Part shown: piece by piece, positions 1 through 32,000 of the stretch | How the letters are laid out: every line of letters starts with the position of its first letter | How positions within the stretch are numbered: the first letter of the stretch is position 1 | NCBI RefSeq assembly: GCF_000025505.1 | Contig: NC_013849.1 | Span: forward strand, 1,980,001-2,012,000 | Source of the DNA: Ferroglobus placidus DSM 10642 | GTDB taxonomy: Archaea; Halobacteriota; Archaeoglobi; Archaeoglobales; Archaeoglobaceae | Reading direction: 5' to 3' | Length of the DNA: 32,000 nucleotides | Notes under the pieces: generated by a model | The model's database searches: none | Seen by the model: the letters and a program-made list of their open reading frames with translations, nothing else | Told to the model about the DNA's origin: nothing | Made by a program: the position numbers and the translations under genes

Positions 1-864
1 TGTCGAAAAAGACTTCTATCTTCGACAATGGTTGATCTTTGATTTGCTTCACCGCCTCTCCAAACCAGTAGTTTTCGAGGTTCTTTAACATATCTTCGTA
101 ATCCATAGCTGCAAGCTTCCTTAATTCACTTTCGCTCAGCTGATACCCCTTCGGAATTATTTTCGCTGCTATTTCTTCGGGCGAAGCTCCCTCAAGCTTG
201 AGCCTGAGTAACGTTTTGACGTTCTTTACGTCTATCTCCATTCTGATAAAGTCTACGAAGTACATTATATCAATGTTGTCGCTGTGGATCGAGGCAAGGC
301 TGGTGTAGTAGAACTTGTCGAGTCTGTCTTCAAACTCGGAAATCGGGCAAGCTCTAGTCAACTCCTCAAGTATCGGATAGTATGGCTTTTTCGCAAACTC
401 CTTTATTATGTCTTCCACGCTTTCCCTTGCTATTAGCATCTTCCAGAATTCCTCGTCAAACTCTCCGGCTGGAACAAGCGTTTTTTCAATTTCTTCTTTC
501 GGGAATCTGAACATTTTACCTCTTATTATGTTCTTCAGATTCCAGAAGTCCCATCTCCTAAGATAATCAACGATCATTTCCCTCGGCAAACCCTTGGATA
601 TTCTAACGAGCTTTCTGTACGTTCTCGTGAGGTTTAGATACAGAGCGTAATCCAAAAGCTCCACACCGCTGTATCTCATCGCGAGCTCGTTTATCTCGTT
701 CTTGTACTCGCTTTCTTCCAAGTACCTTATTATTTCGTTGAGGTCCATATTGAGCAGTTTGTTGTACTCCTCCTTCGGAATGAGTTTTCTCTTCATCACC
801 CTTACTCTGGCAACGATGTACGCCCACTCCGCAGCCCTTGGCTTTCTTATGATCTTTCTCAGCA
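1..864 (-). CDS. atpC: A-type ATP synthase subunit C, N-terminal ~288 codons (C-terminus lies beyond the window start)
   Basis: The minus-strand frame is open from ATG at 864 to the window edge. It is absent from the ORF track because it has no stop in the window. My translation starts MLRKIIRKPRAAEWAYIVARVRVMKRKLIPKEEYNKLL, typical of A/V-ATPase subunit C. It follows atpE by 3 nt in the canonical atpHIKEC order. Confidence 0.8.
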
Positions 865-867
865 TAG

Positions 868-1434
868 CTACTCACCGAACAGGATCTTGTGAATGTCCTT
901 CATCTTATCCTCGAATACCTCCTCGACTATGTTATCGAAGGTTAGATTTATCCTGTAGCTACCATCGGCACTCTCCAGAATTATTCCACCGAGGCATTCG
1001 ATGTTTCCAGCATACTCCATCTTCTTTACGAGCTTTTTAACAATCTCCTCGTCTTTCTTGCTGGAGTAAATTTTGAAACCATCCTGATCGTACTTGGATA
1101 TCAGCTTTTTCAGAAGTTCTTCTCTCTCCTTCTCGTCCATGTTTTTTATTCTCTCAATGAGTTTTTCTCTAACTTTCTCAACCACGTCTTTTTTCTTAGC
1201 CAGCTCCTCTTTTTTCATTTCAAGCTTTATCCCTGAAATCTCTTGTTTTCTTAACCTCTCTACTTCTTTTTCCGCGTCAGCCTTAGCTTTCTTGATGATT
1301 TCCTCGGCTTTTTCCTTAGCCTCAGCTATTATCTCTTCAGCTTTTTTTTCAGCTTCTTTTTTAATCTCCGCTATCTCCAGATGTCCTTTTCTCGTTATTT
1401 CTTCGATTACTGGTTCAAGTGTCATCTCTTTCAC
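868..1434 (-). CDS. atpE: A-type ATP synthase subunit E
   Basis: 188 aa. The N-terminus is a K/E-rich coiled coil and the C-terminus is globular (GGIILESADGSYRINLTFDNIVEE). It sits between atpK and atpC. Confidence 0.85.
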   Translation of the reverse strand: MKEMTLEPVIEEITRKGHLEIAEIKKEAEKKAEEIIAEAKEKAEEIIKKAKADAEKEVERLRKQEISGIKLEMKKEELAKKKDVVEKVREKLIERIKNMDEKEREELLKKLISKYDQDGFKIYSSKKDEEIVKKLVKKMEYAGNIECLGGIILESADGSYRINLTFDNIVEEVFEDKMKDIHKILFGE

Positions 1435-1463
1435 CTTTGTAAAAAAATTGGAAAATTGTTGCT

Positions 1464-1679
1464 TTACATGAACATCAGCAGGAACGCCACAACAAGCCCG
1501 AAGATGACGATTGTTTCTGGAATCACGGTCATCAGCAAACCTCTACCGAAGAACGTCGGATCTTCTGCCATCGCTCCTACTGCAGCAGCTCCAATTCCCT
1601 GCTCACCCAAACCAGCACCAATTCCAGCCAAACCGACAGCCAAACCAGCACCAACAGCAACCATACCCTCTATCGGCAT
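1464..1679 (-). CDS. atpK: A-type ATP synthase proteolipid (c/K) subunit, single hairpin
   Basis: 71 aa with two Gly/Ala-rich TM helices (GAGLAVGLAGIGAGLG). The conserved carboxylate is present in IPETIVIFGLV. Confidence 0.9.
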   Translation of the reverse strand: MPIEGMVAVGAGLAVGLAGIGAGLGEQGIGAAAVGAMAEDPTFFGRGLLMTVIPETIVIFGLVVAFLLMFM

Positions 1680-1694
1680 ACCAAACCACCTCCT

Positions 1695-3638
1695 TTAATC
1701 TTCCTTCGTATACCTCCTTCTCCTACCAAACGGGTTGTACAAATACCCTCCCCCTTCGAAGAACTTGACGAAATGCTCAACGTAGTGCAATCGTAAGCTC
1801 TGCAAACCGGGGTCGAGAATTCCGAGAAGCAGATTTATGAAATGTCCAATGGCAAAGATGATTACAGCGGCAATGATTCCAGCAATTCCCGAAGGCCAGA
1901 GAAGCTCGAAAGCGATGTAGTTAAAGGCTATAGCAAAGCCGACACTTGCTAAACCTACAGCCAGCAATCGGGCGTAGCTTATCGTGTTGCTGAGCAACGT
2001 TAAGTATTCTATGAGGAACATCGGACCCTCGCCAATTATTGTCAGCACAGCCCAGATGATGATTAAAGGAATTGCAGCAACGTAGAAGGCGTTAAGATGA
2101 AATGCTGGAAGCGCGTTTACCGTGTTCACAACGAATCCCGCTATTATGAATGCGATGCTTATTAAAGCGAGAAGCCAGTTGAACTTCTCGAGGATCGCAT
2201 GCTTCAATCCGTGCTCTTTTATGTAGTTTCTTATTCCGAAGATGTAACCGAGGCTCATATGGGTTACTCCAATACCAATCGTTAGAACGAGCAAAGCGGG
2301 AGCTTCGTAGAGTCTATGAACGATAGGATGCATCTCTGCAAACGTCCTCGCGAGTTCGCTTTCCTCACCGAGAAGTTTTAGGAATAGCGATTCATGCCCG
2401 AAGAGCTCGAAACCAAAGAACTCTCCGTAAACGAAGCCGAATACTATTGTGGAGATTGAAGAGTACAGAAGAACTTTGAGCAGAGCCTGCCAGCCCTCGC
2501 TTAAAAACTTCTTAGACAGCCACAGGGATAGGAAGAGGAGGATTAAACCGTAACCGATGTCTCCGAGCATGAAACCGAAGAATATCGGGAAGACTACAGC
2601 CATTACCGTCGTGGGATCTACTTCGGTGTACTTCGGAATACCGTAGGCGGTCGTAAGAAGCTCGAAAGGTTTGGCAAACTTCGGATTTTTCAAAGCCGTT
2701 GGTGGGTTCCACTTTTCATCTTTGATTTCAGAAACAATAACTTTTCTTCCGGTTTTTTCCTCGACTTCTCTCTTAAATTGTTCGAAAGACTCTTTAGGCA
2801 CGTAGCCAACTATTATGAAAGCGTACTTAGACGTTGCCGCTTTCAACGGAAGCTCAGATTTTTCGAGCTCTATGCTCAAGTGCTCCTCTAATGCGAGCAT
2901 TAAATCGAGATTTTTCCTCTCGTATTCTTCTATTTCCGCTCTAAGCTTTTGTATCTCTGCTCTAATTTCTTCTCTTCTTTGGGCGATCTCCTTAAGCCTT
3001 TCGTCGAAGTCCTTTACGTCGGGAACGGCAAGCTCTCTAAAAGCGAACTCCTGAAGAACTTTAAAAACTTCGTTCGCATCTTCTTTTTTAACGTAAACAG
3101 CCACGACGTACTCGTTTTCGTACGGCTCAACGAATATTTCGAATTCTTTCGTTACTTCGCTTATTTTTTCAAAAGGATTATCCTTAACCAAACCTACAAA
3201 AACGGCTATGTTCTTAAAACCTTTCAAAAGATCCGGAGGAACTTTAAGCGTCTTAAGCGGATGAATTACCCTTTCCTCGTCGTCTAAGCTTCTCAGTTCG
3301 TCTTCCAGCTGTCTTATCCTCGAGTTTTTCTCTCCGATGACTTTCTCTATTTCTTCCACTTTTTCGTCAACTATCTCGTTCAATTCTTTGACACTGAAAA
3401 TCTTCTGAGGAACGTAAGTGTCGGTTTTTATTAGAGAAAGAGCGGATCTGACTGTGACCAAGAATTTTGAAAGCTTGGACGCTTCTTCAAAAGGCTCTCC
3501 AACCTTAAAATATTCGTCCTCTTCGGCGTAATCCTCAACGTGAATTAAATTGAGGCGGTGGAGTATCTCTGAAGTCTGCTTGAAGTACTCCTTTGGACCC
3601 ACTACCGAAACTTTAACCATTCTTACGGGCTCAAGCAT
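1695..3638 (-). CDS. atpI: A-type ATP synthase subunit I (a-type stator/proton channel)
   Basis: 647 aa. The N-terminal half is soluble coiled coil and the C-terminal half is polytopic membrane, with RLHYVEHF near the C-terminus. It overlaps atpH by 8 nt. Confidence 0.9.
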   Translation of the reverse strand: MLEPVRMVKVSVVGPKEYFKQTSEILHRLNLIHVEDYAEEDEYFKVGEPFEEASKLSKFLVTVRSALSLIKTDTYVPQKIFSVKELNEIVDEKVEEIEKVIGEKNSRIRQLEDELRSLDDEERVIHPLKTLKVPPDLLKGFKNIAVFVGLVKDNPFEKISEVTKEFEIFVEPYENEYVVAVYVKKEDANEVFKVLQEFAFRELAVPDVKDFDERLKEIAQRREEIRAEIQKLRAEIEEYERKNLDLMLALEEHLSIELEKSELPLKAATSKYAFIIVGYVPKESFEQFKREVEEKTGRKVIVSEIKDEKWNPPTALKNPKFAKPFELLTTAYGIPKYTEVDPTTVMAVVFPIFFGFMLGDIGYGLILLFLSLWLSKKFLSEGWQALLKVLLYSSISTIVFGFVYGEFFGFELFGHESLFLKLLGEESELARTFAEMHPIVHRLYEAPALLVLTIGIGVTHMSLGYIFGIRNYIKEHGLKHAILEKFNWLLALISIAFIIAGFVVNTVNALPAFHLNAFYVAAIPLIIIWAVLTIIGEGPMFLIEYLTLLSNTISYARLLAVGLASVGFAIAFNYIAFELLWPSGIAGIIAAVIIFAIGHFINLLLGILDPGLQSLRLHYVEHFVKFFEGGGYLYNPFGRRRRYTKED

Positions 3639-3969
3639 TTTCGACCGCCCTTACAAATTCGTTATATACGAACTTGACAGCCTCGTCGACTTTCTTCTCT
3701 GCCTCTCTAATGAGTTCGTTGATTTCTGCAAGTCTCTTCTCCCTAATCTCATTTCTCTCCTTCTCAATTTCGGCTTTGCCCTTCTCAACTATCTCGTTGT
3801 ATATTCTTTGCGCCTCTTTCTCAGCGTCTTCGACTATTTTTCTTGCTTCCTCCTTAGCTGCGAAAATTCTTCTGTTTGCCTCTTCCTTGGCTTTCTTTAT
3901 TTCTTCGTCTATTTTCTCCTCAACCTCTTTTATTTTCCTGAGGATTTCTGTTTTGTCCATGATATCCAC
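3631..3969 (-). CDS. atpH: A-type ATP synthase subunit H (peripheral stalk, coiled coil)
   Basis: 112 aa, K/E-rich helical protein and first gene of the operon. RBS GGTGG lies just upstream. A TATA-like CCTTAAAT (minus strand, about 4011-4018) lies about 40 nt upstream. Confidence 0.75.
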   Translation of the reverse strand: MDIMDKTEILRKIKEVEEKIDEEIKKAKEEANRRIFAAKEEARKIVEDAEKEAQRIYNEIVEKGKAEIEKERNEIREKRLAEINELIREAEKKVDEAVKFVYNEFVRAVENA

Positions 3970-4082
3970 CCCGATAACAGTCAGACTGAGTGATTCGAGA
4001 ATGGGTATGTATTTAAGGTTTTTCTTTTTGTCGAACTGAGAAAGTGTCCTCTTATATCAACAAGCTGAGAAAACGAGAATCC

Positions 4083-4391
4083 TTAGCCGTGAAAGTCTTT
4101 TTCACCTTTTATGCCTATAGCGATGTTGGCTTTGAGAGCTACTTCGAAGTATTCTTCGTCTGGTTCAAGCAAAACGAAGCGTTTTGGAACGGGAATTGCA
4201 AGAAATTCTCCGAAGTCCTTGTTGTTCTCTCCTACGTAAACGTTGTAAAACTCTCTCGTCTCCTTGTGAAGGAGCAAGTAAACCTCTTTGTTCTCTCTGA
4301 CGAGCTGCATCAGTCTTTTCTTGTCTATTTTTTCGAAAATCTCGTTACAGATCTCTTCAGCCAACTTCGACGATTCGTCTTCAAGTACCAT
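4083..4391 (-). CDS. hypothetical small cytoplasmic protein
   Basis: 102-aa ORF with normal composition. A TATA-like GATATATAC lies about 35 nt upstream on the minus strand. I recognise no family. Confidence 0.5.
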   Translation of the reverse strand: MVLEDESSKLAEEICNEIFEKIDKKRLMQLVRENKEVYLLLHKETREFYNVYVGENNKDFGEFLAIPVPKRFVLLEPDEEYFEVALKANIAIGIKGEKDFHG

Positions 4392-4660
4392 TTCGAGGGA
4401 TGATTCAAAACGAAGTAGTATATATCTGTTTCTGAATTTCCAACGCGTCCAAAAATTAATCTAATTTTTATAATATCGAAGGAAATTCGAGATTCGATGC
4501 GAAAATAGAACTTGTAATAACAATTCTCTTTATACGTTATTCCAATCGTGACTTAAGATAAATTAAGAGAAGTTATTATTGCTCCTCTATAAGCTTCTTC
4601 AGATGCATCAAAATTGCTGATTAATACTCTCGAAAAGGTAAAGTTTACGGTACTGTATAA

Positions 4661-4711
4661 TATCGATAACCGTTAAATTTATATCGGTCTTCCACATGAT
4701 TAATTGTGACA
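4661..4711 (+). promoter_or_regulatory. promoter/operator cassette P1: 19-mer ATAACCGTTAAATTTATAT (4666-4684) plus 18-mer ACATGATTAATTGTGACA (4694-4711)
   Basis: The 19-mer recurs exactly at 7295-7313 (minus strand) and 18122-18140. The 18-mer recurs exactly at 18151-18168. The TATA (TTTATAT, 4678-4684) predicts a TSS near 4702-4708, inside the 18-mer. Confidence 0.75.
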
Positions 4712-4743
4712 CCAGTTTGCTTCTTGCTATGGGGGTGCAGATA

Positions 4744-6057
4744 ATGAAAAACTACATGTACAACAAAAAAATTGAGACGATGAAAAGGGAAAAAATTAAG
4801 GATCTACAATTCAAAAGGCTGAAAGCAACTGTAAAAAGGCTTTACGAAAATGTACCATACTACAGAAGGAAGATGAAAGAAGCAAATGTAAAACCTGAGG
4901 ATATAAAAACTCTCGATGACATCAGAAAATTGCCCTTCACAGAGAAGGAAGATTTGAGAAAAAATTATCCTTTTGGACTCGTTGCAGTTCCTCTGGAAAA
5001 AGTTGTTGAGCTTCATGCCTCTTCTGGAACTACTGGAAAGCCGACAACTGTTGTTTACACTCGAAAAGATCTTGAAGTCTGGGGAGAGGTAATGGCTCGC
5101 TGCTTAGCTATGTCAGGTTTGACTAAGAAAGACATCTTCCAGAATCCGATACCCTACGGTCTTTTTACCGGAGCTTTCGGATTTCATTACGGGGCATTAA
5201 AAATAGGTGCGTTAATAGTTCCGAGTAGCGGCGGAGATTCAAAAAGACAAATAACACTAATGAAGGATTACGGAACTACTTTCATGTCAGGAGTCGTTTC
5301 CTACGCTCTGCATTTGGCAAAAGTGGCGATGGACATGGGAATAGATCCGAGCAAAGATCTGAACGTTCGAGCCGGGTTGTTTGGAGCTGAGATATTTACG
5401 GAAAGCTTGAGGAAAAAACTCAACGATTTATGGGGCATGGATGCCCATAACGTTTACGGGTTAAGTGAAATGTGTGGACCGGGAGTTTCTGCCGATTGCG
5501 ACCAGCATGACGGACTACACCTCTGGGAGGACCACTTCCTCGTTGAATGCATAGATCCAAAAACCGGTGAACCAGTTGAAGCTGAGGAGAAAGGAGAACT
5601 TGTTATTTCGACGCTAACAAAAGAGGCTATGCCACTTCTCAGATACAGAACGAGAGATCTTGCCTTCATCTACGATTGTAAGGAGTGCGATTGCGGAAGA
5701 ACGCACGTAAAGCATTCTACGATTGTAGGCAGAACTGACGACATGATAATAGTCAGCGGAACGAACATTTTCCCGAGCCAAATCGAAGAAGTCGTCATGA
5801 AACACCAGAAAGGAGGAGTTGAGTACAGAATTATCCTCGAAAAGAATGGATATCTTGACGTCATGACCGTCGAAGTCGAATCTTTACACCCGTTATCAGA
5901 AGAAGAGAAGAAAACGCTTGCTGAATATTACGCCAACGAAATAAAGTCCGTAACCGGATACAAGCCAAGGGTTAGGATTCTCGATCCCGGAACTATTGTG
6001 AGAGAAGGGATAAAGGCTAAGAGGATCATAGATCTAAGACCTAAAGAAAGCTCCTAA
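4744..6057 (+). CDS. phenylacetate-CoA ligase family (PaaK / coenzyme F390 synthetase-like) adenylate-forming CoA ligase
   Basis: Motifs: YYRRKMKEANVKPEDIKTLDDIRKLPFTEKEDLR, P-loop SSGTTGKPT, and the PaaK-type C-terminal domain. I start the gene at ATG 4744 (MKNYMY), preceded by SD-like GGGGGTG. The track start at 4696 lies in the promoter box, probably upstream of the TSS. Confidence 0.8.
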   Translation: MKNYMYNKKIETMKREKIKDLQFKRLKATVKRLYENVPYYRRKMKEANVKPEDIKTLDDIRKLPFTEKEDLRKNYPFGLVAVPLEKVVELHASSGTTGKPTTVVYTRKDLEVWGEVMARCLAMSGLTKKDIFQNPIPYGLFTGAFGFHYGALKIGALIVPSSGGDSKRQITLMKDYGTTFMSGVVSYALHLAKVAMDMGIDPSKDLNVRAGLFGAEIFTESLRKKLNDLWGMDAHNVYGLSEMCGPGVSADCDQHDGLHLWEDHFLVECIDPKTGEPVEAEEKGELVISTLTKEAMPLLRYRTRDLAFIYDCKECDCGRTHVKHSTIVGRTDDMIIVSGTNIFPSQIEEVVMKHQKGGVEYRIILEKNGYLDVMTVEVESLHPLSEEEKKTLAEYYANEIKSVTGYKPRVRILDPGTIVREGIKAKRIIDLRPKESS

Positions 6058-6060
6058 CAG

Positions 6061-7236
6061 TCAGATTATTCCCTCTTTTTTAAGCTCCTCCACATCGTAT
6101 CCAAGTTTTGAGTAAATCTCCTCGTTGTGCTCTCCAAGTCTCGGAGCAAAAGTTAACTGTTTTGTTTTCGTTGTCACTGGAGGAGGGGCAAGTAAAACCT
6201 CCAATCCCGTCTTTTCGTCTCTTGTTTTCCAAAGCTTTGAAGATAGGTAAGAATCTTCAAATATCTGCGGAAGCGTTGTTACTTTCGAAATCGGTATTCT
6301 TGCTTTTTTAAAAAGCTCTATAATCTCTTCAGTGTTTCTTTTTGAAAGAATTTCCTCAAGATCTCTGTCTAATTGTTCTTCGTTAGCCTTTCTTCGGTTG
6401 TTCGTGCTGTAGATATCTTTTTTGAGAATTTCAAACCCGGGAAGACTGCAAAGCCTCTCCCACTGAGCCTCGCTCCCTATGGCTATCGAGACATAGCCGT
6501 CTTTTGTTCTGTAAACACCCACTGGAGCGAAAATCGGATGCTTGTTCCCAGATTTTGGCACCTTTATTCCTAAACTGACCATCGGGATGTGTAAGGCAAG
6601 TAAAGATAAACAGCAGTCGAGCATCGAAATGTCAATTCTACATCCCTTTCCCGTTTTCTCCCTTATTAAAAGTGCTTTCATTATTTCGCAATACGCTTGA
6701 TTCGCTGCTTCCAAATCTGCTATGGAAACACCGAACTTCAAAGGAGGACTATTCTCATCACCGTTGGTATCCATTATTCCAGAGTAAGCCTGTATCATTG
6801 GGTCGTAAGCCGCTTCTGGCCTTTCTGGACCGAAGCCCGAGATCCCAACCCAGATTATATCCTCTTTTATCGATCTTATCCTCTCGTAATCTATTCCAAG
6901 CTTTTTGTAGTTGCTTGGTACTTGATTTGTTGCAAAAATGTCAACATCGAACTCTTTAATCAGTTCTCCGAGAATTTCTTTTCCTTTCGGGGAGTTTAAA
7001 TTTAGCGTTATTGATTTTTTTCCAGAATTTATCCCCAAGAAATATGCGCTCATCCCCTCCTCATCCAACGCACTTTCCCCAACGTAGCGATTGGGATCAC
7101 CCCAAGGAGGCTCGACTCTAATAACCTCAGCCCCATCAGCAGCTAATCGCCACGTACAGTAAGGCAGCGAGACAGCCTGCTCAACGCTGAGGACAGTCAC
7201 TCCTTCCAGGAAGTTTTCCTTTAAGCAGCTTGACAT
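6061..7236 (-). CDS. family III CoA-transferase (CaiB/BaiF/Frc-like)
   Basis: Motifs: LEGVTVLSVEQAVSLPYCTWRLAADGAEVIRVEPPWGDPNRY and the family III Asp region GVSIADLEAANQA. I prefer ATG 7236, which has SD GGGGGGTG 4 nt upstream. The track TTG start at 7278 would lie upstream of the predicted TSS. Confidence 0.8.
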   Translation of the reverse strand: MSSCLKENFLEGVTVLSVEQAVSLPYCTWRLAADGAEVIRVEPPWGDPNRYVGESALDEEGMSAYFLGINSGKKSITLNLNSPKGKEILGELIKEFDVDIFATNQVPSNYKKLGIDYERIRSIKEDIIWVGISGFGPERPEAAYDPMIQAYSGIMDTNGDENSPPLKFGVSIADLEAANQAYCEIMKALLIREKTGKGCRIDISMLDCCLSLLALHIPMVSLGIKVPKSGNKHPIFAPVGVYRTKDGYVSIAIGSEAQWERLCSLPGFEILKKDIYSTNNRRKANEEQLDRDLEEILSKRNTEEIIELFKKARIPISKVTTLPQIFEDSYLSSKLWKTRDEKTGLEVLLAPPPVTTKTKQLTFAPRLGEHNEEIYSKLGYDVEELKKEGII

Positions 7237-7294
7237 TCCGCACCCCCCAAATTCTATAATTCTCCCAAATGATTTCAACTAGAGGATTTGAATG

Positions 7295-7318
7295 ATATAA
7301 ATTTAACGGTTATTGATC
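7295..7318 (-). promoter_or_regulatory. promoter/operator cassette P2: exact 19-mer ATAACCGTTAAATTTATAT in minus orientation
   Basis: Plus-strand atataaatttaacggttat at 7295-7313 is the reverse complement of the 19-mer. The upstream flank GATCA matches the TATC[G/A] flank of the other copies. It lies about 60 nt upstream of the CoA-transferase ATG. Confidence 0.7.
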
Positions 7319-7495
7319 GCGTACACACTTAACTTTGCAGTCTTTAAAACCAAAATAAGAGAGTCAGAATATGCAAAAATCGTAGATCAAGGAATTATAA
7401 CTAGTTTATTGCTAATTTAAATCCGTAAAATCTCTTTTTCATAAGATTTCTCTTAAAATTTGAAATTTTAAAGATGTAGCTTGGGAAGCAAAATC

Positions 7496-7555
7496 AATTA
7501 ACCATTAACTGATTGACGAAAAAGTTAAATATTTGGTATCTATTAATCATGCTAA
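7496..7555 (+). promoter_or_regulatory. candidate degenerate version of the cassette upstream of the symporter pair
   Basis: TTAACCATTAAC (7498-7509) differs from TTAACCGTTAA by 1 nt. It is separated from the TATA-like GTTAAATATTTGGT (about 7524-7537). ATTAATCATG, the reverse complement of CATGATTAAT, follows. Confidence 0.35.
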
Positions 7556-7600
7556 TTAAGTAATTCATAAAGTGTGGAGCTGAAAACGGAGGGACTCGAA

Positions 7601-7720
7601 ATGGCGAAGGTTTTGGGTTTAGATCCGGCTATTGGAGTGATATACATAGTGAACATATTGCTTATAGTTTTGTGGGTTGTTTTTTCCGTAGCAAATGCAA
7701 AAAGGAGAGGTGACCTTTGA
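7601..7720 (+). CDS. 39-aa single-TM small membrane protein, translationally coupled to the symporter (not in the ORF track)
   Basis: ATG 7601 is preceded by GGAGGG. Translation: MAKVLGLDPAIGVIYIVNILLIVLWVVFSVANAKRRGDL. The hydrophobic helix is followed by KRRG. Stop TGA 7718-7720 overlaps the symporter ATG 7720 (TGATG). Confidence 0.65.
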   Translation: MAKVLGLDPAIGVIYIVNILLIVLWVVFSVANAKRRGDL

Positions 7721-9234
7721 TGACGTACGAAATCTCTTGGGCAGTTCTTGTAATTTACATTTTAGCTATGCTTTATATCGGTTACTGGAGCTGGAAAAAG
7801 ACAAAAACCCTTGAAGACTATTACATAGCCGGGAGACAGCTCGGTCCGTGGATCATAGCATTTTCCTTCTTTGGAACGTATTTCAGCACAGCTGCTTTTC
7901 TGGGTGGAGGTGGATCCGGATTTCTGTTCGGTTTCCAGTGGTCCGCCTACTTAGCTTTCTTCCACATACTATTCGCAATACTCGCTTGGTGGCTGATAGC
8001 TCCAAGAATGAGAATTTTCTCAGAAAAGCTGAAATCCTTGACTATTCCCGATTTCTTCGAGTTTAGATACAACAGCAAACTTGCAAGATTGGTCGCATCG
8101 GTTATTATCATAATCTTCTTCGAGTTCTACATGATTTCGATTTACAAAGGTGCCGGGAACCTCTTTCAGGAAATGCTTGGCGTTTCGTATTTGGCAGGTA
8201 TCTTAATTACAGTAATCCCCGTGATAATATATACGGCAATGGGTGGATTCAGATCGGTAGCCATAACTGATCTCATTCAAGGTTGCATAATGCTCTTTGG
8301 TGCAATTTTGCTTTTCCTTCTCGTGATGTCTTACGTTGGAGGATGGAGCGAGGGAATTGCAAGACTTGAAGAAATGAAGCTCCTTGGAAAAGTTCCCGGA
8401 ACTGCCCTCACGACTCTCGGAGGTTTCGGACCTCCTCCAATCCTCAAAGCAGGTATGATGGTGCCTTTCATCCTCAGCTTAACTTTTGCTATAAGCATCG
8501 CTCAGCTCTCAAGCCCGCAGCTAATAATAAGGTTCTATGCAGCGAAGGATGAGAGAGTTATAACCAGAGGAATGATAATCGGACCAGTTATCATCGGTAT
8601 TTTTGCCTTAACTGTTTTTAGCGTCGGTCCATTTGCTTGGCTGGTAATTCCAGAACTCGTTCCAGAAGATCAGCTGATGACCTATCTGAAAGATCCAGAC
8701 TTAGTCGTACCGTTCCTTGTTGTAAATCTTTTCCCGCCGGTAGTCGATGCGATAATACTCACAGCCATAGTGGCTGCTGCGATGTCCACGATAAACTCTT
8801 TGCTGCTTGTCTTGGCAACTTCCCTTGGTAGAGATATTCTGCAAGTCGTTAAACCCGATTTAAGGGAGAGTACAGTTGTTTCTATAACAAGAGTGATGAC
8901 CTTCGTTTTTGCATTTATCCCGTTGCTCTTAGCAATAAACCCACCAGGAATAATAGTCACAATTGTAGGAGTGAGTTTCTCAGTCATAACAGCCGCTTTT
9001 CTTGCTCCATTAGTGCTTGGGTTATATTGGAAGGGTGGAACCGGCACTGCTGCTTGGGTTTCGATGGTCGTCGCTACGATAGTATGTGTTCTCTGGTACA
9101 TATACTATTACAGGGTTTACTGGATCTATCCAGTTGTTCCAGGGTTGCTCGTAAGCGTGCCCCTCTTCATAATTCTGAGCTTGGTAACAAAGAAACCTCC
9201 GCAAGAGGTAATTGAATTGCTCGACAAAAAATAA
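7720..9234 (+). CDS. sodium:solute symporter family (SSS; PutP/PanF/ActP-like) transporter
   Basis: About 504 aa with about 13 TM segments. The N-terminus is SSS-like: DYYIAGRQLGPWIIAFSFFGTYFSTAAFLGGGG. SD GGAGAGGTGA lies upstream of ATG 7720. Confidence 0.8.
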   Translation: MTYEISWAVLVIYILAMLYIGYWSWKKTKTLEDYYIAGRQLGPWIIAFSFFGTYFSTAAFLGGGGSGFLFGFQWSAYLAFFHILFAILAWWLIAPRMRIFSEKLKSLTIPDFFEFRYNSKLARLVASVIIIIFFEFYMISIYKGAGNLFQEMLGVSYLAGILITVIPVIIYTAMGGFRSVAITDLIQGCIMLFGAILLFLLVMSYVGGWSEGIARLEEMKLLGKVPGTALTTLGGFGPPPILKAGMMVPFILSLTFAISIAQLSSPQLIIRFYAAKDERVITRGMIIGPVIIGIFALTVFSVGPFAWLVIPELVPEDQLMTYLKDPDLVVPFLVVNLFPPVVDAIILTAIVAAAMSTINSLLLVLATSLGRDILQVVKPDLRESTVVSITRVMTFVFAFIPLLLAINPPGIIVTIVGVSFSVITAAFLAPLVLGLYWKGGTGTAAWVSMVVATIVCVLWYIYYYRVYWIYPVVPGLLVSVPLFIILSLVTKKPPQEVIELLDKK

Positions 9235-9243
9235 AATAATTAA

Positions 9244-10158
9244 TTATAATTTTTTATTTCTTTTTATAACTTCCACAAGCTTTGGAATAACTTCCTCCCA
9301 CCTGCTTACAATTCCGTAGTCTGCATATTCAAAAATTGGAGCGTTTTCATCTTTGTTTATTGCAAGTATTCTCTTTGCATGCATAACACCGATCATATGC
9401 TGAATTTGACCGGAAATTCCTACAGCTATGTAAAGTTCTGGCTTTATTTTCTTTCCAGAAAATCCTATCATTGTATCCTCTGGAAGCCACGAGTAATCGT
9501 AAGCTACCGGACGAGTACTTCCAAACTCAGCCTCGAGAATTTCTTTCAGCTCGTAAAGTCGCTCTACGTTCTCTCTTTTCCCTACACCTCTTCCGAGTCC
9601 GATGACGACTCTAGCATTTTCAAGATCCACCTCCGACTTCTCTTTTTCTATCACTTCAATAACTTTTGTGTTTTCACTTACATCAACAGAAACTTGAGAT
9701 TCTTCTGGAATTTCGTTTCCCTCCTCTATTTCGAACACTTTTGGCATTACGCTTATAACTGCCGGAAGTCTGGAAAGTCTGATAGTTGCGATAGTTTTTC
9801 CGCTGAAACACATCCTTTCAACTACAATACTTTCTCCCACATCTATTTTCGTCACATCGGTGACGCACGGATAGCCGAGTCTTTGCGCAACTCTAGGGGC
9901 TATTTCTTTTCCTCTCTTTGTAGCTCCTACAAGTATCAAATCGAAGTTTTCCATTTTTGCAACATTTTCAATCGCAGCAACTGCGTGGTCTTCAAACCTT
10001 ATATTCGAAGAAATACTGCATCTCAGAACCTTGTCAGCGAAACCCTCAAAGCTTTCGGAGGAGTATGTTAAAACAAAAGCTCTCTCCTTAAAAGGTCTTA
10101 CGCCAGAAAGGATTTCCTTTGCAACTTCATCGTTATCTGAAAAAACGAGAAGTTTCAC
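9244..10158 (-). CDS. etfA: electron transfer flavoprotein alpha subunit
   Basis: 304 aa. The C-terminal FAD-binding region reads PELYIAVGISGQIQHMIGVMHAKRILAINKDENAPIF. It overlaps etfB by 4 nt. Confidence 0.85.
   Translation of the reverse strand: MKLLVFSDNDEVAKEILSGVRPFKERAFVLTYSSESFEGFADKVLRCSISSNIRFEDHAVAAIENVAKMENFDLILVGATKRGKEIAPRVAQRLGYPCVTDVTKIDVGESIVVERMCFSGKTIATIRLSRLPAVISVMPKVFEIEEGNEIPEESQVSVDVSENTKVIEVIEKEKSEVDLENARVVIGLGRGVGKRENVERLYELKEILEAEFGSTRPVAYDYSWLPEDTMIGFSGKKIKPELYIAVGISGQIQHMIGVMHAKRILAINKDENAPIFEYADYGIVSRWEEVIPKLVEVIKRNKKL
9249..9264 (+). terminator. oligo-T tract, candidate archaeal terminator for the symporter unit
   Basis: TTTTTTATTTCTTTTT lies 15 nt after the symporter stop, inside the 3' end of convergent etfA. 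Confidence 0.3.
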
Positions 10159-10913
10159 AGAATTCCCTCCTTTATAAGCTCAGAAACTATTTCATTGACA
10201 GCTTTATCCACATCTTCCTTGTAAATCTTTTTCTTCCTATCGATACGCGGAGCTTTGTTTCTCAGAACCTCAATGTTGCTTCCAACGCTAATACCGAGTT
10301 CCGAAGTTTCAAATCTTTCAACGGGTTTCTTAGCAGCTTTTAATATTTGAGACAAAGAAGGTAACCTCGGTTCATTGATTTCGTTTGTGACAGTGAGAAC
10401 AGCGGGCATACTAGCCTCAACCCTCTCAAACCACTCCTCCAAATCCCTCAATACAACGATTTTTCTCGATTCTACATCAATTTTCTCGATTCTTCTTACG
10501 AAAGTCAAAATAGGAAGTTTCAAAATTTCCGCAACCCTCGGACCGACTTGGGCAGTGTGAGTGTCTATGGAAGCTTCTCCGAAAAACAATAAGTCAAAAT
10601 CTTCGATGTTCCTGACGATCTCAGCTATTGTTAAAGCCGTGCTCTCAGTATCAATTAATTCACGAACAGCAATAACTTTTGCTTCGTCTCCACCAATAGC
10701 AAGCGCTTCTTTTACAACACTACTGACATAATCTCCGACAACAATCACCGTAATTTTCCCGCCAAATTTTTCTTTTATTCTCACAGCTTCTTCTAAAGCG
10801 TTTTTACTCAAATCATCAAGCTTTGTTGGAAAGGTAATCGGCTCGAGGGTTTGAGGGTCTATTTTCACCTGATCAACGTCGACAGCCTGCTTTGCGCAGA
10901 CAACTACATGCAT
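10155..10913 (-). CDS. etfB: electron transfer flavoprotein beta subunit
   Basis: 252 aa. Motifs: MHVVVCAKQAVD..., DLLFFGEASIDTHTAQVGPRVAEILKLP, and the ETF-beta recognition loop region. Confidence 0.85.
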   Translation of the reverse strand: MHVVVCAKQAVDVDQVKIDPQTLEPITFPTKLDDLSKNALEEAVRIKEKFGGKITVIVVGDYVSSVVKEALAIGGDEAKVIAVRELIDTESTALTIAEIVRNIEDFDLLFFGEASIDTHTAQVGPRVAEILKLPILTFVRRIEKIDVESRKIVVLRDLEEWFERVEASMPAVLTVTNEINEPRLPSLSQILKAAKKPVERFETSELGISVGSNIEVLRNKAPRIDRKKKIYKEDVDKAVNEIVSELIKEGIL

Positions 10914-11002
10914 CCGATCACCATTAATTGTTTACCGATAGTTTTAAATATAATTTTCGGTTTAATTCCATTATCATTAAGGAAAAATCTGGAGGTGAAA
11001 AG
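10914..11002. promoter_or_regulatory. 89-bp divergent intergenic region with a quasi-palindromic TATA (TTTTAAATATAA, 10942-10953) and an ATTAATTGT box (10923-10931)
   Basis: The single AT-rich box is spaced to serve both etfB (ATG 10913, near-leaderless) and the FadH-like gene (SD 10991-10998, TTG 11003). ATTAATTGT is the core of the 18-mer found at P1 and P4. Confidence 0.4.
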
Positions 11003-12943
11003 TTGCTGAAACACCTTTTTGAGCCGATTAAAATCGGGAAATTCAAAATTAAAAACCGGGTAAAGTACGCAGCCTGTTCGGTTTCGAACTTCAACAATCC
11101 AGATGGAACAGTTTCTGAAAGAGAGCTTGCGAGAATGAGAGTTGTTGCAAAAACCGGATGCGGGATAATAACAAACCAAGGTGCTTACCCAGACAGAGAA
11201 GGGTATGGAAAAGGATATGCAAGACAGCTAGCTATATATGACGATAAATTCATACCCGGGCTGAGGAAGATAGCGGAGATAATTCACAACGAGGGGGCTA
11301 TAGCGATACAGCAGATTTTGCATGCTGGAAGGTACGGTGGCTACGACACGGGCATAGCGTTGCAACCATCTCCGGTTCCTCAGAAACTGAGACACTACAG
11401 ACCAGTAAGGGAAATGACGAAAGAGGAGATAAGGAAGGTAATAGTCGATCATGCAGAGGCTGCCAGAAGAGCAATAGAGGCGGGATTTGACGGAGTGGAA
11501 ATTACGGCATTTATGGGTTACTTGTTGGCAAACTTCCTTTCCCCCTTCACAAACAAGAGGACTGACGAGTACGGAGGTGATGTGGAAAAAAGATGCAGAT
11601 TCATGGTTGAGACGATCGAAGCTATAAGAGGGAAGATAGGAGACGACAAACTGATCTCCATAAGATTGAACGGGGCTGAACTTCTTGACGAGGTTGGAGG
11701 TAGCACTGAAGAGGAGTGCTTGGAGTACATGAAAATTGCAGAAGAGGCAGGGGTGGATATAATAAGCATAGTCGTGGGATGGCACGAGTCTTCGAAAGGA
11801 GCGTTAGGAAGAGATTTGCCAACTACTCAGTGGCTTTACTTAGCTGAAAGAGCTAAGAAACATCTCAAAGTTCCGATAGCTTTTGGACCTCGTTTTGGAG
11901 ACCCAAGACTTGCTGATAAGGCTATAGCAGACGGGATAATCGACCTGTGGGAGATCTGCCGTCCAGCATTAGCTGATCCGGAAATTTTACACAAAGCCAA
12001 GGAAGGTAGATTCGATGAAATTAAGCCTTGTTTGGGAGGTCTAATGTGCCTATCCACGATGTTCCACGACTTACCGTACATCTGCACGGTTAATCCAAGA
12101 ATCGGTCATGAAATAGAGCCAGAATACGAGATCAAACCAGCTGTTAGGAGAAAAAAGGTTGTAATAGTTGGAGGAGGACCGGCAGGTTTGGAATGTGCGG
12201 TTACGGCAGCTAAAAGAGGGCATGAGGTAATACTCTACGAAAAGGAGGACAAGCTTGGAGGACAGTTGATTCCAGCTTCAAAAGAAATAGGAGGAGGTTA
12301 CGTTTTTCTCGATCTGATAAGGTATTATGAAGTTCAGCTGAAAAAGCACGGGGTGAAGGTTTACACTGGAGTTGAGGTTACCCCAGAAATAATAATGAAA
12401 GAAAAACCCGATGTGCTCGTTTTAGCTACTGGGGCAACGATAACAAAAGATTACAACGAAGTAAATGGAGTTAAGATTTACACGGCTATAGAATTACTAA
12501 AAGATGAAAGAATTGCAGAAGAAATTGGTGATAATGTCGTTGTCGTTTCTGGAGAAAGGGCGGGTTTAGTTGCAGCAGAATACCTCGCGAAAAAAGGGAA
12601 AAAAGTGACGATAGTTGAAGAGGGTAAGAAAATAGCAAAAGACGTAATCCCAACGTTCAAGTGGAGGCACAAGTTATGGGTTAGCGAGCTTGGGATAAAT
12701 GTAATCACCGAAGGAAAGATTGGAGAGATAAAAAAGAACAAATGCGTAGTTAAAACGAAAAACGGTGATGTAGAAGTCCCAGCTGATGCAATAGTTTTAG
12801 GAGGTCCGAGAAAACCTATCAACGGTCTCTGGAGCAGTATAGAATTTTTGGCAGATGAAAAATACATAATAGGAGATGCGGTTTTGCCGAGATCGATTGC
12901 TTACGCAATACACGAGGGTTACAAGCTCGGAGCGAGGATTTAA
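11003..12943 (+). CDS. 2,4-dienoyl-CoA reductase / enoate reductase-like flavoprotein (OYE-type TIM barrel plus Fe-S linker plus FAD/NAD(P) domain)
   Basis: Motifs: LFEPIKIGKFKIKNRV, QILHAGRYG, the C-terminal dinucleotide fold VVIVGGGPAGLECA, and a second Rossmann region. I start at TTG 11003, 5 nt after GGAGGTGA. The track start at 10928 lies in promoter DNA. Confidence 0.8.
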   Translation: MLKHLFEPIKIGKFKIKNRVKYAACSVSNFNNPDGTVSERELARMRVVAKTGCGIITNQGAYPDREGYGKGYARQLAIYDDKFIPGLRKIAEIIHNEGAIAIQQILHAGRYGGYDTGIALQPSPVPQKLRHYRPVREMTKEEIRKVIVDHAEAARRAIEAGFDGVEITAFMGYLLANFLSPFTNKRTDEYGGDVEKRCRFMVETIEAIRGKIGDDKLISIRLNGAELLDEVGGSTEEECLEYMKIAEEAGVDIISIVVGWHESSKGALGRDLPTTQWLYLAERAKKHLKVPIAFGPRFGDPRLADKAIADGIIDLWEICRPALADPEILHKAKEGRFDEIKPCLGGLMCLSTMFHDLPYICTVNPRIGHEIEPEYEIKPAVRRKKVVIVGGGPAGLECAVTAAKRGHEVILYEKEDKLGGQLIPASKEIGGGYVFLDLIRYYEVQLKKHGVKVYTGVEVTPEIIMKEKPDVLVLATGATITKDYNEVNGVKIYTAIELLKDERIAEEIGDNVVVVSGERAGLVAAEYLAKKGKKVTIVEEGKKIAKDVIPTFKWRHKLWVSELGINVITEGKIGEIKKNKCVVKTKNGDVEVPADAIVLGGPRKPINGLWSSIEFLADEKYIIGDAVLPRSIAYAIHEGYKLGARI

Positions 12944-13340
12944 TGGTAGTGTCACTATAATGTTGATAAATTATAGTAATGAATCCACAGTTTGATTGAA
13001 TTTCGAGCATTTCCAAAGATCTTGAAAATCTGATTGATTTTCTTGCGAATCTCGGATTGTCGTTTCGTAAAGTTAAGAATAATCTTTCAACGTGGTTTGT
13101 TCCTCCTTTTCTTATGATCCTCTGTTTGTAAGGGATCAAATTATAAGCGTCCCAGCGATCCGTGTAAAAGATAGCTTTCTGCTTGATCTCACCACCAATA
13201 CCGTCCCACAACCTTTTGAAAGTACCTACAGAACGATCTCCTACGGCATAACTTATTATTTTTCGGGAATTTCTCTCTAAAGCAATCCAAATCCAGACTT
13301 CTTTTTCCTTTTTCCTAACGAAACTCCAAGCTTCATCCAA
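12819..13340 (-). CDS. insB: IS1-family transposase catalytic part (InsB-like)
   Basis: DEAWSFVRKKEKEVWIWIALERNSRKIISYAVGDR...FYTDRWDAYNLIP...TNHVERLFLTLRNDNPRFARKSIRFSRS matches the IS1 InsB pattern. The frame is open upstream to 13412. It has no stop inside the element and runs about 40 codons into DNA antisense to the FadH-like 3' end. Confidence 0.75.
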   Translation of the reverse strand: MDEAWSFVRKKEKEVWIWIALERNSRKIISYAVGDRSVGTFKRLWDGIGGEIKQKAIFYTDRWDAYNLIPYKQRIIRKGGTNHVERLFLTLRNDNPRFARKSIRFSRSLEMLEIQSNCGFITIIYQHYSDTTIKSSLRACNPRVLRKQSISAKPHLLLCIFHLPKILYCSRDR

Positions 13341-13750
13341 TTCAACAACAGGATTATCGTGACCGATTTCATTTCTCAGGTCTTTTTTTAGAAAATTCTC
13401 TAACCCAAGCCGTTACAGTGTTAGGAGAAAGCTTGAAAATCCTGCTCGCTTGTCTTACTCCCACTCCCTCCCTTACCACAGCCTTCACAACCATCTCCTT
13501 GAATTCTTCCGGATAATTCCTCGGCTTTATCGGATTTAAAACAAAAGTTCTTCCGCAGTTCTTGCATTTGTATCTCTGCCTCCTTTCTCCGGATTTTGTG
13601 TGATAACAGCCCATTTTCACAGTTTTTATCGATTTGCAATGCGGACACATCATCACCGATTTATCCAACTAATTGAATATAAACATTACTGAGGCATTAT
13701 CAATTTAATTTTTTCTAAACTTATTTTTTGTCATGATAGTGAAAATTTGG
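12944..13750 (-). mobile_element. IS1-family insertion sequence (boundaries approximate)
   Basis: It contains InsA-like and InsB-like ORFs. An imperfect terminal inverted repeat has the core TCACTATAATG (12952-12962) paired with CATGATAGTGA (13732-13742), about 16/22 over the extended arms. The left end GGTAGTG resembles the classical IS1 GGTGATG terminus. I found no target-site duplication. Confidence 0.6.
13369..13668 (-). CDS. insA: IS1-family transposase N-terminal part (InsA-like; Zn finger plus HTH)
   Basis: CPHC...CKNC zinc finger, then the HTH region GVGVRQASRIFKLSPNTVTAWV. It ends 44 nt inside the InsB frame, and the overlap contains an A7 run. Confidence 0.75.
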   Translation of the reverse strand: MDKSVMMCPHCKSIKTVKMGCYHTKSGERRQRYKCKNCGRTFVLNPIKPRNYPEEFKEMVVKAVVREGVGVRQASRIFKLSPNTVTAWVREFSKKRPEK

Positions 13751-14953
13751 GAAAATCATCCCTGGTTGATAGATACTGATAAGTTTAAAAGATTTAATCA
13801 GAAGTATACTATGTTCAGTAGAACTGGCTGGGATAAGAAAGTAAAAGAAATGGCAAGAAAAAGCGTTGAGAGTGTCGTGAGAAACATAAAATATGGAAAA
13901 CGCTCATCTCTTCTTGATTACGCTTTTATGTCTGCTGGTTGGTGGGTTGCGATAAAAGGTGCTCCTTTTCAGATGGATTACGGAGATGGCGGACTGATAA
14001 GTTGGAAGAGTGACATTTCACCGATATTTTCGATAGCTTCTCCTTTCTGGAACGAAAAATTAAGTGAATTCAGGAAAAAGTTTAGAGAAGATGCTGAGAA
14101 AAATCCGGAAAAACTCACCAGAGTTGTAAAGAAAGTTGCAAAGTATTTCGGAGCAGATCTTGTCGGTGTAGCCGAATTTGACGAAAGGTGGGTGTATTCG
14201 GCAAGAGTGCTTAATCCGAGATATCATATCGGGAAGGAATTTATTGAAGAGTCTCTGGAACTGCCAGAAGTTAGGTACTGCATAGTGCTCGCTATCAAAG
14301 AGGATTATGAAATGCAATCTACAGCCGACGGTGGAGTTTCAATGGGAGACATAGCCTTTGGATATTCAAAAATGGCTATTGTAGCCGGAAGTCTTGCCGA
14401 ATTTCTCAGAGCGTTAGGTTTTACAGCTATCCCAAGCGGTAACGACCTGGCGTTAAGCATCCCATACGCTATTTCCGCCGGACTTGGAGAATATAGTAGA
14501 ATGGGCTTACTTATAACTAAAAAGTTCGGTCCTCGAGTTAGACTCGCTAAGGTTTTCACTGACACCCCCCTCAAAGCTGATAAACCCGTAAGATTTGGTG
14601 TTTACGAATTTTGCTTGAAGTGTAAAAAATGTGCTGAGAAATGCCCGGCTAAGGCGATTCCCTTCGAAGATCCGAGTTGGAAAAGAAAAACTATAAGCAA
14701 CATTGAAGGAATTTACAAGTGGCATGTGGATGTTGAAAAATGCTTCGAATACTGGTGTAAGTCTGGAAATCTGGGATGTGGAGTTTGCGTAAGGGTTTGT
14801 CCATACAACAAACCCTCAGGAAGAACTTATTTTATCCACGCATTTTTCAGAGAATATATTGTTCCGATTGTTGGTGGTAAAGTTGCTAAAATCTTCGACG
14901 ATTTGCTTGGATACGGGAAGAGGAAATCCTCTTCCGAGTGGTGGAATTCGTGA
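13733..14953 (+). CDS. reductive dehalogenase-like (RdhA family) corrinoid/Fe-S protein, cytoplasmic type; QueG-like is the alternative
   Basis: 406 aa. Two C-terminal ferredoxin motifs are present: CLKCKKCAEKCP, and C-x6-CGVCVRVCP. The N-terminal DKFKRFNQKYTMFSR resembles the RdhA N-terminal motif. There is no twin-arginine signal. Confidence 0.55.
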   Translation: MIVKIWENHPWLIDTDKFKRFNQKYTMFSRTGWDKKVKEMARKSVESVVRNIKYGKRSSLLDYAFMSAGWWVAIKGAPFQMDYGDGGLISWKSDISPIFSIASPFWNEKLSEFRKKFREDAEKNPEKLTRVVKKVAKYFGADLVGVAEFDERWVYSARVLNPRYHIGKEFIEESLELPEVRYCIVLAIKEDYEMQSTADGGVSMGDIAFGYSKMAIVAGSLAEFLRALGFTAIPSGNDLALSIPYAISAGLGEYSRMGLLITKKFGPRVRLAKVFTDTPLKADKPVRFGVYEFCLKCKKCAEKCPAKAIPFEDPSWKRKTISNIEGIYKWHVDVEKCFEYWCKSGNLGCGVCVRVCPYNKPSGRTYFIHAFFREYIVPIVGGKVAKIFDDLLGYGKRKSSSEWWNS

Positions 14954-14961
14954 TTGTTTGG

Positions 14962-15022
14962 TATCGTTAACCGTTAAATTTATATTGGTTTTTCAGCTAA
15001 AAATTGTGATAATAAATCACAA
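14962..15022 (+). promoter_or_regulatory. promoter/operator cassette P3: TTAACCGTTAAATTTATAT (14967-14985) plus perfect 7-5-7 palindrome TTGTGAT-AATAA-ATCACAA (15004-15022)
   Basis: It matches the 19-mer at 18/19 positions and forms a perfect TTAAC-C-GTTAA inverted repeat. AATTGTGA (15002-15009) sits 17 nt after the TATA end, the same spacing as at P1 and P4. Confidence 0.7.
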
Positions 15023-15051
15023 CTTATTAGGGGTTAGGGGTGGTGGAATTT

Positions 15052-15918
15052 ATGGATATCAACGAAATTTGCGTAGTTGGGGCTGGGACAATGGGACATG
15101 GAATCGCTCAAGTAGCTGCGATGCATGGCTACGATGTCGTTATGGTGGATATAAAGCAAGAGATAATTGACAGCGCCTTTGAAAAGATAAAAGCAAGTTT
15201 AAATAAGTTGGCTGAAAAGGGAAAATTCGACGCAAATAAGATAGATGACGTTTTGGAGAGAATAAAGGGGACGACAAAGCTTGAAGATGCGAAGAATTCC
15301 GATTTCGTAATAGAGTCTGTTCCGGAAGTAATGGAAATTAAACAGGATGTTTTTAGAAAGCTCGATGAGATATGTCACAGAGAAGCTATTTTCACCTCCA
15401 ACACTTCGGCTTTAAGCATAACGGAGATGGCTTCAGTTACGAAGAGAAAGGACAAGTTTGCCGGAATGCACTGGTTCAATCCCCCGCAGATAATGAAGCT
15501 GATAGAAGTGATAAAAACGATAGATACTTCCGAAGAAACTCTCAACACCGTCGTAAACTTAGCAAAAGAGTTCGGAAAAGAAGTGGTGATTTGCAAGGAT
15601 TCCGTCGGCTTTATAGTTAGCAGAGCTCTTCAGGCTTTCGTTACCGAATGTATCCGAATTCTCGAAGAGGGCGTAGCTTCGGCAGAAGATATTGATAAAG
15701 CAATAAAGCTCGGATTGAACCATCCGATGGGTCCTTTTGAACTTCTTGACTTCACGAACGGAATCCCAGTGATATTTCATGCGGGAGAAGTTATGAGGAA
15801 GGTTTATGGAGAGAGATTCACTGTTCCTCAGACGGTCAGAATGCTCTACTATTCAGGCAGACATGGAAGGAAAAGCGGAAGAGGTTTTTACGACTACACC
15901 AAGGGTGAAAAGGAATGA
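15052..15918 (+). CDS. hbd: 3-hydroxyacyl-CoA (3-hydroxybutyryl-CoA) dehydrogenase
   Basis: ICVVGAGTMGHGIAQVAAMHGYDVVMVDI is an NAD Rossmann fold. HWFNPPQIMKLIEV and the C-terminal dimerisation domain are present. I prefer ATG 15052 (MDINE) after GGGGTGGTGG; the track GTG at 15040 is possible. Confidence 0.85.
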   Translation: MDINEICVVGAGTMGHGIAQVAAMHGYDVVMVDIKQEIIDSAFEKIKASLNKLAEKGKFDANKIDDVLERIKGTTKLEDAKNSDFVIESVPEVMEIKQDVFRKLDEICHREAIFTSNTSALSITEMASVTKRKDKFAGMHWFNPPQIMKLIEVIKTIDTSEETLNTVVNLAKEFGKEVVICKDSVGFIVSRALQAFVTECIRILEEGVASAEDIDKAIKLGLNHPMGPFELLDFTNGIPVIFHAGEVMRKVYGERFTVPQTVRMLYYSGRHGRKSGRGFYDYTKGEKE

Positions 15919-17081
15919 GTGATGTTGCAATAGTGGGAGCTGGGACAACCAAGTACGGAAAGCATCTTGACAAATCAGCAACCGACTTGGCGCAGCTAGC
16001 GGTAAAGGAGGCTATTGAAAGTGCCGAAAACATATCGATCGAAGACTTCGACGGCTTTGTTCTCAGCTCCCAGAATCCAGAGATCCTTCAAAAGCAGGGA
16101 AATTCGGTAAACCACTTCTCTGAATTTCTAGGGATTAAAGCGAAGTTTGCCACTCGTGTCGAAGGGGCTTGTGTAAGTGGAAGCATGGGGCTAATTACGG
16201 GCTACATGGCTGTAAAATCGGGGCTTGTAGATCTTTGCTTGGTTGTAGGTGTTGAGAAGTGTTACGAGCTCCCCTCAAGCTCAGACATAATGGCAGCTTT
16301 TTCTTACGTTATAGACAGAGACTGGGAGGCAGCCTTAGGTTCTAACGCACCGATGGGTTTTGCTATGTTTGCAACGAGACATATGAGTATTTACGGAACA
16401 AAAGAGGAACAACTTGCAATGGTAGCTGTGAAGAACAGAAAATTCGCTTCGAAAAATCCGAAAGCCCATTTTCAAAAACCTATAACGATCGAAGACGTTT
16501 TAAATTCCCGACCAATTTCCAAACCTCTCAAGCTTCTCGATTGCTGTCCAGTGAGTGATGGAGCTTCGGCGGTGATTTTAACGAGAAAAGAACTCGCTAA
16601 GAATTACACTGATACGCCAGTCTATATAAAAGGGTTCGGGCAGTATCTAATCAATGAGAATGTTATAAGCAGCATTTCAGATCTGACGGAATTTACAGCT
16701 CTGAAGATCGCTGCAAGAGAAGCATACAAACGAGCAAAAATAGAGCCGAAGGATGTAGATGTTGCAGAAGTGCACGACTGCTTTACAATAGCTGAAATCC
16801 TTGAGATAGAAGCGTTGGGTTTCTGCAATAAGGGAGAGGGTGGGAGGTTTGTAGAAGAGGGAGAGACTGACTTGGGCGGAAAAATTCCAGTAAATACTGG
16901 AGGAGGTTTGCTTTCGAGGGGACATCCAATAGGTGCAACTGGGATTTGTCAAGCGGGAATAATCTTCGAGCAGCTGAGAGGAGAGGCTCCAAAAGGAAGA
17001 GCCGTTGATGCGGAAATTGGACTAACCCAAAATCTCGGAGGATGGGGTACGAGCCAGGCAGTCATAATTTATTCGAGGTGA
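15915..17081 (+). CDS. thiolase-superfamily protein (archaeal/SCP-x-type acetyl-CoA C-acyltransferase)
   Basis: 388 aa. Motifs: the active-site Cys region VEGACVSGS, the C-terminal NTGGGLLSRGHPIGATG, and EVHDCFT. Its ATGA start overlaps the hbd stop. Confidence 0.8.
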   Translation: MSDVAIVGAGTTKYGKHLDKSATDLAQLAVKEAIESAENISIEDFDGFVLSSQNPEILQKQGNSVNHFSEFLGIKAKFATRVEGACVSGSMGLITGYMAVKSGLVDLCLVVGVEKCYELPSSSDIMAAFSYVIDRDWEAALGSNAPMGFAMFATRHMSIYGTKEEQLAMVAVKNRKFASKNPKAHFQKPITIEDVLNSRPISKPLKLLDCCPVSDGASAVILTRKELAKNYTDTPVYIKGFGQYLINENVISSISDLTEFTALKIAAREAYKRAKIEPKDVDVAEVHDCFTIAEILEIEALGFCNKGEGGRFVEEGETDLGGKIPVNTGGGLLSRGHPIGATGICQAGIIFEQLRGEAPKGRAVDAEIGLTQNLGGWGTSQAVIIYSR

Positions 17082-17085
17082 AAAA

Positions 17086-17505
17086 ATGAAAATTATGGAA
17101 GTACCTCCTCGCTATCCGAACTTTGAACAGACTGCCATAAAGAAGTTCTGGGATTCTTTAAAAGAAAAAAAGCTTCTTGCTACAAAATGCTCAGAATGCG
17201 GAAAAATAGAATTTCCTCCGAAAATCGTGTGTACCTCTTGTTACTCGGACAAGATGGAGTGGACCGAACTGCCTAAGAGGGGAAGAATCTACTCTTTTAC
17301 AGAAATGCATGTCGTACCAACGGGTTTCAAGCCTCCTTTGACGGTTGCTGTTGTGGAGCTGGAAAACGGAGTGAGGCTGTTTAGCTACGTAGTTAATGCA
17401 AGATTCGAAGAGCTGAACGTTGGAGATGAGGTCGAGATAGATTTTCAGGAGATAAACTGGTACGACTACAAAAAACATCCGTACTTCGTTTTTAGAAAAA
17501 TATGA
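17086..17505 (+). CDS. DUF35 Zn-ribbon/OB-fold protein (thiolase partner)
   Basis: 139 aa. It has the rubredoxin-like CSECGKIEFPPKIVCTSC followed by an OB-fold segment. This is the classic pairing immediately downstream of an archaeal-type thiolase. Confidence 0.8.
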   Translation: MKIMEVPPRYPNFEQTAIKKFWDSLKEKKLLATKCSECGKIEFPPKIVCTSCYSDKMEWTELPKRGRIYSFTEMHVVPTGFKPPLTVAVVELENGVRLFSYVVNARFEELNVGDEVEIDFQEINWYDYKKHPYFVFRKI

Positions 17506-17515
17506 GGTGTTCTAT

Positions 17516-17980
17516 ATGTCTCAAGCTGAGAAGGATCTAAAAGTTATGTGGAACATTTGCCGAGACTTCTTTTACAAATGGAGATCAGTTGTTGAGGAGG
17601 AATTCGGTAGAGAGAAGGCAAGAGAGCTCGTGAAAAAGTTCTGGGAAAAAGTTGGAGAGGGTACTGCAGAACTATACAAAGAGCACGGAGTAAATCCGGA
17701 AAGTCTCAGTGAGATAGCTAAAGCAATAGCGAGAAGCAGTGAAATCATGGGAGAAAGAGTGGAAATAATAGAAAAAGGAGATAGAGTTATCGTCAGACAT
17801 ACCTCATGCCCTTGGTTCGACTGGGCTAAGAGGTTCGGATTGGAGGAGGAGGATAAAGAAGGATGTGATATCTGGTTTAAAGTGACTGTAGAGAAGATGA
17901 ACCCTAGAGCAAAGGTTGAATCAACGAAATCTTTCGCAGCTGGAGACGATTTTTGTGAGAGAATAATTTATTTTAAATAA
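17516..17980 (+). CDS. small Cys-containing protein, possibly ATC-hydrolase-like/V4R-related ligand-binding fold (uncertain)
   Basis: 154 aa from ATG 17516, 6 nt after GAGGTG. Motifs: HTSCPWFDWAKRFG...EGCDIWF...AAGDDFCERIIYF. The C-terminal GDDxCE resembles the end of the V4R protein at 21955. Confidence 0.4.
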   Translation: MSQAEKDLKVMWNICRDFFYKWRSVVEEEFGREKARELVKKFWEKVGEGTAELYKEHGVNPESLSEIAKAIARSSEIMGERVEIIEKGDRVIVRHTSCPWFDWAKRFGLEEEDKEGCDIWFKVTVEKMNPRAKVESTKSFAAGDDFCERIIYFK

Positions 17981-18004
17981 TTATTTAAATTTTTAAAATT
18001 TTTA
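17981..18004 (+). terminator. T-run cluster, candidate terminator of the hbd operon
   Basis: TTATTTAAATTTTTAAAATTTTTAG lies directly after the stop at 17980. Confidence 0.3.
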
Positions 18005-18022
18005 GAAATCTAAGATAAACCG

Positions 18023-18033
18023 ATAACAGTTAT
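18023..18033. promoter_or_regulatory. perfect 5-1-5 inverted repeat ATAAC-A-GTTAT, a second operator-like site about 90 bp upstream of P4
   Basis: CGATAACAGTTA shares 11 of 12 positions with CGATAACCGTTA of P1; only the central spacer base differs. Confidence 0.4.
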
Positions 18034-18116
18034 TGTTGGCGGTGCGTGAGGTGCTTGAAGCGCTTAGTAAGTTAAAGTTCAGAGTTTTCGTTTCTTCAAT
18101 TTTTCCAATTTTTCAC

Positions 18117-18168
18117 TATCAATAACCGTTAAATTTATATTGGTTAGATTACATGATTAATTGTGACA
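18117..18168 (+). promoter_or_regulatory. promoter/operator cassette P4: exact 19-mer (18122-18140) plus exact 18-mer ACATGATTAATTGTGACA (18151-18168)
   Basis: Both boxes are identical to P1, with a 10-nt spacer against 9 nt at P1. The SD AAGAGGTG (18175-18182) and hyuA ATG 18188 follow. Confidence 0.75.
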
Positions 18169-18187
18169 TCTTAAAAGAGGTGTTCGA

Positions 18188-20242
18188 ATGAGAATCGGGA
18201 TCGATGTCGGTGGAACTTTTACCGACGTTGTTCTTGTAGATGATCAATCTGGAAAGCTTTACCACACGAAAACTCCAACAACGCCAAAAGATCTGACTGT
18301 CGGAGTTTTAAGAGGTATTGAAAAAATTCTTGAGATCAGTTCTGCAAAAATTGAAAATTTGAAGTATATAGTCCACGGAACGACGATAGGAACGAACGCA
18401 CTCATAGAAAGAAAAGGAGCAAAAACAGGGCTTATAACTACTGAAGGATTCATAGACGTGCTGGAGATAGGTAGATTCCAGCGGCCTAAAGAAGGACTTT
18501 ATGATATGACCGTAGACAACCCAGAACCTCTTGTTCCGAGGTATTTGAGAAAGGGTGTTAAAGAGAGAGTTAACAGCAAGGGAGAAATCGTAAGACCTCT
18601 CGACGAAAAATCGGCAAGAGAAGCTGTGGAGTTTTTAATCTCTGAAGGTGTTGAATCAATAGCAGTTTCGTTTCTGTTCTCGTTTTTGAATCCGACTCAC
18701 GAGAGAAGGGTTAGAGAGATAATAAAAGAAATTAATCCAGAGATTTACATTTCTCTTTCCTCTGATATAGCTCCAGAATTTAGGGAATACGAGAGAACAA
18801 GTACGACAGTCCTGAATGCCTACCTCCAGCCAATACTTGAAAGGTATCTTGAAGATCTTCAGAAAAAGCTTGAGAAAAAGTATGGAATAGAAGACCTAAG
18901 AATTATGCTCGTTCACGGAGGAATAATGCCGGCTGAAACCGCTAAGAAGTATGCGGTGGCAATAGTAAATTCAGGACCAGTGGGAGGAGTTGTAGCTGGA
19001 AGCTTTATTGGCAACATTCTCGGTTTTGAGAACATAATCACAGTAGACATGGGAGGGACAAGTTTTGACATTTCTTTAATTGAGAAAGGGACTCCCGTCG
19101 TTACTACGGAGGGAAAATTCGAAGGTTATCCTGTTAAAATACCCATCGTAGATGTGCATACAATTGGAGCTGGTGGAGGAAGCATAGCTTGGCTCGATAA
19201 AGCCGGAGTTCTTAATGTTGGTCCGCAAAGTGCTGGGGCAGATCCCGGACCAGCATGTTACGCAAAAGGAGGGAAAGATGCTACTGTGACTGATGCGAAC
19301 TTAGTTCTTGGAAGACTTTCTGCGGAGAACTTCCTTGGAGGAGAAATGAAGCTCGATGAGTCTCTTGCGAGAAAAGCAATCTCGAAACTTGCGAATCAGA
19401 TGGACATGAGCGTAGAAGAAGTAGCTATGGGAATAATAAGAGTAGCTGATGCGAAGATGGAAAAGGGGATAGCTACATGCTCGACTGAGAGGGGTTACGA
19501 TGTAAGAGAATTTGCTCTTGTCGCTTTCGGCGGAGCTGGACCATTGCATGCAGTTCAGATAGCCATGGATCTTAACATACCTTGGGTCATAATTCCACCA
19601 CTTCCTTCGGAATTCTCTGCTTTCGGACTTCTTGTTGCAGACATCAAGCATGACTACGTAAAAAGCTACATTGTCGAGGAGGATGAAGTAGATCTGTCTC
19701 TTCTCCAGAGTTACTTTGCTGAGCTGGAGAAAAGAGGAATTGAGCAGTTAAGAAAAGAGGGTGTAAGGGAGGAAGATATGGAAATCAAGTGGTCGATGGA
19801 CATGCGTTATTCCGGACAGAGCTACGAGTTGAACATTCCGGTTGAGAGGGGGACGAAGTTCACGAAGGAGAGTTTTGGAGAAATCATAAAGAGGTTCCAC
19901 AAAAGACACGAGGAAGTTTACACTTACAGTTCCGAGGATGAAAAGGTGGAAATCGTTAATCTAAGGGTAACTGCAATTGGAAAAGTGCCGAAAATTCAGC
20001 TTGAAAAAATCGAGAGAGGAAATAGAAATCCCCCAAGCGAGGCTTTAAAAGAAGAAAGAGAAGTTTATTTTGGAAACGGATTTTTGAGAGTACCAGTTTA
20101 CACAAGAGAGCTGATGCTTGCTGGAAATTTTGTAGAAGGACCATGTATAATCGAGGAGAGGTTCTCGACGACTGTTATTCACCCAGGCTGTAAGGCTAAG
20201 ATTGACGATTTCGGTAATATCATTGTTGAGGTGAAAGTCTGA
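18188..20242 (+). CDS. hyuA: hydantoinase A/oxoprolinase family subunit (HyuA; acetone/acetophenone carboxylase beta-type)
   Basis: 684 aa. The ASKHA ATPase start is MRIGIDVGGTFTDVVLVD, followed by the second phosphate motif VDMGGTSFDISLI. Confidence 0.85.
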   Translation: MRIGIDVGGTFTDVVLVDDQSGKLYHTKTPTTPKDLTVGVLRGIEKILEISSAKIENLKYIVHGTTIGTNALIERKGAKTGLITTEGFIDVLEIGRFQRPKEGLYDMTVDNPEPLVPRYLRKGVKERVNSKGEIVRPLDEKSAREAVEFLISEGVESIAVSFLFSFLNPTHERRVREIIKEINPEIYISLSSDIAPEFREYERTSTTVLNAYLQPILERYLEDLQKKLEKKYGIEDLRIMLVHGGIMPAETAKKYAVAIVNSGPVGGVVAGSFIGNILGFENIITVDMGGTSFDISLIEKGTPVVTTEGKFEGYPVKIPIVDVHTIGAGGGSIAWLDKAGVLNVGPQSAGADPGPACYAKGGKDATVTDANLVLGRLSAENFLGGEMKLDESLARKAISKLANQMDMSVEEVAMGIIRVADAKMEKGIATCSTERGYDVREFALVAFGGAGPLHAVQIAMDLNIPWVIIPPLPSEFSAFGLLVADIKHDYVKSYIVEEDEVDLSLLQSYFAELEKRGIEQLRKEGVREEDMEIKWSMDMRYSGQSYELNIPVERGTKFTKESFGEIIKRFHKRHEEVYTYSSEDEKVEIVNLRVTAIGKVPKIQLEKIERGNRNPPSEALKEEREVYFGNGFLRVPVYTRELMLAGNFVEGPCIIEERFSTTVIHPGCKAKIDDFGNIIVEVKV

Positions 20243-21955
20243 TGAAGGCTGATGCTATTACGATGCAGGTTATTAGATACGCTCTTGAGAGGATTGCCGA
20301 CGAAATGGGGTATACAATAGTCAGAAGTGCGAGATCAACCATAATCAAGGAAGTTATGGACATCAGTTGTGCAATTTTCAATGAGAAAGGATATACGATA
20401 GCCCAAGCTCATCACGCCCCTATGCTTCTCGCGGGTTTCGAAATCACTATGAGAGAACTCGTCAAAAGATTTCCTCCAGATTCTCTTGAGGATGGAGACG
20501 TTATAATCTCTAACGATCCTTACATGGGTGGACAGCACGTTATGGACGTTCAAACCTTCGCTCCCGTGTTCTACGAAGATGAGCTCGTGGGTTTCGTTGG
20601 AAGCATTGCACACATGACAGACATGGGAGGAGCTGTTCCGGGAGGAGTTGCTGGAGGAATGACGGACATATTCATGGAAGGTCTTAGACTTCCGATGATC
20701 AAGCTGTACAAAGGATACAAAGAAAATGAGGATGTTTTTGCGATTTTGAAAAACAACATAAGAGTTCCAGAAAAAACTCTTGGTGATATAAGAGCTCTCG
20801 TCTCTGCAGACTACGTTGGGATCAAAAAGGTTAGAGAACTCTACAAAAAATACGGTGTCGAAGTAGTTTCTGAATGCCTAAACGCTCTTCTGGATTACTC
20901 CGAAAGGAGGATTAGAGAGGGGATAGAAAAGCTTCCCGATGGAAAATACAGCGGAGAAGTTTACATCGATGATGACGGAGTTACAGATGACCCAGTCAGG
21001 ATTAAAGTAAACGTTAGGATAAAAGGAGACGAAATAAAAGTCGATTTCAACGGAACTTCGAAGCAGGTTAGGGGTAACATAAACTGTCCGATAGCAACGA
21101 CCTATGCGGCAGTTTACTACACAATCATAGCGGTTGTCGATCCTCACGTCCCGATAAACTCCGGCTGCTACAGACCGATAACAATCGAAGCCGAAGAAGG
21201 ATTAGTGGTCAACCCCCGCCCACCAGCGGCTGTTGCAGCGAGAACCAACTGCTCTCAGAAAATAACTGAAGCCATGCTCAAAGCTTTGAGCGAAGCAGCC
21301 CCTGACAGAGTTATGGCTGGCAGTCATGCCCAGATAACAACCTGCAGCTTCAGCGGTTATCAGAACGGAAAGAGGTGGATATACATCGAAATCATGGGAG
21401 GAGGAATGGGAGCTCGTTCGTTCAAAGATGGTAAAGACGGGCAGGACTCGCATCTTGCGAGGTTTATGAACACTCCGATAGAAGCTATAGAGATAGAATA
21501 TCCGGTAATGATAGAAAGGTACGAGTTCATACCCGATTCAGGGGGAGCAGGAAAATACAGAGGAGCTTTAGGCTTGAGAAGAGACATCAGGTTTTTGACG
21601 GACGAAGTAGTTTTCGCAAGGTATGGAGACAGTCAAAAGTTTCCCCCCCCACGGTCTTTTCGGAGGAAAACCCGGCATGCCAGGAAGGTTTATTCTTAAT
21701 CCGGATAAAGACAACATCCGTTTGAAATCGAAGGGGGTTGACGTTTTGAGGAAGGGGGATGTCGTTAGCTTGCAGCTTCCCGGAGGCGGAGGATACGGAA
21801 ATCCGCTTGAAAGAGACTTTTCTCTAATCGAAAGGGATGTCAGAGACGGGAAAGTTACGATAGAGGGAGCTAAGAGAGATTACAAGGTTGTAATAGATCC
21901 AAAAACCCTGAAGGTTGATGTTGAGGCTACGAAAAAGCTGAGAGGTGAAATCTAA
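20242..21955 (+). pseudogene. hyuB: hydantoinase B/oxoprolinase family subunit (HyuB), reading frame broken in a C8 tract
   Basis: ORF 20242-21699 carries the HyuB N-terminal and core regions. ORF 21623-21955, in the +1 frame, carries the conserved C-terminus (GLFGGKPGMPG...LPGGGGYGNPLERD). The frames switch at CCCCCCCC, 21643-21650. Removing one C gives the continuous sequence ...QKFPPHGLFGGKPG. Confidence 0.8.
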
Positions 21956-22446
21956 TGGAGATCAAGCTTGTAGAAGAAATCTCTCACGACAAAGAGTCTG
22001 GAGGGTGGTATTATAAAGGGATTCGCTATCTTCTCATCCGACCCGAAACGATAATTGGGATCCAGAAGAAGGTGAATGAAATTTGTGGAGAAAGTAAAGA
22101 GGCTCTTTTCTCAGGAGGATATACCGGAGGTAAGTTATCTGCCGAAAAGTTTGCGAAAGAACTTGGACTTTCAAAAGAGGAAATCCTTGCTTTCATGTGC
22201 TCCATGGGAACTCAGCTTGGCTGGGGAAAAATGGAGTGGGAACTTCGCGAAGAAAAATTCGTTGTTAGAGTTCACAACTCTCCCTTTGCCGAAGCGTACG
22301 GAAATTCAACGAAAGGAGTTTGTCATCTCATCGAAGGTGTTTTTGCCGGGGTTGGGGAGATAATTTTTGGAAAAGCAGTAAGCGAGGAAAGACTGTGCAA
22401 GGCAAAAGGAGATGATTACTGCGAAATAGTTGTTGAGAGAAGGTGA
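21955..22446 (+). CDS. V4R (4-vinyl reductase) domain small-molecule-binding protein
   Basis: 163 aa. Motifs: RYLLIRPETIIGIQ, GGYTGG, GWGKMEW, VHNSPFA, CHLIEGVFAG and a C-terminal CKAKGDDYCEIVV, matching the V4R pattern. Its TAATG start overlaps the hyuB stop. Confidence 0.7.
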   Translation: MEIKLVEEISHDKESGGWYYKGIRYLLIRPETIIGIQKKVNEICGESKEALFSGGYTGGKLSAEKFAKELGLSKEEILAFMCSMGTQLGWGKMEWELREEKFVVRVHNSPFAEAYGNSTKGVCHLIEGVFAGVGEIIFGKAVSEERLCKAKGDDYCEIVVERR

Positions 22447-22452
22447 TGTTTT

Positions 22453-23595
22453 ATGGACTTCACTTTCACCGAAGAGCAGGAGATTTTTAGAAGAACTCTT
22501 CAGGAATTCGTTGAGAAGAAAGTTAAGCCAAAAGCAAACGAAATTGAAAGGAGTGGAGAATTCCCCAAGGATCTTTTCAAAGAACTTGCAGATCTGGGCT
22601 GCTTTGGTTTGAGGTATCCAGAAGAGTACGGTGGTGCCAACGCTGACTGCGTAACCTTCTGCATCTTCTGCGAGGAAATGGCTAAAGGTTTGCTGAGTTT
22701 GGCTGCGAGCGCTACGATTCAAGCTTTCCAGAGCACTCATTTCATAGCCAAATTTGGAAGTGAAGAGTTGAAAGAGGAATACCTCGTTCCAGCCATTAAG
22801 GGAGAGAAAATAGGAGCAATCTGCATGACGGAACCAAATGCCGGCTCGGATCTCGGTAGTATTACAACGACGGCTGTAAAAGACGGAGATGAGTACGTTA
22901 TAAACGGAGTAAAAACTTGGGTGACAAACGGAAGCATAGCCGACTTTTACACTGTCGCCGCAAGAACGAGTAAAGGGAAAGGAATGGAGGGAATAGATTT
23001 CTTTTTGGTGCCAAGAAAAGCGGAAGGGGTTGAAGTGGGAAGAGAAATTGACAAAATGGGTTTGAGAGGTTTGAAGACTTCTGAAGTCGTCTTTAACGAT
23101 GTAAGAATTCCGGCTGATCACCTCCTTGGCGAGAAGGAGGGGATGGGTCACATATATTTGAGGGAGATCTTAGCTGAGATAAGAGTATCCACCGGAGCTT
23201 TAAGCCTTGGAGCCGGTTCTGCTGTGATAAAGGATGCGATAGAATACGCAAAGGAGAGAGTTCAGTTTGGAAAGCCTATAGGAAAGTTTCAGGCTGTGAG
23301 GTTGATGATTGCAGAGGCTGCAACCGAGCTCGAAGCTGCAAAATGGCTCGTTTATCATGCGGCATGGCTTATAGATAAAGGAAGGAAGCCTATTAAAGAA
23401 GCAAGCATGGCGAAGCTGTTTGCGAGTGAGGCGGCGGTTAAAGCGGTTGACATAGCTTCAAGAGTGTTCGCAAGTTACGGTTTTTCAAAAGATCACGCTG
23501 TTGAAAGATTCTACAGAGATGTTCGCTTTCTTATCATCGGAGGTGGAACTTCTGAAATTTTGAAGCTGATTATTGCTTCCGAGCTGGGGTTGTGA
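22453..23595 (+). CDS. acyl-CoA dehydrogenase family flavoprotein
   Basis: 380 aa. Motifs: MDFTFTEEQEIFR, CMTEPNAGSDLGS, and C-terminal FYRDVRFLIIGGGTSEILK. Confidence 0.85.
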   Translation: MDFTFTEEQEIFRRTLQEFVEKKVKPKANEIERSGEFPKDLFKELADLGCFGLRYPEEYGGANADCVTFCIFCEEMAKGLLSLAASATIQAFQSTHFIAKFGSEELKEEYLVPAIKGEKIGAICMTEPNAGSDLGSITTTAVKDGDEYVINGVKTWVTNGSIADFYTVAARTSKGKGMEGIDFFLVPRKAEGVEVGREIDKMGLRGLKTSEVVFNDVRIPADHLLGEKEGMGHIYLREILAEIRVSTGALSLGAGSAVIKDAIEYAKERVQFGKPIGKFQAVRLMIAEAATELEAAKWLVYHAAWLIDKGRKPIKEASMAKLFASEAAVKAVDIASRVFASYGFSKDHAVERFYRDVRFLIIGGGTSEILKLIIASELGL

Positions 23596-23605
23596 GGTGA
23601 CGATT

Positions 23606-24022
23606 ATGGCTGAGAAAAAGAGGAGACTGAGAGTCCTCATCGCAAAAACGGGATTAGACGGTCATGATAAAGCAGCGAAGATCCTCGCTTTGTATCTGAG
23701 AAATGCAGGTTACGAAGTCCTTTATACTGGATTAAGAAGAACGATAGATGAAATTGTTAAAACGGCTATAGAAGAAGATGTTGACGTTATCGGATTAAGC
23801 TTCTACTCCGGAGTCCACCTTCCAGCCACTCAGGAACTTATGCAGAAGCTGAAGGAGGCTAACGTCGAAGATATAGTCGTAGTTGTTGGGGGTGTGATTC
23901 CTAAAAAGGATGTAAAGAAGCTGAAGGAAATGGGGGTTGCGGAAGTTTTTCCGGTTGGAACGAGAATTGATCATGTTTTGGATTTCTTCAAAAAGCTTGA
24001 GGAGGAGATCTGCCATGACTAA
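23606..24022 (+). CDS. B12-binding small subunit of an acyl-CoA mutase (methylmalonyl-CoA mutase C-terminal-domain type)
   Basis: 138 aa. Motifs: RVLIAKTGLDGHDKAAKILA (His-on DxH motif), EDVDVIGLS and VVVVGGVIP. SD GAGGTGA precedes ATG 23606. Confidence 0.85.
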   Translation: MAEKKRRLRVLIAKTGLDGHDKAAKILALYLRNAGYEVLYTGLRRTIDEIVKTAIEEDVDVIGLSFYSGVHLPATQELMQKLKEANVEDIVVVVGGVIPKKDVKKLKEMGVAEVFPVGTRIDHVLDFFKKLEEEICHD

Positions 24023-25634
24023 AAAGGAAATAACTGAAAAAGATCTAAAAAAAGTTGTTTTGGAGTCAGGAATTGAGGTTAAGCCGATTTACCGTCCCGA
24101 GGATATAAAGGATATCGATTACGAGAGGGATATTGGTGATCCGGGAGAATTCCCTTATACGAGGGGGATTCACAAATTCATGTACCGCTACCGTCCTTGG
24201 ACGATGAGGCAGTATGCAGGCTTTGGCTCTCCGGAAGACTCTAATCAGAGGTTCAAGTTCCTCCTTGCACACGGACAGGACGCTTTAAACGTGGCATTCG
24301 ACTTACCAACCCAGCTTGGACTCGATTCGGATCACCCTCTGGCGAAATGGGAGGTTGGAAGAGTAGGGATGGCTGTAGATACTTTGAAAGACATGGAGAT
24401 AGCTTTTGACGGGATACCATTAGATAAAGTTAGTGTTTCTCTAACAATAAACGCTACAGCTCCGATAATTCTCTCGATGTATTTCGTTGTGGCTGAAAAG
24501 CAGGGAGTTGATTTAAAGAAGATAAGAGCAACTCCTCAGAATGACATTTTAAAGGAGTTCATTTCAAGGGGAGCTTGGATATTCCCAGTGGAACCTTCGG
24601 TAAAGCTCGTTTGTGATATAATTGAATTCTGCGCAAAGAACGCTCCGAAAGTTTATCCTGTCAGCGTTTGCGGATACCACATAAGAGAAAACGGAGCAAC
24701 TCCCGCCCAAGAAGTCGGTTATGCATTCAGCATAGCGTTAACGTACATAGACAAGGTTTTAGAGAGAGGATTGAAGGTCGATGACTTCGTTCCTCGTTTC
24801 TCTTTCAATTTTAATGTCTGGGGAAACATGTTTGAGCAAATAGCAAAACTCAGAGCAGCGAGGAGACTTTGGGCAAAGATAATTAGAGATAGGTACGGAG
24901 CCAAGAATCCCGATTCCATGAAGCTGAAAATGATCGCTGGTGGAGGGGGGAGCGGTCTTACTTATGAGCAGCCACTAAACAATATAGTTAGAGCTGCTTA
25001 CTACGCTCTCGTGGCAGCTTTAAGTGGAACACAGACGATGGCTCTTTGCACATACGACGAAGCTTATACGATTCCTTCAGCTAAAGCCTCCCTCATAGCT
25101 TTGAGAACTATGCAAATTCTAATGGAGGAAACCGGAGTTTGCGATACCGTCGATCCTCTTGGGGGATCTTACTACATAGAGTGGCTGACGAACGAGATGG
25201 AAAAGAAGATAGTGGAAGCAATGGAGGAAGTTGAGAAGTGGGGTGGGATGATAAGAGCGATAGAAAAAGGATACATTCAAGCTAAATTGGCTAAACAGTC
25301 CTATGAATATTACAGAAAAATACAAACAGGGGAAATCGTGAAGGTTGGAGTAAATAAGTACAGAATGGAGGAAGAAGAAGAGAAGGTGACCGAAATCTAC
25401 GAGTTTGATGAAAATGCTTACCAGAGACAAGTAGAGAGGTTAAAAGAAGTGAAAAACAGCAGAAACAATTTAAAGGTTAAGGAGAGCTTAGAAGAGATCA
25501 GAAAGGCTATAAAAAGGGACGAGAACCTCATGCCTTACATAATGGAAGCGGTAAGGCACTACGCAACTGTTGGAGAGATTACGCAGGTTTTGAAGGACGA
25601 GTACGGAGTGTTCAAAGAACCGTCAATTTTCTAA
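24015..25634 (+). CDS. acyl-CoA mutase large (substrate-binding TIM barrel) subunit, methylmalonyl-CoA mutase family
   Basis: 539 aa. Motifs: FPYTRGIHKFMYRYRPWTMRQYAGFGSPEDSNQRFKFLL, AFDLPTQLGLDSD and PQNDILKEFISRGAWIFP. ATG 24015 follows GGAGGAG and overlaps the small subunit by 8 nt. Confidence 0.85.
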   Translation: MTKKEITEKDLKKVVLESGIEVKPIYRPEDIKDIDYERDIGDPGEFPYTRGIHKFMYRYRPWTMRQYAGFGSPEDSNQRFKFLLAHGQDALNVAFDLPTQLGLDSDHPLAKWEVGRVGMAVDTLKDMEIAFDGIPLDKVSVSLTINATAPIILSMYFVVAEKQGVDLKKIRATPQNDILKEFISRGAWIFPVEPSVKLVCDIIEFCAKNAPKVYPVSVCGYHIRENGATPAQEVGYAFSIALTYIDKVLERGLKVDDFVPRFSFNFNVWGNMFEQIAKLRAARRLWAKIIRDRYGAKNPDSMKLKMIAGGGGSGLTYEQPLNNIVRAAYYALVAALSGTQTMALCTYDEAYTIPSAKASLIALRTMQILMEETGVCDTVDPLGGSYYIEWLTNEMEKKIVEAMEEVEKWGGMIRAIEKGYIQAKLAKQSYEYYRKIQTGEIVKVGVNKYRMEEEEEKVTEIYEFDENAYQRQVERLKEVKNSRNNLKVKESLEEIRKAIKRDENLMPYIMEAVRHYATVGEITQVLKDEYGVFKEPSIF

Positions 25635-25657
25635 AGCATGAAAGCGGAGTGTTAAAA

Positions 25658-26662
25658 ATGATAAGCAGCGAAAGGAAAATAATAGAAATTTTGAAAATTC
25701 TTTCAGAGCAAAAAGAGCCGGTAGGAGCCAAGTTTATAGCTGATCAGCTGAAAAAAAGAGGAATCTACCTGACAGAGCCTACCGTTCGCTACTACTTGAG
25801 AATTCTCGACGAAAGAGGCTTGACTAAAAACTACGGATTGCGGGGAAGAGTAATTACGGAAAAGGGTTTGAAAGAAATAGAGAAAGGGGATATAGCCGAT
25901 AGAATAGGGTACAGCATAAGCAGAGTTCACGAATGCGTTTTTTACTCTGACTTCGATGTGGAAAGTGGAGAGGGTAAGGTAGTTGCAAACTTGGCAATCT
26001 TTCCGAGAGAGTACTTGGAAGAAGTTTTGGACATGTTTTACAGGTGCTGGAAAAAAGGTTTGACATTCAGCGATAAAGTAATAGTGGATGAGAACATTCC
26101 CTTTATCGAGGAAAACGAGGTGGGATTGTACTACATTTCAAGCTTTACACTCGATGCCATTCTTTACAGAAACGGAATAGTCTCTTCACCTAGGTTTGCG
26201 GGATCCATAGAGATCTCAAACTTCAACTTCGTGAGGTTTACACAGGTCATAGGACTCGAGGAATCATCAATCACCGCTTTAGACCTCTTCATTCAGAGGA
26301 TGTACTCTGATAAGGACGAGGAGTCTATTTCCAACCTCCTTGAGAAAGGAGAAGGGGAAGTTTACGGAATGTACAGAGAAATACCGTTCGTGGCAAGAGA
26401 AAAAACGATAGAGATTCTTGAAAAATTAAAAGAGTACGGAATCTCTCCTCTTTACGTAATCGGCGAGCTGGACAAAAGCGTTTGTGGCATTCCGCCGAAG
26501 GGTGTGAACAAAGTTGGATTGGTTTGCGTGGGACCTTCAACACCCGTAGGAATCCTCAGGGCTTTGAAAGTTCCGATTAGAGTGCACATATCAAGCGAGA
26601 TTATCGAGTTTTCCAAATTTAAGAGCCTTGAGAGTTATTTAGAGGTGAAGAGTTATGAGTAA
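25658..26662 (+). CDS. NrpR-family transcriptional regulator (N-terminal winged HTH plus one DUF128/NRD-type domain)
   Basis: ERKIIEILKILSEQKEPVGAKFIADQLKKRGIYLTEPTVRYYLRILDERGLTKNYGLRGRVITEKGLKEIEKG matches my memory of the NrpR N-terminus. About 334 aa fits the short single-NRD type. I start at ATG 25658, after GGAG. Confidence 0.65.
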   Translation: MISSERKIIEILKILSEQKEPVGAKFIADQLKKRGIYLTEPTVRYYLRILDERGLTKNYGLRGRVITEKGLKEIEKGDIADRIGYSISRVHECVFYSDFDVESGEGKVVANLAIFPREYLEEVLDMFYRCWKKGLTFSDKVIVDENIPFIEENEVGLYYISSFTLDAILYRNGIVSSPRFAGSIEISNFNFVRFTQVIGLEESSITALDLFIQRMYSDKDEESISNLLEKGEGEVYGMYREIPFVAREKTIEILEKLKEYGISPLYVIGELDKSVCGIPPKGVNKVGLVCVGPSTPVGILRALKVPIRVHISSEIIEFSKFKSLESYLEVKSYE

Positions 26663-27137
26663 AAAACTCGTTTTTGATTTTACGAAATGTACTGGATGCA
26701 GAGCTTGCGAATTGGCTTGCAGCTTCGCTAACGAGGGTGTTTTTTCCCCTTCCAAGGCAAGAGTTCGGGTTGTGAAGTTTGAGTGGGATGGTGTAGACAT
26801 ACCCATAGGATGCGAACACTGCGAAGAAGCACCTTGCATGATAATCTGCCCGGTTAAAGCGATTTACAGAGATGAAGAAACGAATGCAGTTTTGCTCGAC
26901 CCAGACATTTGCATAGGCTGCAAGCAGTGCATGGTGGTATGTCCTTTCGGTGCTATAGGCTTTGACGAGGATAGAAAAGTTCTTTTCAAATGCGATCTTT
27001 GCAGGGGAGATCCCGAATGCGTGAAGTGGTGCTTCACGGGAGCGATAAGTTACGTAACTCCAAATGAGGAGACATTAGAAAAGAGGATTAAGGTTGGAAA
27101 AAAGAAGGTTGCTGCTCAATCCGTCTGGGGTGTTTAA
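26655..27137 (+). CDS. four-cluster [4Fe-4S] ferredoxin-type electron-transfer subunit (AOR partner)
   Basis: 160 aa with four Cys motifs: CTGCRACELAC, CEHCEEAPCMIICP, CIGCKQCMVVCP and CDLCRGDPECVKWC. It overlaps the regulator gene by 8 nt. Confidence 0.85.
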   Translation: MSKKLVFDFTKCTGCRACELACSFANEGVFSPSKARVRVVKFEWDGVDIPIGCEHCEEAPCMIICPVKAIYRDEETNAVLLDPDICIGCKQCMVVCPFGAIGFDEDRKVLFKCDLCRGDPECVKWCFTGAISYVTPNEETLEKRIKVGKKKVAAQSVWGV

Positions 27138-27138
27138 G

Positions 27139-29124
27139 ATGGTTGGGAAACTGTATGCCTACGCTGGTAAGACGTTGAAAGTTGATCTGACGAGGGAGAA
27201 AGTCGTTGAAGAACCTTTGAATAAAGAGCTTGCGAGAAAATTCCTCGGAGGAAGGGGTTTGAACGCTAAGCTGCTTTTCGATCTTGTCCCTCCGGATGTC
27301 CATCCCCTAAGCCCTAAAAACGTTTTGCTTATAGCTACTGGACCAATAAACGGTCTTCTTGGGGTTACAACTGGAAGAATTGACGTCACATCCCTCTCAC
27401 CGCTAACCGGAATATTTGGAAATTCCAACGCTGGAACGGATTTTGCTGCAGAACTGAAATACGCTGGTTACGATAACATAATAATCTTTGGAAGGGCAAA
27501 AAAGCCAGTTTACCTTCTTATAGAAGACGGCAGTGTGGAAATCAGAGATGCTTCAGATTTGAAAGGAGCTGGAGTATTCGAAACAACACATGTTCTTAAA
27601 GAAAGGCACGGGGACGTAAAGGTTGCTGCAATCGGACCAGCTGCAGAAAACGGAGTTCTTTACGGTTCAATCATCTTCGACTACTGGGATGCTGCCGGAA
27701 GGAGCGGTATGGGCACGGTAATGGCTTCGAAAAATTTGAAAGCTATAGCAGTAAGAGGTAGCGGATCCCTTGAAGTTGCGGACCCAGAAAGGTACTACGA
27801 AGTTGTAAGAGAAGGGTGGCTTGCACTTATGAACGATCCCGGATTTAAAACTCAAGAGCATTCGGTTCTTGGAACTGCAGTTTGCGTTGGTTGGGGTAAC
27901 GCTCAAGGATGGCTTCCTACAAGGAACTTCAGAGAATCTTATTTCGAAGAGGCAGATAAGATAAGCGGAGAAGTTTTCAGAGACAAGTATTCGGTTAAGG
28001 ATTCTCCCATCCCGGCTGGGAGAGCCTGCATGTCTTGTCCTAACAGATGCAAGCGTTATGGAGTGATAAGAAGCGGTAAGTATGCCGGAACGAGGGGGAA
28101 CATTGAATTTGAAGCTATAGCTGCTTTTGGAAGTAAGTGCGGAGTGAGCGACTTCGATGCTGTTTTCCATGCGAACATGCTTGCTAACGATTACGGAATG
28201 GATGCGGTTTCTACAGGAAACATGATTGCCACATTCATGGAACTCAGAGAAGAGGGAATTATAGATGAGAAGTTTCTGGATGGACTTGACCTCAGGTTCG
28301 GGAATGCTGATGCTATGATCGAAGCCATACACAAAATTGCTAAGAGAGAAGGAAAAATTGGAGAGCTTGGTGCCCTCGGATCTTATTTGGCTACGAAAGC
28401 CATTGGAGACAAGGCGGTCTATTACACCTCCAACATCAAAGGAATGGATTCAATAGCATGCGATCCGAGAGCAGCTAAAGGCTTTGGTTTCGCTTTTGCT
28501 GTTGCAAGCAGAGGTTCGGATCATTTAAGAGCTCATCCGGTTTTTGAAATGCTGAAATTCCCGCCAGAAGTTGGGAAGGAGCTTTTTGGTAGTCCGGAAG
28601 CAGTTGATCTGAGAAAGTACGGAGGAAAACCGGAAATGGTTGCATGGCACGAGGAGTTGGCTGCTATAACAGACTCAATCGGCTCCTGCCGCTTCATGCA
28701 CGCAAGCTACTACATTCAATATCCAGTTCCAGAACTTCTGCACAAGTACCTAAAGCTTGGAGGAAAAGCTTACTCTTTAAAGTACCACGAATGGATATCA
28801 GCCGCTACCGGTTGGGAGATTAGCTATGAGGACCTGCTGAGAATTGGAAAAAGGATCATTACCGTTGAGAGAGCGTTCAATACGAGGAGGGGCATAAGAA
28901 GAAAAGACGATACCTTGCCGGAAAGATTCTTCAAAGAGAAAATTCCAAAAGGTCCGGCTAAAGGAGAAGTTTACTCAAAAGAGGTTTTCGAAAAAATGCT
29001 CGATCGCTATTACGAGATCCGGGGATGGGATAAAGAGACCGGATTAATTAAAAGAGAGACTCTCGAATCCCTTGAGCTTCACGATGTCCTAAGTGTTCTC
29101 GAAAAAGAGGGGTTGGTGGTATAA
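27139..29124 (+). CDS. aor: tungsten-containing aldehyde:ferredoxin oxidoreductase family protein
   Basis: 661 aa. Motifs: YAGKTLKVDLT, FLGGRGL, SPLTG, AAGRSGMG, the cluster motif CMSCPNRC, and the pterin-binding SRGSDHLRA. ATG 27139 lies 1 nt after the ferredoxin stop. Confidence 0.9.
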   Translation: MVGKLYAYAGKTLKVDLTREKVVEEPLNKELARKFLGGRGLNAKLLFDLVPPDVHPLSPKNVLLIATGPINGLLGVTTGRIDVTSLSPLTGIFGNSNAGTDFAAELKYAGYDNIIIFGRAKKPVYLLIEDGSVEIRDASDLKGAGVFETTHVLKERHGDVKVAAIGPAAENGVLYGSIIFDYWDAAGRSGMGTVMASKNLKAIAVRGSGSLEVADPERYYEVVREGWLALMNDPGFKTQEHSVLGTAVCVGWGNAQGWLPTRNFRESYFEEADKISGEVFRDKYSVKDSPIPAGRACMSCPNRCKRYGVIRSGKYAGTRGNIEFEAIAAFGSKCGVSDFDAVFHANMLANDYGMDAVSTGNMIATFMELREEGIIDEKFLDGLDLRFGNADAMIEAIHKIAKREGKIGELGALGSYLATKAIGDKAVYYTSNIKGMDSIACDPRAAKGFGFAFAVASRGSDHLRAHPVFEMLKFPPEVGKELFGSPEAVDLRKYGGKPEMVAWHEELAAITDSIGSCRFMHASYYIQYPVPELLHKYLKLGGKAYSLKYHEWISAATGWEISYEDLLRIGKRIITVERAFNTRRGIRRKDDTLPERFFKEKIPKGPAKGEVYSKEVFEKMLDRYYEIRGWDKETGLIKRETLESLELHDVLSVLEKEGLVV

Positions 29125-29325
29125 ATGCCCCTTTGTAAAGCTTGTAAGAAAAGAATAGACCTCTCTCAGCCAAACGTTTACGTTAACATTTGCAGGAAGT
29201 GTGGAAAAACGTTTTGCGATCTTCACTTTGACAAATCAAAGAAGCTTTGCGCATTCTGCTTAGGAGTCAAGCCAGAGGAGATGGAAGCAAGAAAGGGTGC
29301 GAGGATAACCTTCATAAGGAGGTGA
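29125..29325 (+). CDS. 66-aa Cys-rich zinc-ribbon mini-protein with an AN1-like motif
   Basis: CKACKK-x15-CRKCGKTFCDLH-x7-CAFC. The start abuts the AOR stop, and its stop overlaps the next start (TGATG). Confidence 0.55.
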   Translation: MPLCKACKKRIDLSQPNVYVNICRKCGKTFCDLHFDKSKKLCAFCLGVKPEEMEARKGARITFIRR

Positions 29326-29621
29326 TGATCAAGTTGATCGTTTTTGTGAAATATCTCGGATATTTTTCCCAAATCATCGGAAAAAGGGAAGAAAAAGTTT
29401 CGTTAGATAAAGGGGCGACGGTAGAAGTTTTGCTCCAAAATCTCGCTAAAAAATACGGTAGGAAGTTTGAAGAAGCTGTAGCTTCAAGAGCGTTTAGAAG
29501 TGCGGTAATTCTCGTCAATGGAGAGCAAGCGGATATGAAGAGAAAGCTAAATCATGGGGATAATGTTGTCATTTCTTTTCCGATGGGTGGGGGATCGCTT
29601 AGGGTCTGCCCCCGAAATTAA
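29325..29621 (+). CDS. MoaD/ThiS-family ubiquitin-like beta-grasp protein with a C-terminal tail after the GG motif
   Basis: 98 aa from ATG 29325, after AGGAGGTGA. MIKLIVFVKYLGYFSQIIGKREEKVSLDKGATV...HGDNVVISFPMGGG, then SLRVCPRN before the stop. Confidence 0.7.
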   Translation: MIKLIVFVKYLGYFSQIIGKREEKVSLDKGATVEVLLQNLAKKYGRKFEEAVASRAFRSAVILVNGEQADMKRKLNHGDNVVISFPMGGGSLRVCPRN

Positions 29622-29849
29622 ACGAATTCTAATGATTCCGTTCAAAGCTGGTTGTATGGTTTTAGGAGATTGTACAGTATGGAGGGAGTTATTTTGACAG
29701 CCTCTTTTTCAGTAAATGTGGTTTTTGGAATAAGTGGAAAATAAGCTGTTTGGGTTGCAATAGAAAAGAGAGGAAAAATCGCTTTCGGACTTAAAGGAGT
29801 GTTATCAGAGGTTTTCGAAAAACTTCTCGAAATGGCTTGAAAAAAGGTT

Positions 29850-30554
29850 ATGCTGGGTAAGATGAGCAAACAGACGGCTAAGGATTACGTCAGCGCAATT
29901 TCACGTTTTCTCGAAGACGAGATAAGAACGCCGAAGGATCTCGAAAACGCAATCCTGAAATCGCAAGGAGACAAGTTCGCAAAGGGAATAAGGAGATTCT
30001 TCAACTTCCTCGAAGATGAGGAGGTGGACGAACTCCTCGGCTTCCCCTTAGACAAGTGGAAGAAGAAAGCCCACATCAAGAAATACGACCCGAGGGAGGT
30101 TTTCATCAGCGACGAAGAACTCATCGAAGCCTATAACGAAGTTGCCGAGAAGTTCCCCGAACTCGAAACCATCCTTAAGCTGATGGTCTTCTCGGGAGTG
30201 AGGCTGAAATAGATTCTCGAAGCGCTCGAAACTTTCGACTCAGAGAACGTGGTAAAAGTGAACGGAAAGGTCGCAAGATACCCCATCGCTTCAGCGTCCA
30301 AAGGGAAGAAGAAAGCCTTTTGGATGCACTTCCCGGCAGAACTCGAAATTAAACCGATGAACGTAAGTTACCACGTTGCAAGGGAAAAGCTGAACCTCGG
30401 AAGAGTTTCGGCTAACTCGATCAGGAAGTGGAACTACAACTTTTTGATCTTGAATGAAGTTCCCGAAAGCGTTGCCGACTTCATTCAGGGAAGGGCGTCG
30501 GTAACCGTCGGAAGCTCCCACTACTTAGAAAAAACGAGACAAGCCATAGAATGA
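29850..30554 (+). pseudogene. tyrosine recombinase/integrase interrupted by one in-frame TAG (30210-30212)
   Basis: ORFs 29850-30212 and 30249-30554 are in the same frame, with open codons between them. Box I is SGVRLK*ILEAL. The later catalytic elements are SIRKWNYNF and GRASVTVGSSHY. Confidence 0.7.
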
Positions 30555-30556
30555 CA

Positions 30557-30928
30557 TCAGCCAACGACGGGAATGCTCACTTCGATCTCATCGTAGGGAA
30601 CGACAGGAACCTTTCTTCTCCTCTTACCTTTTTTCTCTTCCACGAATTTGACGAGTCCGAGCATTTCGAGAATTTCCAGATCCTTGATCACGTTCCTCCT
30701 GTTCCTCCCCAACAACTTAGCCAGTTCGTAAACGCTTTTCGGATTCTTCTCTTTTATCACGTGCAGAATCTTCAACCTTTCCGGAGTCAGAATTTTTCTG
30801 AGCGCTTCGTAACTCTCGAAAACGATTCTCTCGAACTCCACATCCTCTCCTTCATCGATTCTCCTCGCTACCTCCAAAAGTTCCTCCCTACTATCTCTCC
30901 TCCCGATCTCAATCCTCAACTTTACCAT
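30557..30928 (-). CDS. winged-HTH DNA-binding protein (antitoxin-like partner of the upstream small toxin-like gene)
   Basis: 123 aa from ATG 30928 (MVKLRIEIG...). The HTH region is LTPERLKILHVIKEKNPKSVYELAKLLGRNRRNVIKDLEILEMLGLV. The start overlaps the 3' end of the upstream pseudogene by about 20 nt. Confidence 0.6.
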   Translation of the reverse strand: MVKLRIEIGRRDSREELLEVARRIDEGEDVEFERIVFESYEALRKILTPERLKILHVIKEKNPKSVYELAKLLGRNRRNVIKDLEILEMLGLVKFVEEKKGKRRRKVPVVPYDEIEVSIPVVG

Positions 30929-31219
30929 ACAGCACCTCCTCCACGATTTTAACATCCTCGAAGAACCTCTCAATCAGCTTTTCGACGCTTTCAAACTCTA
31001 TTCCCTCCTCTTTATCGAAGAAGTGTCTGTGGTGTCCTTATCCCCTTTCGTTGTCGTAGCCGAGAACTCTCCTGTAGCTTTCGCCTTCAACGTGAACGTA
31101 AGCCATCGAGTACTTCACACCTCGGGAAAATCCTCGGACTTCGGAACCCTTCAAATATTGATCCGAATAATGTCCCCATGATCGTTGACCTCCTTGTAAT
31201 CCACGAGCAATTTTGCCAT
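30909..31219 (-). pseudogene. small toxin-like gene (YDNxxGKGxHxH-motif family, DUF6516/TumE-like from memory) with three lesions
   Basis: My reconstructed reading is MAKLLVDYKEVNDHGDIIRINI[TGA]RVPKSEDFP[frameshift]GVKYSMAYVHVEGESYRRVLGYDNERG[TAA]GHHRHFFDKEEGIEFESVEKLIERFFEDVKIVEEVLYGKVED. The lesions are TGA at 31151-31153, a frame change near 31121-31130, and TAA at 31038-31040. The 311-nt length is not a multiple of 3. Confidence 0.55.
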
Positions 31220-31221
31220 TC

Positions 31222-31248
31222 AATATGTGTTATGTAAGCACACATATT
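31222..31248. promoter_or_regulatory. perfect 9-bp inverted repeat AATATGTGT-N9-ACACATATT overlapping the TATA (TTTAAATAT, minus strand) of the toxin/wHTH pair
   Basis: The arms lie at 31222-31230 and 31240-31248. The repeat sits 3 nt upstream of the pseudogene ATG (31219), which fits an autoregulatory operator on a leaderless promoter. Confidence 0.5.
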
Positions 31249-31511
31249 TAAAGCTATCGAGTTTAGGCAGCTCCCCCTCGTTATCACCTTAGAACTCGTT
31301 AAGGTTTTGGTGCAAAACTCGTCGCCTAATGTAAGTAAGCTGTAGTATCGCTTTTTGGCTGTTAACTTGACGTCAACGCTTCAATCTTTCCAAGTATTTT
31401 TTAATGTCCAAAAAAATAAATTAAATTAAAAAATTTATCTCTACCCTTAGCGTTCGCATGCCTAACTTGAAATCCCAAACCCTTTTAACCTCTCAATTAA
31501 AATAAGAAAAC

Positions 31512-31694
31512 ATGGATGTCGAGGTTGTGAAGCGAGCAGTCAGAGAGGTTCTGAGAGAAGAGCTTGAGAGGGTTCTCAAAGAAGTAGTTTTAAATCTGAT
31601 TCCCGAAGATGAGCCCGAAGAGGACGAAAAAGAATTCGTGGGGGAAGAAATCTCAGAGAAAGATTACATTCCACTCAAGGAGGTCATGAAGTGA
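31512..31694 (+). CDS. small acidic antitoxin-like protein (RelB-like partner)
   Basis: 60 aa, helical and very acidic (PEDEPEEDEKEF). Its stop overlaps the GTG start of the RelE-like gene (GTGA). Confidence 0.5.
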   Translation: MDVEVVKRAVREVLREELERVLKEVVLNLIPEDEPEEDEKEFVGEEISEKDYIPLKEVMK

Positions 31695-31948
31695 ATGAAG
31701 TCCTTCTTCATAAAAGAGTCGTCAAGTTTCTCGATAAACTCGACAAAAGAAGGAAGGAAAGCATTTTAAAAGTTTTGAAATCTCTTGAAAACTTCCCTTT
31801 AATTAGAGCTGATATAAAGAAGATCGGTAATAGAACATACAGGATGAGAACGGGAGACCTCAGAATAATTTTCGATTACATCAAAGATGAGGATAAGATC
31901 TTCGTCAAATTGGTTGATTTCAGAGGGAAAGTTTATAAGAAAATGTAA
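31691..31948 (+). CDS. relE: RelE/ParE-superfamily toxin (type II TA mRNA interferase)
   Basis: 85 aa. Motifs: KFLDKLDKRRKESILKVLKSL, YRMRTGDLRIIFDYIKDEDKIFVKLVDFRGKVY, a typical RelE/StbE pattern. Confidence 0.7.
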   Translation: MNEVLLHKRVVKFLDKLDKRRKESILKVLKSLENFPLIRADIKKIGNRTYRMRTGDLRIIFDYIKDEDKIFVKLVDFRGKVYKKM

Positions 31949-32000
31949 AAAACTCCACCATGCTGGACGGGAACCCGAGGATCGCAACTTTTATTTTTAT

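Follow-up and report, generated by a model that had tools for sequence, protein, structure and literature searches.

Near-identical promoters head four catabolic transcription units in a Ferroglobus placidus island, with an NrpR-family paralogue as candidate regulator

Four transcription units of a catabolic island in the archaeon Ferroglobus placidus are headed by near-identical promoters, in which a conserved upstream element of about 9-10 nt abuts an ordinary BRE and TATA box. We put at roughly 60% the probability that these promoters represent a cassette that was copied, retained by selection and bound by a regulator. To our knowledge few archaeal regulons have been defined, and almost none in the Archaeoglobi. 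The island offers a compact, testable case, with 4-6 promoters within 15 kb, a candidate operator of 9-10 nt set against textbook BRE and TATA sequences, and a single candidate regulator from the NrpR family, whose members we know so far only as nitrogen repressors of methanogens. If the reading is correct, co-regulation can outlast operon break-up in an archaeon by way of promoter copying, and the cassette would be a candidate strong, possibly inducible promoter for hyperthermophile genetics.

Box copies and core promoter

The stretch analyzed (the window; 32,000 nucleotides of contig NC_013849.1 of F. placidus DSM 10642) contains the 19-nt sequence ATAACCGTTAAATTTATAT, here called the box, in three exact copies and one copy with a single mismatch, as a sequence-only reading of this DNA had reported. 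Exact copies lie at 4666-4684 (+) before a PaaK-type CoA ligase (ATG 4744), at 7295-7313 (-) before a family III CoA-transferase (ATG 7236, minus strand) and at 18122-18140 (+) before hyuA (ATG 18188); the 18/19 copy, whose first base is T, lies at 14967-14985 (+) before hbd (ATG 15052). A search of the whole window allowing up to 3 mismatches returned none beyond these four, and 100 dinucleotide-preserving shuffles of the window sequence returned no match. All four copies are intergenic and oriented towards the gene, with the start codon 50-65 nt downstream and a Shine-Dalgarno-like GGTG preceding it. The proteins encoded behind them are unrelated, and the upstream regions are near-identical. 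The flanks, noted earlier as conserved, are indeed so: the 5' flanks of copies 1 to 4, numbered along the window, are TATCG, GATCA, TATCG and TATCA, and YGGT follows copies 1, 3 and 4. The box also contains the proposed inverted repeat, a 9-bp palindrome TAAC-C-GTTA (TTAAC-C-GTTAA at hbd), but five other lineages have TTAC-C-GATA in its place, and on this alignment only Ferroglobus has the palindrome.

The archaeal BRE consensus (RNWAAW or cCGAAA type) has a purine at position -6 and an A at -3, and the TATA box is of the A/T-rich TTTAWAT type, with transcription starting about 22-27 nt downstream of it. In the box, 15 of the 19 bases (CCGTTAAA followed by TTTATAT) are an ordinary strong BRE and TATA: TTTATAT is present in 4/4 copies and TTTA(T/A)A(T/A) in orthologous promoters, while CCGTTAAA lies directly upstream of the TATA box and has a G at -6 and an A at -3. 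What the unrelated promoters of the fetched loci have in common is limited to (C)CGAAAAATTTAWA, for example (C)CGAAAAA, in the same register; the element upstream of CCG is therefore specific to the island promoters. As aligned, this specific part comprises the 9-10 nt directly upstream, TATCRATAA (flank TATCR plus ATAA). The proposal that the 19-mer is itself the operator survives in altered form, in that specific sequence does abut the BRE but belongs mostly to the flank. The comparison supports the reading of the four sites as promoters, and their conserved sequence extends beyond the needs of a core promoter. No described archaeal regulator site matching these promoters was found in the literature searched, nor had the first reading known of one.

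Promoter copies and related sites

Copy 1 (4661..4684, +, CoA ligase) consists of the upstream element TATCGATAA, the BRE CCGTTAAA at 4670-4677 and the TATA box TTTATAT at 4678-4684. The same BRE and TATA follow the element GATCAATAA in copy 2 (7295..7318, -, CoA-transferase), TATCGTTAA in copy 3 (14962..14985, +, an hbd-thiolase-DUF35-ATC_hydrolase unit) and TATCAATAA in copy 4 (18117..18140, +, the hyuA-to-ThiS/MoaD operon). Copy 3 is probably an internal promoter, since it begins 9 nt past the stop codon of the preceding gene; copy 4 is the orthologue of the ancestral promoter discussed below. An AT-rich proximal element with a predicted initiator, the 18-nt block ACATGATTAATTGTGACA, occupies the expected transcription start of copy 1 (4694-4711, +) and recurs at copy 4 (18151-18168, +) with 18/18 identity (E = 2.5e-5); the block at 4694-4711 has one substitution in the Ferroglobus relative. 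In copies 1, 3 and 4 a TG dinucleotide, part of TGTGA, sits 20-22 nt past TTTATAT; in copy 1 it is the predicted initiator, about 21 nt beyond the TATA box. At the predicted start of the hbd unit lies a perfect inverted repeat, TTGTGAT-AATAA-ATCACAA (N5 spacer; 15004..15022, +), which is conserved in relatives and is possibly a second operator. Neither the block nor this repeat figures in the first reading, nor do the weaker box relatives described next.

Related sites are confined to other promoters of the island, and matches of the position weight matrix (PWM) outside island promoters are at chance level. The variant element ATCAATTAACCATTAAC (7493..7509, +) belongs to the divergent promoter of a small-ORF/SSF symporter unit, lies about 15 nt upstream of that promoter's own BRE/TATA, CGAAAAAG-TTAAATAT, and shows 100% conservation in L071 and L137, both Ferroglobus sp. 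relatives. A variant box, AATTGTTTACCGATAG-TTTTAAATAT (10926..10952, +), in the 90-nt etfB/OYE divergent promoter holds the TTACCGATA core typical of other lineages (upstream-only PWM score 15.2), is identical in L137 and has a related site in the orthologous intergenic region of L135. About 100 nt upstream of copy 4, AACCGATAACAGTTATTGTTGG (18018..18040, no strand assigned) contains the palindrome ATAAC-A-GTTAT; on the minus strand the site reads CAACAATAAC, the element directly upstream of the box in other lineages, and it is conserved in the Ferroglobus sp. MAG.

Conservation and origin of the copies

A Ferroglobus sp. MAG and one metagenome, from which the extent of the regulon is inferred, have 88% nucleotide identity to F. 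placidus and 63% at four-fold (neutral) sites. All four boxes are unchanged in them (76/76 positions; 0.63^76 is about 6e-16). No base has changed since the split, so every box position is under selection; the copies, dated by this comparison, are older than the split of F. placidus from these relatives. Copy 1 is identical in MAG and metagenome, and upstream of it homology to the relative sets in again no earlier than 4660, 6 nt short of the box; copy 2 has substitutions on both sides of an unchanged box, and copy 3 lies in 72 nt (14961-15032) without substitution. Between the copies of F. placidus itself, only functional blocks are still similar.

In five more distant lineages (hyuA 71-77% identical), TTATTGATTACCGATAA(A/G)TTTA(T/A)A, or TTATTGATTACCGATAA-TTTATAT, precedes the orthologous hyuA operon, and the hyuA promoter alignment has no invariant columns other than AT..AT.ACCG.TAA.TTTA.A and those of the ribosome-binding site. 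Upstream of CCG, 9-16 nt do not vary among the five, nor, in a different form, within Ferroglobus: the element reads TTATTGATTA in the former versus TATCRATAA in the latter. Loci with hyuAB that have no NrpR-like gene have no box either. In L128, L131 and L133 the orthologous PaaK (79-84% identity) closes the big operon, and in L133 the etfBA operon also holds orthologous hbd and thiolase (80-83%). The orthologous CoA-transferase of L128 (76% identity) is preceded by a duplicate of the hyuA promoter with the first 48 hyuA codons, which is promoter copying in progress.

The conserved boxes, the hyuA-operon variant in relatives, the larger operons and the L128 duplication together indicate that the identical boxes are copies of one ancestral hyuA-operon promoter. 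What the alignments establish is that the copies are homologous and conserved at promoter positions, and that relatives keep the genes in larger operons. The 19/19 identity had been taken to argue for an operator recurring at unrelated loci; this argument falls, with the copies descending from one ancestral promoter and no convergence.

Proposed mechanism and candidate regulator

The cassette would comprise, from 5' to 3', the upstream element of about 9-10 nt, the near-consensus BRE and the TATA box, with the AT-rich proximal element and initiator following the TATA box in copies 1 and 4. We propose that it descends from the promoter of the ancestral hyuA operon and that in the Ferroglobus lineage, as the catabolic genes were split into several units, each piece of the fragmented operon system was given a copy, which selection then kept; the PaaK ligase would have come away from the big operon, at its 3' end, and hbd-thiolase from the etfBA operon. 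The upstream element adjoins the BRE and overlaps its 5' edge; it is likely a regulator site and may bind a sequence-specific transcription factor exerting common control. The four units share a promoter with this conserved putative site, which makes it probable that the island is switched as a whole. The earlier idea of a regulon tying the island together thus stands as far as the promoters link its transcription units; the common regulation we infer. The factor would more likely be a repressor than an activator because BRE and TATA are already near consensus, and it could block access of TFB/TBP until released by a pathway metabolite. The element of the SSF promoter, about 15 nt upstream of its BRE, fits such occlusion poorly.

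The hyuA operon (18188..29621, +) encodes hyuA, hyuB (frameshifted), V4R, an acyl-CoA dehydrogenase, B12-binding and mutase subunits, an NrpR-like protein, ferredoxin, AOR, a small ORF and ThiS/MoaD, in a gene order repeated in L128, L131, L133, L135, L136 and L137. The NrpR-family gene (25658..26662, +; 25649-26662 in the Pfam search) encodes an N-terminal winged helix (HTH_12; PF08461 at 6e-22) and one NRD (PF01995 at 7e-66). Orthologues with 65-70% identity occupy the same operon in 5/5 other lineages, and the gene is present in 6/6 lineages with the box. Its product, which would also regulate its own expression, is the best candidate for the regulator of the box and the most likely factor in our scheme. 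The recognition helix is TVRYYLR in Ferroglobus versus AVRYHLR in all others, which matches the split of the two motif variants, a co-variation not above the overall 30-35% divergence of the protein. The suggestion of this protein as regulator is a reasonable one, but the canonical NrpR operator, GGAAN6TTCC, does not occur in the box promoters: the 32 kb window has 2 matches (1.1 expected), one within etfA and the other, not conserved in the relative, within the 3' end of the preceding gene. We know of no characterized NrpR operator at this position next to the BRE. Nitrogen-assimilation genes were not found beside the NrpR-like gene, whose context in six lineages is the hyuA/acyl-CoA/AOR operon; the next closest NrpR homologues (38-39% identity) adjoin glutamate synthase genes. 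Only tentatively would we suggest that a distinct NrpR clade was recruited to a lactam/organic-acid catabolic operon and binds a new operator abutting the BRE, with cassette copying keeping co-regulation after the operon break-up in Ferroglobus.

Alternative explanations

Archaeal activators typically bind immediately upstream of the BRE, and activator-dependent promoters usually have a weak BRE or TATA box. The upstream element might thus bind an activator that recruits TFB/TBP (like Ptr2, TFB-RF1, EarA or GvpE), or a regulator encoded elsewhere, in place of the NrpR-like protein. The location of the element is the typical one; in addition, at the SSF promoter it lies too far upstream for a repressor to block the BRE, and the canonical NrpR operator is missing. 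EarA, for instance, has its site just upstream of the BRE in promoters with a weak BRE or TATA box (PMC5512572). The island promoters, however, have both near consensus, and no DNA-binding protein other than the NrpR-like one is conserved in the operon of all six box lineages, so we hold this alternative to be rather improbable.

Slightly less probable still is that the boxes are nothing but strong constitutive core promoters, identical because they are copies constrained by BRE and TATA function, with no dedicated regulator. Beyond the 15/19 positions that fit the generic BRE/TATA of unrelated archaeal promoters, and the promoter duplication directly visible in L128, the matches listed for the 17-mer also include promoter-like sites from other archaeal phyla, where it precedes a tRNA gene and other genes; these occurrences in distant archaea are due to chance. 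The contact of TFB upstream of the TATA box spans only about 6-7 bp. The invariance of the 9-16 nt upstream of CCG speaks against a core promoter alone, as does that of positions degenerate in the BRE consensus, which do not vary in any Ferroglobus copy seen, and so does the conservation of a related element that is separate from the BRE in two places, the SSF promoter and the region upstream of hyuA.

That the box belongs to a dispersed repeat or a miniature mobile element in intergenic DNA is very improbable despite an IS1-family element and a split integrase in the island, given that similarity between copies stops after 20-24 nt (plus one 18-nt block), that no terminal inverted repeats or target duplications were found around the copies, that orientation and distance with respect to the start codon are the same for all, that the box is orthologously conserved before hyuA, and that in window, related MAG and metagenome alike a MITE pattern gives way to four copies, the extended box occurring in the latter two only at the same four promoters among the matches listed.

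Comparison with known systems

The preferred reading, a copied, selected and regulator-bound cassette, has several partial precedents. DNA binding by NrpR is relieved by 2-oxoglutarate. NrpR of Methanococcus maripaludis and Methanosarcina has the domains of our candidate, winged-helix HTH_12 and NRD, and serves several promoters through a short shared site, with a response to a small metabolite that is probable here also. Its operator consensus is GGAAN6TTCC (PMC2723118). The island differs in the absence of this operator from its promoters and in having the gene in a carbon-catabolic operon, away from nitrogen-assimilation genes.

The Thermococcales glycolytic motif (TGM; TATCAC-N5-GTGATA), the site of TrmBL1/Tgr, was likewise recognized first in silico as a short motif common to promoters of functionally linked operons, and where it sits with respect to BRE/TATA probably determines the sign of regulation. 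Its sequence is different (no match in the window with up to 2 mismatches), and the regulon described here is local to one island and would have arisen by promoter duplication. FadR, a TetR-family protein of Sulfolobus acidocaldarius, is a local regulator acting on several promoters of a fatty-acid/acyl-CoA cluster of about 30 kb, as our locally encoded candidate may do within one archaeal cluster; regulator family and site differ, and FadR sites are individually diverged operators rather than near-identical promoter copies. Ptr2, TFB-RF1, EarA and GvpE, homologues of which were not found in the island, resemble the present case in a specific element that abuts the BRE, but their BRE or TATA box is weak where both are near consensus here.

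The copying itself recalls the 'putative mobile promoters' of prokaryotes, in which non-homologous genes of a genome have highly similar upstream regions (PMC3575422). Reuse before non-homologous genes is common to both, and L128 displays a copying event, with promoter and 48 codons. The present case is distinguished by its setting, in an archaeon and within one functional island, after operon break-up, with copies unchanged since before a species split.

The box and its specific part

The 19-nt promoter box appears to be a real, conserved and testable signal of a local regulon, and much of its 19/19 identity between promoters is explained by ordinary BRE/TATA sequence together with promoter duplication. 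A search of the window placed the 19-mer ATAACCGTTAAATTTATAT exactly at 4666-4684 (+; box 1, CoA ligase), 7295-7313 (-; box 2, CoA-transferase) and 18122-18140 (+; box 4, hyuA operon), with a fourth copy carrying one mismatch at 14967-14985 (+; box 3, hbd unit), in agreement with the sequence-only reading, whose description of the flanks also held. No further match with up to three mismatches occurs in the window, and there were 0 in 100 shuffles. All copies are intergenic and oriented toward a start codon, which follows after 50-65 nt and is preceded by a GGTG-type ribosome-binding site.

Two downstream features had been missed: an 18-nt block, ACATGATTAATTGTGACA, common to copies 1 and 4 about 10 nt downstream of the box, and, at the matching position in copy 3, a perfect inverted repeat, TTGTGAT-N5-ATCACAA. 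Copies 1 and 4 have diverged in the 9-10 nt that separate the TATA box from the start-site block, yet both blocks are identical, which argues for sequence-specific constraint on both. An ACC...GGT inverted repeat around the TATA box was rejected as a conserved feature; it is found in copies 1, 3 and 4 and in L128 (a locus of another lineage with the orthologous operon), but not in copy 2 or in the comparable loci L131, L133, L135 and L136.

Within the box, TTTATAT is the TATA box, and the 8 bases before it, CCGTTAAA, include a G at -6 and an A at -3, the positions of the BRE with which TFB makes contact. The sequence (C)CGAAAAATTTAWA occurs in the same register in unrelated promoters of the archaeal loci retrieved for comparison. 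A 17-mer scan of public genome contigs gave at least 120 matches, and nearly all of those listed are chance singletons in bacteria; among the matches listed are also several promoter-like sites in other archaeal phyla, one of them before a tRNA gene. The fit to BRE and TATA box, the like sequence in unrelated promoters and the chance 17-mer matches together mark 15 of the 19 bases as ordinary core promoter close to consensus. What is unusual is ATAA plus the flank TATCR, some 9-10 nt that adjoin the BRE on its upstream side.

Conservation in distant lineages and close relatives

The NrpR-like protein encoded within the hyuA operon (25658-26662) belongs to a tight orthologue group with 65-70% identity, the remainder of the family being at or below 42%, and a corresponding group of HyuA proteins shares 71-77%. 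The operon is arranged as in F. placidus in five other lineages (loci L128-130, L131-132, L133-134, L135 and L136), and in all five hyuA is preceded by ..CAACAAT..TTATTGATTACCGATAA(A/G)TTTA(T/A)A.., the counterpart of the Ferroglobus variant TATCAATAACCGTTAA. When the Ferroglobus promoters are included in a MAFFT alignment, no columns are invariant except AT..AT.ACCG.TAA.TTTA.A and those of the ribosome-binding site, so that the element 5' of the BRE is a phylogenetic footprint. The palindrome TAAC-C-GTTA, noted in the sequence-only reading, is rejected as the defining feature of the box and falls outside this footprint, because the five other lineages read the non-palindromic TTAC-C-GATA. In a Methanomassiliicoccales-like group, the hyuAB loci carry neither the NrpR-like gene nor the box. 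Upstream of hyuA in two of these loci (L139, 9930-10000; L140, 3230-3300) is ATACCG(T/A)TTTTCC, which has the WACCGWT core of the box in a different arrangement and may be there by chance.

Closer comparisons used the Ferroglobus sp. MAG S146_96 together with contigs of a single metagenome and two ENA scaffolds, which share about 88% identity with the window. At four-fold degenerate sites the identity falls to 0.63 (CoA-transferase left out), and the four boxes show no change, for which the chance is about 6e-16 over 76 neutral positions. The region 5' of box 1 cannot be aligned between the two species, and homology restarts 6 nt before the box; around box 2, the relatives have substitutions on either side and none within ATCAATAACCGTTAAATTTATATCATTCAA. 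Scanning metagenomes with an extended 21-mer returned the four orthologous promoters, one unrelated match and nothing else, so in these relatives the exact box seems restricted to the island.

The unalignable stretch before box 1 spans 223 nt in the window (4437-4659) and 335 nt at the corresponding place of the MAG; TATAATATCGA is present twice in this region, at 4469 and 4656. Further upstream, 3940-4060, between the ATPase operon and an ORF at 4044-4403, is nearly invariant, with 4 changes in 121 nt between species and conservation above that of coding sequence. Within it lies CCGATAACAGT, which recurs unchanged at 18019-18029.

Related sites occur in the island at 7493-7509 (ATCAATTAACCATTAAC, in the SSF promoter, whose own BRE lies about 15 nt further downstream), at 10932-10952 (TTTACCGATAG-TTTTAAATAT, in the etfB/OYE promoter, with the core typical of other lineages) and at 18023-18033 (ATAACAGTTAT, roughly 100 nt before box 4), and all three are kept in the Ferroglobus relatives. 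A PWM of the upstream part only gave 20 matches, including 13 training sites, versus about 5 in shuffles, and the non-training total is near chance. Its matches are noteworthy only in island promoters and are at chance level elsewhere.

Gene order and origin of the identical copies

Proteins of the window, looked up by exact match, belong to the Ferroglobus placidus DSM 10642 chromosome. By Pfam and NCBIfam assignments, the window runs from A-type ATPase genes to a PaaK-type CoA ligase (box 1), a convergent family III CoA-transferase (box 2), a divergent small-ORF/SSF symporter unit, etfBA (-), an OYE/FadH-type reductase, an IS1 insertion, a reductive-dehalogenase-like Fe-S protein, and then hbd, thiolase, DUF35 and ATC_hydrolase (box 3). 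The long operon of box 4 comprises hyuA, hyuB, V4R, acyl-CoA dehydrogenase, B12 mutase, the NrpR-like gene, ferredoxin, AOR and ThiS/MoaD, and a split integrase follows.

In other lineages some of these genes lie inside larger operons. An orthologue of the F. placidus PaaK ligase (79-84% identity) closes the big operon in L128, L131 and L133, and L133 has hbd and thiolase orthologues (80-83%) within its etfBA operon; in Ferroglobus the PaaK ligase and hbd-thiolase form separate units, each with its own box. L128 (17954-18240, -) shows the promoter-copying mechanism directly: an exact duplicate of the hyuA promoter and first 48 hyuA codons precedes the orthologous CoA-transferase (76% identity). 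The 19/19 identity had been taken as evidence for an operator at otherwise unrelated promoters; by the operon comparison and the L128 duplicate, it reflects common descent with strong selection rather than convergence of unrelated promoters. Promoter reuse as such is already known (PMC3575422). A MITE or repeat-element reading of the box was rejected when similarity between the copies was compared. In L129 and L130, an ORF for a 46-48-aa N-terminal hyuA fragment lies upstream of the CoA-transferase gene.

Several other features of the island were recorded. The IS1-family element (12945-13702; transposase ORFs 12819-13340 and 13369-13668, -) lies between the OYE reductase and Fe-S genes, which are about 20-30 nt apart in the Ferroglobus sp. 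relatives that lack it. The 406-aa Fe-S protein (13733-14953) scores 210.6 bits against TIGR02486 (reductive dehalogenase subfamily; curated cut-off 160.35). In hyuB (20242-21955), a frameshift in a T3C8 run at 21640-21655 splits the product into 485 and 110 aa; relatives have one T fewer and an intact protein of 570-574 aa. Three independent read-set assemblies match the window sequence at the frameshift, so that the type strain may carry hyuB, the second operon gene, as a pseudogene. The split archaeal-type integrase (29850-30554; two ORFs, PF16795) follows the ThiS/MoaD gene, with no tRNA gene nearby. At its position, L128, L131, L133 and L135 have a CoA_binding ligase gene after ThiS (fused to ThiS in L131 and L133), which is followed directly by the PaaK ligase in L128, L131 and L133.

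Candidate regulator and proposed mechanism

The best reading of the box is a putative transcription-factor site abutting the BRE. A repressor bound there would block access of TFB/TBP, and a metabolite of the pathway would release repression. Repression seems somewhat more likely than activation, since both BRE and TATA box come close to consensus; for the SSF site, further upstream, activation or cooperative binding would fit better than BRE blocking.

The NrpR-like protein, nominated earlier as a candidate regulator, is the sole DNA-binding protein encoded alongside the box in each of the six lineages. The recognition helix of this protein reads TVRYYLR in Ferroglobus and AVRYHLR in all others, paralleling the two motif variants, although this parallel is no stronger than the divergence of the protein as a whole. 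The V4R protein is an unlikely regulator: it lacks a DNA-binding domain, and lineages that have no box still carry it with hyuAB. This small protein (21955-22446) and its relatives (XylR_N-like in L131, L139 and L140) are found with hyuAB in every lineage seen, those that lack the NrpR-like gene among them; a role as accessory to the enzyme or as its sensor is more likely than one as a DNA-binding regulator. A search for the Thermococcales TGM found it absent, and tRNA and Rfam scans gave no matches.

Within the literature collection searched, neither the motif as a regulator site nor NrpR homologues or an NrpR-type regulator in Archaeoglobi came up. The canonical NrpR operator is GGAAN6TTCC (PMC2723118), and its absence from the box promoters counts against the NrpR-like protein, which remains the candidate by its association with the box. 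One of two GGAAN6TTCC matches lies in a hairpin, GGAAGAGGAAATCCTCTTCC (14908-14930), at the 3' end of the dehalogenase-like gene, and its left half-site is not kept in the relative. If the NrpR-like protein is the regulator, it would be a re-purposed member of its family with a new site; its nearest other NrpR homologues are encoded beside glutamate synthase genes.

Follow-up and report, generated by a model that had tools for sequence, protein, structure and literature searches.

A selectively conserved element overlapping the predicted transcription start in indoleacetate cluster promoters of Ferroglobus placidus

The question raised by this locus is what an exactly repeated sequence does at the very place where transcription is predicted to begin. 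In the window, i.e., the whole 32,000-nt stretch of Ferroglobus placidus DSM 10642 DNA that was analyzed, the 18-mer ACATGATTAATTGTGACA follows the TATA box of a CoA ligase gene at positions 4694 to 4711 and is found again, base for base, at 18151 to 18168, upstream of a long operon; both copies are on the plus strand. Such a sequence (referred to below as box 2) could be an operator, a part of the core promoter, a relic of promoter copying, an RNA signal, or a translation start. To our knowledge, almost nothing is known of the regulation of anaerobic aromatic catabolism in hyperthermophilic archaea, and we know of no regulator or operator described so far for the archaeal indoleacetate (iaa) cluster. 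A literature search found no usable F. placidus start sites, no description of NrpR in Ferroglobus, and no indoleacetate expression data.

The acyl-CoA dehydrogenase encoded at 22453 to 23595 is identical to WP_012966786.1 of F. placidus DSM 10642, which has been listed as the IaaF orthologue in a predicted archaeal iaa operon (PMC8360864), so the window can be taken to contain the F. placidus indoleacetate degradation cluster. Promoter P1 (plus strand) serves the gene for a phenylacetate/indoleacetate-CoA ligase of the phenylacetate-CoA-ligase type, with an SD sequence GGGGGTG at 4731 to 4737 and an ATG at 4744 (together 4731 to 4746, plus strand), a start supported by PaaK profiles and homologue lengths. 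P2 (minus strand) precedes a family III CoA-transferase gene, and P3 (plus strand) drives a 3-hydroxyacyl-CoA dehydrogenase/thiolase operon that also includes a DUF35-type gene. P4 (plus strand) is the promoter of the hyuA-hyuB-V4R-iaaF-mutase-NrpR-like-AOR operon, which encodes hydantoinase A and B subunits, a V4R protein, the acyl-CoA dehydrogenase, a B12 mutase, an NrpR-like protein, an Fe-S protein, and AOR; its first gene has an SD sequence GAGGTG at 18177 to 18182 and an ATG at 18188 (18177 to 18190, plus strand). P6 serves a small open reading frame (ORF) and a sodium:solute symporter gene. A scan for sigma-70 promoters and terminators around P1 gave no match, as expected for an archaeon, and no DNA-binding domain was found in the unannotated ORFs adjoining P1 (4044 to 4403, plus strand, and 4083 to 4391, minus strand).

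According to the window scan, four of these promoters share an exact upstream sequence, TAACCGTTAAATTTATAT, referred to here as box 1, which is found together with the BRE and TATA elements at 4667 to 4685 (P1, plus strand), 7295 to 7312 (P2, minus strand), 14968 to 14986 (P3, plus strand), and 18123 to 18141 (P4, plus strand). At P1, it comprises a TAAC-C-GTTA dyad, the BRE GTTAAA, and the TATA box TTTATATC; the cluster promoters in general have GTTAAA as the BRE and TTTATATY as the TATA box. Box 2 resembles box 1 at 8 of 14 positions, a match that is too weak for the two to be regarded as one recognition sequence.

The 18-mer occurs exactly twice in the window, as had been claimed in an earlier note on this DNA; no further match was found in the window even with three mismatches allowed, and none is expected in shuffled sequences. 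At P1, the element can be divided into the AT-rich left half CATGATTAAT (4695 to 4704, plus strand) and TTGTGAC (4704 to 4710). Its core, AATTGTGA, is present on the plus strand at 4702 to 4709 (P1), 15002 to 15009 (P3), and 18159 to 18166 (P4); the fourth copy, on the minus strand at 8957, lies inside a transporter coding region. Counted from the last T of TATAT, i.e., from the end of box 1, the offset of the core is 18 nt at P1, 17 nt at P3, and 19 nt at P4. A recount agreed with the offsets given in the earlier note, whereas the "fixed spacing" read from them is better described as near-fixed, since an extra C in the P1 spacer of a second Ferroglobus species changes 18 to 19. The P3 variant of box 2 (15002 to 15022, plus strand) has its core inside a perfect 7+7 inverted repeat, TTGTGAT-N5-ATCACAA (15004 to 15022), which is typical of a site for a dimeric regulator. 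The P1 and P4 boxes are weakly palindromic (CA..ATTAAT..TG) and contain an ATGAT/GTGAC pair spaced by 10 bp. A fit of all sites to one palindrome was tried and rejected, as CACA-N8-TGTG at P1 and P4 is incompatible with TGTG-N9-CACA at P3; given that the P1/P4 symmetry differs from the P3 repeat, no single binding geometry covers all the sites. P2 lacks both AATTGTGA and box 2 and has merely a weak, degenerate AGTTGAAA, located 3 nt closer.

In archaeal promoters, the TATA box is centered approximately 27 nt and the BRE approximately 33 nt upstream of the start, an A/T-rich PPE is found near position -10, the start has a pyrimidine at -1 and a purine at +1, and the SD sequence has the form GGDGRD (PMC5316973). 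By this rule, with 27 nt added to the TATA center, transcription is predicted to start at G4708 at P1, at G15008 or A15009 at P3, and at G18165 (or G18163) at P4. At P1, P3, and P4 alike, this places the predicted start on the second G of TTGTGA, preceded by a T at -1; box 2 therefore spans approximately -14 to +4, with ATTAAT at approximately -9 to -4 and the ATG within the box at approximately -12. Box 2 starts 10 to 11 nt past the TATA heptamer and includes the predicted start, which agrees with the previous suggestion that transcription starts inside it.

The separation of box 2 from the BRE/TATA region, also proposed earlier, is evident from the alignment of P1 with P4. The two promoters are alike in box 1 and the TATA box and in the YGGT that follows; the next six spacer positions match at just one of six, with one indel; the identity then returns to 18 of 18 positions in box 2 (20 of 21 with its flank) and is lost again after the box. 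Upstream of box 1, P1 and P4 cannot be aligned.

A scan with the box 1 18-mer of a collection that holds one genome per species, the F. placidus genome itself not being among them, returned 56 DNA stretches, of which the 4 relevant ones all came from the metagenome-assembled genome (MAG) Ferroglobus sp. S146_96, where the 18-mer is present at the four orthologous promoters. A metagenome scan with HyuA yielded one locus, again from this second Ferroglobus species, whose DNA, over mostly coding regions, is ∼88% identical to the window. In the S146_96 counterpart of P1, 17 of the 18 bases of the box are kept, and the 18th is G, so the element common to the two species is the 17-mer ACATGATTAATTGTGAC; the next 32 nt of the 5' untranslated region (5'UTR) have 5 substitutions, and the DNA upstream of box 1 is unalignable. 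At P4, all 18 bases are unchanged in two other Ferroglobus assemblies, while the 7-nt stretch from the box to the SD sequence has 3 or 4 differences, depending on the assembly. At P3, all 69 nt from box 1 to the SD sequence are identical in the second species. The leader of the box-less P2 has ∼24% substitutions, the 5'UTRs adjoining the boxes differ by 16 to 24% between the species, and the far-upstream DNA is unalignable. By our own estimate, 34 nt would remain unchanged at 20% divergence with a probability of ∼5e-4.

Outside the genus, five more distant syntenic clusters, with HyuA proteins 71 to 77% identical to that of F. placidus, were compared. Their hyuA promoters keep an extended form of box 1, AyTwATTGwTTACCGATAArTTTAtA, and the 18-mer is absent from all five clusters. 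What they keep of box 2 is the core TGTGR alone. The conservation in related genomes expected for a functional box is thus borne out within Ferroglobus, by the 17-mer at P1 and P4 and by the whole P3 region, and is limited to the TGTGR core in the five distant hyuA promoters. Among the 12 box 1-bearing promoters from six lineages, 8 have a TGTGR that starts 20 to 27 nt after the TATA box; 20,000 shuffles gave a mean of 0.37 and a maximum of 4. In a small, unvalidated control set of ∼22 other TATA+SD+ORF sites from the same genomes (∼200 kb), which has no mapped promoters, TGTGR was found at that position approximately once. The start-site TGTGR therefore appears to go with this regulon rather than being a general initiator.

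Parts of box 2 are also present at other promoters of the cluster. The left half CATGATTAAT has three exact matches in the window, and the sole one beyond P1 and P4 is at P6 (7542 to 7551, minus strand), where it is inverted and lies 11 to 20 nt after the TATA box TTAAATAT (7525 to 7532), i.e., at the P1 distance in the opposite orientation; it is kept in the second species, in which the bases on both sides change. The central 9-mer ATTAATTGT likewise occurs in exact form three times in the window, each time within a cluster promoter; the third is in the divergent ETF/FMN-reductase promoter (10923 to 10931, plus strand). There, it is upstream of a box 1-like TTACCGATAG, of the type found in the distant relatives, and of the TATA box (10943 to 10950) of the plus-strand gene, and, read on the minus strand as ACAATTAAT, it lies 16 to 24 nt after the TATA box of the ETF gene. 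The FMN-reductase direction of this promoter has box 1 and no box 2. Across the sites with pieces of the box, the palindromic ATTAAT core is located 11 to 24 nt after the TATA box. Such variation in orientation and distance is more readily explained by a binding site for a protein than by a rigid core-promoter element.

Box 2 is, then, a real, selected element of the F. placidus iaa promoters that overlaps the predicted start, and the paralogous and orthologous footprints, together with the TGTGR enrichment, indicate purifying selection beyond the core-promoter consensus. In composition, it can be viewed as a clade-wide TGTGR core at the putative start joined to the Ferroglobus-specific left half. 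From its sequence, its position relative to the TATA box, its selective conservation, and its co-occurrence with box 1 and with the NrpR-like gene, we infer that box 2 may well be the start-site operator of the pathway regulon, a reading to which a probability of approximately 0.5 can be assigned. The consensus BRE/TATA box of these promoters is strong and would be occupied by TBP and TFB, with a pathway regulator on box 2 preventing the recruitment of RNA polymerase or the opening of the promoter until an effector releases it; this regulator could act in concert with a further site, at the dyad that immediately precedes the BRE. A repressor that blocks RNA polymerase recruitment from a second operator, as suggested in the earlier note, is accordingly plausible on the sequence evidence. 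Several observations count against an operator: the confinement of the 18-mer to Ferroglobus, the lack of the box at P2 and in the FMN-reductase direction despite the presence of box 1, and the likeness of an A/T-rich stretch near -10, followed by a pyrimidine-purine start, to generic PPE and initiator (Inr) elements.

This last likeness is the basis of the strongest alternative, in which box 2 is an intrinsic PPE/Inr module of the core promoter that has no dedicated regulator and was inherited through the copying of a promoter cassette to new transcription units. Such elements are general in archaeal promoters at these positions (PMC5316973), and box 2 shares their location (-12 to +1) and composition, with the A/T-rich ATTAAT and T/G at the predicted -1/+1 of P1, P3, and P4, and is present at promoters with a strong consensus BRE/TATA. 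Promoter cassettes do spread in this cluster by duplication: in one of the relatives, the CoA-transferase gene is now preceded by a duplicate, 195 nt long and 99% identical, of the hyuA promoter together with ∼48 hyuA codons. In the relatives, the ligase gene is the last one of a single long operon and has no promoter of its own, so P1 has no orthologous promoter outside Ferroglobus and is derived; in most relatives, the genes driven here by P2 and P3 likewise have a different arrangement. Rearrangement of the Ferroglobus cluster created new units, each of which acquired its own copy of the promoter cassette. In addition, GATTAATT is found after the TATA box of a non-iaa promoter (4444 to 4460, minus strand). 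However, PPE and Inr are degenerate, genome-wide elements and would not be expected to keep 17 or 18 bases identical beside a randomized spacer; the conservation of box 2 is far longer, more exact, and specific to the regulon, as is the distribution of the start-site TGTGR described above, with the caveat of the small control set. Nor would such a module be expected to occur with its pieces inverted and at variable distances from the TATA box, and P2 works with the same BRE/TATA and without the box. A core-promoter module is therefore regarded as possible, with a minority share of the probability. If it were such a module, box 2 would stand out among hyperthermophile initiator regions as a rare example of exact conservation over an unusual length.

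If box 2 is an operator, the best candidate for its regulator is encoded within the P4 operon itself. The gene at 25658 to 26662 (plus strand) codes for a protein with the winged-helix HTH_12 and the NRD1_2 domains (PF08461, 6.1e-22, and PF01995, 7.1e-66), which places it in the NrpR family; it also matches the NrpR-like protein MJ0159 (PDB 3NEK) at 6.8e-23. The position of this gene in the operon does not vary among the five distant relatives, so that it is conserved in six lineages, and no other DNA-binding gene is conserved along with the cluster. Proteins of this iaa-type clade are 66 to 70% identical to each other and at most 42% identical to other NrpR proteins. Their nearest relatives outside the clade are encoded next to glutamate synthase genes, which are preceded by AGGAA...TTCCT palindromes. 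The Arg residue at the start of the recognition helix of nitrogen-type NrpRs (ERxVRYHLR) is replaced in the iaa clade by Pro or Gln, a change that is no more than consistent with an altered DNA specificity. The same operon also contains a conserved stand-alone XylR_N/V4R protein, which resembles aromatic-effector sensors and could take part in the sensing.

NrpR of Methanococcus reportedly represses transcription from operators that adjoin the start site, as described by Lie and Leigh, and the NrpR oligomer contacts paired operators. The nif and glnA promoters of Methanococcus maripaludis and Methanosarcina are similar to the iaa promoters in that their operators closely follow the TATA box and are located at the start site, with more than one operator per promoter; the repressor there is an oligomeric winged-helix protein that is released by an effector. 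The iaa protein belongs to the same family, with the same two domains, and is encoded within the operon that it would regulate, so it would be autoregulated if it does bind box 2. In contrast to the methanogen systems, the pathway here is one of aromatic (auxin) catabolism rather than nitrogen assimilation, the protein falls into a separate clade, and its binding is only putative. Box 2 is not a canonical NrpR operator: it is unrelated to GGAA-N6-TTCC, which has two matches in the window, at the chance level and outside the promoters, and none in the iaa promoters of the relatives. Given this absence, the assignment of the NrpR-like protein as the binder is one by gene neighborhood only, and that this particular protein acts on box 2 is a tentative proposal. 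An equally speculative and more detailed version of it would have an NrpR paralogue recruited to the auxin degradation operon, with a DNA specificity that would have changed (the altered recognition helix, no GGAA half-sites), acting on an operator in two parts on either side of the BRE/TATA box, i.e., the upstream dyad and the TGTGR/ATTAAT start-site box, on the same helix face and 3 to 4 turns apart. Its effector might be 2-oxoglutarate, which would link the breakdown of nitrogen-containing aromatics to the nitrogen status, or else an intermediate of the pathway, in whose sensing the stand-alone XylR_N/V4R protein would participate. If the NrpR-like protein does bind box 2, the NrpR family would no longer be confined to nitrogen control, and there would be a defined case in which an archaeal winged-helix repressor has changed its specificity.

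The remaining explanations of box 2 are unlikely even when taken together. One of them, which is quite improbable, holds that the identity of the 18-mers is a functionless relic, left by a recent duplication or by gene conversion between P1 and P4 over a short tract. One relative does have a duplicated cassette, as noted above, and the two Ferroglobus genomes are close. However, P1 has already lost all resemblance to P4 in the spacer that separates box 1 from box 2 and on either flank, the box has stayed the same in the two species next to UTR bases that have changed, and the TGTGR core keeps its place in lineages as distant as those of the five additional clusters.

An action of the box as RNA, through a 5'UTR structure or a riboregulator, is still less probable. 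The 19-mer at P3 could form a hairpin (UUGUGAU-AAUAA-AUCACAA, z = -4.6), and ACAUCUU in the P4 leader can pair with GAGGUGU at the hyuA SD sequence (z = -1.6). The predicted P3 start, however, falls inside the 5' arm of the hairpin, and a start inside the box means that most of it would not be transcribed. The P1 and P4 leaders have no significant structure (z = 0.03 and -1.6, respectively), the P4 pairing is weaker in the second species, and Rfam covariance models gave no match in the whole window at the gathering threshold. F. placidus grows at ∼85°C, which also argues against a role at the RNA level.

The least probable explanation, and one that can hardly be maintained, is the earlier note's alternative that the ATG in the box is a translation start, either of a leaderless mRNA or a 12-codon mini-ORF coupled to hyuA (MINCD...) or of an N-terminal extension of the ligase: this ATG, 12 nt after the TATA heptamer and upstream of the predicted start, should not be transcribed from this promoter, and both genes have SD sequences and ATGs of their own downstream. 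The underlying readings themselves are correct: the translation MINCDILKEVFE* of 18153 to 18191, whose stop overlaps the hyuA ATG, and the frame shared by the ATG at 4696 with the ligase were both re-derived, and both frames are open in the second species, with substitutions only. However, that species has not kept the TATA-like TATAATAT found farther upstream at P1, and the changes after MINCD are mostly nonsynonymous (4 of 6 at P1; ILK to IPR or ILR at P4). The PaaK profiles begin at residues 8 to 11 of the protein that starts at 4744, and this start fits the lengths of the 120 closest ligase homologues (419 to 496 amino acids, nearly all 430 to 440), the closest of which have 432 to 440 residues, and that of the 96%-identical orthologue, annotated with 437. 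Moreover, P3 has the core and no ATG.

Returning to the operator reading, elements of this kind are familiar from archaea; what is new is the sequence, its regulon, and a possible connection to NrpR. The sites of MDR1, Phr, LrpA, TrmBL1/Tgr on its Thermococcales glycolytic motif (TGM), and SurR have similar positions relative to the TATA box and the start, and the mechanism expected for box 2 would be similar as well, with TBP and TFB bound and RNA polymerase recruitment blocked. No genes for TrmB, Lrp, or Phr proteins linked to the cluster were found in the window. The GTGAT and ATCAC half-sites of P3 are reminiscent of the TGM (TATCAC-N5-GTGATA), yet P3 is not a TGM, as its half-sites are reversed (GTGAT-N5-ATCAC), and P1 and P4 have a single GTGAC and no dyad. 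P3 can also be written as TGTGA-N7-TCACA, which resembles the bacterial CRP/FNR sites (TGTGA-N6-TCACA) in sequence only: the spacing is 7 rather than 6, the host is an archaeon, P1 and P4 have one TGTGA each, and no CRP-family gene was found in the locus.

Whatever acts on box 2, these promoters provide a compact test system in which several transcription units have acquired copies of a single strong consensus BRE/TATA box. The presence of the box in some of the copies and its absence from others amount to a natural experiment on the contribution of the start-site element, and the encoding of a candidate regulator at the site adds to the value of the system. The distances from the center of the box 1 dyad to the center of box 2 are 30.5, 31.5, and 41 bp, or approximately 3 and 4 helical turns, a phasing that is suggestive, and only suggestive, of one oligomer contacting both.

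The NrpR-like proteins of the iaa (indoleacetate degradation) clusters, comprising the one encoded inside the P4 (hyuA) operon of Ferroglobus placidus (window 25658-26662) and those of the relatives, form a clade of their own. Their closest homologues outside this clade show 38 to 39% identity and are encoded next to glutamate synthase genes (in the comparison loci L069 and L070), with a conserved palindrome, AGGAAnTAGGTAAGTnATTTCCTAGG, located upstream of the glutamate synthase gene. In the iaa clade, the first residue of the recognition helix is Pro or Gln in place of Arg. A possible sensor partner is the stand-alone XylR_N/V4R protein of 163 aa (21955-22446), which is kept within the operon in every lineage. 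It is similar to the aromatic-effector-sensing A domain of XylR, DmpR, and MobR but comes without their DNA-binding or ATPase domains.

In a distant relative, the hyuA promoter, its 5'UTR, and the first ∼48 hyuA codons occur as a second copy (195 nt, 99% identical) in front of the CoA-transferase gene, as found by comparing L065 10615-10930 (minus strand) with L057 9875-10070. This is a direct case of promoter-cassette duplication inside the iaa cluster. In F. placidus, the ETF (minus strand) and FMN-reductase (plus strand) genes have in common a single symmetric TATA region, TTTTAAATATAA (window 10913-11003), accompanied by TTACCGATAG, a box 1 of the relatives' type. As predicted from the sequence, the ETF transcript would carry its Shine-Dalgarno (SD) motif, GGTGAT, at the extreme 5' end, and the FMN-reductase gene appears to start with a TTG codon at ∼11003. 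The transporter promoter has a box 1-like site, TCAATTAACCATTAAC (7494-7510), which is kept in the sister Ferroglobus species and lies ∼17 nt upstream of the BRE/TATA of that promoter; in P1 to P4, box 1 directly adjoins the BRE/TATA. The P4 leader (18165-18185) has a possible hairpin in which the hyuA SD, GAGGUGU, pairs with ACAUCUU at the 3' edge of box 2, the conserved 18-mer over the predicted start; this hairpin is not significant (z = -1.6), and the pairing is weaker in the sister species.

One surplus C in a C8 homopolymer (21644-21651, in the stretch 21623-21699) divides the hydantoinase B-like gene into two ORFs, of 485 and 110 aa. The same stretch in the sister species reads TTCCCTCCTCAC, with the frame intact, and the protein is unsplit in the relatives (572 to 574 aa). 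The extra C may be an error of sequencing, or it may mark a pseudogene or a site of slippage.

An IS1-family element, with a zinc-ribbon/HTH ORF (13369-13668) and a DDE transposase (12819-13340), both on the minus strand, is located between the FMN-reductase and reductive-dehalogenase-like genes; the sister species lacks the segment corresponding to 12944-13703. The reductive-dehalogenase-family gene (13733-14953; TIGR02486, 4.8e-62) lies within the iaa cluster, immediately upstream of P3 (the dehydrogenase/thiolase promoter), and one relative (L057) also has a dehalogenase-family gene near its iaa cluster. Two neighboring, probably frameshifted fragments of an archaeal SSV-type integrase, together with a ParE-like toxin ORF, are found at the 3' end of the window (29850-30554 and 31691-31948), which suggests a remnant of an integrated element just past the iaa cluster.

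Follow-up and report, generated by a model that had tools for sequence, protein, structure and literature searches.

Indole-3-acetate (IAA) is a product of tryptophan and a plant hormone, and Ferroglobus placidus is said, in work by Aklujkar et al. from 2014, to grow on tryptophan with a response of its iaa genes. The closest described system is the iaa cluster of Aromatoleum and Azoarcus. Intermediates of the iaa pathway are (2-aminophenyl)succinyl-CoA and (2-aminobenzyl)malonyl-CoA (PMC8360864), and IaaCE is a hydantoinase-like hydrolase of 2-oxo-IAA (PMC8453981). All enzymes of the IaaF subclass, all encoded in iaa-type operons, carry GGG instead of the YEG motif, and the predicted iaa operons, that of the archaeon F. 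placidus among them, hold an iaaF orthologue and an ETF paralogue (PMC8360864).

The window analysed here is a stretch of 32,000 nucleotides of the F. placidus DSM 10642 genome (NC_013849.1, positions 1,980,001 to 2,012,000). The genes at 18188-29621, together with neighbouring units, very probably constitute the F. placidus cluster for anaerobic IAA degradation, counterpart of the one in Aromatoleum and Azoarcus, with 18188-29621 as its central operon. The predicted link to the Iaa system is based on the published statement (PMC8360864), on the GGG motif and on gene context. The initial annotation of this DNA had not recognised the combination as a described pathway, but this very species is named in the literature as having a predicted iaa operon, IaaF orthologue and ETF included: the combination is the F. 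placidus copy of an already described pathway, joined to a tungsten aldehyde-oxidising module, and as a pathway it contains nothing new. The features of the operon and of its upstream region are:

18023-18033, plus strand: perfect palindrome ATAACAGTTAT, located about 100 nt before the promoter box
18123-18139, plus strand: promoter box TAACCGTTAAATTTATA (BRE/TATA-like), an exact match to the boxes of three other units in the window
18188-20242, plus strand: HyuA, large subunit of a predicted ATP-dependent lactam hydrolase, IaaC-like (Pfam Hydant_A_N/Hydantoinase_A/Hydant_A_C)
20242-21955, plus strand: HyuB, the IaaE-like small hydrolase subunit, interrupted by a +1 frameshift (Pfam profile over two ORFs)
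21643-21650, plus strand: C8 homopolymer run with one extra C, cause of the HyuB frameshift
21955-22446, plus strand: stand-alone V4R protein, with a fold like that of aromatic-ligand sensors and a Cys/Glu/Cys/Cys motif (Pfam V4R, 7e-14)
22453-23595, plus strand: IaaF-type acyl-CoA dehydrogenase, predicted (2-aminobenzyl)malonyl-CoA oxidative decarboxylase (Pfam ACAD domains)
23606-24022, plus strand: mutase small subunit, B12-binding (Pfam B12-binding; NCBIfam acid_CoA_mut_C)
24015-25634, plus strand: large subunit of a coenzyme-B12 acyl-CoA mutase, IaaGH-like (arylsuccinyl-CoA/benzylmalonyl-CoA mutase; Pfam MM_CoA_mutase)
25658-26662, plus strand: paralogue of the NrpR family of regulators, HTH_12 and one NRD region (Pfam; alternative GTG start at 25649)
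26655-27137, plus strand: small electron-transfer subunit, four predicted [4Fe-4S] clusters, AorA/WorS-like (Pfam Fer4_11 and related families)
27139-29124, plus strand: large subunit of a tungsten aldehyde:ferredoxin oxidoreductase, AOR/WorL (Pfam AFOR_N, AFOR_C)
29125-29325, plus strand: 66-aa Cys-rich protein, zinc-finger-like by inspection of the translation
29325-29621, plus strand: ThiS/MoaD-like protein (Pfam ThiS)

Every domain call made earlier was confirmed by Pfam, and the tight junctions described were read again from the sequence, either as overlaps or as gaps of at most 23 nt: TAATG at 21955, TGATG at 29325, 8-nt overlaps at 24015 and 26655, an abutting start at 29125, and gaps of 6 nt before the acyl-CoA dehydrogenase, 10 nt before the mutase small subunit, 23 nt before the NrpR ATG at 25658 and 1 nt before AOR. 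Only the ATGA given for 20242 needs amending: the string does begin there, but HyuA and HyuB meet in a TGATG with a 1-nt overlap, not in the classic 4-nt ATGA overlap. A GGTG/GAGG Shine-Dalgarno-like (SD) motif precedes each operon gene, and the sole consensus TATA-like box on the plus strand between 18000 and 29700 lies at 18134, none being found inside the operon. These signals and the short junctions point to one tightly coupled co-directional unit, as had been proposed, and the suggested check for conservation showed that the gene order is kept in other Archaeoglobi.

The core (HyuAB, V4R, IaaF, mutase subunits and family III CoA-transferase) was found again in Archaeoglobi, Thermoplasmata, Chloroflexi, Acidobacteria and other groups, with its gene order conserved across phyla. 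The NrpR paralogue, the Fe-S/AOR pair, the small Cys-rich protein and the MoaD-like gene occur in clusters of Archaeoglobi only, and are an add-on specific to this class. Such a distribution would also suit an 11.4-kb string made of two abutting units, the iaa core from HyuA to the mutase and a separately regulated NrpR-AOR module with a weak promoter of its own within the terminal part of the mutase gene. In two relatives, L007 and L009, a CoA-transferase homologue comes after the mutase and before NrpR; the gap that leads to NrpR measures about 100-190 nt in L005 and L007; and a copy of the promoter box with 3 mismatches is found at 25618-25633, just upstream of NrpR. In the window, however, the blocks are merely 23 nt apart; this gap has an SD-like motif but lacks a consensus TATA-like box. 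L009 has 12 nt ahead of NrpR, and both T6 runs of the plus strand fall within distal coding sequence (the NrpR and Fe-S genes), none at the core/distal boundary. We regard a division into two units as rather unlikely.

HyuAB had been taken for a carboxylase-type pair, while structure matches and NCBIfam scores favour the hydrolase/lactamase type. The solved structures nearest to HyuA are N-methylhydantoinase (511 bits) and caprolactamase (487 bits), versus 366 and 328 bits for carboxylases; the NCBIfam models give 684 bits for caprolactamase alpha versus 386 for acetophenone carboxylase, and a carboxylase gamma subunit is lacking. Judged from these scores, HyuAB belongs with the lactam hydrolases (IaaCE-like) and not with the ketone carboxylases, which makes ketones and hydrocarbon-derived substrates unlikely. 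The chemistry guessed in the initial annotation thus loses these substrates, but was close to iaa in its aryl-substituted dicarboxyl-CoA esters, their activation, skeleton rearrangement and beta-oxidation.

The same annotation counted 11 genes and overlooked that HyuB is not a single ORF. Frame 0 meets a stop at 21699, while the conserved C-terminal 100 residues run in frame +1 to 21955, positions 1-464 and 461-519 of the Pfam profile falling on separate ORFs. Removing one C from the C8 run yields a HyuB of 570 aa that shares 97.7% identity with its uninterrupted orthologue in a Ferroglobus MAG (L003), which reads TTC CCT CCC CAC at this site; intact HyuB proteins of relatives measure 570-574 aa. 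The frameshift of the type strain, also found in two other assemblies of F. placidus, is recent; because of it, the sequenced culture may have a pathway that stalls at ring opening.

A weak alignment with the phenol-sensor domain of MopR spans the whole V4R protein and matches the four Zn-ligand positions. The V4R gene accompanies the core in Thermoplasmata and bacteria; the protein is a conserved accessory, possibly acting in ligand sensing or delivery. In the acyl-CoA dehydrogenase the C-terminal motif reads IIGGGTSEI, with GGG in place of YEG, as it is in 112 of 120 homologues, and the catalytic Glu of the YEG motif is missing. Since the specificity of the archaeal enzymes is a prediction, the substrate might in principle be another aryl- or alkylsuccinate or another lactam, for instance an intermediate of anaerobic hydrocarbon or ketone degradation. 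Some medium-chain alkylmalonyl-CoAs are described as accepted by Aromatoleum IaaF, and the V4R fold serves generally in sensing aromatic or hydrophobic ligands. Against this stand the hydrolase type of HyuAB, the lack of a glycyl-radical fumarate-adding enzyme in the window and the assignment of the IaaF branch to iaa clusters in the literature (PMC8360864). Moreover, one bacterial locus joins the core to an aminotransferase, an indolepyruvate:ferredoxin oxidoreductase, a PaaK-like ligase and a xanthine dehydrogenase (XDH)-type hydroxylase, which are entry enzymes for tryptophan and IAA. A substrate other than indoleacetate is, on balance, very improbable.

The mutase retains RQYAGF and ISRGAWIF, at the positions of Tyr89 and Arg207 of methylmalonyl-CoA mutase (MCM), which bind the free carboxylate, but features a subfamily-specific Gly-rich IAGGGGSG where MCM has its HCQTSGW loop. 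By sequence, it is a member of a distinct subfamily that has kept the carboxylate-binding Tyr and Arg. Public generic annotations do read methylmalonyl-CoA mutase and butyryl-CoA/AidB-like dehydrogenase, as would be expected if these genes were ordinary propionate or amino-acid catabolic paralogues (MCM, short-chain acyl-CoA dehydrogenase, 5-oxoprolinase) in chance proximity. Yet all these genes stay below the NCBIfam equivalog cut-offs (542 bits with the MCM model, which demands 876), and MeaB, epimerase and propionyl-CoA carboxylase were not recognised by Pfam among the window genes scanned. With the altered mutase loop, the missing Glu of the dehydrogenase and the cross-phylum gene order, such an explanation is hardly credible.

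Genes located elsewhere in the window complete the iaa pathway:

4741-6057, plus strand: PaaK-type aryl-acetate CoA ligase, IaaB-like (Pfam AMP-binding, AMP-binding_C_2; own promoter box at 4667-4683)
6061-7236, minus strand: family III CoA-transferase, IaaL-like (Pfam CoA_transf_3; promoter box at 7296-7312, SD)
9244-10913, minus strand: ETF alpha (9244-10158) and ETF beta (10155-10913) (Pfam)
15052-17980, plus strand: beta-oxidation unit of 3-hydroxyacyl-CoA dehydrogenase (Hbd), thiolase, DUF35/ChsH2-type and ATC_hydrolase-family proteins (Pfam; promoter box at 14968-14984)

The ligase scores 475-484 bits with the NCBIfam PaaK models, under their cut-offs of 646 and 700, and in relatives its gene is located after the AOR module. 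The longest ORF of the CoA-transferase extends to 7278, but translation probably starts at the ATG at 7236. An enoyl-CoA hydratase was not recognised among the genes of the window.

The route that we propose has seven steps, all inferred by homology, the enzymology being known only for IaaB, IaaL and IaaF of Aromatoleum. IAA would be taken up and converted to IAA-CoA by the ligase (step 1), and its pyrrole ring oxidised to the 2-oxo (lactam) form (step 2), for which neither the window nor any archaeal locus showed a gene. HyuAB would open the lactam with ATP, giving (2-aminophenyl)succinyl-CoA (step 3), the CoA-transferase would move CoA between the two carboxyl groups (step 4), and the B12 mutase (23606-25634) would rearrange the skeleton to (2-aminobenzyl)malonyl-CoA (step 5). 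The GGG-motif dehydrogenase would then oxidise and decarboxylate this intermediate to 2-aminocinnamoyl-CoA (step 6), the ETF encoded nearby being its likely electron acceptor, and the Hbd, thiolase and DUF35 unit would complete beta-oxidation to 2-aminobenzoyl-CoA and acetyl-CoA (step 7).

As for the distal block, orthologues of the NrpR paralogue (65-97% identity) are found only in Archaeoglobi clusters; identity drops to 35-39% in its next relatives, of which the two examined adjoin glutamate synthase genes. The solved chain nearest to the Fe-S subunit is 8c0z_C, AorA of Aromatoleum (3.6e-40), and those nearest to AOR are 9mqx_D, 1aor and 8c0z_A, far ahead of BamB, WOR5 and FOR. AOR retains Thr243, Glu313, His448 and the cluster cysteines, while Cys replaces the conserved Tyr427 in each of the six cluster AORs examined (window and five relatives), so that a non-standard substrate is possible. 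The 66-aa protein gave no hit in the Pfam scan, but is kept after AOR in Archaeoglobi, 75-90% identical. The aorD/E products of Aromatoleum are MoaD-like (PMC6365974), and the ThiS/MoaD-like protein is a probable pterin-cofactor maturation factor of the same kind. In relatives an ADP-forming CoA synthetase and a PaaK-like ligase either come after it or are fused with it, which fits a conversion of aldehyde to acid to CoA ester. Most likely, the Fe-S/AOR pair would be a ferredoxin-linked tungsten aldehyde oxidoreductase, turning indole-3-acetaldehyde or other arylacetaldehydes into the acid used by the ligase, with the MoaD-like protein as its maturation factor and the NrpR paralogue repurposed as pathway regulator.

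The AOR module might instead supply the missing ring hydroxylase, converting IAA or IAA-CoA to the 2-oxo form in place of the bacterial XDH-type molybdenum enzyme. The window offers no other candidate for this oxidation, the substitution of Tyr427 recurs, and the two enzymes are distributed in a complementary way: about 31 bacterial loci carry genes of the three-subunit XDH-type hydroxylase immediately upstream of IaaF, which no archaeal locus does, and Fe-S/AOR is present in every Archaeoglobi cluster and nowhere else. However, Thermoplasmata clusters have neither enzyme type within 10 kb, and absence from a cluster is therefore no proof of replacement. The closest relatives of AOR are bona fide aldehyde oxidoreductases, whose Thr, Glu and His it keeps, the CoA-activating enzymes that follow it in relatives suit an aldehyde, and benzoyl-CoA reduction is the sole non-aldehyde activity of the family in a 2026 review (PMC13328260). 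We thus consider a hydroxylase role unlikely, and favour aldehyde oxidation.

The shared promoter box, already pointed out in the initial annotation, is real, and is carried by further units of the window: the 16-mer AACCGTTAAATTTATA occurs exactly four times (4668 plus, 7296 minus, 14969 plus and 18124 plus), each time upstream of a gene start, the chance expectation being about 0.44 matches at up to 3 mismatches. The palindrome ATAACAGTTAT has 4 matches, versus 0.79 expected, and could possibly be a regulator site.

The region from 18188 to 29621 encodes the following genes, assigned by Pfam matches except for the 66-aa ORF, which was found by translation.

18188-20242, + strand, HyuA
from 20242, and to 21955 in frame +1, + strand, HyuB
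21955-22446, + strand, V4R protein
22453-23595, + strand, acyl-CoA dehydrogenase (ACAD)
23606-24022, + strand, B12-binding subunit
24015-25634, + strand, large subunit of the methylmalonyl-CoA-mutase family
25658-26662, + strand, protein with HTH_12 and NrpR domains
26655-27137, + strand, protein predicted to hold four [4Fe-4S] clusters
27139-29124, + strand, tungsten enzyme of the AOR family
29125-29325, + strand, 66-aa ORF
29325-29621, + strand, ThiS/MoaD-like protein

As read from the sequence, neighboring genes overlap by 1 nt at 20242 (TGATG), 21955 (TAATG) and 29325 (TGATG) and by 8 nt at 24015 and 26655, the start at 29125 abuts the preceding gene, and the remaining gaps measure 1, 6, 10 and 23 nt. 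A ribosome-binding motif of the GGTG/GAGG type is found 5' of every start, and a scan of the + strand from 18000 to 29700 for the TATA-like consensus returned a single box, at 18134, with none inside the operon; internal promoters would, according to the initial annotation, have spoken against a single unit. Junctions, ribosome-binding motifs and the sole TATA-like box together argue that 18188-29621 is one polycistronic unit, as far as can be read from the DNA. The tightly coupled 11-gene operon of the initial annotation is real, with the junctions then reported and with an order conserved in other genomes, except that one of its genes, HyuB, is frameshifted.

This combination of genes had initially been taken not to match any described pathway. 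It is, on sequence grounds, the pathway of anaerobic indoleacetate degradation (iaa), already known in the literature for F. placidus. IaaF of Aromatoleum aromaticum is the decarboxylating benzylmalonyl-CoA dehydrogenase of this pathway (Schuhle et al. 2021, PMC8360864), and iaa operons, with an ETF paralogue and an iaaF orthologue, WP_012966786, have been predicted in strict anaerobes, among them the archaeon F. placidus (PMC8360864). Every member of the IaaF branch features GGG instead of the YEG active-site motif, and every member is encoded in an operon alongside other iaa genes, biochemical proof being limited to Aromatoleum IaaB, IaaL and IaaF (PMC8360864). The window ACAD carries the same GGG (...LIIGGGTSEI...) in its C-terminal end (...RFLIIGGGTSEILK...), as do 112 of its 120 closest homologues; its assignment to the branch relies on the published placement of WP_012966786. 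HyuA and HyuB lie directly upstream, a two-subunit B12 mutase adjoins the ACAD, and a family III CoA-transferase and a PaaK-type ligase, both with putative substrates, are found within the window under copies of the operon promoter box; in relatives, a homologue of each is located inside the operon or next to it. Full-text literature searches for Ferroglobus together with hydantoinase, and for anaerobic indoleacetate with hydantoinase and mutase, gave no match.

The steps of the route are assigned by homology unless otherwise stated. The ligase would make IAA-CoA from indole-3-acetate (IAA), and ring oxidation would produce a 2-oxo lactam, whose ring HyuAB would open at the expense of ATP to give (2-aminophenyl)succinyl-CoA. 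The CoA-transferase would then move the CoA, and the B12 mutase would rearrange the carbon skeleton to (2-aminobenzyl)malonyl-CoA, the putative substrate of an oxidative decarboxylation by the GGG-motif dehydrogenase, with ETF as acceptor; beta-oxidation would finally yield 2-aminobenzoyl-CoA and acetyl-CoA. The earlier guess of a chemistry of aryl-substituted dicarboxyl-CoA esters matches this route.

The archaeal cluster resembles that of Aromatoleum aromaticum EbN1/A. evansii, iaaABCDEFGHIJKLMPQR, in its IaaCE-type hydrolase, GGG-motif IaaF, two-subunit B12 mutase (IaaGH), family III CoA-transferase (IaaL), PaaK-type ligase (IaaB) and beta-oxidation genes. It differs in being distributed over at least five units linked by a common promoter box, in the presence of an ETF pair, a stand-alone V4R protein and an in-operon tungsten AOR module, and in the regulator, which is of the NrpR family, while Aromatoleum has iaaQ and iaaR; moreover, it has no XDH-type Mo hydroxylase, and the type strain has a frameshift in its iaaE-like gene. 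Generic labels used in public sources, such as methylmalonyl-CoA mutase, AidB-like/butyryl-CoA dehydrogenase and hydantoinase/oxoprolinase, mask one specific pathway.

Gene order in relatives was compared, as also suggested at the outset: the order HyuA-HyuB-V4R-IaaF-MutS-MutL-(CoA-transferase)-NrpR-FeS-AOR-p66-ThiS is retained in full in five further Archaeoglobi lineages, where HyuB is intact and the string runs on to genes for an ADP-forming CoA synthetase (in some lineages a fusion with ThiS) and a PaaK-like ligase. An IaaF alignment, run against 185,579 species genomes, selected 476 relatives, and genomic context was taken from the best 80 loci, among which both F. placidus and Aromatoleum are absent. 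Within these best 80 of 476, the nearest relatives are Ferroglobus sp., Archaeoglobus sp. JdFR-27 and Archaeoglobi JdFR-42, and the core is composed of IaaF and the mutase, usually accompanied by CoA-transferase III and HyuAB and often by V4R. The same core is also found, among these loci, in Thermoplasmata/Methanomassiliicoccales, Chloroflexi/Anaerolineae, Acidobacteria, Rokubacteria and others. The pathway behind the generic labels is widespread in uncultured members of the Thermoplasmata, Chloroflexi, Acidobacteria and Rokubacteria. In one Blastocatellia locus, the core is joined by genes for an aminotransferase, an indolepyruvate:ferredoxin oxidoreductase, an XDH-type hydroxylase and a PaaK-like ligase, which together make up a coherent entry set for tryptophan and IAA.

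HyuAB had been labeled as carboxylase-type, and this label had to be dropped. Against PDB sequences, HyuA scores 511 bits with N-methylhydantoinase and 487 with caprolactamase, compared with 366 for acetophenone carboxylase and 328 for acetone carboxylase; among NCBIfam models, caprolactamase alpha reaches 684 bits, while ApcC stops at 386 against a cut-off of 1500. Hydrolases thus outrank carboxylases in both collections, and no gene for a carboxylase gamma subunit was found in the operon by the Pfam scan. Caprolactamase CapAB and N-methylhydantoinase share the two-subunit HyuA/HyuB architecture and are the top sequence matches, but the lactam-hydrolase equivalog scores fall under the cut-off (684 and 299, against 1000 in either case), which argues for a substrate class different from theirs. 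HyuAB is predicted to act on the oxindole lactam of either 2-oxo-IAA or its CoA ester, and the ring opening proposed here is consistent with an ATP-dependent lactam hydrolase. IaaCE has been described as a hydantoinase-like hydrolase (PMC8453981).

Frame 0 of HyuB ends at 21699, and the conserved C-terminal part of the Hydantoinase_B profile resumes in frame +1, up to 21955. The shift maps to a run of eight C at 21643-21650, containing one extra C; deletion of one C produces a 570-aa HyuB that shares 97.7% identity with its intact counterpart in a Ferroglobus MAG, and either loss of a C or a +1 slip would restore exactly the orthologous FPPHGLFGG. Two other assemblies of the organism carry the same break, and all relatives lack it. 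Programmed frameshifting or transcriptional slippage at this site is disfavored, because the closest relative (96-98% identical) does not share the C run: the codons of the Ferroglobus MAG at the site are TTC CCT CCC CAC, where the run is interrupted and HyuB is intact. Comparison of the repaired HyuB with the MAG orthologue revealed, 3' of the shift, 29 synonymous and 5 non-synonymous codon differences and no further defects, and this absence of other damage points to a recent, plain mutation. With a frameshifted subunit, the sequenced type strain may be unable to open the lactam ring.

The mutase retains a Tyr (RQYAGF) and an Arg (ISRGAWIF) that align with Tyr89 and Arg207, the residues by which methylmalonyl-CoA mutase (MCM) binds the carboxylate. 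A methylmalonyl-CoA mutase identity was nevertheless rejected, since the score against the NCBIfam MCM equivalog, 542 bits, misses the cut-off of 876 and the canonical HCQTSGW loop is replaced by IAGGGGSG, a signature present in 117 of 120 homologues. In the subfamily (24015-25634 and the homologous proteins P0001-P0120), the loop reads MIAGGGG(G/S)GLT, as opposed to HCQTSGWSLT in methylmalonyl-CoA mutase. Fold, split large and small subunits and the MCM-type Tyr and Arg are thus shared with methylmalonyl-CoA mutase and 2-hydroxyisobutyryl-CoA mutase (HCM), while the loop, HCQTSGW in MCM and HCQTAAA in HCM, is IAGGGG(G/S)G throughout the subfamily of the window mutase. No gene for a MeaB-type chaperone adjoins the mutase genes. 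The retained Tyr and Arg, the altered loop and the MCM score fit a succinyl-CoA-type substrate with a bulky substituent, and the Gly-rich loop is a possible signature of arylsuccinyl-CoA mutases.

In a similarity ranking against solved structures, the AOR is closest to the genuine aldehyde oxidoreductases 9mqx, P. furiosus 1aor and Aromatoleum AorB, and far from BamB, WOR5 and FOR, and on this ranking both a BamB-type benzoyl-CoA reductase and a WOR5/FOR identity were rejected; the Fe-S subunit is closest to AorA. Class II WORs consist of WorL and a four-cluster WorS and are ferredoxin-linked (2026 classification, PMC13328260). A WorL with AFOR_N and AFOR_C domains, adjoining a WorS with four [4Fe-4S] clusters, is present in the operon, and the module is assignable to this class by its domain content. 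It resembles both AorABC of A. aromaticum and Class II WorLS in the large W-pterin subunit and the small four-cluster Fe-S subunit, in their order, S then L, and in the MoaD-like gene or genes downstream, and AorA and AorB rank among its nearest solved chains; the window ThiS-like gene parallels Aromatoleum aorD/aorE, which are MoaD-like maturation genes (PMC6365974). Unlike AorABC, the module is devoid of the FAD/NAD subunit AorC/WorN, and is therefore probably ferredoxin-linked, as in Class II. It differs from both AorABC and WorLS in having Cys at the position of Tyr427 and an additional 66-aa Cys-rich protein, and in its location within a catabolic operon, behind a regulator gene. The 66-aa protein (29125-29325), conserved directly 3' of the AOR in Archaeoglobi, contains eight Cys and one His (CKAC...CRKCGKTFCDLH...CAFC) and found no match in a Pfam search; it looks zinc-finger-like.

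In PfAOR numbering, Thr243, Glu313 and His448 are kept, as are the cluster cysteines, while Tyr427, conserved in aldehyde-oxidizing AORs, is changed to Cys in the window and in five Archaeoglobi relatives (6 out of 6 examined). In the region 28432-28536 (residues ~432-466), this Cys lies in the motif SIACDPR, and RGSDHLRAH stands where RGGCHIKNY would be expected; both changes recur in the Ferroglobus MAG locus L003 and in L005, L007, L009 and L013 from other Archaeoglobi. In L005 (Archaeoglobus sp. JdFR-27-like), a second Fe-S/AOR pair, with Ile at the Tyr427 position, was detected just 5' of the iaa-type operon (1210-3528, - strand).

The most economical reading is that the AOR oxidizes indoleacetaldehyde or other arylacetaldehydes to the acid used by the ligase, because AOR, CoA synthetase and ligase run in that order in relatives. 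The ring-oxidizing dehydrogenase of the iaa pathway reportedly belongs, after work by Ebenau-Jehle et al. in 2012, to the xanthine-oxidase family. By tblastn with the L033 subunits (from a further homologous locus) as query, XDH-type three-subunit genes were found to adjoin IaaF in about 31 bacterial loci among the best 80 of 476, and neither the window nor any of the archaeal loci gave a hit in this search. Such a complementary distribution, with XDH-type enzymes in bacterial loci and the tungsten module in Archaeoglobi, together with the Tyr427-to-Cys change, would be compatible with the AOR and Fe-S pair having taken over hydroxylation of the indole ring of IAA or IAA-CoA in Archaeoglobi from the XDH-type Mo enzyme used by bacteria, the diverged NrpR paralogue serving as pathway regulator; Thermoplasmata clusters, however, contain neither enzyme type, and we regard this takeover as improbable, though, if true, this would be the first hydroxylation of an N-heteroaromatic ring known in the AOR family. 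An XDH-type ring-oxidizing enzyme could be encoded elsewhere in the F. placidus genome.

The promoter boxes noticed in the window are as follows.

4667-4683, + strand, promoter box TAACCGTTAAATTTATA
7296-7312, - strand, identical copy
14968-14984, + strand, identical copy
18123-18139, + strand, identical copy
~10930-10955, variant box TTACCGATAGTTTTAAATATA, in the ETF/OYE-type intergenic region

That a promoter box is common to the operon and other units, as initially proposed, was confirmed: AACCGTTAAATTTATA occurs exactly 4 times, each copy just 5' of a gene start, while about 0.44 loose matches are expected by chance. The ligase (4741-6057), CoA-transferase (6061-7236, - strand) and Hbd/thiolase/DUF35 units each lie under a copy, and the ETF pair adjoins the variant box. 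A further sequence, ACATGATTAATTGTGAC, 3' of the box, is common to the ligase and HyuA units, and a similar box, ATTACCGATAAATTTATA, lies 5' of HyuA and of the CoA-transferase in L005 and L007. The core of the box, TAAC-N-GTTA, is an inverted repeat located immediately 5' of the TATA-like part, and would occupy the BRE position.

The NrpR-family protein is a short form with one NRD (Pfam, HTH_12 6e-22 and NRD 7e-66), whose close orthologues are confined to iaa-type clusters of Archaeoglobi; the next relatives are 35-39% identical, and the two whose context was examined adjoin glutamate synthase genes. With methanogen NrpR it shares the winged-helix HTH_12 and the regulatory domain, but it does not exceed 39% identity with other family members and sits inside an aromatic-catabolic operon rather than in a context of nitrogen assimilation. 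The canonical NrpR operator in methanogens is GGAA-N6-TTCC. This pattern gives 27 matches, versus 22 expected, and none at the operon promoter; not being enriched, it was discarded as control element of the operon. The paralogue is probably a repurposed pathway regulator, and the TAAC-N-GTTA element and a perfect palindrome at 18023-18033 are candidates for its sites.

The V4R protein, which belongs to the core conserved across phyla, aligns over its full length with the phenol-sensing domain of MopR, weakly (E = 4e-4), and matches it at the four Zn-ligand positions (Cys, Glu, Cys, Cys). Regulators of the MopR/DmpR/XylR type combine XylR_N and a V4R sensor; the window protein, in contrast, is a stand-alone V4R of 163 aa, with neither AAA+ nor DNA-binding domains.

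Immediately 3' of the operon, an archaeal phage-type integrase lies at 29850-30554, in two ORFs (29850-30212 and 30249-30554), at the position where relatives have a CoA synthetase and an IaaB-like ligase. This difference suggests that the ligase reached 4741-6057, where its promoter is a duplicate, through an earlier insertion or rearrangement.

Other genes of the window deserve mention. The last gene of the beta-oxidation unit (17507-17980) encodes an ATC_hydrolase-family protein (PF14196), which recurs, with 33-36% identity, near IaaF-type clusters of distant lineages (L005, L021, L037, L045 and L086). A 406-aa protein (13733-14953) features a C-terminal double [4Fe-4S] domain (Fer4_16) following 290 N-terminal residues with no assignment; a perfect GGAA-N6-TTCC palindrome lies at the 3' end of its gene (14922-14935), ~35 nt 5' of the next promoter box. 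On the left flank of the cluster, subunits E, I and H/G-like of an A-type/V-type ATPase are encoded (868-3969, - strand), unrelated to the iaa finding. Finally, a 671-aa OYE/2,4-dienoyl-CoA-reductase-like flavoprotein (10928-12943) is divergent from the ETF genes, and its homologues are found near the cluster in L009 and L012, with 74-85% identity.

What the first reader, a model, noticed from the sequence alone, without database searches (positions are those of the whole stretch)
25658..26662. An NrpR-family regulator embedded and translationally coupled inside a carbon-catabolic operon
Established knowledge: NrpR is the 2-oxoglutarate-sensing repressor of nitrogen-assimilation genes in methanogens, with a GGAA-N6-TTCC operator.

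Here a short (HTH plus one NRD-type domain) homologue sits between the acyl-CoA mutase and the AOR ferredoxin gene, overlapping the latter by 8 nt. No nitrogen genes are in the window, and I did not see the NrpR operator at the local promoters.

It is therefore the obvious candidate for the factor that reads one of the two conserved promoter boxes. That would be a new ligand and operator specificity for the family, and an autoregulated one, since the gene lies inside the regulated operon.
Basis: partly seen in the sequence, partly recalled or inferred. Interest (0 to 1): 0.62.

Follow-up and report, generated by a model that had tools for sequence, protein, structure and literature searches.

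The report
NrpR-type regulator inside archaeal auxin-degradation operon
A divergent relative of the methanogen nitrogen repressor NrpR is a fixed part of the operon that Ferroglobus and a few related archaea use to break down indoleacetate (auxin) without oxygen. It is probably that pathway's own switch and not a nitrogen sensor, but its DNA site and its signal molecule are not yet known.

Summary
**Observation: confirmed.** The gene at 25658-26662 (+) encodes 334 aa with a winged helix (HTH_12, 6e-22) and one NrpR sensor domain (PF01995, 7e-66). The AF2 model fits PDB 3NEK at TM 0.85-0.87. The gene overlaps the ferredoxin gene by 8 nt and carries that gene's ribosome-binding site.

**The operon.** The "carbon-catabolic operon" is the published, predicted anaerobic indoleacetate (iaa) operon of Ferroglobus placidus. 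It contains IaaF with a GGG motif, the IaaGH mutase, HyuAB and others.

**Why it looks pathway-specific.**
- It belongs to a small, strongly supported clade on the longest stem of the family tree.
- That clade is always found at the same place in this operon.
- It occurs in exactly the 5 of 96 Archaeoglobi genomes that have IaaF.
- It is under strong purifying selection (dN/dS 0.02-0.04).
- It has lost family-invariant residues in the sensor domain and the invariant Arg of the recognition helix.
- GGAA-N6-TTCC is absent from the island promoters.
- The nearest outside relatives sit beside glutamate synthase and glutamate dehydrogenase genes.

**Best reading (about 0.6).** It is an autoregulated, pathway-specific regulator of the iaa island with changed effector and operator specificity.

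**Not shown.** Which conserved promoter element it binds, its ligand, and whether it represses or activates.

**Verdict.** New variant of a known kind; moderate interest. Other notes of this scan report bacterial NrpR homologues on other DNA, most beside nitrogen genes and several with a GGAA-N6-TTCC-type operator; none describes this clade.

The parts
25658..26662 (+). NrpR-family regulator gene of the iaa clade (334 aa; alternative GTG start at 25649)
   Evidence: ORF. Pfam HTH_12 plus PF01995. Clade placement. dN/dS 0.016-0.039.
25682..25879 (+). Winged helix-turn-helix (residues 9-74). The recognition helix reads E-P-T-V-R-Y-Y-L, so the family-invariant Arg41 is replaced by Pro (Pro or Gln across the clade).
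25904..26623 (+). Single NRD sensor domain (residues 83-322). Clade-specific replacements of family-invariant residues: G202E, D206T, P207A, G264P, G293P, E302A. C161S is shared with the other two Archaeoglobi clades.
26642..26662 (+). Coupling junction: the Shine-Dalgarno GAGGTGA and the ATG (26655) of the ferredoxin gene lie inside the last codons of the regulator gene, giving an 8-nt overlap.
   Evidence: The same GGAGGTG-plus-start arrangement occurs in all four other lineages.
26655..29124 (+). Ferredoxin (160 aa) and tungsten-type aldehyde:ferredoxin oxidoreductase (661 aa). This module always directly follows the regulator.
18188..29621 (+). iaa core operon: hyuA, hyuB (frame-shifted here), V4R, iaaF (GGG-motif ACAD), mutase small and large subunits, regulator, Fd, AOR, Zn-ribbon, ThiS-like.
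   Evidence: Identified as iaa from PMC8360864.
18118..18168 (+). P4, promoter of the operon that contains the regulator. It carries ATCAATAACCGTTAAATTTATAT (BRE/TATA with an upstream element) and box B ACATGATTAATTGTGACA over the expected start-site region.
   Evidence: Conserved against Ferroglobus sp. S146_96 while the flanks diverge.
4662..4711 (+). P1, the same promoter module with an identical box B, before the PaaK-type CoA ligase (IaaB-like).
7271..7317 (-). P2, the same BRE/TATA module before the family III CoA-transferase (IaaL-like). Downstream lies the dyad TTCAA-N9-TTGAA.
   Evidence: The arms are kept and the spacer is changed in the sister genome.
14963..15026 (+). P3, the same module before hbd-thiolase. 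Downstream lies the perfect palindrome TTGTGAT-N5-ATCACAA (15004-15022).
   Evidence: The 47 nt downstream of the TATA box are identical in the sister genome.
10923..10950 (+). P5, a related promoter-like element before the OYE/enoate-reductase-like gene: ATTAATTGTTTACCGATAGTTTTAAATA. It resembles the box of the non-Ferroglobus lineages.

Best explanation
**What it is.** The gene encodes a structurally intact, short-form member of the NrpR family: a winged helix plus one NRD sensor domain. In a few Archaeoglobi it has been recruited as the resident regulator of the anaerobic indoleacetate (iaa) degradation island.

**How it is expressed.** It is transcribed as an internal gene of the hyuA-to-ThiS operon from promoter P4. 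It is translationally linked to the downstream ferredoxin-AOR genes. Its own level therefore follows the operon it controls, which amounts to autoregulation.

**How it most likely works (inferred by analogy with NrpR).** Oligomers bind a site in the shared island promoter module (P1-P5), and the DNA affinity is changed by a small molecule bound to the NRD domain. The sensor domain has lost several family-invariant residues, the recognition helix has lost the invariant Arg, and no GGAA-N6-TTCC site is at these promoters. The effector is therefore most likely a pathway metabolite and not 2-oxoglutarate. Candidates are indoleacetate, indoleacetyl-CoA, or a later aminophenyl-succinyl or benzylmalonyl intermediate. 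The operator is most likely not the canonical one.

**Shown.** Family membership, architecture, clade, fixed synteny, 1:1 co-occurrence with the pathway, purifying selection, residue changes, and conserved promoter blocks.

**Inferred.** The DNA target, the ligand, and the sign of regulation.
For: **1. Family and fold.**

**2. The operon is the iaa operon.** The ACAD at 22453-23595 carries the IaaF-specific GGG in place of YEG (...LIIGGGTSEI...). PMC8360864 names the F. placidus iaa operon, IaaF, the IaaGH mutase, the IaaL transferase, the IaaB ligase and a dedicated ETF. All of these are in the window.

**3. Orthologues are rare and syntenic.** Orthologues at 64-97% identity exist only in four other Archaeoglobi genomes and a handful of metagenome contigs, out of 5.8 billion clusters. 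Every other homologue is at most 39% identical. In every case the gene sits directly before Fd-AOR and after the mutase, with a CoA-transferase in between in two lineages.

**4. Co-occurrence.** IaaF orthologues and this regulator occur in exactly the same 5 of 96 Archaeoglobi genomes.

**5. Tree.** The clade has 100% support and sits on the longest internal stem, 1.1 substitutions per site. It is separate from the second F. placidus paralogue and from the methanogen two-NRD NrpRs.

**6. Selection.** dN/dS is 0.016 at dS 0.75, and 0.039 for a second pair.

**7. Sensor-domain changes.** Residues that are 92-100% invariant in 101 other family members are replaced only in this clade: G202E, D206T, P207A, G264P, G293P, E302A.

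**8. Recognition helix.** Arg41 is present in 99 of 101 other members and is Pro or Gln here.

**9. Relatives outside the clade.** The nearest outside relatives sit next to glutamate synthase and glutamate dehydrogenase.

**10. Only conserved DNA-binding protein.** It is the only one conserved with the island.

**11. Shared promoter module.** The 18-nt promoter core occurs 4 times in the genome, all in the island. The promoter blocks are conserved against a sister genome at dS 0.75 while the flanks are scrambled.

**12. Motif enrichment.** TTAATTGT occurs 49 times in the genome, and 3 of those are in island promoters.
Against: - No binding, expression or ligand data could be obtained.
- Apart from position 41, and H46Y in Ferroglobus, the recognition helix is the family consensus (V43, R44, Y45). 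Operator specificity may therefore have changed less than supposed.
- I could not reduce the conserved promoter elements to one dyad motif. P1/P4, P2 and P3 each carry a different element downstream of the TATA box. In the four non-Ferroglobus lineages the conserved block lies upstream of and over the BRE, and not at the start site.
- Regulators encoded elsewhere could read these boxes.
- Indoleacetate contains nitrogen, so a retained 2-oxoglutarate/nitrogen input is not excluded.
- C161S is shared with the other Archaeoglobi clades, so it is not specific to this one.
Confidence: 0.6

Rival explanations
1. It is still a 2-oxoglutarate/nitrogen-status sensor. It ties expression of the indoleacetate (tryptophan-derived, nitrogen-containing) pathway to nitrogen or carbon status, as a local copy of the classical NrpR function.
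For: The NRD fold is fully retained. Most of the recognition helix is retained. The end product, 2-aminobenzoyl-CoA, still carries the amino group (PMC8360864). Its later release as ammonium is from my memory and was not checked here. The nearest relatives flank GOGAT and GDH genes. The second F. placidus paralogue is also not next to classical nitrogen genes.
Against: Six family-invariant sensor-domain residues are replaced only in this clade, and the stem branch is long. No GGAA-N6-TTCC lies at the island promoters, and the one nearby site is not conserved. The regulator is strictly coupled to one pathway and not to glnA or amt, whose promoters also lack the site.
Confidence: 0.2
2. It belongs functionally to the ferredoxin-AOR module only. 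It would, for example, respond to an aldehyde or to tungsten/redox state and control AOR-type genes here or elsewhere, not the whole iaa island.
For: The junction between regulator, Fd and AOR is the only invariant one. The junction upstream of the regulator varies: a 23-nt gap, a 190-nt gap, or an inserted CoA-transferase. In iaa-like clusters of Thermoplasmata, Thermodesulfobacteriota and Chloroflexi both the regulator and Fd-AOR are missing together, and the two bacterial clusters carry a Mo-hydroxylase.
Against: No promoter-sized gap lies between the regulator and Fd, so it cannot control them separately from the operon. The multi-copy promoter module points to island-wide control. A second Fd-AOR pair near the island in JdFR-27-type contigs has no such regulator.
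Confidence: 0.12
3. It is a decaying or functionless passenger gene, or a non-DNA-binding subunit.
For: It sits mid-operon, which is unusual for a regulator. In this genome hyuB, in the same operon, is frame-shifted.
Against: dN/dS is 0.016-0.039. Reading frames are intact in all lineages, the HTH is highly conserved and the model is confident.
Confidence: 0.03

Closest known systems
NrpR of Methanococcus maripaludis and Methanocaldococcus jannaschii (MJ0159, PDB 3NEK), the 2-oxoglutarate-responsive repressor of nif and glnA
   Same: Both have an N-terminal winged helix of the HTH_12 type and the NRD fold (PF01995 at 7e-66; TM 0.85-0.87 to 3NEK). The core of the recognition helix, V-R-Y-H/Y-L, is shared.
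   Different: - It has one NRD domain where these have two.
- The invariant Arg of the recognition helix and six invariant sensor-domain residues are replaced.
- No GGAA-N6-TTCC lies at the promoters it is associated with.
- It is embedded in a catabolic operon and not linked to nitrogen genes.
- NrpR function is taken from PMC9765008 and PMC4902934. The operator sequence is from the finding text and my memory of Lie et al. 2005.
Short-form NrpR homologues (HTH plus one NRD) of Methanosarcina (NrpRI), Bathyarchaeia and many bacteria
   Same: The architecture and length are the same (about 325-335 aa), and they are the nearest relatives outside the clade at 33-39% identity.
   Different: Those I examined sit next to glutamate synthase or glutamate dehydrogenase genes and keep Arg41, the Cys, GSSLDP, GGLNP and Glu302. 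That Methanosarcina NrpRI has this architecture and a nitrogen function is from my memory of Lie et al. 2007 (FEMS Microbiol Lett) and was not readable here.
IaaQ and IaaR, the regulators encoded in the iaa cluster of Aromatoleum aromaticum, and the MarR-type IacR/IadR regulators of aerobic auxin catabolism
   Same: They are functional analogues: regulator genes encoded inside or beside auxin-degradation loci (PMC8360864 Fig. 1 legend; PMC9613470).
   Different: The protein family is different for the MarR-type regulators. The families of IaaQ and IaaR were not checked here. No NrpR-family gene was found within 10 kb of IaaF orthologues in Thermoplasmata, Thermodesulfobacteriota or Chloroflexi.
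The other two Archaeoglobi NrpR-family clades, including the second F. placidus paralogue at genome position 984780-985845
   Same: They have the same architecture and share the C161S replacement. They are also not next to classical nitrogen genes.
   Different: They are 34% or less identical. One clade is fixed next to a TAXI-TRAP transporter and a class III aminotransferase. The other is seen next to acyl-CoA dehydrogenases or AtuA. Both keep G202, P207, G264, G293 and E302, and one also keeps D206.

Membership tests
NrpR family (structural: COG1693 / Pfam PF08461 plus PF01995) | N-terminal winged helix-turn-helix of the HTH_12 type | tested here: met
   PF08461 at residues 9-74, E 6e-22. 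The model has helices at 4-16, 24-33 and 40-52 plus a wing.
NrpR family (structural: COG1693 / Pfam PF08461 plus PF01995) | At least one NRD (DUF128) regulatory domain | tested here: met
   PF01995 positions 1-237 of 238, E 7.1e-66. 3NEK hit by sequence at 6.6e-23 and by fold at TM 0.85-0.87.
NrpR family (structural: COG1693 / Pfam PF08461 plus PF01995) | Family-invariant recognition-helix motif E-R-x-V-R-Y-H-L | tested here: inconclusive
   V43, R44, Y45 and L47 are kept. Arg41, present in 99 of 101 other members, is Pro or Gln in all 11 clade members. H46 is Tyr in Ferroglobus.
NrpR in the functional sense (2-oxoglutarate-sensing nitrogen repressor) | Conserved sensor-domain residues: the Cys in ...TVCS..., GSSLDP, GGLNP and Glu302 | tested here: not met
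   C161S, G202E, D206T, P207A, G293P and E302A are fixed in the clade, against 92-100% conservation elsewhere. The idea that the Cys matters for the 2-oxoglutarate response is my recollection of Lie and Leigh 2007, which was not readable.
NrpR in the functional sense (2-oxoglutarate-sensing nitrogen repressor) | GGAA-N6-TTCC operator at the regulated promoters | tested here: not met
   No perfect or 1-mismatch site lies in P1-P4, the 7279-7716 region, the 10900-10940 region or upstream of the gene. The site at 14922 is coding and not conserved in the sister genome. There are no sites in three of the four orthologous loci.
NrpR in the functional sense (2-oxoglutarate-sensing nitrogen repressor) | Genomic or regulatory link to nitrogen-assimilation genes (nif, glnA, glnK-amtB, GOGAT, gdh) | tested here: not met
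   None is in the window. glnA and amt-glnK lie elsewhere, and no site was seen in the upstream stretches inspected.
NrpR in the functional sense (2-oxoglutarate-sensing nitrogen repressor) | DNA binding relieved by 2-oxoglutarate | not testable with these tools
   Needs the purified protein.
iaa (anaerobic indoleacetate degradation) gene cluster | IaaF-type acyl-CoA dehydrogenase with GGG in place of YEG, together with a B12 mutase, HyuAB-like proteins, a family III CoA-transferase, a PaaK-type ligase and a dedicated ETF | tested here: met
   The GGG motif is in ORF 22453-23595. Criteria and the F. placidus assignment come from PMC8360864.

The most novel reading that the evidence does not exclude
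The NRD sensor domain, known only as a 2-oxoglutarate sensor, has been re-tuned in this clade to bind indoleacetate or one of its CoA-ester intermediates. The altered recognition helix reads a new operator in the multi-copy island promoter. This would be the first non-nitrogen regulon and effector for the NrpR family, and the first regulator of auxin catabolism described in Archaea. It is hyperthermophilic, so it could serve as a heat-stable auxin or aryl-CoA biosensor.
Probability: 0.45. Interest if true: 0.65.

Novelty: new variant of a known kind. Interest (0 to 1): 0.5.

Why it matters
**Annotation.** NrpR-family genes are annotated everywhere as "repressor of nif and glnA". This clade shows that the scaffold has been reused for a dedicated catabolic pathway. 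That warns against transferring the annotation, and it offers a natural experiment on how an archaeal one-component regulator changes effector and operator.

**A testable system.** The finding gives a concrete candidate for the unknown regulator of the archaeal iaa island. The system is small: one protein, five promoter copies and a short list of candidate ligands.

**Wider family.** The Archaeoglobi carry at least three NrpR-family clades, none of them next to classical nitrogen genes. This suggests a wider, undescribed radiation of the family.

Tried and rejected
**Canonical operator.**
- The genome has 94 GGAA-N6-TTCC sites, only one of them intergenic (genome 58225, upstream of a LivJ-like binding protein).
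- No site was seen in the glnA and amt upstream stretches inspected, and none in the island promoter cores.
- The site at 14922 looked suggestive because it lies 43 nt upstream of the P3 TATA box and is part of an 8-4-8 hairpin.
- It is coding and not conserved in Ferroglobus sp. S146_96, so I treat it as chance.

**One dyad motif for all boxes.**
- I tried to reduce all conserved promoter elements to a single dyad: CAATAA-N-TTATTG, TTGTGAT-N5-ATCACAA, TTCAA-N9-TTGAA and TAAC-N-GTTA.
- There is no consistent arrangement, and genome scans gave no further convincing sites.
- I report them only as candidates.

**Other candidate regulators.**
- The wHTH gene at 30557-30973 (-) lies in an integrase remnant and is not syntenic in any other lineage, so I rejected it as the island's regulator.
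- The V4R protein is not a likely dedicated partner sensor. It also accompanies HyuAB in a Thermoplasmata cluster that lacks the regulator.

**Searches that did not help.**
- A genome-contig scan with IaaF returned mostly generic acyl-CoA dehydrogenases and no bacterial iaa cluster.
- Lie and Leigh 2007, Wisedchaisri 2010, Ebenau-Jehle 2012 and Aklujkar 2014 are not held.
Full report
**1. What is at the coordinates**

The ORF at 25658-26662 (+) is real. The longest frame starts at GTG 25649, but a GGAG lies 8 nt before the ATG at 25658 and favours that start.

The 334-aa product has two domains:
- HTH_12 at residues 9-74, E 6e-22.
- One full-length NrpR regulatory domain (PF01995) at residues 83-322, E 7.1e-66.

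The only solved structure it matches by sequence is 3NEK, the NRD2 domain of M. jannaschii MJ0159 (6.6e-23). An AlphaFold2 model has mean pLDDT 86.6. Its sensor domain superposes on 3NEK at TM 0.85-0.87 and rmsd 2.6-2.8 A.

The gene follows the large subunit of a B12 acyl-CoA mutase after a 23-nt gap. It overlaps the start of a 4Fe-4S ferredoxin gene by 8 nt (ATGAGTAA), and the ferredoxin's GAGGTGA ribosome-binding site lies inside its last codons. An aldehyde:ferredoxin oxidoreductase gene follows. No nitrogen-assimilation gene is in the window.

**2. What the surrounding operon is**

The window belongs to a single 2,196,266-bp contig.

The "carbon-catabolic operon" is the archaeal version of the anaerobic indoleacetate (iaa) pathway. 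Schuhle et al. 2021 (PMC8360864) describe the components:
- IaaF, a decarboxylating benzylmalonyl-CoA dehydrogenase whose orthologues carry GGG in place of the YEG active-site motif.
- IaaGH, a B12 mutase.
- IaaL, a family III CoA-transferase.
- IaaB, a CoA ligase.

The paper states that the predicted iaa operon of F. placidus contains an iaaF orthologue and a dedicated ETF. The ACAD at 22453-23595 reads ...LIIGGGTSEI.... The mutase subunits, HyuA/HyuB-like proteins, PaaK-type ligase, CoA-transferase, ETF, Hbd and thiolase are all in the window. The pathway is therefore published, as a prediction. I found no accessible paper that mentions the regulator.

**3. A pathway-bound clade, not a stray nitrogen regulator**

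*Paralogues.* The genome has two PF01995 genes. The second is at 984780-985845 and is 34% identical. It lies next to a TAXI-TRAP transporter and a class III aminotransferase.

*Orthologues.* Among 96 Archaeoglobi genomes, orthologues of the window gene (64-97% identity) exist only in four others:
- Ferroglobus sp. S146_96
- Archaeoglobus sp. JdFR-27
- Archaeoglobi archaeon JdFR-42
- Archaeoglobaceae S009_4_esom

In a collection of 5.8 billion protein clusters only seven clusters exceed 64% identity. Everything else is at most 39% identical.

*Synteny.* In every genome and metagenome contig the order is the same: hyuA, hyuB, V4R, iaaF, mutase small, mutase large, regulator, Fd, AOR, Zn-ribbon, ThiS-like, ligase. 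Two lineages carry a CoA-transferase between the mutase and the regulator.

*Co-occurrence.* IaaF orthologues (E <= 1e-100) are found in exactly the same 5 of 96 genomes.

*Tree.* In a tree of 137 family members the clade has 100% support. It sits on the longest internal stem, 1.1 substitutions per site. It is separate from the paralogue-1 clade, from a third Archaeoglobi clade and from the methanogen two-domain NrpRs.

*Selection.* The gene is under strong purifying selection. dN/dS is 0.016 against the sister Ferroglobus at dS 0.75. It is 0.039 between the L074 contig (JdFR-27-type) and JdFR-42.

*Other iaa clusters.* iaa-like clusters around IaaF orthologues in Thermoplasmata, Thermodesulfobacteriota and Chloroflexi have no NrpR-family gene within 10 kb. 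They also lack Fd-AOR, and the two bacterial clusters carry a molybdenum hydroxylase. The regulator-Fd-AOR block is thus an Archaeoglobi-specific sub-module.

**4. Sequence evidence for changed specificity**

I compared the 11 clade members with 101 other family members, which include the methanogen NrpRs and bacterial and bathyarchaeal short forms. Residues that are 92-100% invariant elsewhere are replaced and fixed in this clade:

| Change | Motif affected |
|---|---|
| G202E, D206T, P207A | GSSLDP |
| G264P | - |
| G293P | GGLNP |
| E302A | - |

A 4-5-residue insertion also follows the first motif. The near-invariant Cys (99%) is Ser here, but it is Ser in all three Archaeoglobi clades.

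In the recognition helix the family motif is E-R-x-V-R-Y-H-L. Arg41, present in 99 of 101 other members, is Pro or Gln in all clade members. Ferroglobus additionally has H46Y. V43, R44 and Y45 are kept.

By contrast, the nearest outside relatives lie directly beside glutamate synthase genes (Bathyarchaeia) and glutamate dehydrogenase (a deltaproteobacterium).

Other notes of this scan are unchecked. They report that bacterial homologues sit mostly beside nitrogen genes and that several carry a GGAA-N6-TTCC-type operator.

**5. Promoters**

*A shared module.* The 18-mer TAACCGTTAAATTTATAT is a BRE/TATA with a short upstream element. It occurs four times in the genome, all in the island:

| Promoter | Position | Gene that follows |
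|---|---|---|
| P1 | 4667 | ligase |
| P2 | 7295, minus strand | CoA-transferase |
| P3 | 14968 | hbd operon |
| P4 | 18123 | hyuA operon, which contains the regulator |

A fifth, related element precedes the OYE-type reductase gene at 10923-10950.

*Footprint against the sister genome.* Against Ferroglobus sp. S146_96 the regulator gene has dS 0.75. Each promoter is conserved from about 10 nt upstream of the BRE to 30-47 nt downstream of the TATA box, while the flanks are scrambled. The conserved downstream parts are:
- P1 and P4: box B, ACATGATTAATTGTGAC.
- P3: the palindrome TTGTGAT-N5-ATCACAA, with 47 identical nucleotides.
- P2: the dyad TTCAA-N9-TTGAA, whose arms are kept while three spacer positions changed.

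*Other lineages.* In the four other lineages a 27-nt block is nearly invariant upstream of and over the BRE: CAACAAYARNTWATTGATTACCGATAA. It contains the near-palindrome CAATAA-N-TTATTG. The region downstream of the TATA box is not conserved there.

*A recurrent motif.* TTAATTGT occurs 49 times in the genome, and 3 of those are in island promoters.

*Limits.* I could not derive a single dyad consensus, and nothing links a particular element to this protein except that it is the only DNA-binding protein conserved with the island.

*Canonical operator.* GGAA-N6-TTCC is absent from the promoter cores. The site at 14922 is coding and not conserved. Three of the four orthologous loci have no such site at all.

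**6. Interpretation**

The best-supported reading (about 0.6) is a pathway-specific, autoregulated regulator of the iaa island, derived from the NrpR family, with a re-tuned sensor domain and an altered recognition helix.

By analogy with NrpR, repression at a start-site-proximal element is the default in Ferroglobus. NrpR is a repressor released by its effector (PMC9765008 and PMC4902934). The block upstream of the BRE that is conserved in the other lineages would fit activation equally well.

Rivals:
- It retains 2-oxoglutarate/nitrogen sensing and gates use of a nitrogen-containing substrate (0.2).
- Its role is restricted to the Fd-AOR module (0.12).
- It is a functionless passenger (0.03, contradicted by dN/dS).

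**7. Novelty**

The architecture and the family are known, and so is the pathway. Three things appear undescribed in the literature I could search:
- A distinct NrpR-family clade bound to a catabolic pathway.
- Loss of the invariant sensor residues and of the recognition-helix Arg.
- The absence of the canonical operator.

I could not read Aklujkar 2014, Schuhle 2016, Ebenau-Jehle 2012, Lie and Leigh 2007 or Wisedchaisri 2010. A mention of the gene there cannot be excluded.

I rate it a new variant of a known kind, with interest 0.5.

Noticed in passing
window 20242-21955: hyuB is split into a 485-aa frame and a 110-aa frame that overlap at 21623-21699. All other lineages have one 574-aa ORF. 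This is either a frameshift or a homopolymer sequencing error in the middle of the operon that contains the regulator.
   Followed up: partly
window 10923-10950: A fifth promoter-like element, ATTAATTGTTTACCGATAGTTTTAAATA, precedes the OYE/enoate-reductase-like gene. It resembles the box of the non-Ferroglobus lineages more than P1-P4. The annotated TTG start at 10928 is therefore probably too far upstream.
   Followed up: partly
window 14914-14935: GGAAGAGGAAATCCTCTTCC is an 8-4-8 inverted repeat that contains a perfect GGAA-N6-TTCC. It lies in the last codons of the RdhA-like gene, 43 nt upstream of the P3 TATA box. It is not conserved in Ferroglobus sp. S146_96, so it is probably chance or an RNA hairpin.
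   Followed up: yes
genome C1:984780-985845 (L003:8781-9845) and loci L009-L016: A second NrpR-family clade is fixed next to a TAXI-TRAP transporter (NMT1_3, DUF1850, DctM) and a class III aminotransferase in several Archaeoglobi genera. It has Gln for Arg44 and Asp or Glu for Arg41 in the recognition helix.
   Followed up: partly
loci L017-L033 (e.g. L018, L019, L017): A third Archaeoglobi NrpR-family clade lies next to acyl-CoA dehydrogenases (L018, L019) or an AtuA-family gene (L017). The family seems to have radiated into several non-nitrogen contexts in this class.
   Followed up: partly
L074:17956-18300 and both ends of contig G013:C47: In the Archaeoglobus sp. JdFR-27 lineage the whole hyuA promoter is duplicated in front of the CoA-transferase gene, together with about the first 80 nt of hyuA. 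This leaves a 48-aa HyuA N-terminal fragment, and the repeat breaks the assembly at contig ends.
   Followed up: partly
genome C1:58225: The only intergenic GGAA-N6-TTCC of the genome (GGAATAAAAGTTCC) lies 148 nt upstream of a 433-aa protein that, from its sequence alone (no family search run), looks like a LivJ-type periplasmic amino-acid-binding protein.
   Followed up: no
window 29850-31948: Two fragments of an archaeal phage-type integrase (29850-30212 and 30249-30554), a 138-aa HVO_A0114/MarR-like wHTH gene (30557-30973, minus strand) and a ParE-like toxin (31691-31948) follow the operon. They look like the remnant of an integrated element at the island's edge.
   Followed up: partly
L080:5940-5975 and L081:5960-5990: Upstream of two nitrogen-linked NrpR homologues lie palindromes of the type AAACG-N3/5-CGTTT: TAAACGATTCGTTTA in Bathyarchaeia and GGCAAACGATTGCCGTTTGCC in a deltaproteobacterium. 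The Bathyarchaeia GOGAT promoter also carries GGTAAGCTATTTCC after its TATA box.
   Followed up: no
L068:606-700 (minus strand), JdFR-42: Between the promoter and hyuA lies a possible 17-codon leader ORF (MESVGNGKAISVDGVFK). Its stop codon overlaps the hyuA start, and two GGTGAT repeats precede it.
   Followed up: no
window 4694-4756: The longest ORF of the PaaK-type ligase starts at ATG 4696, inside box B and only 11 nt after the end of the P1 TATA box. The ATG at about 4754, preceded by GGGGGTG and conserved in the sister genome, is the more likely start.
   Followed up: partly
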